Position numbers and translations under genes: made by a program
DNA from: Centruroides vittatus
Taxonomy: Eukaryota
Direction of reading: 5' to 3'
Length of the DNA: 64,000 nt
Assembly: GCF_030686945.1 (NCBI RefSeq)
Contig: NW_027122708.1
Location: 5,930,248 to 5,994,247, forward strand
In this document: positions 1 through 64,000 of the stretch, piece by piece
How the letters are laid out: every line of letters begins with the position of its first letter
Position numbering within the stretch: the first letter of the stretch is position 1
The notes under the pieces: model-generated
Told to the model about the DNA's origin: nothing
Database searches by the model: none
The model's input: only the letters and a program-made list of their open reading frames with translations

Positions 1-89
1 CAGTTGCTAGTACTGCCATCTTGCGGTAAAGTCTGCAAACCATGACGTCGGACTACGGTCATCTCCAGTAGGGTTAAACACGCGATACG

Positions 90-402
90 AGAGCGGAGAG
101 AGCGACGCGACTTCCAATCATCGCGCGATCGCCATTTCGGTTAATGTTACTTATGGCAGCGAACATGGCGGCCGTTCCCACTGTTCGTGCTCCCGACTGA
201 CCTCCCGGAGGGGAGCCGCCGGCAGGCCGCCATGTGCTAAACGTCACTAGTTATTGATTCACGGTAGTTCTTGAACAAAGTAAAAAAAGGGGGAAATGTC
301 TACTAAATGCAATTTTAACGGCAAGCGACGCGACTTCCGATCACGATAGCGAGGCCGACTTAGCGGAGAGAGCGACGCGCCTCCCTATCATCGCGCGATC
401 GC
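90..402. repeat. GC-rich island with two direct copies of the motif ggagagagcgacgcg...cttcc(a/g)atca...atcatcgcgcgatcgc (about 95-135 and 322-402), standing out from an AT-rich background
   Basis: Direct reading of the sequence. The repeated atcatcgcgcgatcgc core occurs twice and local GC is high. Confidence 0.5.
139..245. mobile_element. Truncated copy of the palindromic TTAGG-containing MITE family. It keeps the left terminus ggttaatgttac...atggcggc and an inner right-arm piece gccgccat.
   Basis: Terminus matches the copies at 3756-4002 and 10479-10712. The right terminus is missing. Confidence 0.35.
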
Positions 403-2817
403 TGGAAAAAAGTATGATAACTTTTTTATTTTTCGACTCCGGTCCAAAAGTAGGGTATCGTTTAACTCGTCTCCGTCCCCTCAGTTCAGAAATATACTCA
501 AAGTCCCAAAATTCCATAGGTGGTAATCTATAGTATCCCCAATCATTTGTGTCCAGCTAAATTAAAGCGGTGTTATTAGCAGCCACCACAGCCAACATAA
601 TGCATTGCTGACTACCGTGCGAATCAAGTGGGAAAACGACAGATGACATAGGACAGACGAATAAAGTCGATCTATATTTACCCGACCTCAGCCAAAACAG
701 GCCTGAAAACGCAATAATTACTCGGCGTAGTTTCTCTATAAAGATGCAAATTAATTCATATTATAGTAATGTGTGTCCACTTTTCACTTTTACAATTAAA
801 TTTTGAATATTTATTGTACCGGTACAATTGAACTTTATTACACACTCACTAGAAAAAATAAAGATCATCAAACCTCCATACAAAACATTAATTATTTGAA
901 ATAAAATGAATAAATAAATAGTAGGCTGGATAATAATGATTACGAACTATATTTTATAAATACGTCAATAAAAATGAAGTTTTTCACGTAAAAAATATTT
1001 ACTACACCAATGGAAACTGGCGACGTATTCCACAAAAGAAATATCTTTATGGATATCTTTCCACCGATATTACCCCAAATCAAATGCACAGGGTAAATAC
1101 AATTGCACACGAGATACGTTCATAAAGTCGAAAGAATTAAAGGAGCTGTTCATAAATTACGTCCGCATTTTTCTTGAAATTTTACTCTCCCTTCCCCTCT
1201 TATGCCAGTTTGTCCGAGTTTCTGTAACCCTCCCTCTTCGGATGTCCGACAAAACTCGAACCCCCTTTAAACCTTTATCACTTTATAAATGACGATATTA
1301 TAAGTAGAAACAAAACGTAAAAAGAAATTCTGAAATAAATATAAAATGCATGAACTGTATAAAATTTAATGAAATAAACGGACGTCCACTGAAGATCGAT
1401 CCCTCTTCTCCCCTTGTCCGACTTTGTCTGACCTGTCCTAATCCCCAGTGTGGACGTCATGGACAGACCCAAAGGAATTACTGGCGAGTCGGCCATAAAG
1501 TACTAATTCTACTCGGCGCCCGCACAAAATGTTGATGACGTTTCAAACGAAATTCACGAAAGAAAAGAGGAAAGAGTTACTTTACATCGCAAAAAAAAAA
1601 AATTGTTTCTAAATTTATCCACGTGTATTAAAAAATGAAATGATAGAAATAAATGCCTACGGTAAGCAATGAAAGAAAAATATTTCGGATGAGAATGCAC
1701 CAGCCACATTTTAAGATGTTGATGCAATTTTACACTAACTTTCTTTAAAATAATATCCCCGAAGAGAACAGGCTGTTTCCTAGAAATAGTACAAGCCCAG
1801 GTAGTGTTGCCACCTTTACAAAATCGCTGACCCGGACGGTAGGTCAGGTTTGTTCAAACAGAAGTTCCTGATGCATGCGCAATGTCATTTTACAGTGCGA
1901 AGAATAACGTGCATGCCGGTTCTAAATCAGTTACAGTTAGGGACTAGGGACTTGCGTAGGAGTAACGTATGTAACCTAAATTAAGAAAGAAAGAACAGAT
2001 AATTTAGCTCCGCAGAAGACGTGTACGGACATACAAGCAAGAAATTATAAAAGAAAAAAAAAAGGTCGAGAGACAGGTTGCGAGTCACACGTCCGCGTAA
2101 ACAGAGTAACATGGCGGAATGGCAGATGAGTTTCAGTGAGTGTGAAGTCTTTCGCTGTTCAAATAGTGTAAATTTATAAAAAATATTTGCAAGAACTTTG
2201 TTTCATCGTAATTTCACAATTTCTACGAAATTCCCGGACAAAATTAATAGTTCACCCGGACAGTGAGTCAATTCCCGGACTGTCGTGTGAAAATCGTACG
2301 GGTGGTAACACTAAGCCCAGGACAACCCATGGGGAAGGAAGAGCAAGCTCTATCATTTCACCTCGTTCCAAAAAGAGGTTAATATCAAAACTTTCAATGG
2401 AAGCGAATCAGATATTAAGCTGATTAGAACAGACACTTTATTTGACAAAGTTTATAGGATTGTTACAAGGCGCCTGACTTTTGAATCAACCCGACAATTG
2501 GAAATCACTTTTCATCGATCATAGCCATAAAGAAGGAAGCAACGTCGATCACTTCCAAAATTTTCGGAACTCACTCCAACGAACTTATTATCACTGGTGT
2601 CGTCCGGTAATAATTTAAAAAAAGAAATTTATTGATTTTATGGAGTGTAATTTTCTATCACCAATGCATCATGATTATAAATTTCGTCAATTTATTTAAA
2701 AAAGTTATTTATGCCCTTATACATAATACTTGTTTTACTAAAAGTATAATGAAACGATGCCGTTTGATTTTCGATAACACTATGCGTCGCGTTTGTATAC
2801 AAGGTCTATAATACAAG

Positions 2818-3027
2818 AGCGAGGTTGACGCCGAAGTTTTAAACGCGTAAACGTGTACGTCGGACGTTCAGCGCCGCTTTCATGTAAATCTAGAAATTTG
2901 ACAATGGCGTTTGGAATGTCGAGCAGGATTCCACTGACTTTACAAACACCATTGTCAAATTTCTAGACTTACATGAAAGCGGCGCTGAACGTCCGACGTA
3001 CACGTTTACGCGTTTAAAACTTCGGCC
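2818..3027. repeat. Foldback/palindromic element with about 95-bp near-perfect inverted arms and a spacer of about 33 bp
   Basis: Left arm gcgaggttgacgccgaagttttaaacgcgtaaacgtgtacgtcggacg... is the reverse complement of the right arm ...cgtccgacgtacacgtttacgcgtttaaaacttcggcctcaacctcgc. Confidence 0.7.
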
Positions 3028-3382
3028 TCAACCTCGCCAAGGTCTGGACACGATACCGCGATGCGTAACATAGTTCCAAATAATTTTGTTTTAAAGATCA
3101 AAAATAAAGGAAAAAAATACTGTATAAATATAAATTTTATTTACTGAAAAACTAAATTTTCTTTAGTATGACGACTTCGGACACTGTGAAACACAAATTA
3201 AATCAAATATTTTCTCGACGATGAGAATTACATTTTTTGTGCTATATTATTATTTTTTTAGTCGTAAACCGTAATTAAATAATAAAATACAATTATCTCA
3301 GGAATAATATATTTATTATTTTTCTAAAAACAACAGAGCAGCCATCATTTTTGATCCTCCAGACGACGAAAACGTCAAAATA

Positions 3383-3383
<1 letters not shown>

Positions 3384-3418
<35 letters not shown>
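3384..3418 (+). repeat. Poly(A) tract of about 35 nt
   Basis: Seen directly. It produces the spurious poly-K ORF 3351-3602. Confidence 0.9.
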
Positions 3419-3420
<2 letters not shown>

Positions 3421-3755
3421 GACAAAACGAGAAAAGAAAACTCATCACAGATTGTTATTTAATATTATACAAAAGATTATTTTTAAAAATAGCTTTTTTA
3501 TATGCTTTACTATTAAATAATCGGCTAAAATGGTTTGTGATTTTACATTTTGATAAAATAACGTCTTTGGCCACCAGGAGTCCAGCGACCAACGCGCGGT
3601 AAAAGAAAACATTCAACGTTTCAAAAATATTTTGAAAGTGTTCGAAACTTTTCTGGATATTTACAGGTATTGATTTTTAATTAATAAGCCAATAAATTAA
3701 CATCGCTTTAAAATATAGAAATAATTCGAAATCTCTAATCAAAATTACAAAAAAC

Positions 3756-4002
3756 GGTTAATGTTACCCTAGGTATCGAAGATAGCGGCTCGTCTCCGAT
3801 TCCATCAATCAGAAGATGGAAGAATGGGGACGCACGTTCTAACCTAACCTAACCTATTCTAATAAATTACCATAATTATTAGCAACAAAATTATTAGAAT
3901 AGGATAGGTTAGATTAGAACGTTCGTCCCCATTCTTCCCTGTCTTCTGATTGATGGAATCGGAGACGAGCCGCCATCTTCGATACCTAGGGTAACATTAA
4001 CC
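3756..4002. mobile_element. Palindromic MITE, family A copy 1. Termini ggttaatgttaccctagg / cctagggtaacattaacc. Arms of about 100 bp carry ggctcgtctc and ggggacgc motifs plus (CCTAA)3, which is (TTAGG)3 on the other strand.
   Basis: The inverted arms are reverse complements of each other. The central loop attctaataaattaccataattatt is shared with the copy at 10479-10712. Confidence 0.75.
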
Positions 4003-4268
4003 CAAAAACATATAATCATTTGCTTTTTGTCCAATATTTTAATAAATCTTCTGAACAGCCATTTGTAATTTGCTATAAATTTTAAGCTTAAATTCTGCCC
4101 CAATTTGCATTTGACATTAAATTTTAATTCACGATCTGTATCCTTCTTGTTAATATAAAATGGAAGTCAATGTAAAGCCCGTAGGATAACGCGCCACTGT
4201 TTAGTCCCATCCTCTAGATTCTATTTGAAGTCTTATTTATGGATTGGACGATTATGCTTGTTTTTTGG

Positions 4269-4288
4269 ATATATATATATATATATAT
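4269..4288. repeat. (AT)n microsatellite
   Basis: atatatatatatatatatat. Confidence 0.8.
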
Positions 4289-4570
4289 GGAGGTTAGATG
4301 AGTCAAATTCCAAACCATTAAGAAAATAAACGTGAGGTTGCAGAGGGGATAAGACAGACCGGTACAGGGCGACGAGAGAAGCCAGACGACAGTTGAAAAA
4401 ATGCGGGAAAAAGACTAGACTGCGGTTGAAAAATGGCGCGAAAAAAAGAGATTGAGGACGTTGGAGACGGTTACCGACGCTAGAATATTTTGTCCTTCTA
4501 TTACAATTCCTATATATATAATACTATATATTGATTTTACTAATTTATTTAATCATTTTTCAGTGTAGCC

Positions 4571-4909
4571 TTGATGGAAAATATGTCATCAGAGAGACTT
4601 GAAGCTTTCGTTAAAGATTATGTAAAGAGCAAGAAAACGTTGCAAAAAATAAAGAATGCACAAAAAATACTAGATAAAAACCACTACATTGCCAAGCAGA
4701 CAATAGAAAAAACTATGGAAGAGATTGAATCAAGTGCATTACATAATTTAGAAGTAATTTTTACAAGTAAACGAGAATTTCTGAAAAACTTGGAAAAGAA
4801 ATTTAAAAATTCTTCAAGTCCGAACGATGATACGAAAACATCTGAATCCGGAGATATTTCTCAAATAAATTTTGATATCGATAATCGTGAAATTGAAGGG
4901 CTGCCTTAG
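4571..4909 (+). CDS. Hypothetical 112-aa coiled-coil protein. The ORF starts 9 nt after a ttttcag acceptor, downstream of a GC-rich segment at 4310-4490 that may be a promoter or 5'UTR exon.
   Basis: ATG-initiated ORF with no transposable-element similarity, preceded by a polypyrimidine tract and AG. Composition is coiled-coil-like. No family was recognised. Confidence 0.3.
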   Translation: MMENMSSERLEAFVKDYVKSKKTLQKIKNAQKILDKNHYIAKQTIEKTMEEIESSALHNLEVIFTSKREFLKNLEKKFKNSSSPNDDTKTSESGDISQINFDIDNREIEGLP

Positions 4910-6073
4910 ACTTCAAAGCAGCAAAACCATTGGACGCTAAATATGATTTTGGTTAATTTAAATGCTTTTTACCTAAACCAGAAGATTTCACTTTGCTAAT
5001 TGTACAAAAAGAATTCGATATTGGAAAAGAATTTACTGTTTGTGCTAAAGGCGAAAAACATTAGTGTCCTCTGACATTTCGGCTTTTCGGATTAATGACA
5101 GACGAAAGTGGAATACGAAAGGTGGCTGAAATTGTTGATAAACAAGATGGTTCCTATATTTTCAACTTCCGCTTGGATAAATATTGCAAAATACTTCATA
5201 GAAATAACGCTCTTTGGTCGTCATATCAAAAATAGTCCTGTTGCTATAGGTATAAAAACAGACGAAAATAAGTTAACTAAAGACCGGCACTTATAGTATC
5301 TCGATGCTTTTGATCGCCGTTTAGATGTTTATCATCTCGAGACGGATAAATAAGTTTTAATTTTATAATTTCAGATATGCATCATTATATAGTTGAAACT
5401 TTTTAAAAAATATATTCTCTTGGTTAAAATGTTTAAATGAATAATTACAATTTTTGAATGTATTCCTTACTTAATCTTTGTATAAATTATTATTAATAAT
5501 GTTTAGTTTACGAAGTAGCATATAGTGATATTTCATGAAAGGTTTATTAGTGTTTATCATTTTATTAATAACATGTTACTTAGCAAATGTATCATAAAAA
5601 ATATCGTTTTAAAACTGTTAAATCGATATAAATTTTGTTCAGATTTGTTGATTAAAAGAAAATATTAATTCAACTTTATTCTCCACTTTTTCTATTTCAC
5701 TAATTTGAAGCTTTAATTCATTACATTTATAAACTTTAAATACAGTATTATAAGTTACGTCAGTCAATAATTTATAAATATAATTAGTACTATTAAACAT
5801 CTTTAACAATTTTTACATATTATAAACTAATTTATTTAAAAATTTCTAATTCTTGATTAAAAATTGTTATTTAAAAACTAAAAATATACAAATTTCAAAC
5901 ACGAAATCTGGCTAAATTCATATTTATTTTCTTTTTATAATGCAAAATTGTATTTTCATTTCGGTTTAGTTTGCTGTAATTTATTCGAAATAATATTTTG
6001 TTACCTTATTCTAGTTTTAGTTTATATGGCCGAATTATTTTTTGATGTTTTGTAAATTTCTTCTTATTAACTT

Positions 6074-6171
6074 GAATTGGAGCTCGGCCTGTCGAATTTC
6101 CTTTTATTTTGATTGGTCAAGTTCTTTCTGTTCTCTACTTTATGTTTTTTATTTTATTTTACTTTAAATAG
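6074..6171 (+). pseudogene. cytb: cytb C-terminal fragment (WIGARPVEFPFILIGQVLSVLYFMFFILFYFK-stop under the mitochondrial code), truncated upstream by an in-frame TAA at 6068
   Basis: The translation matches the conserved cytochrome b C-terminus WIGARPVE.P.I.IGQ. Upstream of 6068 there is no cytb-like sequence. Confidence 0.6.
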
Positions 6172-6234
6172 TTATTTAGCTAATATAAGCTTTTGTTTTG
6201 AAAGCAAAGAATAGGAAGTATCTTAATAACTTTT
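6170..6234 (+). tRNA. trnS2: Mitochondrial-type tRNA-Ser(UCN). It has a 7-bp acceptor stem agttatt/aataact and a TGA anticodon in ttttgaaag.
   Basis: Cloverleaf elements located by eye. The position between cytb and nad1 matches arthropod mitochondrial gene order. Confidence 0.5.
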
Positions 6235-7183
6235 CTTAAAAGAGTACTTAATAAAGAATAAGTGAATAATAAAAATAGTCTTTACAGACAAAACAATTAG
6301 CACATAATTTAAGGCTAGAGGAAGGTAGCTTTTTCAGGCTAGATTTATTAACTTATCATATCGAAAACGAGGATATCTCCCACGAACTCATAAGAAAAGA
6401 ATAGAAAATATTAATACTTTTAAGGAGATAAAAAGAGGACCAAAGAATAAAATTGCTGTTATTATTCTTATCAAGATAATATTTGCGTATTCAGCTATGA
6501 AAATAAGAGCAAAACCTACCCCTATATATTCAACGTTAAACCCAGAAACTAGTTCGGACTCTCCTTCTGTAAAATCAAAAGGAGTTCGGTTAGTTTCTGC
6601 TAAACAAGAAGAAAATCAAACTATTAATAGGGGGAGTATAAAAATTCCAATTGAACTTAATAATTGATAGTTATTAATTTCTTTTAAATTAAAAGAAGAA
6701 GTAATTATAAGAAGAGAAAATAAAATTAAAGCAAAGCTCACTTCATAAGAAATAGTTTGAGCTACTCCTCGATAAGCCCCTAAAATGGCGTATTTAGAAT
6801 TGGAGGACCATCCAGCCACTAAAATCGAGTAGACTCTTACTCTTGAACAAGATAAAAAAAAAATAAAACCCCCCATTTTATATCAATAAAATAATATAGA
6901 GAGGGGTATAACATCCATAAAATCAAAGCTATAGAAAGACCAAAAATAGGAGAAAACAAAAAAGGATAAAGATTATATGTTTCCAATCTTGATAGCTCCT
7001 TAATAAATAATTTAATAGCATCCGAAAAGGGCTGAAATAATCCTAAAATCCCTACTTTATTAGGGCCTTTACGAATTTGAATATAACCTAACATTTTACG
7101 TTCTAACAAAGTAATAAATGCAACTCTTACTAAAATTATAATTAAAATTAATAAATAAGATAAAAATCAAAAAAAAAATTATC
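6223..7183 (-). pseudogene. nad1: NADH dehydrogenase subunit 1 (nad1), mitochondria-derived, with a frameshift in a T10/A10 homopolymer at 6863-6872
   Basis: Six-frame ORFs 6837-7109 ([31 protein letters not shown]) and 6616-6876 ([32 protein letters not shown]) are ND1 segments in different frames. TGA is used as Trp. The stop TAA is at 6223. Confidence 0.8.
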
Positions 7184-7186
7184 AAA

Positions 7187-7256
7187 GAGAGATTCTATTT
7201 ATGGAGCTTAAATCCATCGCATATATTTTGCTACATTGAATAAAACCTTTTCTCTC
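7187..7256 (-). tRNA. trnL: Mitochondrial-type tRNA-Leu. The anticodon hairpin atgga-tttaagc-tccat reads TAA. Its 5' and 3' ends are uncertain.
   Basis: It lies between nad1 and rrnL as in arthropod mitochondrial genomes. The cloverleaf was only partly resolvable by eye. Confidence 0.35.
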
Positions 7257-8372
7257 ATTAGAACTTTTCTAAACGAAGGGTCCTTTCGTACTACTTCGTT
7301 TCAATTTTTCTCTAGATAGAAACCAACCTGGCTTACACCGGTTTGAACTCAGATCATGGAAACTTTTATAAGTCGAACAGACTTCCTATTATTGCTCTTG
7401 AGCAATAGAGGTAATTTAATCCAACATCGAGGTCACAAACATGTTTGTCAATTTGAGCTTTCAAAACATATTACGCTGTTATCCCTAAAGTAACTTATTT
7501 AAATTTCAAAAATTTTGGGTATTAAAATAATACTATCTTTAATTATCTAAAAGTGTTTTTCTTTCTGCCGCCCCAGCAAAACATATTCTTAATTTACTAA
7601 ATTTTCTTATGTAAAGTTTTATAGGGTGTTCTTGTCTAAAAGAGACATTTTAGCCTTCTTACTAAAAAGTGAAGTTTAAAATCAATAGTTAAGAAAGAAA
7701 TTTTCTAGTTTACCCTTTCATTCCAGTCTTAAATTACAAGACTAATTATTATGCTACCTTTGCACAGTCAAAATACCGCGGCCATTTATTTATACATCGA
7801 GCAGGGCTCATTTTTAATCATTTCAAAAAAATATGTTTTTGGTAAACAGACCAAAAATTTTAGACGAGTTACTTAACTTTTAATTGCTTTCTTAATTATA
7901 GATTAATTTTCTACTTATTTTAACATTATTACTATCATTAAATTATTCCATGGAAACTTTAATTAATTATTAGTTTATAAAACTAAAAATAACTTAATGA
8001 TAAAATTGAAGACAATCTTATTCCTCTAATAACAAATAATTATTTTTTAAACTTACATCTAATAAAGCTTGTCCTTTATTAGATAAAAATTTTCCAATCT
8101 TTGATGCTTATCTTAAAGAACCAGATATCAAATTAGGCGTTTAGCTTTTTACTTCAATAAATCAATTTACAATTACTTTAACACGTAAAAAATATTAATT
8201 TATAGCTCATAACTTTTCGGGAAAATTAAATCCTTTAATTAATTATTAAACCCTGATACAAAAGGTACGATATTCTCCTTTTTATATATTAAAAATACCC
8301 TTACAGTTAAGTTTTCTTCAATTTCAAACTATTACTAAAAAATGACTCCCTTCTTAATAATTTTCTAAAATA
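7257..8372 (-). rRNA. rrnL: Mitochondrial large-subunit (16S) rRNA, NUMT copy
   Basis: The 3'-domain motifs ccggtttgaactcagatcatg (7336-7356) and acgctgttatccctaaagtaa (7468-7488) are present as reverse complement. The 12S 3' end at 8441 fixes the upper bound. At about 1.1 kb it is shorter than a typical insect 16S. Confidence 0.75.
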
Positions 8373-8440
8373 AAATAAACAAGATTCCAAAAAGGATCTT
8401 TTTAATGTAAATAAAAAACTTAACTAAAGCTTAATCTTGC
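8373..8440 (-). tRNA. trnV: Mitochondrial-type tRNA-Val, approximate, with the anticodon in tttacat
   Basis: It lies between rrnL and rrnS. The reverse complement contains caagattaagctttagttaagtttt...tttacatt. Confidence 0.35.
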
Positions 8441-9245
8441 TTCCAGGAACATCTTCCGATATTCCTACTATGTTACGACTTTTCTCTTATTAAAAGAGAG
8501 TGACGGGCGATATGTACATATTTTAGAGCTAGTTCAATTTAACAAATTATTACAAAAATACTTTCAAATCCTCTTTCATTTACCTTTTAATAATAAAATC
8601 CATAAATATATTTTTATATTGTAACCCATCTATACTTAAACATAAGCTGAACCTTGATCTGATATTAAAAATAAAATTACATTTAATAATAACTATAAAG
8701 TATTATTACCACAACGATATACAAACCACCAATCTAAGTAAGATATGTCGTGTATTATCGATTATAAGACAGGTTCCTCTAATAAGATTAAAACACCGCC
8801 AAAATTTTTAAGTTTTAAGCCATCTAATACTACCTGAATTTTATATTTTTTTATAACAGGGTATCTAATCCTGGTTTCTCATAAAATTTTCAAAGACCCC
8901 TAAAAAAGAAGTTTTAAATATAAAAATTCTACCTTTAACTCTTCAATCCTTCTTAAAAATATTCTTCCCCCCAAAAACTTAGCCCTACTTGATTTTATAG
9001 TATAACCGCAGCCGCTGGCACTATTTTTGCTAAATCTAAAAGAATAACTAAAACTTTTTAATAAGAAATTAATATTAAAACCTAAAAATTTCTATTTAAA
9101 ATACTAATATAAATTTATTTTCTTAAAGAAGGACTTTTAGCCAAAATTAAACCAGGACTAATAAAATGTAGAGTATATTATCTTTACTTCTCTTCTTAAA
9201 TCTTCAATAAAAAAAACGCGCCACAATGAACTTGAAAACAAAATT
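8441..9245 (-). rRNA. rrnS: Mitochondrial small-subunit (12S) rRNA, NUMT copy
   Basis: The 3' end gtgacgggcgatatgtacat / aagtcgtaacatagtaggaatatcggaag is present as reverse complement at 8443-8510. The internal motifs gggtatctaatcc (8860) and accgcagccgctggcac (9005) are also present. Confidence 0.75.
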
Positions 9246-9542
9246 TTATAAACCAAATTCCATTTTAACTTTCTTCATCCATCCTCTGGATGATGTATAT
9301 ATACTCCAGATAGGCATTTCAGAACGGAAAACCGAATAGCCCCCCGGGGGGCCTTATTCATATAGTTTTTCTGCAATGTATTGTCATTTTAACAATATTG
9401 TAGTCTCGTGATACACATTAACCTCTATTCTCGTGGCGTGGATTATTTTAGAAATCTTTTATCTCCCTTACGGAATTTTTCTAGCCTATCTCCTTAATTA
9501 ATGAGAGCGTGCATGGCCTTAGGGAACTCGCACCATACTCTA

Positions 9543-10036
9543 ACAGTAATCCTGCAACAAAAGCATGTATTTGAAGTTACAGCATATGAAATGGATTCTA
9601 CCAAACCACCTCTACGTGTTCAGGTTAATTTCACCCATGTCATGTGATTAAACCGCGAGCGCTGCTTTTTTTTTTCCGGAGATAGTTACCTTTATTCTGC
9701 GACGTAATAAAAGTGGAGTTTCAAGAACAACCTCCAACATTAAATTTTGTCAGCGTTTAGGTAAAACACCTACGGAGACTTTAAAATTGCTAAGAAAGGT
9801 GTACGGTGATTCTACCATGGCGAAGTCGAAATGTTGGAGGTTGTTCTTGAAACTCCACTTTTATTACGTCGCAGAACAAAGGTAACTATCTCCGGGGGAA
9901 AAAAACAGCAGCGCTCGCGGTTTAATCACATGACATGGGTGAAATTAACCTGAACACGTAGAGGTGGTTTGGTAGAATCCATTTCATACGCTGTAACTTC
10001 AAATACATGCTTTTGTTGTCATGGATTACTGCAGTC
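9543..10036. mobile_element. Palindromic rearranged mariner derivative. Inverted arms of about 200 bp flank an 80-bp core that encodes a mariner transposase helix-turn-helix piece (RLGKTPTETLKLLRKVYGDSTMAKSKCW).
   Basis: The arms at 9543-9745 and 9825-10036 are reverse complements. The core translation matches the mariner N-terminal LGKNT...YGDS...KS region. Confidence 0.6.
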
Positions 10037-10478
10037 CCCGAACTTTTGGATCGTATCACGTATAAGTTTCTTGGTTGCATAAAGAATATCGGGCGACTCT
10101 CAAAAGTTTCCTGCACGTCGGTGATCTAAGTTTGATTTAAATTTAAAATTTATTATAATAATTGTCACAAAGAAAATACGAATGAGTAGTTTTAGTGTGA
10201 TGGAAGAATATATTCTTGTCTATTTTAAAGTCAAATGTTTCTTAAAATTTATCAAAAAAATACGAGAAAATTCAGTAGATGAATATACAATTCGTAAAAA
10301 TTATTGATAAACTTTATGTATTGTAAGAATATAACTCAGTTATATCGAGTATTTTCAGTAAAGGGTCGTCAGATTTTATAAAAATTGTATACGTAGATAA
10401 AAAAAATTAATACAGAATTCTTATAATTTTTATTTATTCATCTAAAATTATCAATTGAATTTCGTTGTTTCAATTTAA

Positions 10479-10712
10479 GGTTAATGTTACCTATGGTGTC
10501 AAAATGGTGGCTCGTCTGTGATTCAAGGAAACAGAAGGAAAAAAAAAACAGTGGGGACGCCCTAACCTATTCTAATAAATTACCATAATTATTACCAACC
10601 AAATTATTAGAATAGGTTAGGTTAGGTTAGAACGTGCGTCCCCACTGTTTTCTTTCTTGTTTCCTTGAATCAGAGACGAGCCGCCATTTTGACACCATAG
10701 TTAACATTAACC
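10479..10712. mobile_element. Palindromic MITE, family A copy 2, carrying (TTAGG)3
   Basis: The termini, loop and arm motifs match the copy at 3756-4002. ataggttaggttaggttagaacg is visible. Confidence 0.75.
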
Positions 10713-11568
10713 CAATTTAAAATGATTCACAAGCAATACTATTAAACGAAACTCATAATGCCTGCTCTCAAACAAAATTATTTTGCGATATTTATAAAAA
10801 ATTAATTGAAAATTTGAAAATTAAACTTTTGTTCAATATAAAATTTGTCTTTATTTAGAGCGAAAATTAAGTGTTAAATCGAATGCAGTTAATGGAAAAG
10901 TATTCAACCTTGTACTGTACATGGTCATTGCCATCGTAGAAACGAAAAAATTTAAATGCTGTCCAGCAAATTTACATTCTGGATAGCTATATAATAAAAT
11001 AATTATAAAAACAATTCCATTTTATAATAGACCTAATACAAAATTTATATCAGTTTCACACAAAAGAAGTGTCGATTTTGCGAGATAAAATTGCTTCCTT
11101 ATATTGAAGCAATTTTATCTTACTAGGCTGATCTTTCTAATTATTTAACGTCAGGCAACGTAATGTTTTCAATGTTTCGGATAGTTATATTTAACAATAA
11201 GAATGCATTACTCTATTATGCTCAACATTAGAGTTTTAAATCACTGTTTCTGAATAATTCCACATAGGCCAATTCTTAAAGCAGACAGATTTATAGAAAC
11301 AAATGGAATAAGGTTTACAGAAAAGTGAAGTTTCTGTAAAAAAAATGATGTCATTGCAATATTTCTTTGGCATATGTAGAGATTAGATCATATGTTTTTT
11401 AAAATTTATGGCCTGTGTCACAAAAGTTTCTTTTTTTTACTTTCCCGGCTACTATAACAGAGGAAAAGTATGGCGATCGGTAAAAAAATGACCACCCAAG
11501 GTTTTTTGGATCAGGAGACTTGAAAGAAAAAAAATAGAATAGTTAAGATTTTGTGAAATTACTTAATA

Positions 11569-11906
11569 CAGTGGACCCCCGATATAACGCGCATATCGGG
11601 GGGAAACAACACCCGCGTTATACCGAGCAGTGCAGTGTAACGCGGTTCACCTCTTTACTTTAGCAATAATGTCAAGCTTTTCTTTTACTCATCATGCATA
11701 CAATAATTAAACACTATTCAAAGTACAGTACATGCAGGAGCTCAATACATACACAATTACTCAATACGCAGTAACAATAAAATGCGCTACTCACTAACGC
11801 CGCACGGACCTGTATAAACGTGTTTGAGCTTATCGCGTTGCGAATATTGTCTGCACTATAACTGAGCGCACGGTATAGTGAGCAGCGCTATAACGAAGGT
11901 CCACTG
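11569..11906. mobile_element. Tc1-like MITE of about 338 bp with terminal inverted repeat cagtggacc(ccc/ttc)g(a/t)tata(ac)cg and a flanking TA
   Basis: The left cagtggacccccgatataacgcg and right cgctataacgaaggtccactg are reverse complements. TA flanks both ends. Confidence 0.6.
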
Positions 11907-13343
11907 TATATATTTAAATAAAATTATAATTTATGCACAGTAGAAGTAGTTAAGATTGTACTACCTATATGGAATCGGTGTTGCTATTGATGATGCAACA
12001 ATAGTATAGTATACTTTACTCTGATGTAACTGATGCTGTATATAGGTGTAAGCAAGCTTTGAAACTGTAGTGGCAATACAACAGAATATGCAAGAAATTT
12101 CAATTGATTCAGACTCTACGGTTCTGTAGAACTGTTAGAGTGCATTAATGCTTGTGACAGATATATTCACTTCGTTCAATTTAGTGTAAAAAATTGTATA
12201 TTTTTGAACTTTAAAATAAAATTTTTATGATAATTGGATAATGGATTAAAGAAATTTTTGAAGTGTGTATGGATAATTTTGAAATGCATTATTTTAACAA
12301 GAAAGATTTTAGTTAAATGAAAATTATTTTGAAATTACAATTTATTAACGATTTATAATTAAAAATAAACTTATCATTCATTTCTTGTAATACAAATATA
12401 ATTTATTGACAACATATTTCTTACAATTTTTCTGAAGAAACATTACAACAACTGAATTTATGGTAGATACTTTATAAAAGTATGTAGTTATGTATATTTA
12501 AAAGTTGAAATTTATAAATTAAACACTAGTTTTCCCTATTAAAAAAGGAACATCAAAACTTATAGTAAACAAGAAACAATTTTCACAATGACTGTTGAAC
12601 ATATCAATAATAAATTTTAATGAAAACAACAATACTTATTGTTAGTTTATTTAAATACTATGAAGACAACACTATTTTCTAGTGTAAAAAAAAAAAAAGA
12701 AAGAAGACAATGAAATAGCAAATATTTATTTGCATCTTAAAATTAAGAATTTGGAAGATTCAAAAATAAATCTAAAAGTTCAAATATATTCAAAGTCACT
12801 TATCAGTTCATATATTAAAATGACAAATTTGAAAACATTTCTGGACCTTTGGTCCCTGGAAATTTTCAATTAGCAATAGGAATTACTGTATTCAAAAATT
12901 AAAAGTAGAGGATTATTGAATTTATTCTTTTACTGTTAGTAATTTTTATTCATGTAACAGAAATTACTTTCATTATTATCAACTATTTGATCTTCATTAC
13001 ATCTAATAAAAATATAGCAAATATGATATGTTATTTTTGGAAAGTATTTCAACTTGTTGAATACATGAAATTATATATTATTGAATTTAAACGATATAAC
13101 ATTTAATAATAAAGAGCCACATATATTATATATATATATATTAAAAAATTCCATAGACTGATTACAGTAGATATAAAGATATGTAATTTTGCTAATTTTA
13201 TGTACTTTTCATTCTAACAGCTAAACAATATCACTATTCAGTATAAAGAAATAAGTTATTTTGACCAATAAATGGTTATTTATAGAAACAAAAGTAACAT
13301 TAGAATTTATATTCATTTTATAATTACATTGAATATATGTATA

Positions 13344-13375
<32 letters not shown>

Positions 13376-14692
13376 AAAGATATTTTTTATTAGCTAACAT
13401 ATATAAGGCACAAATGGCAACTGCAGAAGTGCAATTGCTTTGAGTGCTATTTTTAATAATCCTTGAAAATAATTTAATATGTTTTTTTTTTTTATTTTCC
13501 CTTAAAACTTGAAAAGAAACTTGCTATTAATTAAAACTAAAATTTCAATTCAATCAAAGAAATTATAACTTAAATAATTGTTAATCAGATTACAAATTAT
13601 CTATCTCATTATATTAAAATATTAATTTGATTAATATATTTTAAACACCTGATAATCATATAAACGCATCAGATTTAATTTGTATGCTTGCATTTATAAA
13701 TAACTCAGAGAAAAGAAATATATGTATATATATATATATATTTTTAACTATTAACTGAAATTTAAAATATTACTGTTTGGCACAAGCTTTGTTTTAAATA
13801 ATGGCCTATGCACATATTATATAAATATTAGTAGTACACAGGAACAATAAACTTAATTACAATAAAACTAATGTTCTTTACTACAAATGTAGTATATAAG
13901 TGAGGACTCTTAAAATATTAATTTAAAGAAAAAAATAAATGAAAATTAATTGGAAACTTAAAGTTAAGGTATTAGTAGTTTAGCATTACATGTATTGTTA
14001 TAAAAAGTATTTTACATTGCTGTACAAATCCTATGATTAATTTTAAATGCAAGTCAATAAATTTGAAATGAATTTAATTCCAAATCAAAATTCCTAATAG
14101 TATTTAAAACTTTTAACAAGAAAGAACTTATAATATGACAAATTAAATTGCCATATTACAATTGCTTATAACATAAATCAACAAATAAATTACGTTTACA
14201 CCGTTTCCTAGAGGACGGACCAAAGAAGTTTATCTTAAGAAAATAAGCATATACAATAGCTCAATTAAAAATTTTATCTAAATTCAATTTTTTTTACAAA
14301 TAAACCTATGAGTGCTGCCTTGCCAAATGAAATATATTGCTTTGATGTTAACTTTTTTAGAATTTTTGTTTAATTTTTATAATGTTAGAATATTTAAGTA
14401 CATAGATATTTTTAAAAAATTAATTAAAATACTCTCTCTTTAGAATATAAATTACAATTTATATTCAAATTATCATCATCAACAACAACAACAAAAGAAA
14501 ACTTTCAATATCATTATTATTTTACTTTGTCTTATAAAAAAAACTTTAGCAAACTTAAATCTGAAAATACAGATTAAAAAAAATTGATTTGGTATTAATA
14601 AATAGTAATTAAAACTGACTTTATTAAATCAATTATGATGAAGAGATTTCTGTTTTGTTAAATTATTATTAAATGCCAAAAATAAATCTCTC

Positions 14693-14773
14693 TTAAATAG
14701 GTTTTGTAAAATTTGCTGGAAAAAGTCCTTTCTCTCCAGATGCTTCTTTGTAACCCATTAACCAACCTTCTTC
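14693..14773 (-). CDS. Terminal coding exon encoding the second half of an SH3 domain plus the stop codon: EEGWLMGYKEASGEKGLFPANFTKPI*
   Basis: An ttttacag acceptor lies upstream. The SH3 signature G(W/Y)..G......G.FP.N(Y/F) is present. It ends in TAA. Confidence 0.7.
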   Translation of the reverse strand, partial: EEGWLMGYKEASGEKGLFPANFTKPI

Positions 14774-14883
14774 CTGTAAAAATGAAAATTATGAATATTT
14801 TAAAATTTCATCATTCTTTGTTTATCATCATACCATAATCAATAAAATATTTTAAAATTTAAAATTTAAAATTTTAATATTTA

Positions 14884-14985
14884 CCTGCTCTTCTGGATCA
14901 TTATATTCAATAACGGCTATTATTTCTCCCGCATCAAAAGATAATTCATCGGCATCTTCTGCAGTGTATTTATAGGTTGTCCTTA
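14884..14985 (-). CDS. Coding exon encoding the SH3 domain N-terminal half: VRTTYKYTAEDADELSFDAGEIIAVIEYNDPEEQ. Phase 0 at both ends.
   Basis: A ttattag acceptor and a cag|gtaaat donor are present. The ALYDY..ELSF..GDII.V pattern of SH3 domains is conserved. It joins in frame to the exon at 14693-14773. Confidence 0.7.
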
Positions 14986-15090
14986 CCTAATAAAATGATA
15001 TAAATTAATAAAAACTTGATTGTTGCCTATTAATATCATAAATCTGCATAAATACACAATTAAATCATGCAAAATGGGTGGGCACACTTG

Positions 15091-15167
15091 TTTTATGTTA
15101 TTGTTTAGAAGAAAATAAAAATATATTTAATATATTTTTATTTTCTTCTAAACAATAACATAAAACA
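15091..15167. repeat. Perfect AT-rich palindrome of about 77 bp: ttttatgttattgtttagaagaaaataaaaatatattta | reverse complement
   Basis: Seen directly. Confidence 0.7.
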
Positions 15168-16366
15168 ATAAACAATTTATCAAAATATATTAAATATATT
15201 TTGATGAATTTATCATAGCCTCAACATTTTTAGTAAATAATTCATTTATTTAAATATCTCTGATAAATATTTATAGAAATTTTGCCAACTGACGTCATTT
15301 GTTAAACATACAGTTCATATGTAAGGAACTGAGTCCGAGAGTTATTTTTATTTTATTATTATTTTTCGTTTTATTATATTTTGTTTGGGACTTATGTTTA
15401 TTTAGGACGAAGGTTCCCCACCATTCTCTTGTTAGTAACGAAAAAAGAAGAAAAAAACAACTCAAGAAAAAATAAGCACCGTAGGAAAAATCTCGCGCAT
15501 TTGCGCTGCCCAGCAGAAGTAAACGGTCCGCAGAAAAAAAAAATGGAGGGGGTCCCCACACTCACTAGTAAGGAAATACTTACTAAACCATCTTAACATC
15601 CCAGAAAATTATGATAAATACTTTGTAAATGGTTTATAAGCTTTGTCGGAAACTTAAAGCTGCCAGAAAAGAAAATTAATGTTAGCAACTAAGTATGTAA
15701 ATAAGGGGAGTAACCCAGCTGAAGTGTGACGTCACCTCACAGTATAAAACCCGTACGTTAACCGAAGGAGGGGGAGGTGAATTCCAAATCGAGGCGATAT
15801 CCAGAGCGAGGTGAATTCGAAAGTGAGGAGATATTCTGATAGAAGTCCAGATTGATAATTGGATGATCTAAGGTGTTAAAGAGGAAATCGATTGACGATA
15901 TCGAAAGGATTGAGGAAATAGGTTCTTCGTATAGTGAGGTAACGGATAGACGTTTAATTAGTAAGAGATTTTGTTCATAGTTTCTAAGTATTTGATTTGT
16001 CGAATTTTCAAAGGGGAATTAATATTAAGTTAAGCTAAGTAGCTGAGTTTATTGTCGGGTTGACTTGTTGATTTCGTTAATAAATTTTGTTTGGATTATA
16101 GACATTTGTATGTAGTAAATTCTAGTTACTAATTAAATATATTTGAACTTTTACTTTGGCTTGATATTTATCGTTATTATTACTAATTTTTCGGTGCACG
16201 CTTAAAAGCCCAGGCCTGGCAAACTAATCTCGAATCCGCGTAAGTACCCGTTAGGTTAACGGAAGTTTTACCGACTGGAATTAGTGTCGGTTTCCTAAGA
16301 AACTAAAAATAGTACTTTACACATATACAAACATAATTTGGGACTCTATACATACGTGATATGTGG

Positions 16367-16421
16367 TGCCATTTTACAGTGACTGAAAATCAAATGGGAT
16401 TTTCAGTCACTGTAAAATGGC
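16367..16421. repeat. Hairpin palindrome tgccattttacagtgactgaaaatc-aaatggg-gattttcagtcactgtaaaatggca
   Basis: Seen directly. Arms are 24 bp. Confidence 0.7.
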
Positions 16422-17004
16422 ATCATTTCATTATAATTTTAGCAAAACAAGTATATACAAGCACAAACAACAGAAAATTTGTAACTTTTAGCCTTTTCTG
16501 TAAATCTAAAAGAAACTAATGAACAATATTTATCCATTGACCCAGGCAACTTTGTTGTATGTTGACCAAAACCCATTCCTTGTTTTCAAGACCAAGTTAG
16601 CCTAAGTGCAACCAGCACCATTTTCTGGGTGCTGATCTGAAATTGAATCATAGAGTTTGAAGCTCTTTGCACAATGTATGATAACCTTTTTTTTATAGCT
16701 TATGTCTCCTTTTTCATAGTCTGTGGGCACAACTGGTCATGTGATGTTGATTGAGGTGGTGACTTCCAGACAGCATGTGTATGACCTAGATGTTGTAACT
16801 ACCATTTGAACCTTTTTTCCCAAGAATGTTTTTGTTTTATTTGATTGCTGATGAATTTCTCTGACTAGCTAACATATTAAATTAAATTTCTGATAAATTA
16901 ATTTTAAAAATGATTATAGTCTGATTCTATGTAAAAAGTTTAATCTTTGTAACAAAATTTTAAAAATATAACAATTGTAAAGAGTGGTATGTCTGTGATA
17001 AAAC

Positions 17005-17030
17005 AAAAAAAAAAAAAAAAAAAAAAAAAA
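17005..17030 (+). repeat. Poly(A) tract of about 26 nt inside the SH3-gene intron. It may be the tail of a retroposed insert.
   Basis: Seen directly. Confidence 0.85.
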
Positions 17031-17467
17031 CAGATCAATTCTAGATGTGAAATATCACAATTAAAAAATCCTTACTAAACGCTTAGAAGTAAATGGATTA
17101 ACCATTCAGTTAAGCATTTTTGAGTTTCTGGACATCTAAAAGTTTACATTAATTCTACATAATCAATGTAATCTCCACAGAAGTATCATATAGACAGTTT
17201 ATTATAGGTCACCAATAAAACAGTGCACAAAATCTTGATTTTTAGCCAAACCTTCATAACTTGAAACGTTTTAACTCAAAGTTTGAATTTTTTTCCACAG
17301 CCAATTTGAGTTATCCAGGTCTCAATGTAATAATAATTTTTTGTATTTTTAATGGAGTCTCTCTTGTATCATTGTGTCTGAGTGTAGTAATCTTGAGTGA
17401 AATGACTTTACCTATTATATTCAAAAAATAAATAATATACAGAGCAATACTATAGATTATTACTTAC

Positions 17468-17600
17468 CCTATATAAAACACCAGATGGCAAATCTGTTGT
17501 GGTTGCATCTACAGGAATATCAAATAATTCTTCAATTTTTTTTTGCTTCTGAAACAACTGTTTCTGTTTTTGATGGTTCATTACAATTATTCCTAGTTTG
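17468..17600 (-). CDS. Candidate upstream exon of the SH3 gene: KLGIIVMNHQKQKQLFQKQKKIEELFDIPVDATTTDLPSGVLYR. It has an agg|gtaagt donor and an attttag acceptor.
   Basis: The open frame is bounded by consensus splice signals and is phase-compatible with the exon at 14884-14985. It is a low-complexity linker, so confidence is weaker. Confidence 0.4.
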
Positions 17601-17903
17601 CTAAAATAAATAATAAAAAAATTAGAGAAAAAAATGACAACTTAATTTTCTTAAAATTACAATAAATATTAGACAACATACATCATTTGTATTTATTTTG
17701 GATTTTTCATAACTAGATAATTCTGTTTTAGACTGTTCTGTAACTATATGTGAAGTTTTAATTTTTTCTTCTTTATAACCTGGTTGAATAAATTTAATTA
17801 TAAAAAAACAATTTAGTATAATAAATAATTATTCTTAAAATATAAAATTAAACATAATTGTAATTTACCGTACTTTTGTTTTACCAGAAATAATTTTATT
17901 CAT

Positions 17904-17904
<1 letters not shown>

Positions 17905-17929
<25 letters not shown>
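17905..17929. repeat. (TA)n microsatellite
   Basis: Seen directly. Confidence 0.8.
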
Positions 17930-17937
<8 letters not shown>

Positions 17938-18495
17938 TGTATAATGTAAATATATAAATAAGTTCAATGGAATAATTATACTTGTGTTTAATGATGCTAA
18001 AGCAACAAATGCAAAACTGTATAAAAATTTCTTTAACAGGTTTAAATGAAATTTACAGGTAATTAATCATAATAATGCATGAAAGAAGGAAGAGTTCTGT
18101 TGAATATTTAACAAGTTATGTAAATTATGCAATTAATATTGTGATGAAACATCAGACACCTTATATCACTGAAAAATGTTTATTAAACAAAACACTAATG
18201 TTTTCAACCTAATAGAATAGGCCATTTTCAAGTGTAACTACTGAATTCAAATGTATTTTAAAAATTTAACATTCTAACAACAGAACGTCCAAATATTTTT
18301 ACATTTAAATTTAAGACAAAAATATCAGATACATTAACAAATAAATAATAAAATAAACTATATTAAATAAACTAAAACAACTATGATATAAATAATATAA
18401 TAAAATAGATAAAATAAAATAAAATACATAAAATTCATCTAAATGTAAGAGCAGGTGCAGACTAAGAGTTTTTATATTTTAACTTTTCTTCTATG

Positions 18496-19951
18496 TATGA
18501 GGCGTGTCCGGGAAGTAAGTACCGTTTTGGAAAAACTCGCATAAAAAATCTTTTTTCAAAACAAAATTTATTTTTACATGAAAGAGCATGTCGGAAACTA
18601 TCTTTCTACACAGTTACCACCATTGTTCAGACATTTGTCATATCGGGAAACCAATTTGTCTATACCCTCTTCAAAGAAAGATGCCACCAGTGAAGACAGC
18701 CACTGCTGAACATTGGTTGTTGCGTCGTCATCGCTGGCAAAGCGCCTCCCTCCAAAATCACGCTTCAAGTTCAAGAACAAATGGTAGTCTGCAGGTGTGA
18801 GGTCGGGGCTGTATGGCGGGTGATCAAACTGCTCCCAACCGAATTGTTGAATCATGTTTTGGGTGACACCAGCAGTATGGGGACGTGCGTTGTCATGAAG
18901 CAACACAATGCCTTTACTGGGACTTCCACGCCTTTTGTTTTGAATTGCATGGCGAGGTTTTCGCAATGTTTCACAGTATCGTTCTGCATTGATGGTTTCA
19001 CCTCTGGGAAGGAACTCAACAAGCAGAATGCCCTGTCTGTCCCAGAATACAGTATGGGAAATGTATGGATTAGTAGAAAATGTAGATGGATGAAATGGAT
19101 TAGTGGGAAATGTAGGTTTAGTAGCCGGTAAGTCATAAGACAGGTACGACATAATTAGGACGATGGGGGACGGCTGTCCCAGAATACAGTGCACATGATT
19201 TTTCGTGCTGACAATGTTGTTTTGAATTTGTGTTTTGTGGGGAACCATGAGTGCCTCCACTCCATTGACTGTTGTTTTGATTCTGGAGTGACATGACAAA
19301 CCCAAGTTTCATCACCGGTAACAATTTTGTTTAGGAAATCATTACCCTCTTCACTGTATCGGATAAGAAATGCCAAAGCACTTCCAAGTCGCTTCGTTCT
19401 GTGGACATCCGTAAGCATTTTGGAGACTCAATGGGAACACAATTTACGATAATTTAAGTGATTTGTGACAATCTCATGCAAAACAGTTTTTGAAATTTGT
19501 GGAAACTCATCACAAAGCAATCTTATTGTGAACCGTCTGTTTTCACGAATTTTCTCATTCACTTTTGCAACCAAACCATCATTGACAACAGAAGGCCGCC
19601 CACTCCATGCTTCGTCATGAACATTGTCCATCATTGAATTGTCAAACCCACTTTCTCACCATTCCATCACTCATTACATTTTCACCATAAATCTCTACAA
19701 GTTGACGATGAATTTCAACTGGCTTAACATTCTTTGCATTCAAAAACCATATTACAGAACGCACTTCACAGTCGACGGGATCGGCAATCGTCTTAAATAT
19801 TTTGAACGCTCACTAACATGTGAAAAAACAACACAATCTTTCATGGCGTCACTGGACTGACAATCAACCAGAAACACATATGCGCAGGCGCTGAACTGCG
19901 ATACTACTGCTGCGGTGGCAGTAGAACAAAACGATACTTACTTTCTGGACA
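18496..19951 (-). mobile_element. Mariner-like element of about 1.46 kb with 26-bp terminal inverted repeats tatgaggc(g/a)tgtcc(g/a)g(g/a)aagtaagta
   Basis: The terminal inverted repeats at 18496-18521 and 19926-19951 are reverse complements. The internal transposase ORFs carry mariner signatures. Confidence 0.8.
18598..19634 (-). pseudogene. Mariner transposase, frameshifted across three ORFs. N-terminal helix-turn-helix SGRPSVVNDGLVAKVNEKIRENRRFTIRLL; DD34D catalytic-domain motifs HDNARPHTA and HPPYSPDLTPADYHLF.
   Basis: Six-frame ORFs 19428-19634, 19155-19418 and 18598-19305. Signature mariner motifs are present. Several frameshifts make it non-functional. Confidence 0.8.
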
Positions 19952-21204
19952 TGCCTCATAGAATTTCCATGCAGAAGCTAGTTATTTATATCGTCGTTGT
20001 TTTAGTTTATTTAATATATTTTATTTTATTATTTATTTGTTAATTTACCTAATATTTTCGTTTTAAATTTAAATGTAAAAATATTCGGATGTTCCATCGT
20101 TAGAATGTTAAATTTTTAAATACGTTCGAATTCGGTTACACCTGAAGATGGCCTATTTTATTAGGTTGAAAACATTAGTGTTTTGTTTAATAAACATTTC
20201 TCAGTGATAGAAGGTGTTTGATGTTTCATTAAGTGTTTAAAAAGGCTGAGTTTGATATTTGGTTAGTAATTAATATCCAAAACTGATATGCAAAAATTTA
20301 ATAATAAAGCACCTTCATTAGGGCATATAAGAGCTTCAAACAATAATGCAAACATAACAACTCAGCATGCTACAAATAAGGTCATCAATGAGCTTTTGTA
20401 GCATTAATTACCATTCCTGCAAAACAATATATCCAAGCTTTTGGGGTTGCATTAAGATGCACTAAGACTAGCAAAACCTCTTTCTTAAATTTCCAAAAGA
20501 ATTCAATGAGATTTAATCAGATAATCTTATTGGTCAATCAAGCTGCTATCAATTCATGCTAGTTTGATTTATACCAATTGACAATAATGCCAGTTTTAAA
20601 TTCTCCCTAAAAAAAAATCTCAAAATAAATTTTTCCACAATGTGTAAAAATGTTTTGAAAATGCATTTAGCATTTTCAAAACCATTTTCCTGATGGTAGT
20701 GCTTCATTTTAATACTATTAATAATGAGTCTGTGCAGTCTTAGTAACCTGAAGTGTTAGGGAAAAGTCGCCTAAGTCGTATCAGTGCTTAAATCGTACCT
20801 CAATGATTTCAACAGTACTTTATTCACCATACAAATGGCAACAGTATATAATTATATGGCTCGGCTATGTACTTATGCACATAGACAATGCACATCTCCA
20901 TTTCAAAGAATTAAGACTGTTTTTGGTAAACAAATTCATTTATAGTTGTTTGAGTGTAATTTTCATCTGGTGTGTGGAAGCTCCTAAGGTAAGAAAACAC
21001 TAGTTAAATACATTTTGCTTTTTTAGTACAAGTTATATATCTATTAGTGATTTGTTTGCCTCTTGCAGTTTTGTGAAAGATTTTTTCAAAATAGTTTTGG
21101 GGCTTTATGAACTGACATGCACGCTGTGTCTTATGTTGTACCCCCTTAGAATCTACAGACACTATCGCCAAGCAGCAATTTTGGCATTATATGTTGCAAC
21201 CCAC

Positions 21205-21205
<1 letters not shown>

Positions 21206-21242
<37 letters not shown>
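21206..21242. repeat. (GT)n microsatellite of about 18 units
   Basis: Seen directly. Confidence 0.9.
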
Positions 21243-21244
<2 letters not shown>

Positions 21245-22607
21245 AGTTTTGTGTGTGCGTTCATTTTTGAATGATTGAAATGTATCTCTATTTATTCTAT
21301 AATAAAATAGAGTTGTTTTTTTGCCAATTATGTTTATGCCATCTCCAGAAATGCAACACTAGCATAAAATGTAGGCAACCTGTAAATAGAAATTATTACA
21401 CTTTTAAGGTATTGGTCATCAAACAAGATGTCTGGAGTGCAGTGTAATCATCTATTAACATGACATTTTCCATGGTAAGATTTCATTTTTATAACAGCTT
21501 ACCAGAATACAAAAAAAAGAATGCTCCTCTTTAATAAAAGTTCTTGAGTACATTTATGAAATGACAGTTCAAATACAGTTTGATTTAGTCTAGCTCTCTG
21601 AATTATTAACTTAAAAGTCCTCTTTATTCTCACAATGATGATTCAAAAGGATAATTATCCTTTATTCAAAACAATATTACCAAGCACTAACTTATCTTCA
21701 GTTGACAATTTTTAATTACAATTCATTCAAAAAAATGAAAAACTAGTACACTAGAAACTACTTAGGAAAAAATTTTTAATGTACCAGTGGAAGGCTTTAA
21801 ATAATAAAATCCATTAATTAGAAGGATTATTCTACAAAATAAATTCCAATATATTAATGAAATTTGTTTCTCCTTCAAATCTTGCATGCTGTATTTGCTT
21901 TTTGAGGTAGTGAGTCTATTATCAATCTCATTTCTTCAGTCTAAAAGTTCACCATTTGAATAACAGAAAGTAACCATAGAAGTGAGTTGTTTTTATGCTA
22001 AAATCAATTTGCATGAAGACTATGCTTTATGCAAATTTAATTTGCAGATTTGAACTTGGTTTAGGTTATTATGTAAAAATATCTTACTTTTGCTTGTCTG
22101 TTTCACCTATCTAAATAAATACGCTAGTTTTTGCATTTATTGTTTAACTTTTGAGCAACAATGTAAACTAAGGTGACCAGACGTCCTGCAGCGTTTTAAA
22201 AAAGTCCAGAGTTTTGGAAAAATTAAATTTTTGTCAATTATGTGTCACAAACTTATGTCTTATGTTTAAGATTCGTAAAGATCATTTTATATGACATTTA
22301 TCAGTACCAAGGTGTGCGTGAGCATCAGAAATAAAGAATTCTGCACTGACAAAACTCTTTGTGTTCGTGGCAAAGACAAATAGAAAATGGTTTGGGGCAC
22401 GCAGCTGCAGTAACAGAGCAGCACGTGTTCACAGACTGTCCAAATGAGCAAACATTTTGTTTGTTGCATGTCACATGGTGCAGAGAAGCTGCCTTAGAAT
22501 GCTAGCAACTAAGACTAGGGGTTCATTTTAGTTATGACAGTATTATATAATAAATAAATTACAATAATAAAGTGACATTCAAGGCAAATTCAGAGGAAAA
22601 GTTGTAC

Positions 22608-23400
22608 AAGTTGTTGTTGTTGTTGTTATTATTATGTTGGGTTAAGTGAGATATACTCGGTTAACACCGGTGGCTGTGTACTATGCCGGACCAAAGTCAA
22701 GGCATAGTAACCAAAACAGAAATTAGAGAAGTGTATCAGTGTGTGTGTCTGTATTCAGGAATTTTCTCACAATATGACATGTATTCAATATAGTGGCCTT
22801 CTGTAGTGTGATGTATGTGTTTCTATTCAATTGTAATGTGCCCAGGCTTTTGTGTAGTGTGTGTGGTATGACACCTGTAGAGGAGAGAACAACAGGTACA
22901 ATAAGCACCCTATCCATCCTCCACAGATGCCTTATTTCCTGGGCAAGTTCAGTGTACTTGCTGACTTTTTCAGTGCATGCATTTTGCATATTGTGTGTTT
23001 GGAATGGATATGTCTATAATGTATGTGATTTTATTGTGTTTGTCAATGAGTGTGATGTCTGGTCTGTTGTGGTAAATTGTTTTATCTGTGATTATGGCTC
23101 TGTCGTAGTACATTTTGTGCGTGTTGCTTTCCAATACTGTCTGTGGAATGTATTTGTAGTACGGTTTGTGGATGTCTACTAATTTGTGTTTCTTTGCAAG
23201 CTCTTGGTGTATTATATTTGCTATTTGATTATGTCTGTGTAAATAATCTGTCTGTGCCAAGAGCTTGCAACCAGAGGTGATGTGTTGTATAGTTTCTGGC
23301 ATTATGTGACATTTTCTGCATGTGTCATTTGTGAGTGTTGCATCTTTGAGTATGTGTTTTCTGTAGTTTTTAGTATTTATGACCTGATCCTGTATGTTAT
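22608..23400 (-). mobile_element. 5'-truncated non-LTR retrotransposon copy. It keeps the ORF2 C-terminal region (CX2CX8HX4C motif CRKCHIMPETIQHITSGC followed by a conserved roughly 200-aa tail) and the 3'UTR, and ends in a (TAA)3(CAA)6 microsatellite tail.
   Basis: ORFs 22970-23548 and 22723-22989 are read-through-related (RPDITLIDKHNKITYIIDISIP, EKVSKYTELAQEIRHLW). The + strand shows (GTT)6(ATT)3 at 22608-22634, which is the tail in sense orientation. Confidence 0.55.
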
Positions 23401-25852
23401 TATTATTATTATTTAGAAAGAAATACAGAAGGATTAAAATAACTGTTGAAATATAGTTTGTCATAGGTAGCAAAAATCTGAACAGAGAACAAATAGTTAG
23501 AAACATTTCATCATTTTGAAACAAACTATGTTCCATATAATAATGCATTAAAAATTGTGGAATGCACTCTGTCCTTACCAGGAACTAATGCTGTGACTGA
23601 ATGCATTTAAGATTTATAATAGTATATATATTTATTTATATTTGTAAATTTTACATATGTTGAAATTTTAAAAAAATATAATACAATACAATTTTTGCAT
23701 TTTTTTGATGATAAAAGTTTGTTGCTCTAGAACAATTTTTTCAATAAGACAACCATTCCCCCCATCAATTTTGTCCCGCTTCACCAATGTAAAAATCTGG
23801 TGACCTTAATGTAAACACATAGAATTAGTCACTTATTTACAAATTATATTATAATTTAATTGCTGGAATAAGAGAATTAAAGTGGTTTTTCTATATTCTG
23901 TATACTAATATAACAAAATTGCAATGTTTTATTAAATTATTTGCTTTTTAATGTTGAATTTTATTATTATTGTAATATTTATTATGCAATTAGTATTTCC
24001 ATACAACTAAATTTCTTCCTTTATTTAAATTTTTTATTTCCAAAACTTAAATAAAAAAAATACTTTTTAAAAAATAAAATTGACTTACTACTATTCATTT
24101 CTTCTATGTGAATACTAGTTTCACCATTTATGACACCACTTGATTCATTATTCCTATGGTCTTTATCTTCAAAGCTATTATCACCAGATTCACTAATTTT
24201 CAAAAGATTTTAAAATTATATATTTCTGTAGTACATATCTACTATAGGCCAAGGGTTTCTGACTCCCACAATATTTTGCATAAATTCAAAACAGTCAAAA
24301 AATTTCACAAATATTAGTTGAATATATTTTTTGTGTGTACAGCAATAACTACTTATAGAAAAATATAAAATCTATATTTATGAAATTAAATAAAAAGTAA
24401 GTTTATAACATCTTTTCATGTAAATGTTTCTACTAACCTAAACAGTAATTTATATTTTAGGGCTTATCACATCAGTGAATAAATTTATAAATATAAATAT
24501 AAAACAAATTTCTTAAATTTATTTTATATTTAAGTTTACAATAGAATAAAGGAATTTTACAATAATTAAATCTAATATGTATACAATACACACAAAATGC
24601 ATTTCATAAGTAATATTAAAGAAACTAAATTTTATAATAGATATGTAGACAATTATTTCATTATACATAATATTATTATTTCCTTGGGATTTGATTGTAA
24701 AGATTCATACCACAATTTATTTGATGTAATGTTTCAGTCAACACTTCAGAGACTTCAATTGTGAGTATTACCTTTATCATTTAATGCCTAAAGTAGTGTG
24801 TTAATGACTATTGTTAACTATGTGTAGAACTATTCACAGCTAGCTTGGTTATAGAAAATATAAAAAAGATGGAATTTATTGTATGGCACTTGTGAGACAA
24901 CATCAGTTTCTTAATTGTGATGTCTTCATGGCTATTTAGGATTTTAATGTAACTTTTATGAATTTTTATCATTTAATCAGCCTGAAGATGATATAATAAC
25001 ATGACTATTGAAACATCAACTGAAGAGGGACTTTTCCAGAGTCCAAAATGCATTTTGGTTGTGTTGTACACATATTAGATTTAATTTTTGTAAAATTATT
25101 TTCTTCTTTTGTAAACTTAAATATAAAATAAATTTAAGAAATTTTGTCTTAATATACACTGGTGTGATAAATCCTAAAATATAAATAACAGTTTAGGTTA
25201 GTAGAAACATTTAATGAAATTAAGGGAAAAAAGCAATAAACAATAAAATCTTTTCAGGTAAAAAAAAATCTTTACTTAATTTTCTTTTTCTTTTTTTTTT
25301 TTGCATGAGACATTTCTAAACTTTTATTCTTAAGCTTTTATAAGTTTTGAGATAAATATATTATATTCCTTTAAAAATTTCAAATTCTATGGGGGAATTT
25401 GCCTCAAGTTATGATTCAGTTATATCTACAACAGAATTTTTTATTAAAAAGTCTTTTTTAATAAGATATGTTTTCTTAAATAATTTAGTATTATTGTACA
25501 CCAGTGATGAAACAATCATGAAACAAAATTCATTATTTATCAAATTTCATATAGAAACATATGTCTAATGAACTTCTTACAAAGTGACATAATAAATTTA
25601 TCGTTATTTTCAGATAAGACAAAATAACCAGAAGTAAAAAATATCAGAACTATTTTGTAACTGAAACCTTCAAATAAAATTGCAACAATTGAAATTGAAA
25701 TCATCTGCACTAAAAGTTCCAGTAGTAATAATGAAACAAGAATCAATACAGCAGAAGTTTGTAAATCTAGCATCTACAGAACCAGAGGGGTGTCAAATTA
25801 TCAATAATAATCTGGTTTACTGGCCATTTTTATATTTTTGAAAAATTTAATA

Positions 25853-26218
25853 TACGGGTACTCCTCACTTTACGGCCTATCTGCTTAACGACCACTCGCA
25901 CTTACGACCACTCGAGTTTCGACCTGCAATTCGGGGAATCCCCTTTCTCAGCTTGAGTGTCGGTCAGTGGCAGATGGTGACATGCGCACTAAGCGTCCTA
26001 TAATAGGCTTGCGCTTACTATAATAGTCTTATAGTACTATAATAGGCTAATAGCATACTATAATAGTCTTTTTATTAATAAATTTGAAGCTTGTTGCATA
26101 ATTTGTATAATTTTACAACAATCCTATATTCCCGGCGCAAGCTCCTCGCTTATCGACCAATTCGCTTAACGACGTAGTCGTCGGAACGGAACTCGGTCGT
26201 AAAATGAGGAGTACCTGT
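25853..26218. mobile_element. MITE of about 366 bp with terminal inverted repeat tac(g/a)ggtactcctca(c/t)tttacg, subterminal cgcttaacgac / cttacgacc repeats and a TA flank
   Basis: The left tacgggtactcctcactttacgg is the reverse complement of the right ccgtaaaatgaggagtacctgta. Confidence 0.65.
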
Positions 26219-28576
26219 ATTATATGATCATAGCAGACATTGCTGTATGTTTTTACATTGCACAAATTGCTACTGTATGCTTCTGGTTTAAACAGAAAAT
26301 TTATTCAGCCTGAAGATGATGTAATACATGACTATACTGTGTTAAGATTGATTTAAAAACCTGCAAAACATTAATAAGCATATTACTTTACAAAATTTAC
26401 ATCCACATTGATTCATATGCATAAAATATTCATTTTCCAGACATTTACTGTATTTCATCTTAGTTTTCAGTGCATCACATGTTTAAATAAATTCCAATTC
26501 ACAGAATACTAGCATGCCAGATTACCATCAATTCCAAATGACTGGTTACTTTTCAGAGAGTGCTTCTTTACTGAATATTCCAGATAATTGTTTGCTGAAT
26601 TAACAAATAAATGTCCACTGTATTTGAAATTGTTTTCAGATCCTAATTGCTAATTAGTGATTGACCAATATAGAAATTATTCAATCCGATCCAGATATTT
26701 TTTTTATCTGATCTGATATGTATTCAATAATACTTGAGAATCTAAAGATTTATTATATTTAAGGATTTTAATTTGCTACAAACATGAAAATGACAATATT
26801 AAAATATTTTTTTAAATTAAATGAACGCTTTACTTTATTTGCATATCATCATCTTACACTAACATATAAATATGGAAGTATAAATTCGATATAATACTGT
26901 GATTAATTAATAAAAATAAAATAGAAAATAATTGAAGATGAATATGACAAGTGTTTTCACCATGGGATGAGCTATTTTTAGTGAGGCATACTTGTCTATG
27001 ACAGTGATGATCATGCATATTTTTTCTAAAAAATTATCTTAAAAAATGCACAAGTATTTCTTTTGCATACCTATAAATCCAAATTTTTAAAAAGGTAGCA
27101 TGCTATTTTTTCAAATTTTTTACTTCCTTTTATCAATATATTTTTCTTTTCAAAATGAGACTCTATTTGATTTTTTTTTGAATTTATTAAAAAGTAACAA
27201 ATATTAATATGTTGAAATGTATCTATGAAAAAATATGGAAAATAAAGAAAGATATGCTTATAAAATGATAATAAAACTTTTATTTAGCTGTTTTATCAAA
27301 ACAATTCAGAAATATTTCTACACAATTCTAGTCTACAATCAAAAATACTTCATCCCTAAAAACTATCCCATCTATTGTGTCTGCTGGCGAGCCAATTTGA
27401 CAGTCATTTCCTTTGCTGAAGAAAGTATTGAGAAAGCCTAATTCATAATGTATCTAAGAATATTAAAAACAGAATATCAGCAAAATGAGCTACTATACAA
27501 GATGTATTCTGTCCCTATAATATTGGAAACAATGTATATTGGTTAAAAAAAAAAAAGATAATTAGATATTCCATTATTGGTTGCATAATATAGGGAAATT
27601 CTGATATTGATCTGATATTTGAACACTCACTATTGCTAATATATAATCAAAGCAGAGAATCAATTAATTATGAAAATTACTTTTCAATTTTTGACTTATT
27701 CAAAATATTGCACAAAGTCTGAAATTGTTGGCCTCTAGTTTCTCATAAAAAATATCATAGTTAAGTATTTTTCATTTATAAAATTACAAATGATAAAGAG
27801 AATAAATTACTTCTCATAATAAAACTCTATGTTTATTTATTAATTATTATTAATTAATAATTTAAATAAAATATTTTTTTGTAAACCCATTTCATAAAAC
27901 ATTTTATAAACAGATGAACTTGATATGAGCATTTTATAAGATAAAATGTACTTTAGAAAAATAAATAACGTACAGCACTGTTTGTCAGCATTACATTAAA
28001 AAAAATTATTATGCAAGTACTTTCAACAATACACAACTGTCTTCTTCGGGCAAATCGTTTATAGAGAACATAACATTTAAATTCAAGTGAGAGAATCCAA
28101 ATAGGAACTAACGTTTTTTCAAACTGCTTGTCCTGCAGGTGCATGGAATATAAATTACATATATACAATTTAAAACATTTATATTGGGACCTTGAATAAG
28201 TTCTTACTATTTTTTCGTGAAAATTAATGCTTTATAAAATAAAATTGGATTAAAATATAAGGTATATAAAATTAGTAATGAATTAAATGGACAAAAACAA
28301 ATAATAAACTTGTGGGACACTGATGACTCTGTGAGGTGTTTTATCACAAACATGTGATTTACAACCTTAGCAGGTTAAAGAGTGCTATCCATAGCTCTGG
28401 TATGTCTAATGTGGGAGTTACATGGTGACATTGTTAAGATGTAAAGAGATTCCCACAAGAATAATGTTTTCGATCACTACAGTGTTTCAGAAGGAAAGTT
28501 CGAGATCAAAGTAGCTCAAAGTTACTCTGTATTACCTTTTTAGTTAGTTCTGTTGTACATTTGCTATGTACAGTAC

Positions 28577-28597
28577 ATCATCATCATCATCATCACA
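28577..28597. repeat. (CAT)7 microsatellite
   Basis: Seen directly. Confidence 0.8.
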
Positions 28598-30439
28598 ATG
28601 TTAGGAGCAAGATGGAGATGGAGCATTCTAGTAATGGCTCTAATATATAATTATTTCAACACAGTTAGCAAATTCTGTAAGGGTATAGCATATATCCCAG
28701 ATTTTGCAGAGAGTGTAACCTTGTCTCTATCATTACAAAGCATCCCATGCAATGTGGGCTCGGGTGATAATGGCAATATATAGCCAAATTTTTTTAAAAT
28801 TTGACAAATACATAACAAAGGAAAACCAAGGTAAAGAATAACCAGTGTTATGAAGACAATTCCTTCTTATGATATAAAGTGGATAATCTAGCCAACATGT
28901 CTTTGACCTGGTTGGCTAGATGTTTGAACTTGGCCAAAGAATATCCAGCACTGCAAACTGCTGATTTAAAAAGGGAAAGCTTCTCATCTACAAGCAATTG
29001 GTTGGTAGGATATAAGAACTCCCTGCATATCAGTGCCTATGATGGCAGAGTTTTTACACCTGGAGAGTAGAAAAGCTGTAGAAAAAATGATATAAGGAGG
29101 TTCACCAAATTTATGATACACAGAAAATGATGATGATGTTAAGAGATCTATATGTAAGCAGATCCAAAAAAGAGATCTTCACATCTTTCTCCTCCTCAGA
29201 GCCTTCCCATGTTAGTAGAATATCATCAACCTACTTCAAATATAGAGGATGATAATATATGGTGAGAGGAGATCTAAAAATTTTGAATTCTATGGTTCTG
29301 CCAAAATAGCCAAAATGTACTTTATGTTAACTTCTCATAAAATTGATACTAAATACCAATCAGTGATCTTAGTGATTAAAAATATCTGAACTAAAGTTTT
29401 AGTTCACATTTTTTTTTCTTGAGTTTTTTTGATGACAGAAAGATTTATAAAGAAAAGTAATAACTTAGTAAAATTATAAAAGTTAAAATAAAAATTTTTA
29501 AATTTATGTGTTTATTTGTTTATTTAAGCATACTACATACACTCCATGAGGCAGGAAAAATTTATATTCTTAGGAAATTAGTAAGAAACTTGAATTGTAA
29601 TTTTTTCAGTAGTTTTTCACCTGAAAACTCAAGTATCTAATTATAATCTAAAAGAATAAAATAATATCACTGAACTACAGTAAGTATTCAAGGATCACAA
29701 TATAAAACTGCAAGTACTGTACAATACAATACAATCAAATACAATATTTCAATCCATTGGATTATATACCTGAAATGGTCTGAATTGAGGTCAAAAACAT
29801 TATGTATTAAATGACTTTGATAATCTTCCTAGCAGTTTTTGCTTATTGAATAGTATGGTGATAAGTTTCACATATTTTCATATCAAAGTCAAATTGTCTA
29901 GCCATTATTTTTTTACACTAAATTTACTTATAAATTAAATTAAATTAAATTTATGCTATATAATTTTATCATAAAATATTTCATGTTATAATGAAAAGTT
30001 GACCCATATATTAAAATATTTACTGATTTTGTTTACAAATAAAACTTTTTTTACTTTTATTATTTTTATTGCCATCCAGAATGATAACTGTATCAACTAA
30101 AACAATTCAAACAATTTTATATAATACTGATAGTTTTCAATGTGAGAATAATGATTAATATAATATAAGTTATGCAGAAAATTTCATTAAAAAACTATCT
30201 GAATTTTAAACCAATTGAAAAATAACAATTATTTTTCAGAAAAAAAAAAAAAAAAAAATGCTTCTTTTACTTTAAAAACTTTGGGAATTAAATGCAAAGT
30301 TCAATAGAAATTTTCCTTCCAATTTTACTGTAAAACTAAAAGCTACAAGAGAAAATCAATAAATAAGTATAATTTTTTAATGTTACTGTTACAAAATAAT
30401 TTGGAGGAACAAAATATCTGTTTTTCTACATAGTCCTAG

Positions 30440-31100
30440 TCTTCTGAATGCATGTTTTAATGTATACAAACTTCTGGATGCCTTCCAAAAAACTGCTTTC
30501 AGTTGGACCCTAAGCCAGTCCAAAACACTTCCTGTATCTCTATTACCTGATAATTTTTGACCGTAGGTGGGTTCTTTAGGGGTCCAAACAAATGAAAGTC
30601 CAAAGGAGCCAAGTCAGGAATGTATGGTGGATGCTCCAATGTCTCAAATCCTAGGTGTTCTGTGGTGCTGTGCAATGGTATGAAAGCAGCATTGTTACGG
30701 ATTAACAGGATACCTTCTGACAGTGGTCATCTTGGTTTTGACCACCCAACTGATTTCAGTCTTGTTTCAAGCACATTACTATATCTAACACTGGTCACAT
30801 TTTCACTTTTTCTCTGAAAGTATCAAAAAATTGTCATCATCTTTCCAGTAGAGGGTTTATGAGTGTGTCTGATGAGGATGATGTTTCCAATGCATGGAAT
30901 GTTTTCTGCTTTCTAGTTTGTAACGAGATGATCTAAGGCAATGATTCCCAAAGTGGTCTATATCAACCCCTAGGGGTCAATTCCGAACTGCAAGGGGTCC
31001 ATGTCAGTGAATACAAAAATTGCGGGTGCATGAGATGTAAATGGGGGTCCACAAGAATGGCTCCCATTTAAGCAAGTCATGACCAAAATTTTGGCTTTCC
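30440..31100 (-). pseudogene. Degraded mariner/Tc1-like transposase remnant. The C-terminal signature LEHPPYIPDLAPLDFHLFGPLK is readable on the minus strand at about 30520-30640.
   Basis: Reverse-complement translation gives the HPPY.PDLAP.D.HLF motif typical of mariner transposases. The rest is heavily decayed. Confidence 0.5.
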
Positions 31101-31360
31101 ATAAATGGAATAATTCACATAACACAGATAGTACCTATAAACTTACATAATACTTTCTTACAATAGACATATAAATTACCTATGAAGTAAAATTTTTTAA
31201 AACAAATGTTCATGATACATGATGAAGATTTGGAGCTAGATTTGGGAAACTTTATGACTCCATGCTTTAATCATGGGAAAATTCAAGATCGATGATAGGA
31301 TCATCCTCTGTCGACGGGTCAAGCCAACAACTTAATTGCTTTGAATTTTAATTACTATAT

Positions 31361-31503
31361 TTTACGGACTATAAGACGCACTTTTTTCTTCGAAAAATTG
31401 CCTCCAAAATTCAGGTGCGTCTTATAGTCCATAGTGTCTTTTAGGTATTTTTTTTAAAAATTGCTTAAAAATTAAGGTGCATCTTATAGTCCGTAAAATA
31501 CAG
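31361..31503. mobile_element. Small MITE of about 143 bp with 27-bp terminal inverted repeat attact(a/g)tattttacggactataaga(c/t)gcac and an internal third copy of the repeat
   Basis: Left 31361-31387, right 31477-31503 and internal gtgcgtcttatagtccatag at 31416-31435. Confidence 0.6.
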
Positions 31504-32730
31504 TAATGCTAATCGTTAGAACATTCTCTTGAGTTTAATTAACCAATCTAACCTTTTTGAGACAGTTTTAGAGTTTTTGGATGATAAAGATCCAATTTTA
31601 AAAAGAAAATTTAATTAAGTGGAAACCAGACATTGCTTATTTAACAGACTTTTTTCACTAAATTTAACGAGGCTAACTTGTAGTTAGAAGGTGACAGTAT
31701 AAATTTGATAAAAACAAAGTCCATCATTTCAGCTTTTCTTGTCAAAATTAAACTAATGAAGCAAAATATTGGACAGTGTGAATTTTCCCAGTTTCCCAAT
31801 TTGTCACAGACAAACTGACAGGATGATAATGTTTCAGCCTACATTTAACATTTAAATATGCTTCACACAGACTTTGAAACTAGGTTTGATAATGTTTTGA
31901 CTATGGAAATACCACAATGGATTATCAATCCATATGGTGAAATTGTAATATGATATCCATTTCTTCAAAAAGAACTGATCAGAATAAGCACTAACAAAGA
32001 ACTTAAGGTACAATTCAGAAAGGGATATCAGCAATTTTGGTTTCAGAAAGACATACGTATTACTTATCCTGCATTATGGACTATCGCGAGAAAGTTTTTG
32101 ATAGCTTTTTCCATCTTCATACCTCGTGGAAAGGGGTTTCAGCATGGTTGACAATCTTCTTACAAAAGGAAGAAACAAATTAGAAATCACCAATCAAGGA
32201 GATTTAAGATTAAATCTAACTAAATTGAAGCCAAATATTGAAAATTTGCTATTAAAGCATCAGGCTCATCCCTCCAATTAAAAGCATTTATTTTTTTGTG
32301 TAGTTATTTTATGTTATAATTTTACTAGATTTGCATTTTACATTGTCTTAATTAATAAACATATAAAACTTAACATGTGTGTTTTTTTTTAACTTTTTCA
32401 CTCTACAGTTAAACCTATCAAAGTGAGTAGCACCGTGTCAGCTGACAAAAACACCTTTGAAGTTGATGAATTTGTAAGAATTCAATATTAGAAAGGAGGG
32501 GTGACCCAAACAAAACAGAAAAAATTGACATGTGGTCTATGAGACAAAAAAGTTTGAAGATCTCTGATCTAAGGATTCATCACCTGTCACAATGCAAGTA
32601 AGAAATTACTTTCCTTTAAGAATGTAATGGTGTAAATCTCTCTCACAAGCATGAATGAATGTTGTATTTGTTCATGCTTGTGATTTGTTGTCAGCTGTTT
32701 TGAAACCCATTTGCTGCAAATCCCAACTTG

Positions 32731-33111
32731 TTATGCATAATGCTGTAGGTCAATATGTGTTAAACTCTTTGGCAATATAGTCAGTAGTGATTCTTTTACA
32801 CTCATGAATTCTCTGATCAATTCTTCTTTCACCATATCAGTCACTACAGTGGTTAGGCATCCAGAATGGTTGTTGAAGTTCAAATTCTCTCTCCCATTCT
32901 TGAATATTTGTACTAGTTGATATACATCTTCTTGACTAAAACAATTATCACCATACTGTGCTTTTATTTGGCAATAAATTTCAGCTGGCTTCATTCCCTC
33001 ACCATTCAAAAAATGAACAACACCACACTGCTTTTCAGTAGTGCAATTTAAAAGTGGTGTGACCATTTTGAAATTACACTGCCAGGTGCAGATGTTGCAG
33101 TGTTGCACCAT
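32731..33111 (-). pseudogene. Mariner-like transposase N-terminal helix-turn-helix fragment (EKQCGVVHFLNGEGMKPAEIYCQIKAQYGDNCFSQEDVYQLVQIFKNGRENLNFNNHSG...), truncated
   Basis: The six-frame ORF matches the N-terminal helix-turn-helix domain of mariner transposases (E.R.VI.F....G.....I...L...YG......STV.RW...F..GR......SGRP). It lies immediately next to the LINE 3' end. Confidence 0.6.
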
Positions 33112-33532
33112 GACAACTGTTTAATGCAAGTGGAAAGAACCATTATGGTTCACAGATTAGCAGATTTCTTTACATTCTAATTGTAAGAGCAGTTATTACA
33201 TTACACTTATTTATTAACTTTCTTTTTTGTATTTTTTCCAAAAAAATGTGTTTATATAAAGTAAAATGAGAAAGAGACAGATGAAAAATTTCTGTTAAAT
33301 TATGGTTTTTATAGTAGAAAAATATTCCATTGTATTTATACAAAATTAATGTAGACAAACTATATTTTACAAGGGGGTTACATTTACATTGTTTACTTGT
33401 TTTTTACTTTACATACTTTTGATTTTGATTTACACCTATTTTTCCGCGAATACATTCCAAACATTAATTTGAATCTTACAATTTTATTGTTCTATTTCAT
33501 TAATAATAACATGTTTTAATTCTTCATTAGTG

Positions 33533-36500
33533 TTAGTTTGTTTTGTTTTTATAAATGTCGATTATTTTACAAAAATAGTTATAAATTTTATATAAGTCTT
33601 TTTTACCCATTTTGTTGAAGTTTTTTAACAATTCTATTAGCGAATTGCATTTATAAGTTCGAGTTATGTCATAGTGTTCACGAATATCATTTAATTTTGG
33701 ACATTTTAATATTAAATGATAAGGTGTTGAATCATCGGAGTTACATAAGAAACATTTTGTTGATAAGCTTATGTAAGTGTTGTTAACATACAGCGAATTT
33801 TTATTTAAACGAAGTTGTGCTATAAAGCGTTTTACATTCAAGTTTACCGAATACAACATATATGATTGAACTGATGGTATTTTAAATATATCTAAGTACC
33901 ACGGATGATATTTACTGCTATGTAATGAGAACTGATCTTTGTTTATGGATTGTGCCATAGCTGAGTTTAAAAGTAGTGAGTAGCCTGTTTTCCAATCTTG
34001 AATGTTATCTTGAAATAGTAGTTCTGATACTCCAAAAGAGTTGAAGATAGTTTTTAATTTGTTATGCCATAGCTGTTTATTTTTTTGAAGTTTACTTTGC
34101 TTGATGTTTTCATGATATAGAGCAATCAAATTGTTGTCACTATTGAATTTGAGTCTGTAATAAAATTTAATGATTCGTTTTAATATGAACGGGAAAGACC
34201 ATATACGATTGGTTTCATGACGTAGTGCATATCCGGGTATTGTCCGTTCTAACTGAAATAATCTGCGTAGATAGTAAATATGGAATCGTTCTAATTTGTA
34301 GAGATAATCCAAGCTCCAAATGGGACTGGCGTAGAATATCATTGGATTAATAATCGAATTGTAAAGTTTCATGTGTATTCTTAAGTCAGAAGTTTTCAAT
34401 CTGCTGCATAAAAACAAAAGATTATCGATTGCTTGATTGACTTTATTGTTAAGTTTAGAAATGTGCGATTTAAATGTTAAGTTCCAGTCAAAATTAATTC
34501 CTAGGTAATTTATCTCATTGACAGTTTGTAGCAGGATATTTTCATGATAAATTTTTGTTTCGTTAACAGATATTTTACTGTTGTTCCGAAAAATAATTAT
34601 TTTAGTTTTACTTGGATTAACTGCTAAATATTTAGACTTAAAATGCGAATTTAATTGATTGATTTTCCTTTGGAGAGAAATTTTTGTCGGTGCTACCACA
34701 ACCAAGTCATCAGCAAAGAGAATATAATGAAATGCTTTATTGCCTATGAGTATACCATCGTTTACTTCAGAAAAAAGATGATCTATATCTTTCAAATAAA
34801 AGTTAAATAAATGTGGAGATAATGGATCTCCTTGAAGAATACCACGTGAATGCGTTAATGGTGGAAGAATGTTTTTACCGTGCTTGATCTTTATTTTATA
34901 ATTTTGAAATAATATTGATATTGTTCCTGTAAATTGAGAACTAGCACCACTCTCCTTAAGTTTTTGTTGTAAAAAAGGTACATATACTGAATCGAATGCC
35001 TTTTTAATATCTATAAAAGCAGCATACACTTTTCTATGTTTTTTTACGAGATATATTTGAATAATCATTAGCAAAGTAAATATCGCAAATTCGGTGCCTT
35101 TATTTTTTGTATAAGCAAACTGAAATTCTGCTTCTAACTCGTTGATTTTGATCCAATTTTGAAATTTTTTTGCAAGTATCGATGTAAAACATTTTCTAAG
35201 TGTAGATAACAAAGCTATAGGTCTATAGTTTTCTGGAGCCATCTGGTCTCCCTTTTTATAGATCATCGTCATGATTATGGAATTCCAAGATTCAGGATAG
35301 GACAATGTGCTGTACATAGCATTGAATATTTTCAATAATTTTATTTTAGATTCCGTTGGTAGCATTTTTAAGAATTTGGTTGGTATGTTATCATCCCCTG
35401 GGGTAGTATTGTTTTTTGTTTTTTGAATTACTTCGTCGAGTTCATTCATAGTCAAGTCAGCGTTTAAATAATCATCATAATAATTAATATTTCTTTCCAT
35501 TGGAACTTTTAAATTTTTTATAATGAAGCTTTGATAAAATTTCTTCCAAGTTTCGAATCTTATACAAATGTTAATATCTCCTAGATTAGCTTTTGGTCGA
35601 AATTTTCGGATAGTATTCCAAAATATTTTGCTATTATTACTATTATTTATTAAATTTGATTCAATTCTACAAAAGTAGTTTTTCTTTTTCGTCTTAATTA
35701 AGTTATTGTAGATTCGTTTGGAGTTTTTGTAATTAATCAAATTTTCTTTATTAGGATTTTGCCTGTAAATTTTTAAATCTTGTTGCTTTCGCCGTTTTTC
35801 TTTGTAACAATCTGAATCATACCAGATTTTTTTATTTTTATTTTGCGCGTATTTGTTATCCTTGTTTGATATTATATAATCATTCATGATATTCATCATT
35901 ATTTTGTATACCTCTTCACAGTTATTATTAGTTACTTCTAGCATATTTTTAAACCGATTTCCAATTTCGGACTCATAACTAGCCAATTTGTACTTTATCT
36001 TGAAGTTGTTGTTATATATATAATCCGAATTCTCAAAAGGAAATAAACGGAATTTTGCTATTGTAGGAAAATGATCTGAAATATCAAAATTCGTAGTCTG
36101 AAATTCTACACAACAATCTAAGAATAATTCAGAGCATATTGTGAAATCTATGGTCGAAGCACCCGTATTGGTCAAGCAAGTATGTTCAGCTGGAATATCC
36201 TGTTGAATTCTGCCGTTAAGAAGAAACAATCTGTGTTCTGTTAGCAACTCGATAAAGTTTTTACCCAATCTGTTGGTTTGTTTATCTTTCGAAAGACGTT
36301 TATTAGATATATTGAAATTGGCACCTTTATATTTTGAATCTATTAACTCACCAATCCTTGCATTAAAATCTCCCACTACCAAAATGAGCGGAGAAATATG
36401 ACTCCAACTTTCTAATGTTTTAAACATATTTTTTAAAGTACTTAGATCATCAGGCAGAATATAAGCAATTAATAATGTTATTAAATTATTCGTTTTATTT

Positions 36501-36814
36501 ACCAAAGTAGGCTTCTGTAATGAGATAAGAAGTAGCATATAATTGTTGAATTTTTTTATGTCAATTATTTTACCAAGGTTCTTTTTTATAAGGATACATA
36601 TACCTCCACTTGGACGGCCTGGACCTGTAGGTTTTTGTGCTTGAATCGATTCCACTATAAAGTTATTAAAAAATTTTGTTTTATAATACAAATTCGAAGT
36701 AATCCAAGTTTCAGTAATTGCTAAAATATCCGGATCGTATTTAACACAAAAATTATTTATTAGTGACGTTTTATTTTTTATTCCTTGGCCATTCCAGTTA
36801 GCAATGGAAACCAT
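33533..36814 (-). CDS. LINE ORF2 polyprotein of 1093 aa. N-terminal apurinic/apyrimidinic endonuclease (DILAITETW), reverse transcriptase (FADDLVVVA box) and C-terminal Cys motif CFLCNSDDSTPYHLILKC.
   Basis: Uninterrupted ORF starting with ATG. The domain order and motifs are those of LINE ORF2. Confidence 0.85.
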   Translation of the reverse strand: MVSIANWNGQGIKNKTSLINNFCVKYDPDILAITETWITSNLYYKTKFFNNFIVESIQAQKPTGPGRPSGGICILIKKNLGKIIDIKKFNNYMLLLISLQKPTLVNKTNNLITLLIAYILPDDLSTLKNMFKTLESWSHISPLILVVGDFNARIGELIDSKYKGANFNISNKRLSKDKQTNRLGKNFIELLTEHRLFLLNGRIQQDIPAEHTCLTNTGASTIDFTICSELFLDCCVEFQTTNFDISDHFPTIAKFRLFPFENSDYIYNNNFKIKYKLASYESEIGNRFKNMLEVTNNNCEEVYKIMMNIMNDYIISNKDNKYAQNKNKKIWYDSDCYKEKRRKQQDLKIYRQNPNKENLINYKNSKRIYNNLIKTKKKNYFCRIESNLINNSNNSKIFWNTIRKFRPKANLGDINICIRFETWKKFYQSFIIKNLKVPMERNINYYDDYLNADLTMNELDEVIQKTKNNTTPGDDNIPTKFLKMLPTESKIKLLKIFNAMYSTLSYPESWNSIIMTMIYKKGDQMAPENYRPIALLSTLRKCFTSILAKKFQNWIKINELEAEFQFAYTKNKGTEFAIFTLLMIIQIYLVKKHRKVYAAFIDIKKAFDSVYVPFLQQKLKESGASSQFTGTISILFQNYKIKIKHGKNILPPLTHSRGILQGDPLSPHLFNFYLKDIDHLFSEVNDGILIGNKAFHYILFADDLVVVAPTKISLQRKINQLNSHFKSKYLAVNPSKTKIIIFRNNSKISVNETKIYHENILLQTVNEINYLGINFDWNLTFKSHISKLNNKVNQAIDNLLFLCSRLKTSDLRIHMKLYNSIINPMIFYASPIWSLDYLYKLERFHIYYLRRLFQLERTIPGYALRHETNRIWSFPFILKRIIKFYYRLKFNSDNNLIALYHENIKQSKLQKNKQLWHNKLKTIFNSFGVSELLFQDNIQDWKTGYSLLLNSAMAQSINKDQFSLHSSKYHPWYLDIFKIPSVQSYMLYSVNLNVKRFIAQLRLNKNSLYVNNTYISLSTKCFLCNSDDSTPYHLILKCPKLNDIREHYDITRTYKCNSLIELLKNFNKMGKKDLYKIYNYFCKIIDIYKNKTN

Positions 36815-36868
36815 TTGATTATTCTTTATGACTTTGTTATGTTGCGTATATTTTTGCTTAACATGATA

Positions 36869-37843
36869 TCAACTGTCTGTATTTATTTGATTACTATAAG
36901 GACGAAAATTATTTACATAAACCAATTTGCTCAATTTTAGGCTATATGTTATTTTTTCTTGGTTAATCGTTAATATATCATTACGGAGTTTAACTTGGTC
37001 TTTTTGTTTTCGTAATTCATGAAGTATTGGGAGTAAATTTTTCTTTCTTATCCTTGAGTTTTTAGTCAAATCTGGGGATATTTGCATATCTTCCCATTCT
37101 TCTAATGCGTTTTTTTGTTGTTTCTTTTGAATAAAGGTATAGAAAAATTTATCACGAAGTTGCTTATTGCTGAATGTTATTCTTACTGTTGTATTAGGTT
37201 TCTTAGTTATTAAGTTTGTTTCTGTTATCTCAGTTTGGGCTATATCGTGAATGTTTAGTACATTAGTCATAAAGTTATATACTTCTAACGTAGATATGGA
37301 TTTCGAGCTTGGATATTTGTATACAATTATTTTTTTATAATTATAATCATTAATTAAAGAGTCTATTTTAAATTGCGTTAGTTCATTTTCACTTTTTTGA
37401 TTTTCTAGTTGTTGTTTTATATTTTTAATTTCTTCCTCCATATATATCTGTCTTTCCTTAGTCTCACGTATATCTTGACGTATTCGTTCTACGTCTTCTT
37501 TTATATAGACCATTTGTTCTAACAGTTTATCATTTGAAGCATTTATTAAATCTGATATTTTAGTCCATAGAAGTGCAGTTGTAGTGTCAAGTTGACTTGC
37601 TGGATTAGTAAGAAGGCTTGAATTAATATTAGGTGACTCACCTGTTGAGCCTAATGAATTCTGCTGACCAGGTTCCATATTTTGATTCGAGAATTCTTTT
37701 GTTCCTTCTTGTGAATCACTTTTCGGTTGTGTTCCGTAATCCGTAATGAGTTTGGAGCTTGAAGTGCTTGGTTGAGCTTGTTTGTTCTCTGTCCTCGTTC
37801 TGGTCAGTGGAGGTCTTCCACGCTTGACTGGAGATCTTTGCAT
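36869..37843 (-). CDS. LINE ORF1 protein of about 324 aa from the first ATG. Basic N-terminus, long coiled-coil (IKEDVERIRQDIRETKERQIYMEEEIKNIKQQLENQKSE) and a C-terminal putative RNA-binding region. There are no CCHC zinc knuckles, so it is of the L1-like type.
   Basis: The six-frame ORF 36869-37885 uses a non-ATG start. The first ATG is at 37841-37843. Confidence 0.7.
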   Translation of the reverse strand: MQRSPVKRGRPPLTRTRTENKQAQPSTSSSKLITDYGTQPKSDSQEGTKEFSNQNMEPGQQNSLGSTGESPNINSSLLTNPASQLDTTTALLWTKISDLINASNDKLLEQMVYIKEDVERIRQDIRETKERQIYMEEEIKNIKQQLENQKSENELTQFKIDSLINDYNYKKIIVYKYPSSKSISTLEVYNFMTNVLNIHDIAQTEITETNLITKKPNTTVRITFSNKQLRDKFFYTFIQKKQQKNALEEWEDMQISPDLTKNSRIRKKNLLPILHELRKQKDQVKLRNDILTINQEKITYSLKLSKLVYVNNFRPYSNQINTDS

Positions 37844-38524
37844 ATTATTATTTTTTTGTATTATTGCTTTTTCCTTTACCTTCACTTAGTTAGTGTTAGT
37901 TTAAACTTGTTTAATAATAAGTTAATCAAATAAACAGTAATTCACCACTTCGCTGCACAAATGAAAGGTTCACAGAAAAAGTCACTCGCAGCGCCCGACA
38001 AACTATATTTTTATATATAGATATATGGATAAAATATATTTTCTTTCTCAAAAAAATATTTTATTTAAATGTTAAATTACATATTGTGTTGATTTAACTT
38101 TTTCACTTTCTTTATAAATATATAGTAAAGGAATTTTATATTTAAAGTAACTTTTAAAAAAAAGACACAAATATAAGAAATGCTAAAAATTTAATCATGT
38201 TTTTTGGAATAAATATAATTTATTTAACTAATGCTATTGTTGAATTTATGAAAGAAAGTAAATGAGAACTGTTAAGCTGATGACTCCACAGTTTATTTTA
38301 ACAGATATTTTATTTTTAAATCTATCCATTGAGATTTAAGAGATAAGTTATTTAAGATTTGTATAAATATCATATAGATATTAATACCCTTTGTTAAAAT
38401 TAATTTATTCCATTTACATTCTTTATCCCTTCTGCAATTATTTTAGTTTTGATATCTCAAAAAATTATACATTTAACATATTTATGTAGTAATTTCTCTA
38501 AAATATTAAAATAATAATAAATGA

Positions 38525-38718
38525 TTACTTTTGAACTGAATGTTGAGAAAGAGGTGATTCGTGTTTTCGAACTGCATAAACTCCTTTTTGATTTTCTATT
38601 GCCAACTGATCCATTAAATCACTGAGTTGAGTATACATTTTGAAATTTCCAGAATGAAAATCCACTTCTGCTGAGAATAAAGTTTGTAGATTTGACACAA
38701 AAAATGGTATTCGGCTAA
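38525..38718 (-). CDS. Candidate 3'-terminal coding exon of an unknown host gene: ...RIPFFVSNLQTLFSAEVDFHSGNFKMYTQLSDLMDQLAIENQKGVYAVRKHESPLSQHSVQK*
   Basis: A polypyrimidine tract plus AG acceptor at about 38719, an open frame ending in TAA, and no transposable-element similarity. Confidence 0.25.
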
Positions 38719-39455
38719 AAAAAAATTTTAAGAATTTAATAAGAGTTTTTCTCTCTATCCTTGTATAAAATTTCTAAAAAAAATAATTTAAAGTAAAATT
38801 ATTAACAAGTTGATGGTCATTGATAACATGCATCATCATTAACTACATATACCACTAGATTTTTTGGGTAATAAATACTATAAGTAAGCCAATACTTATA
38901 ATTTGATATAATCCTAATTAAACATTTATGATTTTACAGAAAAAAAAAGGCTTAAAGCTGAATGTCGTACAATTGTGCTTCAAACTGTAGGTTTCCAAAT
39001 AATTTTAAATTACTATAAATTTCTTGCATATAAACAATAGAAAATTACTAAATGAAAATAAAACCTTTATATAACCCTCACTGTATTAAGGCAGCTCAAC
39101 ACATTCAATATTTGCCAAAGGCTAAACAAACATTTGGCCAATACTTACAAGGGAGTTTTTTCTCATGTCAGTCTTACATTTTAATAAAATATATATCAAT
39201 AAAAGAAAAAGATAAGACCCATATTTTTTCTTTTATCTGTCAGTTCAGCCAATCATGAGAAAATTTGGTTTTAAAATGTCCTAATTCACATAAAAATATA
39301 GCAATGGTGGCACAGTGACAGCATTGTGGCCAGACTGGAAATATTGAGGGATTGATACTGCTTGAGATTTTTACGTTTTATAGTTTAATGTAAATGTAAA
39401 GGAAAAATACAATGTTAGGTATACTAAATACTTAGATTGGACATCATGCCAACAG

Positions 39456-39700
39456 TTGTATTAACACAATTAAAAACTTCAGATAAGGAGGCGTTAAAGT
39501 AATTAAAAAAAATATTTTATTTGTGCAAGAGCAAGTGCAAGTAATTTACACACATCGTCCGCAGGCAGTTTGACTAAGAAGACGCCTGAGGATGACGTGC
39601 GTAAATTATGTCAAAAGCACTTGCACAAATAAAATATTTCTTTTAATTATTTTAACGCCTCCTTATCTGAAGTTTTTAATTTTGTTAAAAATACAATGTT
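39456..39700. mobile_element. Foldback MITE with about 85-bp inverted arms and a roughly 70-bp core that is itself partly palindromic
   Basis: acaattaaaaacttcagataaggaggcgttaaagtaattaaaa... is the reverse complement of ...ttttaattattttaacgcctccttatctgaagtttttaattttgtt. Confidence 0.7.
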
Positions 39701-42262
39701 TAACTCTCATTAATTATTTACAATGAGCACTTGAAATGAAGGCATTTCTATCACAATCTTCTAATGAAAACTTTGTTTTGGGAAATGTAAAATTTACATT
39801 GATAATATTAAAAAAACTAGTAATGTTCTCTTCTGTCACACAGCCTGACTTCTGACATGCATATATTAACATATGTTTAAAAATAGAAGCAAATAATTGG
39901 TTATATGTAAATTCCAGTCCAACCGCAATGCTACCACTGCACCATCAATGCTATATTTCTGCACAAATTAAAACATTTTAGAACCCTATTTCTCACAAAC
40001 AGCTGGCCTGACAGATAATGAAAAAATATGGGTCTTCTTATTCTTTTCTCTATCAAATAATATGTATTTTATTAAAATGTAAAACTGACATGAAAAAACC
40101 ATCCCTTGTTAGTAATGTCGATGGTTTACTTGTGATGAATATTTGGTATTTATCATGTGTGAAGCCGGCTGCAATTCTGAATTTTCCATTGAAAACATAA
40201 CTGGAATGTAATTTAGATTTTGTCTCATTGTTTTCTTCTCCCATTTCTTTTGTTTTATTTTTTTAAAGCAATTTATTGTAGATGTAGTTAATTGTAGTAT
40301 AAAATAACTGAAATGGAAAAAATGAAATATTTGAGATAAAATTATATAAAAATTAAATATCAAAAATATAAAGTGGCACTAAATAACAATTTTTTTGTTG
40401 TTTTGTTTCAGTTCTGTTTTCTTTATCAAAATACATAATAATAAACATGCTAAATGCTAAAATAGCCTAATATGTAAACAGAAAAACTTTTTAACGTTGA
40501 TATCTGCAGTATACTTTATTTTTGAAGAGCCCCTTGAAGTCAAGGGGCTCTTCAAGACAAATTTTCAAGACAAATTTGGGATGCAACAAGGCTATATAGG
40601 AACAAGTCTTGTAGCAGGAATGATTTCTTACCAAATGCCTTACCAGACACACAGTAAATAGAAAAAATAAATAATTTCCGTTAACATCATTATTGTTGAC
40701 TTTACTAAAAAAATTGCACATAAATTCTACAGTATCCAACAGCATGAGTCAAGAATTGACCACTTAACTCTTATTCACTGTAGAAAACTAACACTGGTTT
40801 CTAAATAGTTCTCTGAGAGGCATTACAAAAACAGGGAGGAATTACTGGAAATTAATCTGCTGTTAAGACACAACTTTAAGTAGAAGTGTCTAATAATGCC
40901 AACTAAAGTGTGGATTGATGTAAAGAAAATAACAGAGAAGTATAGTTGAGGCAAAAATATATATGCCTTTGATGGTTCCTAGAAAAATTGCAATGACTGT
41001 ATATATAAAATTTAGTCTAAAACTGGATCTCATACCTAAAAAGAAAGTCCATTCGACATTTTCTTCATTAAATCTAACAAAACCTTATTATTATATTTCC
41101 TTGCTATTATTCTCCAATTACTTCCTTTAGTTCCCTATTTCTTATTCTCCCAGCAATATGTAACATTGCACACATCTACTTTAAGAATCAAGCTGCCATG
41201 GTAGGAACTTGAAAACTTTGAAGCATTTACTAGCAAAATAAAGCAATTGCTGTTGAATTTATCATATCACTTTAGCTTTTACTTGAGAAGCTAGTAAACA
41301 CTACCTTTTACTACTAGTATAAGTATAAGTAAAAGCTTTTGCTTTTATTTGCAGGTGAAACGAAAGCTAGTTATCATTGATACAACTAAGCTATATGTAA
41401 GCTCGCTGACCTGGTAAAGATTGGAGACTTAAAATCCCACTTCTCAGACACCAGTGTAAGCTTGCCGACTTTTAGAGGGGGATCAATTAATCTAGCCTCA
41501 GGATGAACCTAAGGGATGTTTGCATGTGAGTGTGGTGGAGGAGACAAATGACAAGTGTCTTACAAAGTTAAAATCTGTTTATTTTGTAGCATTTATGCTT
41601 ACATCAATGCTTGACAGTTCCAAATCTTAATGTTCTTTTGGAGTAGCAAAAGTTTGTTCTATCGGTCATAATCCTGGGGCAGAGGAGATGGACTCACTAG
41701 ATGGATGTGGATGATCGCTGGAGATGCTGTGGCATCCTAAGAGGTTGACAGCGACACAACACAATTTAAAAAGCACGACTTTGAGCTTAATCCAAAAGAA
41801 GACTGTCTTTGACCTTGAATTATCAATTTTTATAGTTTTTCTCCCACTATCTGTATTTCTGATTGGCCCCTCATCCTATTCCTTGCGTCCCAATTGGTCT
41901 CTCCTTTGTTTCCAGGTGAAAACCGAGGCCTACTCGGGTCATGAGAAAGGTCCAAATTAAGGTGTTTATTCGACACCTTTTTGTCAACTATGCCCGGAGA
42001 TTGTTGATAGAACCATAAGATTTGCACTCATAATTTAGCCCATTGTTTGTGATTTCTGTCATCTTGGAACTTTAACAATCATATGTGATGTTTTTCTATT
42101 CATCAAATCTTCCCCTTTTCCGAAACTGTTTTCCTAGATCAACTGTTTATGAGCACTTGAGTCAAAGTTCAACCTTTCCTGACAGACATTCCATCTGATC
42201 CTTTGTTGTTTGTTTTCGCATTGCATTTGTTTGACAATTAGCTTTGTTAATAAATTAAAATA

Positions 42263-42812
42263 TTATCTTTTCTTCTTATTTACTTCTATACTTAACTTTA
42301 ATAACAAGCAGTACATGTTTACATCTTTAATTTCCACCGTACAACCTTGAACAGCATGATTATTGTTATCTTCACAATGATATTGAATAATTCCACCAAG
42401 ATAATCCTGCCAAGTTGTGGAATCAACACTAGCGACCAAAGGGCCATGAAATGCCATTAATTTTAGCATTTCTTCTTCTGATCCTTTTAAATCTTCACAG
42501 GTATAATTAAATTTTAATTCTATTCCTTTTTTTGGTCTTATGGCTTTACAGTTTGTCTCTTTGTCAGTTAAAGGATATTGTTTTTCAGTTAAAATTTTCA
42601 CTTTATTCTCATACATCCAGTCTAAGACCTCAAAAGTATCTCCACCATCATAACCACAGTTTGTTCCAGTTGCACAATCTATTACTTGCTGCACATTCAA
42701 TTCTACAAGTTCACCTGTCTTTAAAGCATTCATACTTTCTAATGTTTCTACAGTACTAAACGTCCAACATGCACCACATTCCTTCTGACTTTTCACTGGA
42801 GTAACAATTCCA
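42263..42812 (-). pseudogene. Papain-family (C1A, cathepsin-L-like) cysteine-protease fragment. It covers the mature-domain N-terminal roughly 170 aa (PGIVTPVKSQKECGACWTFS...DCATGTNCGYDGG...NHAV) with no propeptide and no intron, and is frameshifted at its 3' end.
   Basis: The conserved Q19 and C25 region QKECGACWTFS, the GCxGG-like block and the His region are recognisable. The copia RT fragment abuts it in-frame upstream. Confidence 0.6.
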
Positions 42813-43443
42813 GGTTTCCTCCTGGCTTTATATATTCATTTTCACTCTTCTTTCTGTATATCCACTTCACATCAATTACCCTTTTGTCTTTGGGAGGCTT
42901 GCTTACAAGTGTCCATGTATTGCTTATCACAAGACTCTCCATCTCAGAATTCATTGCTGCTTTCCATTTCTTTGAATCATCAAATGTCATTGCCTCCTGA
43001 AAATTTTCTGGAACCGTAGCATCACAGTAATTTACACTTATACAGTAATAACCAAATTCTTCATCAAAATGGAGTGGATGTTTAATTAGTCTTCCTGATC
43101 TTTTTCCTTTCTTCTTTTCTTCATCATCTTTTATCTCATCATTACTATTTTCTTCATGTGTTTTGTCCTTTTCCAAGTCTTTTGTCATATCTTTTTCTTT
43201 CTGATTTGTATTAGTGGAATCTTCTTCTTCGTTCTCCTTTGTTTGGTCTGAATCCTTTTGTCTTTCTTCCTTATCTTCATTCTTTTCCTCTTCCTCATTT
43301 TTGAATCCACACAAAGTTACATCTTCTTCTATTATGTCACAGTGTCTAGCCATTATAACTCTGCTATTCACCAATACTCTATATCTGGTGTCTGTATATC
43401 CAAGTAAAATTCCAACTTCCATTTTCTTGTCCCACTTCCATTT

Positions 43444-44136
43444 TCATTTTTCTTCTGGAATTCTTATAAATACTTTACTTCCATACATTTTTAGATTTTT
43501 TACTGATGGCTTCCTTTTGAAAAATATTTCATATGGCATTTTTCTCTCAATGGTGTTAGTTAAGGTTCTGTTTTTAAGATATGCAGCTGTTTTAATTACT
43601 TCTGGCCAAAATCTTCTTTCATTCTTTGCTTCTGATAAGAGACATCTCCCCATATCCATTAATGATCAATTGTATCTTTCTGCAGTTCCATTTAGTTCAT
43701 GCACATATGCTGGACAAGGTTTTATTATTATTCCTTTTTCTTTTGCAAACTTAAAAACTCTTGCATTCATATACTCCTTCCCATTGTCACATCGCAGTTC
43801 CTTTATCATCTTTCCAGACAAGTTTTGTATTTCATTAATATACTGCACTAAGCATTCATATACCTCATCTTTTGTCTGGATACAATAAATTTTAACTATT
43901 TTGTTATAGTCATCTATGAAGTTTAAGAAATATTTTTCTCCAAGATTTCCTGTAGTTTGATGTGGTTCATTTAAATCTGTATGTACAATCTCTAATATGT
44001 CTTCTGCTCTTCTCCTGTTGTTATGAAATGGTAAGTTATGCATTTTGTTTTCAATACATGTAGCACAATTTAAATATTCTGGTTCAATCTCACTGGGTAG
44101 TCTGTCTAATGATTCATTTTTACACATTATTTCCAA
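43444..44136 (-). pseudogene. Copia integrase core (HTDLNEPHQT...FIDDYNKIV...LRCDNGKEYMN...PCPAYVHELNGTAERYN and its continuation), frameshifted
   Basis: The rve-domain DDE pattern H..D / D / E is present in ORFs 43666-44136 and 43444-43659. Confidence 0.75.
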
Positions 44137-44542
44137 GTTGTTAAAATTGATATGTCCAGTTGTTTTCTACGTAGTTTTTCTTTTATAGTCATATTGCTTT
44201 TACTCATGTTTGCTTGTGATTTTTTTTCATTGATATAACTTTTCATTTTATATAGTTTATCCTCTTTATTGCAACAGCTATCAGCCTTCCATATGGGTTG
44301 TATATTTTGGAGAATTTCCCTCTTGAAACAACTGAATGTTTGTCTGTGATTTTTGAATAACTTAACAAATTTGCTTTCATATCTTTTACAAAAAAAAAAA
44401 AAAAAACATTTTCCAATGTCACCTCAGAATTTTGTCCACAAACTGGGAAACAAGTTTTAATATTACCAACTTTTGTAGCTTCTAATATTCTTCCATCATC
44501 AATTTTTACAATATAATAAGAAATGCTTACTGGAACAAAAAA

Positions 44543-44687
44543 ATCAGAAATTAAATCTATTACACGCCTTTAAAGTATCCAGCATACTGTTAAATTTTCA
44601 TAAGAACGTTTTCGATCACTTTTAGAGATCTTAAATTTAACAGTATGCTGGATACTTTAAAGGCGTGTAATAGATTTAATTTCTGAT
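44543..44687. mobile_element. Hairpin MITE of about 145 bp inserted in the copia gag-integrase region, with 55-bp inverted arms
   Basis: atcagaaattaaatctattacacgcctttaaagtatccagcatactgttaaattt ... is the reverse complement of the right arm. Confidence 0.65.
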
Positions 44688-44977
44688 TTTTAATCAATTT
44701 TTACTTTTACTGATTCCTTCAATGTCTCACAGGTTTCAAAATACTCATCAGTGTTAATAATATGGTCTGTGTAACCACTACCAAGTAACCATTCTATTTC
44801 ATCTTTCCCTGGCTTTTTGTTTTTACTTGTTTTATAAGTATTGTTTGCAATGGTAACCTGAAAACTATTTCCTTGATATTCATGTATGCATTGATGATAA
44901 TTTCCTTATCCTCTCTGAAAGTTTCTGGCATTGAACAATCCATGTCCTCGATAAACAGAAAAACCACGACCTCCACC

Positions 44978-45724
44978 TCAGTTTTCAACTTCAGAACGAC
45001 AATTTCTTTTTAAATAGCCAGGTTTACCACAGCTGTAACATTTCAACTTATTCTGAAATGATGACCTGGCTTCAGCTCGAAATACATTTGATCTATCATT
45101 TGACTCTTCATTAGAATTTTCCTCGGCACTTTTTAACTTTATTTTGCTTTTCAGATAGTCAACAGTTCTCTCCTTTTCTGGTAAAACATCTATTAAACCA
45201 CCAATATGACTATAATTCTGTGGTAGCAATTTTAACATGTAGTTTAATTTTTCTTGCTCTGATATTATAGCACCTGCCTGCTTTAATTCATTCACAGCTT
45301 TTTCAAATGCGTTGAAGAATAAGCATACATCTGAATAATTTTTAAATTTGATACTTTCGAGGTTATGTTGGCACACAATTTGCAGAGCTGTTGACTTTTT
45401 CAGATACATTTCATCAAACTTTTGGATAATTTCATAAGCTGTATCGAGTTTGCTTATGTATTCTAGCTGTTTGTTAGTTATTCCACTGTAGATATAGTTA
45501 GTTGCCTGTATATCTCATTTGTCCCATTCATCATCGTCAGATTTAATTTTAGCCCTCATTACCACATCTTTACACTCTTTGAACTGTAGAAACTTGAACA
45601 TACATAATTTCCAGTTACTATAGTCTGCTCCATCAAATATTGGAATATTAATATCACTGTTTTTCACTGCCATTACCACGTGTGCTCTTTCTTTGTTTTC
45701 TTGAACTAATTTAACCTCTTTCAC
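44978..45724 (-). pseudogene. Copia gag in two ORFs. The N-terminal UBN2-like region reads IPIFDGADYSNWKLCMFKFL. The C-terminal zinc knuckle reads CYSCGKPGYLKRNC.
   Basis: Motifs recognised in ORFs 45515-45724 and 44978-45409. Confidence 0.75.
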
Positions 45725-45730
45725 TTCTTT

Positions 45731-45782
45731 CTTGTTAATTGATTACATTCATCTGGCAAGATGAATGTAATCAATTAACAAG
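45731..45782. repeat. Perfect 22-bp-arm hairpin cttgttaattgattacattcat-ctggcaag-atgaatgtaatcaattaacaag, immediately 5' of the copia gag start
   Basis: Seen directly. Confidence 0.75.
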
Positions 45783-46715
45783 TTTTTTTTTCTCTTCCAT
45801 CTCCCTTACATAATTAACATCACCTTTAATCCAACTCGACAATAGTGTTTTCGCTTTTTATTAATTTAATTAAATTTTTGTTTTGTCCCATTCCAGAACC
45901 TCACATATATGAATCGTCTTATCTTCAAGTAAAAACTTATGCTTAACTTTAATCACATGATTCATTGTCTTGATCTTGCTCTAACTTTTATTAATTTTGT
46001 TTTTTACTGATACTAAAAAAAAGCAATAAGTTACAATTTATCACTTACAATACATGTCTCCAATACATATATTTCTTTCTATAAAACAAACCTTTTGAGT
46101 AAAGTTTTCTTCTGTAAGAAGATATTTTCAGTATTTGGATCTTATATTGTAACCAGGCATTGCCAATGGCATGTACAGGTATACCTCGCCTTACATTGGT
46201 AATTGGTTCCAAGAGAGGCGACGTAAGTCGAAAAACAATATAAGTTGAATTTACTTGTGTAGTTACGATGTAAGTCGAAAGTACGGGAAAACACCAATAA
46301 CAAGCACTTAAAGACGCTAAATAAGATGACAACACAGAAACACAGATGTTTTCATGTTTCGTTCTCTAGGATTTATGATGATTATATTAACATTTATTGT
46401 AAATGTAAATATTTTAATATGATTTTATGTGCTTTTAATGCTTTTCTGGTGATATTACAACTTCAATATTTGTGGCGAGCAGATGTAAAGTCGAATAAAA
46501 TGACTTAAACTTGATTTTTATTTTTCCATATACTTTTTTGACAAACGACGTATAATTGGGAACAACGTAACTCAAAACAACATAACTTGAGGTATACCTG
46601 TATATATATTTTTTAGTTAGTACATAAGTTGCACATATTTGGAGGTGCCTTCAAATCAGTTGCACAGAAAAGGGCAGGAAATTGGCTGGGGATTGTTACG
46701 CAGCCTCTTGGCATG

Positions 46716-47283
46716 GTGATGCATCGCTTTTGTGCGTTAATGCATATTGTAACTATATATGTTCGTATTTAAGTATGTATTGTTCACAGATGTATTTAGC
46801 ATATTTTTGTTAGTTTGTAAGAAGGTATTTTTGCTATTTGGATCTTATATTGTCACCAGGCGTTGCCAGTGGCCGTGCTGCTGTTTGCAATGAACACTGG
46901 CACTTGTTGCATGTATATTTTTTTTAGTTAGTATGGTTGTTTATTTTAACAAATATTTCTCATCAATACCACTATCAGAAAAAATTAAATTGGCAGACAT
47001 AAGCACAGAAAAATGTCTACAACAGTTTCCAAACACATTCATTTAACTAATTATGTGCAACTTACATACAAACTAAAAAAATATACATGTGACAAGTGCC
47101 AGTGTTAAGTGCAAACAGCAGCACGGCTACTGGCAATGCCTGGTGACAATATAAGATACAAATAGCAAAAATACCTTCTTACAAACTAACAAAAATATGC
47201 TAAATACATCTGTGAATAATACATACTTAAATACGAATATATATAGTTACAATATGTATTAACACACAAAAGCAATGCATCAC
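46716..47283. mobile_element. Foldback element with about 215-bp inverted arms and a roughly 135-bp core. Partial related copies lie at 46090-46185 and 46605-46640.
   Basis: gtgatgcatcgcttttgtgcgtt...ggatcttatattgtcaccaggcgttgccagtggccgtgctgctgtttgca is the reverse complement of the right arm tgcaaacagcagcacggctactggcaatgcctggtgacaatataagat...aacacacaaaagcaatgcatcac. Confidence 0.7.
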
Positions 47284-48120
47284 TATTCTACTATAAAAAT
47301 TCTTTTTACAAAAAACTATAAATTTTACTTCTAATTGGTGTTTTTGTAAATTCATTGCACTCACCTTTTAAATTTTATCATTCTATTTTTCTTTATAGTA
47401 TCAGTAAATTCCTTCAGACATGATTTGTTTATGTTGGAAAATAACAGACTAAAATGTAGAATAAGATTACTAGAGGAAGGAGCGAAATACACTTTGATGT
47501 AAAAAATTCTTTGTTCTATTACCATGGTAAATCATTTAAGGTAGTTTTCCAATATGTAGGGCCTGAGACTTTATTGCAAGGAGTGCGCAGCTTTTATCAA
47601 ATTATCATTTTTTAATACAAACAAACAAAAAAAAAGTCAAATTGATGTAAAAAAATAATAAATCAGCAGAATGGCTATGCCTAATTCACAACCCTTGTCC
47701 TATGACTTGGGTATGAATGCTAAAAATCCAACCACACTCTTGCCAAAATGTCTTGACATGAATAGAGCCCTGGCAAACAATATACTTTATTTAATAAGGT
47801 ATATTGATTTGCAGGCCATTAAATAAATTATAAGAACACTATTTATGAAATTAGATTGTTACAAAAATTGTGGGGTGCAACAAATTTTTTCTGAAAAAGG
47901 GGGGGTGCAAAGGCACAGAAAGTTTGGAAACCACTAATTTAAGGAGTTGTGTCTCAAAACCATGAGAAACTCTTAGAGAAAAGTTACCAGACAATACCTA
48001 TTTAAAGCATTAAATTAAACCATTAAGGGAATAACAAAGCATTTATAAAATAACAACACAACCTAGCTACATCTATCTATACAAATATATATCCCACATA
48101 CACTATCCCAAACTGGATGT

Positions 48121-48443
48121 ATGCAATATAAGAACACAACTAGTTAAAAGAACAAAAACATTTATTAAATAACAAACATTTTCAACCTTTATAAATGCCA
48201 TCTTCAAGTTCTACTGGTAGAACGGAAAATTGAACAACAAGATATATTTAAAAATGTTCATTGCAAAAGAAGTTCACATATGCAGGAGCTTAGTAATATA
48301 TTATAAATTAAAATAGAACATTAAAACATTTTTAAAAAAAACATATCTTGTTCAATTTTCCATTCTACCAGTAGAACCTGAGGATGACCTTTATAAAGGT
48401 TGAAAATGTTTCTTTTCTAAATGTTTGTGTTCTTATATTACAT
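48121..48443. mobile_element. Foldback MITE with about 125-bp arms and a roughly 90-bp spacer
   Basis: caatataagaacacaac...ttcaacctttataaatgccatcttcaagttctactggtagaacggaaaattgaacaa is the reverse complement of the right arm. Confidence 0.7.
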
Positions 48444-49942
48444 ATTCCACTTCTTCACGTTCCTGTGTGTGCATGTGCTTTGTTTCTGATTGCAGTAAAG
48501 TGAAAATGATGATTGCATGTTATTTCATAGACATTCCATTGTGTCAATGTAAAAGAAATTTTCTGCAAAAAATACAAAATTAATATTCCAAGAGAATTCA
48601 AATGTTTTGCAAGCTTAATCAGGCCATATTATCTGCAACTGACTAAAAAAGATGCTATAATTGATTGGTCAATTGAGGCATCATTTTTGGCCAGGACTGT
48701 TTTATGTAAACACTACATGTTTGACTATCATCATTATTATATTATTTTGACAATGACAAAAATTAATTTATTCATAAATGTCAATATAATTTATATTCTT
48801 AGAAATACCTTTCATATAAAGCAGGTAATTCTTCATGCAATTCATTGTTTAGAACTTCATACAGTTGCTTTGCTGTATCTAATTCTTCTTTTGCCTGATT
48901 AGTTAAAACATGCTATTTCAATTTTCAATGAAATAATAACTAAAAATGAAAATTATTTTAAAATGTAATATCACGTTTAAATTTATTTTCAAAGTAACAG
49001 ACCTTCATTATTATATGTTAAAGCTGAAAATTTTAGAAAATCAGCAACTGAAATAAAGTTTCTGCAGCCAAAATATTGAAAAAATTGAGCAAGAGAAGTA
49101 TACAAAAGAAAGATGAATGCCTAAAACAGAAAAGATAGAAATTAAGGAAGTAGCAATTAAATGTAAAAAGTGAAATATTAATAAGCAATAAGCTTTAATA
49201 AAATAAAGATTTTGAAAGCATTTATTTCTAAAACAAATAAAATGAAAAAAATGTACTTCAAAACTTTTAATATTGTCATCTCAATTTTTATTGTTTCTTA
49301 TTTACTTTAGATTTTGTAATATAAAATAATTTTTAAAAATTAAAGATAATAATAATAATAAATTAATTTTTTAGTTAAAATATTAAAATATAAAGTATGT
49401 TAATTATTTAGCTAGTACATAAAAATGGCTTTATAGTCAACTTGCATTAATATGAATTCCTAGGGAAATAGTAATTGGTTCGCTTTATTGAAAATTTGTA
49501 TAAACAATTTTCAGGGTCAAGGTCATATAATTTACAGAGTTAAGGCTTGAGAGGCAATCAAAATATAAAATATAATACAGTATTTTAAATTAATTTATAA
49601 AAAAAAGTTAAATAAAATTAAATTTATTGACAAAAACAAATTCTAAATGATTTTTCAAATCAAACAAAATGAAGAGGAGGTGGTATTTGTTGTTAAGTGT
49701 GGAGCAGTATTTCAGAGTGGTTAAACAAAAGAAAGCTAAATGAAATTTGTAATTGCTTTCCTGTTGTAGATTGTTTAAAAAAGTAGAAAATATTTCTGGC
49801 ATCAAAAGAGTAAAAATGGAGCCAAATTTGGTGCAAAGTAGCCAAATCTGGCATTACCATATGCACCTCCAATGTGTAAATTAGCATGTATTTGCATGGA
49901 ACCACATCCATTTAAAGTAATGGGCATCCTTAAACTTTAACC

Positions 49943-50056
49943 GCTATTTTCTGAGTAGAGTAGAATGGTCTGCTAAAACCAGATGTCTGAATTACAATCA
50001 AAGGTCAAACCCATCTTTGTTTACTAGGAAGAGAAAATTTATTCTACTCAAAATAG
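49943..50056. mobile_element. Possible small MITE with imperfect terminal inverted repeat ctatttt(c)tgagtaga(gta)gaat
   Basis: Left ctattttctgagtagagtagaatgg. Reverse complement of right gttctattttgagtagaataaattt. Confidence 0.3.
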
Positions 50057-50975
50057 AACATTTATTACGATACCATTTTTTATTGTTCACGTCCAAAAGT
50101 GTAAAAGGCAACCATAATTAAAAATAGGATTATTTCTAGAGGATTTCGGTGGTAATTCACAATTTGGTTTAATGAATTCTGTTAAATTTCTGTTCACTTT
50201 ATCGTGTAAAAATTAATGTTGTGATAATCGTATTTTGCCAGGGCAACAGCAAAATTCACTTTATAGGTGTTCACTTTAAGGCCAGTTGATTGTATTGTAT
50301 TTCTGTTACCAAAATTTTTTGCCAAAAATTTATTTTCATTAGAATAGAAAGCTAAAATTATTTCAAAATAAATTCATTATAAAAATGAGACTACTGATTT
50401 CATAATTTAGTAATTTATTTTTAAATAATCTCAAAATAAAAATACTTTGAAAGTAATCATTAAAATATATTCACTATAAAATGAAAACTTTTAATATTAA
50501 AACATTATTAGATATGAAAAATGAACAAACTAATCAATAAAAGCTAATCAAAATCAAACAAATTATTCTCGTAAGATAATCAATAAAATTATACTTAGTT
50601 TTAATGCACAAGCACTAAATTACATTATTATTAACTCTCTAATCTAGTAAATTTTAGAAATAATCATGAATATTTTTAATATTCATGTAATTACAAAAAA
50701 TATTAAAGAAAAATATCTTTATTTAGAAATATTTGAAACAGAACTTCTGGAAACTGGTAAATATACTTAACCTGCAATCACATGTAATAGCAGCAATTTT
50801 CTGCACCTATTTGTTTTTTTGCAGACATTTTTCACCAAATTGTCATACTTAGCTATGCTTCCATGATATCTGCCTAACTGTGTAAAAATTTTGATTGAAA
50901 AAACTTTTTCTGCTTATTACAGGACTTCAAAGAACTGTTGGGGAAAACTGCCACATAAAGCATGTGATCTCATAC

Positions 50976-51082
50976 AATTTTTGTCTATTGTCACAAAAAT
51001 GCATGCATTTTTGTGACATAGACAAAAATTTTCCACTCCAACATCATTTTTGGTGACCTGACATCATCAAAAATGATGTCAT
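50976..51082. repeat. Two adjacent perfect palindromes: 55 bp centred on gcatgc at 50976-51030, and 40 bp at 51043-51082 (catcatttttg...caaaaatgatg)
   Basis: Seen directly. Confidence 0.7.
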
Positions 51083-51799
51083 AGCAGTCTTATATGATTG
51101 CCACAAGAGGTAGTCATGATATAAATGATATTTGTCAGCTATGCATTACATAATGAAATGATGCATGGTAATCTGCAAGTTGCTACAACCTTGAACACTT
51201 GTCCCCGTAAGATAGCCTGGAGCACCATGGCCTTCAATGATTTAAATGTTTTTGCAACTTTATTCTGTGCCCCCCCCAAAAAAAAAAAAAAAAATTATTT
51301 TCTGGTCCTTGTGAAAAACACCTCAGTCTTCCCATCACTTATTTCCATCTGAACATTAGCCCAAGCTTTTGCATAGTTTGAAGGCACCCTATAGGAGCTT
51401 GGTCAAGGACACTGTTCTATAAACAAAATTCTATTTCTTAAATTAAACAATGCATGATATTGAAATTTTTCATGTGCAGAAGTCATATTACAGGATTTTT
51501 CAAAATTGTCAAATTTCAGGATCAGCAATTACATGTGACCTAATTACATGTGAATAATCAGCAAAAAATCTTTGCCTTATACATGCAACCTTGTAAAAAA
51601 AAATGCATGTGGTCATGGGTTAAATATATTTAAGTAATATAAATTAGAAATGATGTTATTTTATTATACATGATGTATCATTATAGTTTCATGCTATACA
51701 AACTATTTTTCATCCTTGCTCAAGAATTCAATCTTATATTAACTAGGACATTGCATAACTTTGTCATATCTTGATAGAATTCAGACCAAGCCAGAAAGA

Positions 51800-52030
51800 A
51801 AGAAGCAATCCCTGCACTTGTTAAGCACAGAATAGGCAATCCTTGTACCTGACAGATGCGGACAGGTAAACTTTGCACTTGCCATCACAAATGAGGCTAT
51901 CCTTGTACTGTACCTGCCAACCATGGAAGAAGAGGTTCCTGTACTTGCTTGCCATAGGAAACATGATCCTTGCACGGCTGGTTATAGAGAGACAATCTGT
52001 GCACTTGCCAACACAGAGAGGCAATCCAAG
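51800..52030. repeat. Degenerate minisatellite with a 30-60 bp period and the core (g/a)caatcc(c/t)tg(c/t)ac(t/c)tgc in about 6 units. A 32-bp perfect palindrome follows at 52098-52130.
   Basis: Recurrent core motifs. The stacked overlapping ORFs on both strands are a symptom of stop-poor repeats. Confidence 0.55.
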
Positions 52031-55000
52031 AACAAAGCAATTGCCATTGATTGTTTTGTTCTTGTGTTTTGTTTGTTTTCTGCATCTATTTTTGTGTGTG
52101 CCAGTGTGCCTAATTTCCATTAGGCACACTGGCATAATTTTGCACAATGCTGTTTTTATTTTTGACCCTTAGGCCAAAATTTTGTTAGGCATGCTCAGTT
52201 GCATCAGAGAGCATGGACATTGTCACTTTAATACAAGAGTTCCCAATCTTTATCATGCATTGACCCATTTAAAATAATTTCTTTTTCTTCGACTCCCTTC
52301 AATATTATATTATATATATGCCATAGCCTATTACATAATTTTTAAAAGACATTTTCCTGCATTTATTTAGGAGCAAAATATATGTAATATTCTTAATATT
52401 TTAAAATATTTTTTTTATATTTTCAAAGTTTTAGCAATCTCCTCAAACTTTCATTGACCCCTAATACTGCATTCACATACAATCTACGACTCACTTTAAT
52501 CTCGATTTACCCACAATCTCGATTGTAACTGTGCCAGTCAAACGTTGAGCTGTTCGCACAAGTGGTCTGCTTGAGAAGAACCTGGCTATTACATGCAATG
52601 ATAAAACTGACATAACTATGCAATAAGTCACGAACACCAACAAACAAAATGGAAGTTTTGGTTAGAAATAAATACTTTTTCTTGCCATATATCTAAGAAT
52701 AGCCAGATCTCGTCATCTCTCCAAATATCTTTTTTATTTCTCTGTTGATATCCCGACACTTGTTCTGCAGCCATCTTGTTTTTTCTTGCGCAGGTGTGAT
52801 TGTGGGAACTCTCTTATGACTGGATCTAGTTTCAAAAACTCTCATGTTGATTGCAATTGAACCTTGTTTAAGCCAAGATTTAAATGGTCAATAGAGGTCG
52901 CACCATAGCACAGTTGCCAATCTTATCACAATCTAGATTGAAATGCTCAGTGCAAACAGGGTATAAGGGTTCAATACTGACCTCATTGAGAAACTCTGCT
53001 TTAATAGGCCTACCTCTATACATCAAAAATGAAGTCATGGTCTCCTATTTTTTTTACATTTAAATGGACCGTCATTACACTTTTGGGTTCCTCATCGCAA
53101 TTAATGGAAAATGGCAAAGTTTTATCAAAATCGACCCATGACATTTTGAGAACAAACTCAATTCTATAAACACATATAAGACATGCTAGCGACCATAGAA
53201 TGTCACGTGACAAAGTTGCATGCACTTGTGCTACAACCTTATATCTCAAAAACAAAGTTATGGATCTCCACTTTTTATTACATATTTGGATTCCTAGTTG
53301 CAATTAGTGAAAGATGGCAAAGTTTAATCAAAATTGTTTGAACAGATTTTGAGAATGAACACAATACTCTAAGCCACATAGAAGAGGCTTTGCTACTGCT
53401 CTCCCTGAAAAATACATAAAAGTAACTTATATAATTTTAAGTAAAAAAATATTTAGATTGGAAAAAAAAAATTTAAATAATGAACTGCTAGGTTATTCTT
53501 CTGTTCATATTGTTTTACAATAACGAGATTTTATGAAAAAATCAACAAATTAAATTTCACCATTTCATAAAACAAATTAATTTAGTAAGCTTAACTAAAA
53601 TGAACTAATTCTAAGATGTATTAATTTATAATTTAAAACATAGATTAATTACTTAACATTTTTATCCTTTAAACAATTCTGATATTTAAAAATTTTTTAA
53701 TTTTAATTTTTGTGAACTTATTTTAAATTTATCATCCTTTTTGTCAGATTAGGCATAACAACAATCCATACATTTGTGTAAAATAGATCATATCAAAAGA
53801 TTTTAGATATATAAGTATATATTAATAACTAATCATAATTACAAATTTTTATCTGCAAACATCACAATGAAAATTGTATATTAACTGTATTAATTTAAAT
53901 TACTGTATATTAAAAAGAATTATTATTATTAATAAAATGATGGGAAACAATTATTATTTTCAAATTTTGCATTCTGATTTTTAAATTTGTATCATGCAAT
54001 AAACTTAAAAAGAAAAACATTTATCAATTCTACTATGGCATATGTTTGTAGAGACAGAGAGAAAGAATTCTATACATTATATTACTCCTCAATATAAATT
54101 TAAAATTTTAATTTAATAATATTTAAATTTTCATTTTGTAGCAATTTTTAATTGTAGAAATTAATAATTTATTTTACTCAATCTTTATGATCTCATTCAA
54201 TAAACTTAACTAAAATTTGAATTTCATATTTAGCATTTATTTCCATTTTTAAAATGAACTGTTTTTGTGTTATTTTTAAACAAGAGTTGTAAATATTGAG
54301 CAAGATCTTGATTATCAAGATATAAATCAAGAGACATGACTATGATTAGGAATACAGATAATTAAGAATTTAAAAAAGTAATTAGTGTGAAATAATATGG
54401 AATGCAAAAGAGTAACCATTAAAAATGTTGTTAATAGCTATTTCTTTACATCAAAAAAGTTTCATGTGAAGGAATATTCAACACTACAAGATACTTAGAT
54501 GTAAACTCCTAAATTACATTATTATTATTATTATTAAATAAAAAGAATATTATAATATACCTTTGCAATTTTTAAATCATCTTTCCTTTTTGTATTCTGT
54601 TGTAATGAACCTAAATTATGTCTACAACCATCATAATCGACTAACTTTCTTTTCCGCTTAGCAATTTTCGTCTATTAAATAAAAATTATTTAAAATTAAT
54701 ATCAAGAATAATAATAAAAAATTTAAACAAATTCACAAATTAAAATATTACATCTATCTAATAAAATCATCAGAGAATTTCTTAATAATAATAATAATTA
54801 CAGTACATTTGAACATCCTTATTTGATTTGTCTGCCACTAATCATCCAATTTTGCAGCCAAATGAAGCTCAAAGATCCAAAGACAGAAAAGGATTATGAT
54901 TAAGATTGAGATTATGAAATAATGAAGTAAATCGATATCTCAACTGGACACTTACCAGAGGAAAAAAATGACAATTTCTTAATCCAAACAAAAACATCTG

Positions 55001-55589
55001 AGATGTGAAAAAATTGTGCTAAGTAAAATATTATGACAATTTAGATGACAATCAAATTGTTTTTTAGGAGTTTTTCTTTGGTAAAGATAAGATCGGCACT
55101 TTGAAGTGATAGCCAGAAGATTTTTATTATTGTTTCCTACATTTTGAACCATCAAGCTCATTTTTACCAGAAAAAAAAATTAGGAAAAAAATTTAAATAT
55201 TGTATAAATTGTCATAATTTTTTACTTGGTGCAATTTTTTCACATCTCAGGAGATTTTTGGATATTAATTGTTTTCTTGTTAATGATGGTATTATTATAC
55301 CAAGAGTAAGATGATGCTTTCAATATACCATTTAGTAATATTATTATAAAAAATTTTAATTCACATAAATTTCAGCTGTTGTTTTTCTGGATAACATTCT
55401 GAATAAAAATCAATTGTTTCAATGCAATTTTATCCTTGCAAGTATAAAATTAAGCAATAAAAGTAAAATAGATCTACAGGGAACCTCATGAACTTTGACC
55501 TATTGACTTGGAAGTTTCACCAGCACCTCACCAATAACAAGCGAGGCCTAAGTTTAAAATTTGAGCTTCCTAGACCTAGTAGTTTTTTA

Positions 55590-56640
55590 TATATAAAGGT
55601 GATAATAAAGATAAGACTATTCCAGGGTCATATAAGCCCATATGTTTAGTACCATTGCTGGGCAAAATATTTGAATGAATCATTAAAAACAGACTAGAGT
55701 CTGTAATACAAAGGTATAATAATGAGTACCAGTATGGCTTTAAAAATCAGTGCTCAAGAGATCGTTAATAAGTCTTGTAGCAAATACATTTTGGGTATAT
55801 TCTTTGATATAAAAGGTGCATTTGATCACCCATGGTGGCCCTCCATTCTAAGGGAGCTTTTATATAGGAAATGTCCTGGTGAATTATATAGATTACTAAG
55901 GGACTATTTATCATACAGAGGGGTGATGTATGAGGAGGGTGACCAAAAGATATACAAAAATGTAAATGGGCCATCCCCAGGGATCGTTCTTGGACCTGTC
56001 CTCCGGAATCTGGTGTTTGATGGTTGCCTCAGGGTTTTAAATGAGAATTGCATAGAGTATGTTGCTTATGCTGATGATCTGATTTTACTTATATCCAATA
56101 ATTTGAGAAGTGAGCTAGAGTCCCATGGTAAAATGTGGGTGATGAGGTTACAGAAATGGCTTGTGGCTAATAAATTAGAATGTCGTCTTATCCATTGTCT
56201 GTGGATAAGATGGTGCCAATATTACTAAAAGGTAGCTTGTTGAAAGAATGGCTGCCAAGAGTCATACTGAATGATAAAGTAATAAAGATAGCTGACTCAG
56301 TAAAGTATCTTGGTATTATTATTGGGGATAGTATGAGTATTACACCACATGTCAACTATATCACAGAACAGTCTATTAAGAGCTTCTGCCTATTAAAGCA
56401 GAATATAAGAATAGGGCTCCAGTTTCACAACTCTTTGTATATTATATAAGAGTTTGTTTTTAAGTGTTTTAAGTTATGGTATTTTAGCATGGCATGACCT
56501 TTTAAAAAATTATCATAAGGTCAAATTAGAAAGAACTCAAAGAATGGTTCTATTGATTTTAACTAAGGCATATAATACTACATCTACGGTAGCTCTTCAG
56601 GTGATAAGTGAGCTTTTACCTATAGATTTAGTTAAATAAA
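55590..56640 (+). pseudogene. 5'-truncated, frameshifted non-LTR retrotransposon RT fragment (YKPICLVPLLGKIFE, FDIKGAFD, GPSPGIVLGPVL, YADDLILLIS, then downstream SVKYLGIIIGD and YGILAWHDL blocks)
   Basis: Reverse-transcriptase motifs 1 to 7 in order across ORFs 55722-56228, 56180-56449 and 56454-56639. Confidence 0.75.
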
Positions 56641-57609
56641 TGGTACTGTTATGCTTATATAAGAAAAGGCATGGTTTTTAAGTATAATGGAGTGATGTTC
56701 AGTGGTGCAAATAGCTCTGCACAGAGTAAGAAAATAAAGGTGTCAGAAAAGATCAATAGTATATGGCAAGACAGGTGAAACAGGTGGACTGATTATACAA
56801 ATATACACACCAATTGAAAACCTGTTATTAAGCAAATATACTTCCACAATTGCTGTAAATGAACAGGCTAAATTTGGATATAATGATTATAAATTAGAAA
56901 TGAATTTGGCATTACTTAATAAATTAAAATTATTGGCCAATAATTTTAATAAAGTTATTAGAAATGAATTTAGCATTAATATATCCAAATTTAGCCCGTT
57001 CATTTACAGAAATTGAAATTATTAGTTCAGTAAAAACATGCCAAAAAATGAAGGTAGAGTTTTATTTTTATGATAAATATTCTGGTTACTTCATAAATTT
57101 ACTGTAATAATTAAAAAACACTATTTAAAATTATTTTAAATTTTATTTTAGTAAATTTTTACCTACCTTCATATCAGGAAATTGATTCAAATAAGAATTC
57201 AATGGTGCTGCAACAGCTTCATTGATTTTTTGACAATAATCTTCCCAGAGTGTTTCTAATATCTGTATAAATTGTATATTAATTAAGTACAATTATTTTA
57301 CTATATTATTTATTTTAGTATTCAGAAAATTTATATATTTATTTAATTTTTCAATTTATTTTTATTCCAAAATCAAACTGACTTGCATCACACCATTGTA
57401 ATATATACACATTGTATATTTAGAAGCACAGATTTGTCTTTGAATTTTTCAGACACAGAACTAGATACAGTCAAATCTCAAACAGTGTGCACTAATGGGA
57501 ACATAAAGTCCATTGTTGGGAAGTCAGCTAAAAATGCATAGGTTGTATAAATTGAAGGAAAACTTAATTTATTATGATAAGCTTCTACATTCATGGAACA
57601 CCGGGGATG

Positions 57610-57719
57610 TAAACCACACGTACAGAAACCACTTACTGGTGTTGGAAACGAAAAACAAAAAAACCGTTTTTTCGTTTTCGTTTCCAACACTGGTAAGTGG
57701 TTCCTGTACGTGTGGTTTA
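57610..57719. repeat. Near-perfect 110-bp palindrome with about 45-bp arms and a self-complementary loop aaaaaaccgtttttt
   Basis: taaaccacacgtacagaaaccacttactggtgttggaaacgaaaa is the reverse complement of the right arm. The mirrored ORFs on the two strands are an artefact of it. Confidence 0.8.
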
Positions 57720-60700
57720 ATTTATTACTTTTGCAGAAAACTACAAAAAAATTTTTGTACAAAAGTCCTCTAATATGCAGAAAACACCTAAAAACACATG
57801 TAGATTAATTTTTTATTGTAGGTTACAACCTATGTTTTAAAAAAGTCTGTTGGCAGTGATAATTAAAAATAATCTTTGAATTCTTCTTTAAAAAAACACC
57901 CAAAACAGTTAATCCTTAGTATTGACATTTTTAAAATTATCACCACTGTCAAAGGATACTGTTATATTTCTAAAATATTTTAACTTAAGTCATAGTTACA
58001 ATAAAGTTCAATTTACATCGTGTTTTTAGTAGTAATCTGCACATTCAAGAAAGTACAAAAATTGTTTTTGCAATTGTCTACAATGTTAAGCATAAATTGT
58101 CCTTGATGCTTTTTTTATAAAAACTTATTTATGTTTACAGCAAAGTTATTAATCATATGAAAAGTCTGTAACCAATCTAGCCATCTTATTAATAATGAAT
58201 AATTTTGTACAGTGCATTATCATTTTCTGTGCAACATTTTGAGGGAAGTGACTGTTGCTGAGAGATTGAAAATAGGTTCTTTTAGTAGCTGGGGCTGTTC
58301 TTGGGAGTGGCTGTTGTTTAGAGATTATTTTGTGTGCATTTTTATTCAAAAAGAAATATTCCTGAAAAATGACCATTGTTTTGAGGTGTTTGTTGCAATT
58401 ATTGGAAATTCAACTGTATTAAAAAATTAAATATAATAGAACAGGTAAATTTGTTTTTATATTTTTATTGTATTATAGAAAACAATGTGGCAATTAAATG
58501 CAAAAATTGTCTCATATGACATAGAGCAGGTGTCAGAGTTAAACATAATGCCTGGGAGAACAATGCAATCCACAATTTTTCTCATCCAATTTCATTTGTT
58601 TAAAACAAGAGGCAGGATATTCCATCATGTTACTTCCCTGAAAGTGCAGAATTGAAGTGAACTTGAGATATCACAGGGCAGAAATCTATTACTGATTGAC
58701 CAAGAAGAGGACAAACTTGAATACAGAAGAGACCTAAATTGAGTTAGTCTTTCTTCCAGGACTTAGACTATGTGCTTTTGCCTTGATAAGGAAAGATAAG
58801 AGACTTGTTTATCAAAGTGGACACAAAAGCCAATCTCAACAACTGACTCAGAAAAGGGTCAAGTTCCCATGTTTTAGGAAGAAACTCAGCACAGTCTTGA
58901 GGAAGGTTGACCAAGCTAAGCAGTTGAGAAAAGACACCACTGGTGAAATGGGCAACCATCCCCTCCAGAAAAATGTGAAATCAACAAAATCAATCACTCC
59001 AACTGAATGTCATCTGGATCAGAAGCTTTCAGGTAGAATTTACTTTGGCAATGAAGGCAACTCTGGGATTATCAAACTGTGGTGTGCACATCACTAGAAC
59101 TGTAAAAGGGGTGAAGATTCAATCCAGTATACTGTTTTGAATACTTTGTGTATCTCCTTTATTTATGCATACCTCCATAAAAATCATCAGTCCCAGGATC
59201 ACCAATTTGTGCCACACAGTAGATTTTTTTTATTTGTGGTTTTAGGCCCTTTACTTCTCAGAGAGCACAAAAAAGGCCAAAATACAGTAGATTTCATGAC
59301 CATAGCACAGAAACATGAAAATTTGAGCAATAAAAATAATTCTTAACTATTATATTCATAATTAATTTTCTGGCACTTCAAAACAAATACCTGTCTATTT
59401 TTGACATTAATTTCAGTTCCTCCTCTCCACTATATGACTATCTTGAATTTCCATTTATTACATTTAGATTCACTACAAATTTATTACTCTAGCTGAAACT
59501 TCAAAAGCTTTATAAAATCCATGCATTCACAACATATAACATGGATTCAGAGAACACAACAGTAGAGTAATTTATAAGGATATATTCCAAGACTAATTTG
59601 TTGCTCTTTTGTGAGGTTGCTGAGTTGTGTTTAAAGTCAGAATGGAAGAGAGGTACCACTTCAGAATGTGAGCATGACAGACACAGAGTCAGACTCCACA
59701 ATTACAAAGAAAATTGTCTTGATTTATTTTAAACACACACAAAAAAAGCTTACAGAAATAATATTCTTGGTGTCTCTGTAGATAAAGACTGTAAATCTTC
59801 TGATTCTTCTTTTAAAAGAAAGAGTCATGAGAGAAGGATCCTTCAGTTTTCTCTTTTATCCTGAGACAATGCTGTTCAGTCCTTGGATAGGGTGAGGTCA
59901 ATCCAGATAGAGTCCAGGATGAGGTGGAGAATGCCACTAAGATCTTGCACTATGAGAAATTTGGAGAGAGAAGATCTCTTTGTCCTTGATATCAGAGTTT
60001 TTAATCATCTTCAGTCCCTGATCAACCACTTTGATTGGCTATCTTTCCTCATTCCCACTTTCTAATTGGTCATCACTCATTACTAAGTGTAACGAGATCT
60101 GAACTCAGAGCATGGGATGAGTCAAAATCGACATTTAATCTGATCCAAACTGGAGACAGTTGATCTTAGGACTTACATTGTCTAATTTTCCTTTGTCTAT
60201 TTTCTGAGAAAAGTTTATTTTCCACTATTATTATTATTATTATTATTTATATTTCCTTTTATGGACATAAAAATTATATTTTACAATATTAACAAATTTA
60301 GTGGTTTTTAGATTTTAGTGTGGTTCTGGGACATTTCTGGAGCCTCACACTTTCATACTTATTTACTATTTATAACAATTATTGACTAAAGAACAGTCTA
60401 TGATGATATTCAGATGCAGCAGAAATACAAATACTGTGTTTAATAGGCCATGATGTTAAAAAACCAAATATTAATAAAACATTTTGTTTGATAAGCCACA
60501 TGCAGTGAAAACATTTAAAATAGTCCTAAACTTCCAATAAATAAATAATAATAGTGAGCATTAAACCACTAAAAAAGTTTTATTTAGTACTAGTACACAG
60601 AAAACAAATATACCATATACATATATACAGCAAAGGACTAACCCTTTTTCTCACCATACAATACCTTCAAAAATTGCTGGATCCACTATTGGAGACAATC

Positions 60701-62754
60701 AGTTTCATCATTTTCATCTCTAACAATTCATTATTTAGGCCTATTTCTTCCTCCTCTTCTGAAAAATTACAGGATGAATAGGGCCTTAGCCCATCTGACC
60801 TTCCCTGAAATCTTATTGGTCTCCGATTTTGATGTGTACAAAATTTATGACCTAAGAACTGAAGGAACATCAGAAAACAGTTACTAATTAAATTGATTAG
60901 GTCCAGATGACCTGATTGACTGATATATGACGTCTCCCTGTTGAATGTTATGAATGTCTTAAAAGCTAACAACTGTATTTCTCACACCTGGGTTGGAGTT
61001 TTACAAAGGGGTTTGCAGACCAAAACATGGAACTGAACCCAACTTAAACACAGTCCAGGTGGCATGATTGATTTTAAGGCGATCAACAACACTTAAATGT
61101 TTTATTGTTTGTTAGGCCACATTTATGTTATAACCATTAGTTTTTCTTTGATAAGCCACAGCTTAACATCCCAGAAATATGGTAAGTGTTTCACATTAAA
61201 TTTGCTTGATTAAATGATAGAAATATGTAATATGTATTATTTTCTTTAAAATTATGTACTCTCCTGCAGAAAAGTTTACTCTTGTAAACTTTTACAACCC
61301 AGTACATAATTATTATTAATAATAGCATTAAAAATCCACAAAATAAAATCTATTAATTTATTTTTACAGTTTTCAAATAGTTTGGTTGAATTAGATTATT
61401 CCACATTTAAATATAGTACTTTTTCATGAATCTAGAAAGTTGGGTGTAGATCTTTTTGCAAATAAAACTGGAACATTAAACCATTGCATTGTTTTACTTT
61501 AGCACAGCAGTCACAAAGATTGCTGATTCTTGATACAGTCTAACCTCCAATAATGGCCACTTCTAAACAGCCATTTTTTCAGAAACTTTTATTTTTTCTT
61601 ATAAATTATACTTTTTCCTTCAAATTATATCTTTTTAAATTAATAACTTTTGAAGTTATAATTTTATAAAAGTGAAAAAGTACATATTTTAAATTAAAGT
61701 TCCATGCTCTCTATTCCCATCTTCAAATATCAATAGTAATTTTTCACTGCTAGTCTACTGTTTAAAACTAAGTTTCACAACTGTGCCACAAATTAAAAAT
61801 TGTTGAAAAAAACTGATTTTTATATCTATTAAATGCTTTAGTATATTATTTTCTAAAATACACTTAATTAATTATTAATTTTTATAACTGAACCAAATTG
61901 ATGCAGAAAAGAAACAAACCTTTTGTAAAACATAAAAATTATAACATTTTGTTTATGTAAGCTATAACTAAATTGATTACTAATTATATATACAATTAAA
62001 TACAGTTTTAAAAAGTCTTAACTTTAAAACTACAGTGTTTAAAATTATAAATAAATAATATATACTGTTTAACATTACTTGGCATTTAACTGGTATCTGA
62101 TCACTATTGATCCATTTATCTTCATAAACTTCACTGATTGTTTCCATTAAACTTTTACTAGCAACTTGCATGGCTAAATAAATTTAAATATATTATAATA
62201 CTTATAATTAAAAAGCAATATTATTATTATTTATAGTTTACAGTAACATAATTTCATGCAGATAACCCACAGATTATGCATGTTTAAAAGATAATATGAA
62301 AGAGTATTCAGATTGTGAACTGGGTGCAAAATTGTATGCTGATTTAAAATTACAATTACAAAATCACCAAACAGCTTTTCCTTTGTCTGAAATCACTTAC
62401 ATGCATTTTTAAAATGTGTAAAGAATCCTTTGTGCACTGCAAACATATTCATCTACCATCACAAATTTTTCAGAAACTACAAAATACATGCATACATACA
62501 TGTCATATTTAGTTCATTTCAATTCATTTTTTGTGTGTTAATCCAGACCTTAATTATTATTATTTTTATTATTTGAGACACCTATTCAAACTCATATGTT
62601 AACAGCTGATAAATTTTCAGTTAATTCTCCTCTGTATAATGCTATCATTGCACAGACTATTTAACTATTTAGAAACTGGTTGATGAGTTTATTGTATGTT
62701 AATTCATTGCATTTTTTATTGTTATAACCTTAATTTTGATAATTAAATTAATTA

Positions 62755-63861
62755 TACAGTAAGATTCTGCTTAATGCTGCCTCGTTTAACGCTGATTCGA
62801 TATAATGTGGTCTGCTCAAAGTCTTAAAAAAAAAAACCTCAAAATTTAAGCCAATTCAAATTATTTCAGCTTTTCATCGATTTGTATATAATACGATTAT
62901 TTATGAACATGAACCAATCAGAAAAAGGTGGCAATTTATCGTAGTGCTGTACTTCCCTTAAATCTATGTTTGTTTTGTGCAATTTTTTGTGTAAAAAACA
63001 TTACATCATGGATGCCATAGGCAATATCGACTTCGCTTGGCAAGAACTAACTGATAAATGCATGAACGGAGTGTGGAAGAAGTTATGGCTGAAACAATCC
63101 AAGAATTTTCAACGAGAAGAACCCATTGCTGTATCGTTAGGTTGACCACATTGTCAACCTAATCGATAATTCCTCAATATTATGTAAACCAGTAATTCTT
63201 CAATATCTTGCTCGTCTATATCTTCTAGTCCTGCTGTATCATTAGGTTGACCAAATTGTCAACTTAACGATACAGCAGGAATAGAAGATATAGACGAGCA
63301 AGATATTAAGAAATTACTGCAGGTTTCTGGTGAAAGCCTTACCAACGATGACCTTCAAGAACTGGAAAATAGTGATTCTGAAAATGAAGAACCCAGAGAA
63401 TTTCTCTACAGATTTCCTTAGTAAAAGTTTAGTAACAATAACCAAAATCGTTGATCAAATTGTAGTGAATGATCCAAATTTAGAAAGGAGTGCAAAAGCA
63501 AAACAAGGCATTTTGGATGCGATCTCTTGCTACCGACATTTGCTTAAGGAAAGAAAAAAGTGACAAATGAAACTACACAACTTTATCGCAAAAAACAAGA
63601 ATTTTAGAAAAACTGGGATCTTCTTCACAAAAAATGAACTTTACATTTCTGTGTGCATACGTTTGTGTGTTATTTAAAATATATTATTATGCAAATTAAT
63701 ATAAAAATAACTTAAAATTAAAGTAAAATCTGTTTATTTTTTATCGTGTGTTCCCTTTTCCCTATTTACTCAATGTTAAAATGACTTCATTTAACGCTGT
63801 TTCGTTTAGAGCTTTGGTCGTCTAGGAACGCATCCCCCGCGTTAAGAGAGGTCTTACTGTA
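62755..63861 (+). mobile_element. Internally deleted pogo/Tigger-like DNA transposon of about 1.1 kb. Terminal inverted repeats tacagtaaga..ctcttaa(c/t)gc, TA target duplication, a transposase C-terminal remnant at 63000-63570, and a nested 190-bp palindromic insertion at 63128-63319.
   Basis: The left tacagtaagattctgcttaatgc matches the reverse complement of the right end, atacagtaagacctctcttaacgc. The translated LTNDDLQELENSDSENEEP and downstream basic C-terminus resemble Tigger transposase tails. Confidence 0.55.
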
Positions 63862-64000
63862 TATACTTAAAACAACAGCCTTAGCTTAACTGTGCAATAT
63901 TTCTCCTTGTTTACACAACAGCATTACTTTCTGCTTTAATACCAAGTTGAAACTAAATATGTCAGACATTTTACCAATATTTTTTTTACAATTATTTTTT

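What the first reader, a model, noticed from the sequence alone, without database searches (positions are those of the whole stretch)
33400..38030. Apparently intact LINE (ORF1 plus 1093-aa ORF2) that is possibly still active
ORF2 spans 3.3 kb and has no stops. It contains an apurinic/apyrimidinic endonuclease at the N-terminus, all RT blocks including FADD, and a CX2CX8HX4C knuckle. ORF1 is intact, coiled-coil-containing and lacks zinc knuckles, which is L1/Tx1-like and uncommon in insects. ORF1 and ORF2 are in the same frame 52 nt apart, so a stop-codon readthrough or reinitiation mechanism is conceivable. The other LINE pieces in the window (22608-23400 and 55590-56640) are fragmentary and look like different families. 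Neither the 3' tail nor target-site duplications could be defined by eye.
Basis: partly seen in the sequence, partly recalled or inferred. Interest (0 to 1): 0.65.

Follow-up and report, generated by a model that had tools for sequence, protein, structure and literature searches.

The report
Intact scorpion LINE with leaky-stop junction
This is a complete, coding-intact copy of a jumping gene (a LINE retrotransposon) in what is almost certainly a scorpion genome; it is ordinary as a kind, but in it and in all its distant relatives the two genes are joined in one reading frame by a single stop codon, which suggests the second protein is made by reading through that stop.

Summary
On the minus strand there is a full-length 4,628-bp LINE (33369-37996) flanked by an exact 15-bp target-site duplication. 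ORF1 is 324 aa and ORF2 is 1,093 aa. All endonuclease, RT and CCHC catalytic residues are present.

- The ORF1-ORF2 gap is 54 nt, not 52.
- The ends and the duplication can be defined.
- The host is a Centruroides-like scorpion, not an insect.

ORF1 is L1-type (coiled coil, RRM, C-terminal domain) by fold and by sequence profile. That type also occurs in the CR1, L2 and R1 clades, so it does not assign the element to L1/Tx1. I could not resolve the RT clade.

Comparison with roughly 80%-identical copies in C. sculpturatus gives dN/dS of 0.23 for ORF1 and 0.13 for ORF2, so the lineage is under purifying selection. Current activity cannot be shown, because copy number and transcripts were out of reach.

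In 9 of 9 related elements (21-29% ORF2 identity), ORF1 and ORF2 share a frame and are separated by one TAG or TGA, never TAA. The spacer is open, and in five elements no AUG precedes the catalytic Glu. This points to stop-codon readthrough producing an ORF1-ORF2 fusion. That mechanism is inferred, not demonstrated.

The parts
37997..38011 (-). Target-site duplication, upstream copy in element orientation (AAAATATAGTTTGTC on the element strand)
   Evidence: It is an exact 15-bp direct repeat of 33354-33368 (D13). Only 1 of 20,000 shuffles reaches 15 bp. It abuts the point where homology to the C. sculpturatus copy A begins.
37844..37996 (-). 5' UTR (153 nt), starting GGGCGCTGCGAGTGAC
   Evidence: Homology with L009 copy A starts within 3 nt of this end. 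The UTR alignment contains several indels, unlike the coding parts and the spacer.
36869..37843 (-). ORF1, 324 aa plus TGA stop. N-terminal disordered part with invariant MQRSPVKRGRPP (37604-37843), coiled coil (37382-37603), RRM-like domain (37064-37351), C-terminal domain (36908-37063)
   Evidence: ORF and sequence. The AlphaFold model has a helix at 81-154 followed by beta-alpha-beta domains. The top nine Foldseek hits are the human L1 ORF1p trimer, E 1.6e-6 to 2e-4. The family profile hits L1 ORF1p at 7.9e-8. dN/dS is 0.23.
36869..36871 (-). The single in-frame stop codon (TGA) between ORF1 and ORF2
   Evidence: It is conserved as TGA in the C. sculpturatus copies. Relatives carry TAG (7) or TGA (2) and never TAA.
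36815..36868 (-). Inter-ORF spacer: 54 nt, 18 open codons in the ORF1/ORF2 frame. It contains one out-of-frame ATG (36862-36864) heading a 12-codon mini-ORF
   Evidence: Its length and openness are kept in L009 copies A and B, although synonymous sites are near saturation (pS 0.83) and the UTRs are indel-rich. The other two frames of the stretch up to the WN motif carry 1 and 4 stops.
33533..36814 (-). ORF2, 1,093 aa plus TAA stop. AP-endonuclease (36050-36814), helical linker (35474-36049), reverse transcriptase (34415-35473), C-terminal region (33536-34414) with CCHC knuckle (33701-33754)
   Evidence: Pfam. All 48 invariant columns of the 17-sequence family alignment are present, including E35, D149, N151, D223, H248, D602, ADD 701-703 and CCHC. 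Deviations at conserved sites are nearly all shared with the C. sculpturatus copies. The model aligns end to end with human L1 ORF2p, E 8e-36. dN/dS is 0.13.
33369..33532 (-). 3' UTR (164 nt), ending ...AATGTAAATGTAACCCCCTTGT with no poly(A) run
   Evidence: The terminal motif AACCCC(C)TTGT recurs at the 3' end of L009 copy C, and similarity stops after it. There is no significant predicted structure.
33354..33368 (-). Target-site duplication, downstream copy
   Evidence: D13.

Best explanation
This is a recently inserted, full-length, coding-intact copy of an autonomous AP-endonuclease-type LINE. It belongs to a family resident in Centruroides scorpions.

Shown:
- The element's limits, its 15-bp target-site duplication and its intact domains.
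- An L1-type ORF1 protein.
- Multi-copy relatives in C. sculpturatus.
- Purifying selection on both ORFs along the lineage.

Inferred from established LINE biology:
- The element is transcribed from an internal promoter in the 153-nt 5' UTR.
- ORF1p trimerises through its coiled coil and coats the RNA.
- ORF2p nicks an AT-rich target. Here the bottom strand reads ...ATATTTT/TATATA.
- ORF2p then reverse-transcribes from the non-poly(A) 3' end by target-primed reverse transcription.

Inferred from comparison (the distinctive step):
- ORF2 is reached mainly by occasional readthrough of the single in-frame stop at the end of ORF1. This would give a minority ORF1-ORF2 fusion protein, like retroviral Gag-Pol.
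- The fusion could enter ORF1p trimers through its coiled coil, which would set the ORF1:ORF2 ratio and keep ORF2p on its own RNA.

In this particular family an AUG sits exactly at the start of the endonuclease, so reinitiation may operate alongside readthrough.

The confidence given (0.55) is for the whole statement including readthrough. The identification as an intact, TSD-flanked LINE of a selected scorpion family stands at about 0.95 on its own.
For: Identity and integrity.

Host and multi-copy family:
- ORF1 homologues are at 91, 74, 71 and 51% identity, all from Centruroides.
- Three partial copies at 78-82% nucleotide identity lie in C. sculpturatus locus L009. They confirm both ends of the element.

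Selection: dN/dS is 0.23 for ORF1 and 0.13 for ORF2 at dS 0.65-0.83. The aligned C. sculpturatus ORF2 copies B and C have no stops.

Readthrough, from nine elements (the window plus L001-L008; L001-L008 share 21-29% ORF2 identity with the window's ORF2):
- In all nine, the ORF2 frame runs open back to the ORF1 stop. There are 0 stops in 328 codons, against 19 and 47 in the other two frames.
- Spacers measure 21, 21, 42, 54, 54, 54, 63 and 132 nt, all multiples of three. The L002 spacer could not be measured from a called start.
- The junction stop is TAG in seven and TGA in two, never TAA. ORF2 itself ends in TAA in 5 of 9.
- In L004-L008 the first in-frame ATG lies 69-176 codons downstream, beyond the WN motif and the catalytic Glu. 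An AUG-initiated ORF2 in those elements would lack an active endonuclease.
- Within Centruroides the 54-nt spacer has kept its length and openness, while the UTRs accumulated indels.
- The conceptual readthrough product is colinear across the junction with annotated C. vittatus proteins P0088 (37% identity over 867 columns) and P0003 (30% over 1,003 columns).
Against: - No direct evidence of readthrough exists: no ribosome profiling, fusion protein or reporter assay.
- The window's context, TGA-U, is not a known leaky context (from general knowledge of readthrough signals).
- No significant RNA structure follows the stop in the window (z = -0.3) or in most relatives.
- This family has a conserved ATG at the first codon of the endonuclease, so termination-reinitiation is possible. 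Human L1 ORF2 translation is reported to be AUG-independent (PMC5009743 and PMC5972666), so the lack of an AUG in relatives does not by itself exclude reinitiation.
- P0088 and P0003 are gene-model predictions that could have spliced out a stop. Their DNA was not inspected.
- Activity of this copy is not shown. The closest database ORF1 is only 91% identical.
- The nine elements came from one homology search, and their phylogenetic independence is assumed from their divergence.
Confidence: 0.55

Rival explanations
1. The element is the same, but ORF2 is translated by termination-reinitiation at its own AUG 54 nt after the ORF1 stop. This would resemble what is proposed for mammalian L1 (63-nt spacer) and shown for SART1 (UAAUG). 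On this reading the shared frame is a historical leftover in this family.
For: ORF2 begins with ATG directly before the endonuclease core (MVSIANWNGQG), and this ATG is conserved in the C. sculpturatus copies. L001 and L003 also have an ATG there. TGA-U is not a recognised leaky context, and no structure is predicted downstream. Reinitiation is the mechanism discussed for L1 and SART1 (PMC5972666).
Against: Reinitiation does not predict a conserved shared frame, spacer lengths in multiples of three, absence of in-frame stops, or avoidance of TAA. All of these are observed in 9 of 9 elements. Five relatives have no usable ATG. The spacer contains an out-of-frame ATG (36862-36864) that scanning ribosomes would meet first.
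Confidence: 0.3
2. The copy is intact only because it is young. The family is no longer mobile, or this copy carries a disabling missense or promoter change. It would then be a well-preserved fossil rather than an active element.
For: Only one copy is in the window. The nearest database ORF1 is 91% identical, not near-identical. The exact ORF2 protein is not on record in the assembly index. About a dozen of the substitutions at conserved ORF2 sites are private to this copy, for example Y636F.
Against: The duplication is perfect at 15 of 15 bp. There are no stops or frameshifts in 1,417 codons of 30%-GC DNA. All catalytic and invariant residues are kept, and the private changes are conservative or lie at variable positions. 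Long-term purifying selection shows the lineage was propagating.
Confidence: 0.3
3. The junction stop is removed at the RNA level: A-to-I editing turns UAG or UGA into UGG (Trp), as at the hepatitis delta virus amber/W site. Edited transcripts would then encode a fusion.
For: Only TAG and TGA occur at the junction (9 of 9). These are the two stops that a single A-to-I change converts to Trp. TAA, which would need two edits, never occurs.
Against: No double-stranded structure around the stop is predicted. The same TAG/TGA bias is expected from ordinary readthrough, because UAA is the tightest terminator (general knowledge). There is no data on editing in these hosts.
Confidence: 0.05
4. The region is not a mobile element but a host gene pair, or a domesticated retroelement gene.
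For: Both ORFs are under purifying selection. NCBI annotates the homologues as ordinary 'uncharacterized proteins'.
Against: An exact duplication lies at the homology boundaries. Multiple truncated copies sit at an unrelated locus, inside an intron of a UGGT gene in C. sculpturatus. The structure is a typical LINE, with 5'-truncated and 3'-anchored copies.
Confidence: 0.02

Closest known systems
Human/mammalian LINE-1 (L1 clade)
   Same: The gene order is the same: 5' UTR, ORF1, short spacer, ORF2, 3' UTR. The ORF1 protein has coiled coil, RRM and C-terminal domain (best fold and profile matches). The ORF2 protein has AP-endonuclease, helical linker, RT, C-terminal region and a CCHC motif, and it aligns end to end with L1 ORF2p. 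The target is AT-rich and ends in TTTT.
   Different: ORF2 identity to L1 is only about 17%. The RT alone scores nearly as well against R2. No member of the ORF1 family hits Pfam Transposase_22. The element has no poly(A) tail. The CCHC spacing is CX2CX8HX4C. The spacer has a single stop and is open, whereas the L1 spacer is described as crossed by reinitiation. Placement in the L1 clade by RT phylogeny was not testable.
CR1/L2-lineage LINEs with Transposase_22-type ORF1 (Metcalfe & Casane 2014, PMC4120745)
   Same: They have a type II ORF1 outside the L1 clade. The 3' end is non-poly(A). Some members of these clades and of this group carry 2A peptides (Odon et al. 2013).
   Different: From memory, CR1/L2 ORF2 proteins lack the C-terminal CCHC knuckle and have a GVPQGS-type motif where this group has G(V/I)(R/L)QG(C/D)xLSP. 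That is a lead, not a test. No reference sequences were available for a tree.
Gammaretrovirus Gag-Pol readthrough (e.g. MuLV UAG)
   Same: A single in-frame stop lies between the RNA-binding structural gene and the polymerase gene. There is no separate start for the polymerase in most relatives. TAG is preferred. Three relatives read TAG-GGG-xGT-GGx-CAx-GG just after the stop, reminiscent of the MuLV sequence UAG-GGA-GGU-CAG-GGU (from memory).
   Different: No pseudoknot or other stimulatory structure was detected. The window's own context is TGA-TAT. The element is a non-LTR element with no protease to separate the fusion.
SART1 (UAAUG coupling) and other described ways of making LINE ORF2p
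   Same: They address the same problem: producing a little ORF2p from a bicistronic RNA.
   Different: SART1 overlaps its stop and start. Here 21-132 nt of open frame separate them, and most relatives have no AUG. A 2013 review of non-LTR protein biogenesis lists coupling, reinitiation, IRES and 2A but never mentions readthrough (PMC3894237).
2A-containing LINEs (L1Tc/Ingi, Rex1, L2, L2A-1_NVe, CR1; Odon et al. 2013, PMC3708506)
   Same: Relatives of this ORF1 begin with canonical xIExNPGP motifs (P0087, P0089, P0093, P0094, L005, L007, P0003).
   Different: The window's element has no 2A. Its ORF1 starts exactly where the post-2A protein would start. In the published cases the 2A sits at the N-terminus of ORF2 or of a single ORF, with one inactive exception in ORF1.

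Membership tests
AP-endonuclease-type non-LTR retrotransposon (LINE) | AP-endonuclease domain with catalytic residues, upstream of the RT | tested here: met
   Pfam Exo_endo_phos at residues 6-248. E35, D149, N151, D223 and H248 are invariant across 17 relatives. The profile hits L1 endonuclease at 1e-15.
AP-endonuclease-type non-LTR retrotransposon (LINE) | Non-LTR-type reverse transcriptase with an intact active site | tested here: met
   RVT_1 at 1.5e-29. D602 and F-A-D-D 700-703 are present. The best PDB matches are L1 ORF2p and R2.
AP-endonuclease-type non-LTR retrotransposon (LINE) | Target-site duplication, no terminal repeats, dispersed copies that are often 5'-truncated | tested here: met
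   The duplication is 15 bp. Three partial copies at an unrelated C. sculpturatus locus share the 3' terminus or the 5' start.
L1 clade (sensu RT phylogeny) | RT domain groups with L1 references in an RT tree (RTclass1/Repbase criterion) | not testable with these tools
   No labelled reference set could be reached. AFDB libraries are not installed. The RTclass1 paper and the Odon supplement are not held. Three protein searches returned no named LINE references. Only L1 and R2 are in the PDB, scoring 299 and 221 bits.
L1 clade (sensu RT phylogeny) | Type II ORF1p (coiled coil, RRM, C-terminal domain) | tested here: met
   The feature is not exclusive to L1 (PMC4120745).
L1 clade (sensu RT phylogeny) | Poly(A) or A-rich 3' tail | tested here: not met
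   The element ends ...AACCCCCTTGT directly at the duplication. C. sculpturatus copy C has the same terminus. Up to four A's at the junction are ambiguous between tail and duplication.
Tx1 clade | Sequence-specific insertion into a repeated target | tested here: inconclusive
   The flanks of the window copy and of L009 copies A and C share no sequence. Only three junctions were seen.
Programmed stop-codon readthrough (Gag-Pol type) | A single in-frame stop between upstream and downstream coding regions, conserved among diverged relatives | tested here: met
   This holds in 9 of 9 elements plus the C. sculpturatus subfamily.
Programmed stop-codon readthrough (Gag-Pol type) | The downstream protein has no independent initiation codon | tested here: inconclusive
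   Met in L004-L008 (first ATG at +69 to +176 codons). Not met in the window, the C. sculpturatus copies, L001 and L003, which have an ATG at the start of the endonuclease.
Programmed stop-codon readthrough (Gag-Pol type) | A leaky stop context or a stimulatory RNA structure 3' of the stop | tested here: inconclusive
   TAA is avoided (0 of 9). No significant minimum-free-energy structure was found, and the 3' contexts are heterogeneous. Pseudoknots were not searched.
Programmed stop-codon readthrough (Gag-Pol type) | Detection of the extended or fusion protein, or of ribosomes past the stop | not testable with these tools
   This needs Ribo-seq, a reporter assay or mass spectrometry.
Currently active LINE family | Several near-identical full-length copies, insertion polymorphism, transcripts | not testable with these tools
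   The source genome is not in any searchable DNA collection.

The most novel reading that the evidence does not exclude
The window's element belongs to a widespread, so far undescribed LINE lineage found in scorpions and in many unidentified eukaryotes in soil and other metagenomes. This lineage would make its endonuclease/RT as an ORF1-ORF2 fusion by programmed readthrough of a single TAG or TGA. That is a retrovirus-like Gag-Pol strategy in a non-LTR element. Some members combine it with an N-terminal 2A peptide, and some have the stop replaced by a sense codon, giving a single polyprotein.
Probability: 0.45. Interest if true: 0.7.

Novelty: new variant of a known kind. Interest (0 to 1): 0.45.

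Why it matters
How LINEs make a small amount of ORF2 protein from a bicistronic RNA, and how that protein stays on its own RNA, are long-standing questions for L1. A LINE group in which ORF2 can only be reached through the ORF1 stop codon would give a simple, testable answer: a rare ORF1-ORF2 fusion incorporated into ORF1 trimers. It would also provide a natural system for comparing readthrough, reinitiation, 2A and full fusion within one lineage.

For genome annotation, the finding has two practical consequences. These elements may be annotated as ordinary host proteins; the Centruroides ORF1 homologues carry names such as 'MAD1-like' and 'paramyosin-like'. The window's host should also be treated as an arachnid rather than an insect.

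If the readthrough inference is wrong, what remains is an ordinary young LINE copy.

Tried and rejected
1. Assigning the RT clade failed.
- Three large protein searches returned only unnamed metagenome proteins and 'uncharacterized' Centruroides or Patella proteins.
- The AFDB fold libraries were unavailable.
- The RTclass1 paper and the Odon supplement holding the reference FASTA are not held.
- The PDB contains only L1 and R2. The R1-clade TRAS1 endonuclease matched poorly (E 0.009, against 1e-15 for L1 endonuclease), which argues weakly against R1.

2. Finding more copies failed.
- The exact ORF2 and the P0096 and P0003 look-ups found nothing.
- A protein-pattern scan of the metagenomes found nothing.
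- A scan with the 19-nt 5' end gave 11 chance matches with no homology.

3. The search for a readthrough-stimulating hairpin found no significant z-scores. The 3' UTR also shows no significant structure.

4. Pfam Transposase_22 membership of ORF1 was not met for any of 18 homologues. Only coiled-coil families hit.

5. The literature search for LINEs with a single in-frame stop found nothing relevant in the held library. I recall plant LINEs (Arabidopsis Ta11/ATLN type) being described this way, but I could not verify it.

6. Selenocysteine decoding of the TGA, and an intron spanning the stop, were considered and dropped. No splice donor precedes the stop, and no evidence supports either idea.

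Full report
**Observation**

The region holds two long ORFs on the minus strand. ORF2 is 33533-36814 (1,093 aa). ORF1 is 36869-37843 (324 aa from its first ATG; the 338-aa ORF listed by the tool starts at a bacterial-type GTG). Pfam finds an endonuclease/exonuclease/phosphatase domain at residues 6-248, RVT_1 at 520-775 (E 1.5e-29) and a weak zf-RVT match over the CX2CX8HX4C motif. ORF1 has no Pfam domain.

The sense strand is 41% A and 29% T, so a stop is expected every 12 codons. The chance of 1,093 open codons is about 1e-41, and the two other frames of the ORF2 span contain 96 and 121 stops. The ORFs are therefore real.

The gap between the ORF1 TGA and the ORF2 ATG is 54 nt, not 52. The two ORFs share a frame, and the 18 spacer codons contain no further stop.

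**Ends**

An exact 15-bp direct repeat, GACAAACTATATTTT, lies at 33354-33368 and 37997-38011. Only 1 of 20,000 shuffles of the two 80-bp end windows gives a 15-bp shared word. The element is thus 33369-37996, 4,628 bp:
- 5' UTR, 153 nt
- ORF1
- spacer, 54 nt
- ORF2
- 3' UTR, 164 nt, ending ...AACCCCCTTGT with no poly(A) run

Related copies confirm both ends. Homology with one C. sculpturatus copy starts within 3 nt of the 5' end. Another copy ends with the same AACCCCTTGT, after which similarity stops. The primer strand implied by the duplication ends in TTTT (bottom strand ...ATATTTT/TATATA), so the target is AT-rich and L1-like. This rests on one insertion.

**Host and family**

Outside scorpions, the best database match to ORF2 is 29% identical, from a JGI metagenome contig.

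ORF1 gives close matches only in bark scorpions:
- C. vittatus: 91% identity, same length of 324 aa
- C. sculpturatus: 74% and 71%
- C. vittatus: 51%
- weaker matches in the same two species

A 21-kb stretch of C. sculpturatus scaffold KZ494329.1, inside an intron of a UGGT gene, carries three partial copies 78-82% identical in DNA to the window's element. The window therefore comes from a Centruroides-like scorpion, not an insect. The family is multi-copy in that genus.

No second copy lies in the window. The two other LINE fragments are unrelated at E 1e-3.

**Integrity and selection**

In a 17-sequence ORF2 alignment, all 48 invariant columns are present in the window's protein. They include the endonuclease residues E35, D149, N151, D223 and H248, the RT residues D602 and ADD 701-703, and C1021, C1024, H1033 and C1038.

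Of 148 well-conserved columns the window differs at 38. Most of these differences are shared with the C. sculpturatus copies, so they are old and tolerated; about a dozen are private to this copy. None touches a catalytic residue.

Nei-Gojobori estimates between the window and the C. sculpturatus copies:

| Region | dN/dS | Codons |
|---|---|---|
| ORF1 | 0.23 | 316 |
| ORF2, whole | 0.13 | 941 |
| ORF2, RT | 0.115 | 343 |
| ORF2, endonuclease | 0.16 | 248 |
| ORF2, C-terminal | 0.05-0.10 | 155-303 |

dS is 0.65-0.83. Whether this copy or family is active now could not be tested.

**ORF1**

An AlphaFold model from five Centruroides sequences has mean pLDDT 68. The folded part scores above 80. 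It shows:
- a disordered N-terminus, residues 1-80
- one long helix, 81-154
- a beta-alpha-beta-beta-alpha-beta domain, 167-259
- a helix followed by a small beta domain, up to residue 310

The top nine Foldseek matches in the PDB are all chains of the human L1 ORF1p trimer (E 1.6e-6 to 2e-4, about 200 aligned columns). A profile of 18 ORF1 homologues finds human L1 ORF1p (7.9e-8) and mouse L1 ORF1 (1.3e-5) as its best specific PDB sequence matches. No member reaches Pfam Transposase_22.

ORF1 is therefore of the L1 type (type II). According to Metcalfe and Casane, that type also occurs in CR1, L2 and R1 clade elements (PMC4120745). It does not by itself place the element in L1/Tx1.

**ORF2 and clade**

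The ORF2 model (pLDDT 80) aligns over its whole length with human L1 ORF2p (E 8e-36). The family profile matches L1 ORF2p in one stretch covering endonuclease, linker and RT (299 bits), against 221 bits for R2. The endonuclease profile matches L1 endonuclease (1e-15 to 1e-12) far better than the R1-clade TRAS1 endonuclease (0.009), but only a little better than bacterial exonuclease III.

More distant protein hits often carry RNase H domains. The element has no poly(A) tail.

I could not reach any labelled set of LINE reference RTs, so the clade stays open. L1-like architecture is shown. L1 or Tx1 membership is not.

**The ORF1-ORF2 junction**

I fetched the contigs behind eight distant ORF2 homologues (21-29% identity; soil and other metagenomes and one sequencing run). 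The results:
- In every one, the ORF2 frame runs open upstream until it meets the ORF1 stop codon.
- Over the nine elements there are 0 stops in 328 codons between the ORF1 stop and the conserved WN motif of the endonuclease. The other two frames have 19 and 47 stops.
- Spacers to the called starts are 21, 21, 42, 54, 54, 54, 63 and 132 nt, all multiples of three.
- The junction stop is TAG seven times, TGA twice and TAA never. The ORF2 terminal stops are TAA five times.
- In five elements the first in-frame ATG lies 69-176 codons downstream, past the catalytic glutamate. In L005 the WN motif itself lies upstream of the start the gene caller chose.
- Within Centruroides, the 54-nt spacer has kept its length and openness at near-saturated synonymous divergence, while the UTRs collected indels.
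- The conceptual readthrough product of the window aligns in one colinear block, across the junction, with two annotated C. vittatus proteins: P0088 (37% identity over 867 columns) and P0003 (30% over 1,003 columns). These are gene models and could have skipped a stop.

Taken together, this pattern is what programmed stop-codon readthrough predicts, and it is not what reinitiation predicts.

Against readthrough in the window itself:
- The context is TGA-TAT.
- An ATG sits exactly at the start of the endonuclease and is conserved in the sister subfamily.
- No significant structure follows the stop.

I put readthrough at about 0.55 for this element and higher for the group as a whole. Reinitiation at the ORF2 ATG is the main rival.

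Reviews in the held library list SART1 stop-start coupling, L1 reinitiation, IRES and 2A as ways to make LINE ORF2p. One review of non-LTR protein biogenesis never uses the word readthrough. From memory, some plant LINEs have been described with a single in-frame stop, but I could not verify that here.

**Verdict**

The finding is real and, as a kind, ordinary: a young, complete copy of an undescribed scorpion LINE family with an L1-type ORF1.

Beyond the ordinary is the group-wide single in-frame, non-TAA stop between ORF1 and ORF2, often with no ORF2 start codon. This makes a Gag-Pol-like fusion strategy the best reading.

- Novelty: new variant of a known kind.
- Interest: 0.45.
- The two things that would change the assessment most are a proper RT-clade assignment and a readthrough assay or ribosome-profiling trace across the junction.

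Noticed in passing
P0087, P0089, P0093, P0094, P0003; L005:3-1160; L007:590-1597 (relatives, not the window): Several ORF1 relatives begin with a canonical 2A 'StopGo' motif: AGIEQNPGP, GGVEPNPGP, DIETNPGP, DIESNPGP. The motif lies just before the conserved SP..KRGRP stretch. The window's ORF1 starts (MQRSPVKRGRPP) exactly where the post-2A protein would begin, and it has no 2A upstream. 2A at the N-terminus of a LINE ORF1 has been reported only once, as an inactive case (L2A-1_NVe; PMC3708506).
   Followed up: partly
P0088 and P0003 (Centruroides vittatus RefSeq proteins): These are annotated as single polypeptides that run from an ORF1-like part straight into the endonuclease and RT. P0003 also has the N-terminal 2A. 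Either some sister families are true single-ORF polyproteins, or the gene models skipped a stop. Their DNA could not be fetched.
   Followed up: partly
L003:943-980, L005:1164-1200, L007:1601-1640: Three distant relatives read TAG-GGG-xGT-GGx-CAx-GG immediately after the ORF1 stop (peptides GTGRN, GRGQG, GCGQG). This resembles the purine-rich sequence after the MuLV gag UAG (from memory). No pseudoknot search was possible.
   Followed up: no
window 37808-37843 (-): The ORF1 N-terminus MQRSPVKRGRPP is invariant in the five closest Centruroides homologues (P0086 has T at the sixth residue). It contains an AT-hook-like RGRP core, which could bind AT-rich DNA or act as a nuclear localisation signal.
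   Followed up: no
L009:8157-18946 (C. sculpturatus KZ494329.1): Three partial copies of the sister subfamily lie head to tail within 11 kb of a UGGT intron: element nt 4-1555, 55-4019 and 1887-4474. Copies A and B are about 98% identical in ORF1. This may be a local duplication, a nested insertion or an assembly artefact.
   Followed up: partly
window 7310-7642 and 7699-7859 (-): Two fragments match the bacterial-type large-subunit rRNA model (131 and 68 bits, model positions 1790-2647). They are most simply a nuclear copy of mitochondrial 16S rRNA.
   Followed up: no
window 2284-2461 (-): A full-length U2 snRNA match (63 bits, gathering threshold 46).
   Followed up: no
window 18598-19305 (-) and 32731-33111 (-): These are mariner-type transposase remnants. 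The first hits Transposase_1/DDE_3. The second is a helix-turn-helix-like N-terminal ORF lying 240 bp beyond the LINE's 3' duplication, so the LINE may have landed in or next to an old mariner.
   Followed up: no
window 42263-45409 (-): A Ty1/copia-type element (gag, integrase, start of RVT_2) directly abuts an ORF with a papain-family cysteine protease domain (Peptidase_C1, 5e-28, 42263-42796). This may be a host cathepsin exon interrupted by the element, or a captured fragment.
   Followed up: no
window 22970-23548 (-) and 55722-56228 (+): Two other LINE fragments are present: a C-terminal piece with a CX2C...H...C motif, and an RT piece (RVT_1, 4e-15).
   Followed up: partly
window 36862-36864 (-): An out-of-frame ATG lies 4 nt after the ORF1 stop. 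It opens a 12-codon mini-ORF that ends before the ORF2 ATG. It is absent from the C. sculpturatus copies.
   Followed up: no

What the first reader, a model, noticed from the sequence alone, without database searches (positions are those of the whole stretch)
42263..42812. Cathepsin-L-like protease fragment fused in frame to a truncated copia RT
The copia RT N-terminus stops at YKAR, which matches the conserved RYKARLVA block. In the same frame the sequence continues directly as the mature N-terminus of a papain-family protease (RKPGIVTPVKSQKECGACWTFS…). It is intron-less, has no propeptide, and is 3'-frameshifted near the catalytic His. This sharp in-frame junction is what template switching during copia reverse transcription onto a cathepsin mRNA would produce, making it a retro-captured host-gene fragment. 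Alternatively it is a chance juxtaposition of two pseudogenes.
Basis: partly seen in the sequence, partly recalled or inferred. Interest (0 to 1): 0.55.

Follow-up and report, generated by a model that had tools for sequence, protein, structure and literature searches.

The report
Dead copia–cathepsin O chimeric retrocopy
A decayed copia retrotransposon in a scorpion genome is fused to an intron-free piece of the host cathepsin O gene, starting exactly at the first base of exon 4; this is a clear example of a known process (retroelement capture of host exons), and the locus is a non-functional pseudogene.

Summary
On the minus strand, a degenerate Ty1/copia element (gag-PR-IN-RT N-terminus, 45690-42822) ends at the conserved YKAR block. 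It is joined directly to 475 nt (42821-42347) that are 94% identical to the CDS of Centruroides cathepsin O, not cathepsin L.

The parental gene (C. sculpturatus, locus L002) has 10 exons. The fragment is exons 4-7 plus the first 145 nt of exon 8, with four introns precisely removed, so it came from spliced mRNA.

The copia/cathepsin junction falls on the first base of exon 4. That favours a spliced copia-to-cathepsin read-through transcript, with a cryptic donor CAG|GT at YKAR|L, over a random template switch.

There is no 3' frameshift. Homology simply stops inside exon 8, three codons after the catalytic His, and unrelated DNA follows.

A 2-bp TA insertion breaks the RT frame 10 nt before the junction. 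The copia part carries at least 5 stops, frameshifts and a palindromic insertion. I could not identify any LTR, PBS, copia 3' part or poly(A).

The fragment has lost two disulfide cysteines and lacks the catalytic Asn, so it is a dead chimera. It belongs to a known kind, LTR-retrotransposon-mediated retroposition or transduction. Interest is modest.

The parts
44696..45690 (-). Copia gag and the N-terminal part of the protease / beta-barrel region. Degenerate, with 3 in-frame stops.
   Evidence: Pfam Retrotran_gag_2 5.6e-18, DUF4219 and Pol_BBD. 73% nt identity to Ignelater luminosus copia L004 1226-2221. tblastn 67% aa identity with 3 stops.
44539..44691 (.). Palindromic (self-complementary) insertion of about 153 nt that interrupts the copia PR region. 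The gap in copia homology is 44510-44695.
   Evidence: Self-inverted match at 86%. Homology to relatives skips 44695-44510.
42838..44509 (-). Copia PR C-terminus, integrase (zinc finger, rve core, SH3-like), acidic linker and RT N-terminus. Contains at least 2 frameshifts (around 44300-44160) and 2 stops.
   Evidence: Pfam rve 1.8e-08, SH3_retrovirus 1e-11, RVT_2 positions 2-28. 77.5% nt identity to L004/L006/L007. Frame changes -1/-3/-2 and stops.
42829..42834 (-). TATATA: a 2-bp (TA) insertion relative to GAA TAT AAA GCC in relatives. It shifts the RT frame 10 nt before the junction.
   Evidence: Sequence. Alignment with L003/L005.
42822..42832 (-). Last copia bases, TATAAAGCCAG (Y-K-A-R codons; the R codon is completed by the first base of exon 4). 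This is the inferred position of a cryptic 5' splice site, CAG|GT.
   Evidence: Relatives read TAT AAA GCY AGR YTA GTN. The Euphydryas copy has GCT AG|G TTA GTG; three others have AGA.
42765..42821 (-). Cathepsin O exon 4 equivalent (57 nt). It starts at the first base of exon 4 and contains the catalytic Cys153 (42769-42767).
   Evidence: Exon map of L002. Alignment of CDS 405-461.
42608..42764 (-). Cathepsin O exon 5 equivalent (157 nt). Carries R190C, C192Y and C198F (loss of conserved cysteines).
42537..42607 (-). Cathepsin O exon 6 equivalent (71 nt).
42492..42536 (-). Cathepsin O exon 7 equivalent (45 nt).
42347..42491 (-). First 145 of the 167 nt of cathepsin O exon 8. Includes the catalytic His290 (42358-42356). 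Homology ends at Q293.
   Evidence: 97% identity to L002 21796-21940. No further homology in any frame.
42263..42346 (-). Unrelated sequence into which the open frame runs on by chance until TAA. It is neither cathepsin nor copia.
   Evidence: No match to the parental CDS or gene, to copia RT/RNase H, or to the region upstream of gag.

Best explanation
The locus is a dead, chimeric retro-derived copy. The 5' two-thirds of a Ty1/copia element (gag-PR-IN and the first ~30 residues of RT) is joined to spliced exons 4-8' of the host cathepsin O mRNA.

Most likely route (inferred):
1. A copia copy sat in sense orientation in, or upstream of, intron 3 of the cathepsin O gene.
2. Transcription from the element read through into the gene.
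3. A cryptic 5' splice site in the RT coding sequence (...AAA GCC AG|GT..., the YKAR|L codons) was spliced to the normal acceptor of exon 4. Introns 4-7 were removed normally.
4. The resulting copia-cathepsin RNA carried the element's 5' leader and was reverse-transcribed and inserted. This is the scheme known for retroviral oncogene transduction and for LTR-mediated retroposition.
5. The 3' end, inside exon 8, was made either by a non-homologous template switch or by later deletion. The copy then decayed.

Shown: the copia identity and its truncation at YKAR; the cathepsin O origin; removal of four introns; the junction at exon 4 base 1; the end of homology inside exon 8; the disabling mutations.

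Inferred: the donor GT in the progenitor element; the former intronic or upstream insertion; which RT made the copy.
For: - Closest proteins are Centruroides cathepsin O-like (93% aa), then Tityus (82%).
- Parental gene structure: 10 exons with a unique GT-AG solution. Exon 4 starts GAGGAAACG after ...ttgcag.
- The window aligns to CDS 404/405-879 at 94% identity without gaps, and to five separate genomic exons of L002.
- No other cathepsin O exons occur in the 64 kb window.
- The junction maps to exon 4 base 1 with only 1-2 nt of ambiguity. With 9 exon junctions in 1032 nt of CDS, a random breakpoint would do this about 2.6% of the time (arithmetic).
- Both the inferred copia donor and the intron 3 acceptor are phase 2, which explains the local in-frame join.
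- A related copia (Euphydryas, L005) has GCT AG|GTTAGT at exactly this site (8/9 match to CAG|GTRAGT). A single synonymous AGA>AGG change would create it in the other relatives.
- There is no poly(A), and the fragment is 3'-truncated rather than 5'-truncated. That is the LTR-type signature, not the LINE-type one (criteria in PMC5131818).
[quoted passage not shown] Intronic TEs are spliced into host transcripts in Drosophila (PMC7605248).
- Decay: at least 5 stops, at least 2 frameshifts, a 153-nt palindromic insertion and a 2-bp insertion in the copia part. C192Y and C198F; 11 of the 12 aa differences from the C. sculpturatus parent are absent from every scorpion orthologue compared.
Against: - The donor GT cannot be seen in this copy, and no intact copy of the same family from the same genome was available. 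Only 1 of 4 relatives has GT there.
- No copia remnant is present in the C. sculpturatus cathepsin O locus.
- No LTR, PBS, PPT or copia 3' sequence was found on either side. The defining 'flanked on both sides by the element' feature of LTR-mediated retrocopies is therefore unmet on the 3' side, and the RT source is unknown.
- Ignelater relatives carry independent deletions starting about 15 nt upstream of the same site. This region may therefore be a recombination or template-switch hot spot.
- Pairwise dN/dS against C. sculpturatus is 0.23, lower than expected for a pseudogene compared with its own parent. The simplest reading is that the window comes from a different Centruroides species than L002, but this was not tested.
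Confidence: 0.55

Rival explanations
1. Template switching during reverse transcription, which is the first reader's model and the Tan et al. 2016 model. An RT copying cathepsin O mRNA (or a partly spliced RNA retaining intron 3) jumped to copia RNA at YKAR, guided by microhomology. The coincidence with the start of exon 4 is accidental, or arises because CAG|G acceptor sequences match copia's CCAGG.
For: - This mechanism is documented for LTR-mediated retrocopies in flies, mosquito, fish, chicken and mammals. Those retrocopies are partial, 3'-truncated and lack poly(A) (PMC5131818).
- Microhomology is present: 1-2 nt (G/GG) on spliced mRNA, or 3-4 nt (CAG/CAGG) if intron 3 was retained. The window matches L002 three bases into the intron.
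- Three of four relatives lack a GT at the site.
- Ignelater copies show independent deletion breakpoints within about 15 nt of this site.
Against: - A random switch would land within +/-1 nt of an exon junction only about 3% of the time.
- Microhomology on the mature mRNA is 1-2 nt, against a median of 6 bp in the reference study.
- The intron-retention variant needs a 2.6-kb intron kept while four downstream introns were removed.
- The model predicts copia sequence 3' of the captured piece. None was found.
Confidence: 0.27
2. DNA-level juxtaposition. An ordinary (for example LINE-made) processed cathepsin O pseudogene and a copia copy lay next to, or nested in, each other. Later deletions removed the copia 3' part and both ends of the retrocopy, leaving an accidental join.
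For: - The region is TE-dense and old: stops, a palindromic insertion, MITE-like inverted repeats.
- An apparently intact LINE (APE + RVT_1 ORF2 and an ORF1) lies 4.4 kb away on the same strand, so LINE machinery exists in this genome.
- No LTRs, and no copia sequence 3' of the fragment.
Against: - It needs several coincidences at once: same orientation, same local frame, a breakpoint exactly at exon 4 base 1, and another at the conserved YKAR block.
- The LINE hallmarks are missing. There is no poly(A), and the cathepsin piece is truncated at its 3' end.
Confidence: 0.12
3. Host cathepsin O gene, or a genomic duplicate of it, interrupted by a copia insertion.
For: The parental gene does have an exon boundary exactly at the junction.
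Against: - Four introns (0.8-3 kb each in L002) are missing from the fragment.
- No intron 3 sequence, and no exons 1-3, 8' or 9-10, occur anywhere in the window.
- The junction is to internal RT sequence, not to an LTR end.
Confidence: 0.02

Closest known systems
LTR-retrotransposon-mediated retroposition (chimeric retrocopies; Tan et al. 2016, Genome Res, PMC5131818)
   Same: A partial, intron-free copy of a host mRNA replaces internal ORF sequence of an LTR element. It lies in the same orientation, has no poly(A) and is 3'-truncated. The blastopia-associated cases in that paper also rejoin the element at a fixed site near an exon-exon junction.
   Different: Here only the 5' side is element sequence. 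No LTRs or 3' element part were detectable. Microsimilarity on the mature mRNA is only 1-2 nt, and the junction is exactly at an exon start. The host is a chelicerate (scorpion), a lineage not sampled in that study.
Retroviral oncogene transduction via read-through or spliced chimeric RNA plus non-homologous recombination (Swain and Coffin 1992 model; cited from general knowledge and)
   Same: The 5' junction is at a host exon acceptor, introns are removed from the captured part, and the 3' junction is at a non-homologous point inside an exon. The captured fragment replaces pol sequence and makes the element defective.
   Different: The element donor is inferred, not observed. The 3' element sequences required for replication are absent. 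There is no evidence that the chimera ever propagated or that the captured piece had any function.
[quoted passage not shown] 2006; summarised in PMC13317346)
   Same: A copia-type LTR retroelement carries spliced fragments of cellular genes fused in frame to element ORFs.
   Different: Bs1 retains its LTRs, is transcribed, and encodes an expressed hybrid protein. The scorpion locus is LTR-less as far as can be determined and is riddled with stops.
LINE-type processed pseudogene or bipartite chimeric retrogene
   Same: Intron-free copy of an mRNA. An apparently intact LINE is present nearby.
   Different: No poly(A). The 3' end of the mRNA is missing rather than the 5' end. The 5' partner is internal retrotransposon coding sequence.

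Membership tests
Peptidase C1A, cathepsin O (as a derived fragment) | Significant match to Peptidase_C1, and closest homologues are cathepsin O orthologues | tested here: met
   PF00112 at 1e-31. The top 50 or so hits are named cathepsin O; Centruroides 93%, Tityus 82%.
Peptidase C1A, cathepsin O (as a derived fragment) | Complete catalytic apparatus (Cys, His, Asn) with an I29 propeptide, i.e. a functional enzyme | tested here: not met
   Cys153 and His290 are present. The Asn-bearing exons 8'-10 and propeptide exons 1-3 are absent. Disulfide cysteines are lost (C192Y, C198F).
Ty1/copia LTR retrotransposon | copia-type gag, with domain order PR-IN-RT (integrase before RT) | tested here: met
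   Retrotran_gag_2, Pol_BBD, rve, SH3_retrovirus, then the RVT_2 N-terminus in that order on the minus strand. 73-78% nt identity to insect copia copies.
Ty1/copia LTR retrotransposon | Complete RT/RNase H | tested here: not met
   Only RVT_2 profile positions 2-28 are present. There is no RT or RNase H homology elsewhere in the window.
Ty1/copia LTR retrotransposon | Flanking LTRs, PBS and PPT | tested here: not met
   No direct repeats bracket the element. No tRNA-iMet PBS like that of the Ignelater relative. The leader and LTR are not alignable to relatives, so heavy decay cannot be excluded.
LTR-mediated retrocopy (Tan et al. 2016) | Intron-free partial copy of a multi-exon parental gene | tested here: met
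   Exons 4-8' are contiguous; the parent has introns at all four junctions.
LTR-mediated retrocopy (Tan et al. 2016) | Flanked on both sides by discontinuous parts of one LTR element | tested here: not met
   The 5' side is copia. The 3' side is unrelated sequence.
LTR-mediated retrocopy (Tan et al. 2016) | Microsimilarity at the fusion points (median 6 bp) | tested here: inconclusive
   5' junction: 1-2 nt on mature mRNA, 3-4 nt if intron 3 was retained. 3' junction: the partner sequence is unknown.
LTR-mediated retrocopy (Tan et al. 2016) | Absence of poly(A), with 3' truncation | tested here: met
   Homology ends at CDS nt 879 of 1032. No A-rich tract follows.
Splice-mediated (oncogene-type) transduction | Host side of the 5' junction is exactly an exon acceptor | tested here: met
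   The window's GAGGAAAC... begins at exon 4 base 1, after the parental ttgcag.
Splice-mediated (oncogene-type) transduction | Element side of the junction is a 5' splice site (GT/GC follows in the intact element) | tested here: inconclusive
   The progenitor was not available. Among relatives, 1 of 4 has AG|GTTAGT and 3 of 4 have AGA.
Splice-mediated (oncogene-type) transduction | Element insertion in or upstream of the donor gene, or chimeric RNA reads | not testable with these tools
   No copia sequence is present in the C. sculpturatus cathepsin O locus L002. No scorpion genome or RNA-seq search was available.
LINE-type processed pseudogene | Poly(A) tail, intact 3' end with 5' truncation, TSDs | tested here: not met
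   No poly(A), and the 3' end is missing. TSDs are not assessable because the ends of the insertion are undefined.

The most novel reading that the evidence does not exclude
The chimera is, or was, a transposing non-autonomous copia derivative that captured cathepsin O exons by an oncogene-style route: an RT-internal splice donor joined to exon 4, followed by a non-homologous 3' recombination. It belongs to a copia lineage that appears to have moved horizontally between arthropod orders (about 77% nt identity between scorpion and click-beetle copies). If so, it would be a concrete vehicle for shuffling, and potentially transferring, host exons in chelicerates.
Probability: 0.1. Interest if true: 0.6.

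Novelty: new member of a known kind. Interest (0 to 1): 0.3.

Why it matters
Capture of host exons by LTR retrotransposons is a recognised source of chimeric genes and exon shuffling, but few cases have a junction that says how the chimeric RNA arose. Here the join sits on the first base of a host exon and on a codon pair that forms a near-consensus splice donor in a related element. This makes the locus a compact, testable example of splice-mediated transduction as opposed to template switching, in a lineage (scorpions) where retrocopy mechanisms have not been examined. For the organism it has no functional consequence, because the copy is dead.

Tried and rejected
- Looked for the rest of cathepsin O (exons 1-3, 8'-10) in the window in all frames with lenient settings. 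None found, so this is not the host gene and there is no frameshifted continuation.
- Looked for LTRs and copia 3' sequence. Direct-repeat search over 20 kb, self-BLAST, sensitive comparison of the 1.7 kb upstream of gag with the 1.8 kb downstream of the fragment (best score no better than shuffles), tblastn with RT/RNase H of five relatives, PBS search and PPT/poly(A) search were all negative.
- Tried to get the C. vittatus parental locus (P0001, P0064). Not on record.
- Tried to find the window's own contig through its intact LINE ORF2. Not on record. A homology search gave only distant hits of 35% or less, so the species could not be named that way.
- Searched for other copies of the chimera. 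The protein search with a query spanning the junction returned only normal cathepsin O proteins and one copia fragment. Exact junction pattern scans of metagenome contigs and genome contigs returned nothing, but these collections do not hold scorpion genomes.
- The search for related loci for copia relatives in metagenomes found nothing.
- Looked for a same-family intact copia to read the bases after GCCAG. Only insect and unnamed relatives were obtainable. The closest (Ignelater) copies are deleted across this very block.
- Considered purifying selection on the fragment because pairwise dN/dS is 0.23. Rejected as evidence of function: the catalytic Asn is missing, two disulfide cysteines are lost, and the synonymous excess is explained if L002 is from a different Centruroides species than the window.

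Full report
**What is there**

The window is AT-rich (30% GC) eukaryotic DNA. Reading the minus strand from about 45690 down to 42263 gives the following:
- a copia-type gag (Pfam Retrotran_gag_2, 5.6e-18);
- a Pol beta-barrel/protease region;
- an integrase core (rve) and the retroviral SH3-like domain;
- a long acidic linker;
- the first ~27 profile positions of the copia RT (RVT_2 positions 2-28);
- immediately after, a papain-family domain (Peptidase_C1, 1e-31).

**Identity of the protease and of the genome**

I ran a protein search with a query spanning the junction. It hit cathepsin O, not cathepsin L:
- Centruroides vittatus cathepsin O-like, 93% identity;
- Tityus serrulatus, 82%;
- then other arthropod and vertebrate cathepsin O proteins.

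No hit covered both halves of the query. The 90% cluster also contains the C. sculpturatus protein XP_023229439, whose genomic locus could be fetched as L002 (KZ494388.1). A short interspersed repeat at window 414-532 is 93% identical to a repeat in L002. The window therefore comes from a Centruroides-like buthid scorpion.

**Relationship to the parental gene**

Fitting the protein to L002 gives a unique GT-AG solution with 10 exons.
- The window aligns to CDS nt 404/405-879 (residues 136-293) at 94% identity (447/476) with no gap.
- The same stretch maps to five separate genomic exons of L002: exons 4, 5, 6, 7 and the first 145 nt of exon 8.
- Four introns have thus been removed precisely, so the fragment came from spliced RNA.
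- No other cathepsin O exon is present anywhere in the 64 kb, in any frame.
- Homology stops at Q293, three codons after the catalytic His and 22 nt before the end of exon 8. What follows (42346 onward) matches neither the parental CDS or gene nor copia.

The ORF merely stays open by chance to 42263.

**The junction**

On the minus strand the sequence reads ...GAA TAT AT A AAG CCA G|GA GGA AAC CTG G...

- Intact relatives read ...GAA TAT AAA GCY AGR YTA GTN GTN (E-Y-K-A-R-L-V-V). The window therefore carries a 2-bp TA insertion (TATATA, 42834-42829), which throws YKAR out of frame with the upstream RT.
- Before that insertion, the RT frame ran straight into the cathepsin frame.
- Copia homology ends at GCCAG (42826-42822).
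- Cathepsin homology begins at 42821, which is the first base of exon 4. Parent: intron ...ttgcag|GAGGAAACG, preceded in the mRNA by ...GATTG.
- Only 1-2 nt are ambiguous between the two sources.
- With nine exon junctions in 1032 nt of CDS, a random breakpoint would fall this close to one about 2.6% of the time.
- The inferred copia donor and the intron 3 acceptor are both phase 2, which accounts for the in-frame join.

**Mechanism**

The exact use of an exon acceptor is what a spliced chimeric transcript would give. In that scheme, a copia lay in sense orientation in or upstream of intron 3, transcription read through, and a cryptic donor in the RT (...GCC AG|GT...) joined to exon 4. Downstream introns were removed normally. 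The RNA, carrying the element's 5' end, was then reverse-transcribed.

- The Euphydryas relative has GCT AG|GTTAGT at precisely this position (8 of 9 matches to CAG|GTRAGT).
- Three other relatives have AGA, one synonymous transition away.
- This is the scheme known for retroviral oncogene transduction. It fits within 'LTR-mediated retroposition' as described for animals by Tan et al. 2016 (PMC5131818).
- TE-internal splice sites are used in host-TE chimeric mRNAs in Drosophila (PMC7605248).
- The absence of a poly(A) tract, and the loss of the 3' rather than the 5' part of the mRNA, argue against a LINE-type processed pseudogene. An apparently intact LINE (APE + RVT_1 ORF2, plus an ORF1) does lie 4.4 kb away.

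**What does not fit, or is unknown**

- I could not find any LTR, PBS, PPT, or copia RT/RNase H sequence 3' of the fragment. The 'flanked on both sides' criterion of LTR-mediated retrocopies is not met, and the integrating machinery is undetermined. The 3' end could reflect a non-homologous switch or a later deletion.
- The donor GT is inferred, because no same-family intact copy from a scorpion was obtainable.
- The nearest relatives (Ignelater luminosus) are themselves deleted across this block. L006/L007 lack about 23 codons including YKARLV. L004 lacks the whole RT, from KKKSN to the RNase H DWAGD motif. This hints that the region may be a recombination-prone spot, which keeps the template-switch model alive.
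- No copia remnant is present in the C. sculpturatus cathepsin O locus.

**State of the copy**

The copia part has at least five in-frame stops, at least two frameshifts, a 153-nt palindromic insertion (44539-44691) and the 2-bp insertion.

The cathepsin part has no stop, but 29 substitutions:
- 14.5 are synonymous and 14.5 non-synonymous, giving a pairwise dN/dS of 0.23 against C. sculpturatus.
- Eleven of the 12 amino-acid differences are changes away from the residue conserved in C. vittatus and C. sculpturatus.
- These include loss of two conserved cysteines (C192Y, C198F) and R190C.
- The catalytic Asn and the C-terminal third are missing.
- The excess of synonymous differences is most simply explained if L002 is from a different Centruroides species than the window. 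This is an inference and was not tested.

There is no sign of function.

**Verdict**

The locus is a genuine retro-derived copia-cathepsin O chimera, now a pseudogene. The junction evidence favours a spliced read-through RNA (about 0.55) over a plain template switch (about 0.27) or a DNA-level accident (about 0.12). 'Host gene interrupted by copia' is excluded. The locus is a new example of a known kind of event. It is instructive mechanistically but not surprising.

Noticed in passing
window 42838-45690 (-) compared with L004, L006, L007 (Ignelater luminosus), L005 (Euphydryas editha) and L003 (Logan DRR352995): The scorpion copia is 73-78% identical at the nucleotide level (70-85% aa) to copia copies in a click beetle and in butterflies. 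No closer annotated relative turned up in Centruroides. That is unexpectedly high for lineages separated since the Cambrian, and it suggests horizontal transfer of this copia family among arthropods.
   Followed up: partly
L004 3793-3830; L006 about 10300; L007 about 7590: The Ignelater relatives carry deletions that begin at the same RT N-terminal spot (KKKSN). L004 is a young copy (LTRs 98-100% identical) lacking the RT, joined directly to the RNase H DWAGD motif. L006/L007 lack about 23 codons including YKARLV. The breakpoints lie within about 15 nt of the window's junction, so this may be a recombination hot spot.
   Followed up: partly
window 33533-37885 (-): An apparently intact non-LTR retrotransposon: a 338-aa ORF1 and a 1093-aa ORF2 with APE endonuclease and RVT_1 domains and no stops. 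Its closest database relatives are only 35% identical or less.
   Followed up: partly
window 7310-7859 (-): Two adjacent matches to the bacterial-type LSU rRNA model (positions 1790-2647; 131 and 68 bits) inside nuclear-looking DNA. This is probably a fragment of mitochondrial 16S rRNA inserted in the nucleus (NUMT).
   Followed up: no
window 2284-2461 (-): A full-length U2 spliceosomal snRNA match (63 bits, model positions 1-192).
   Followed up: no
window 44539-44691; 39461-39688; 48145-48437; 45731-45782; 46713-46935 with 47065-47286; 39139-39340 with 39912-40117: Several palindromic or inverted-repeat (foldback/MITE-like) segments. One is inserted in the copia protease region and one in the leader just upstream of gag. 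A 58-nt piece at 46113-46170 resembles the arms of the 46713/47065 inverted repeat.
   Followed up: no
window about 41830-41910 (-): A GC-richer stretch with two CCAAT motifs (GACCAATTGGG, GGCCAATCAGA) followed by CTATAAAAA. It looks like a promoter and lies about 450 nt downstream of the end of the cathepsin fragment. Seen by eye in the sequence; no gene or LTR could be assigned to it.
   Followed up: no
window 18598-19305 (-); 55722-56228 (+): A mariner/Tc1-like transposase fragment (Transposase_1, DDE_3) and a further RVT_1 fragment. The window as a whole is a TE-dense region.
   Followed up: no
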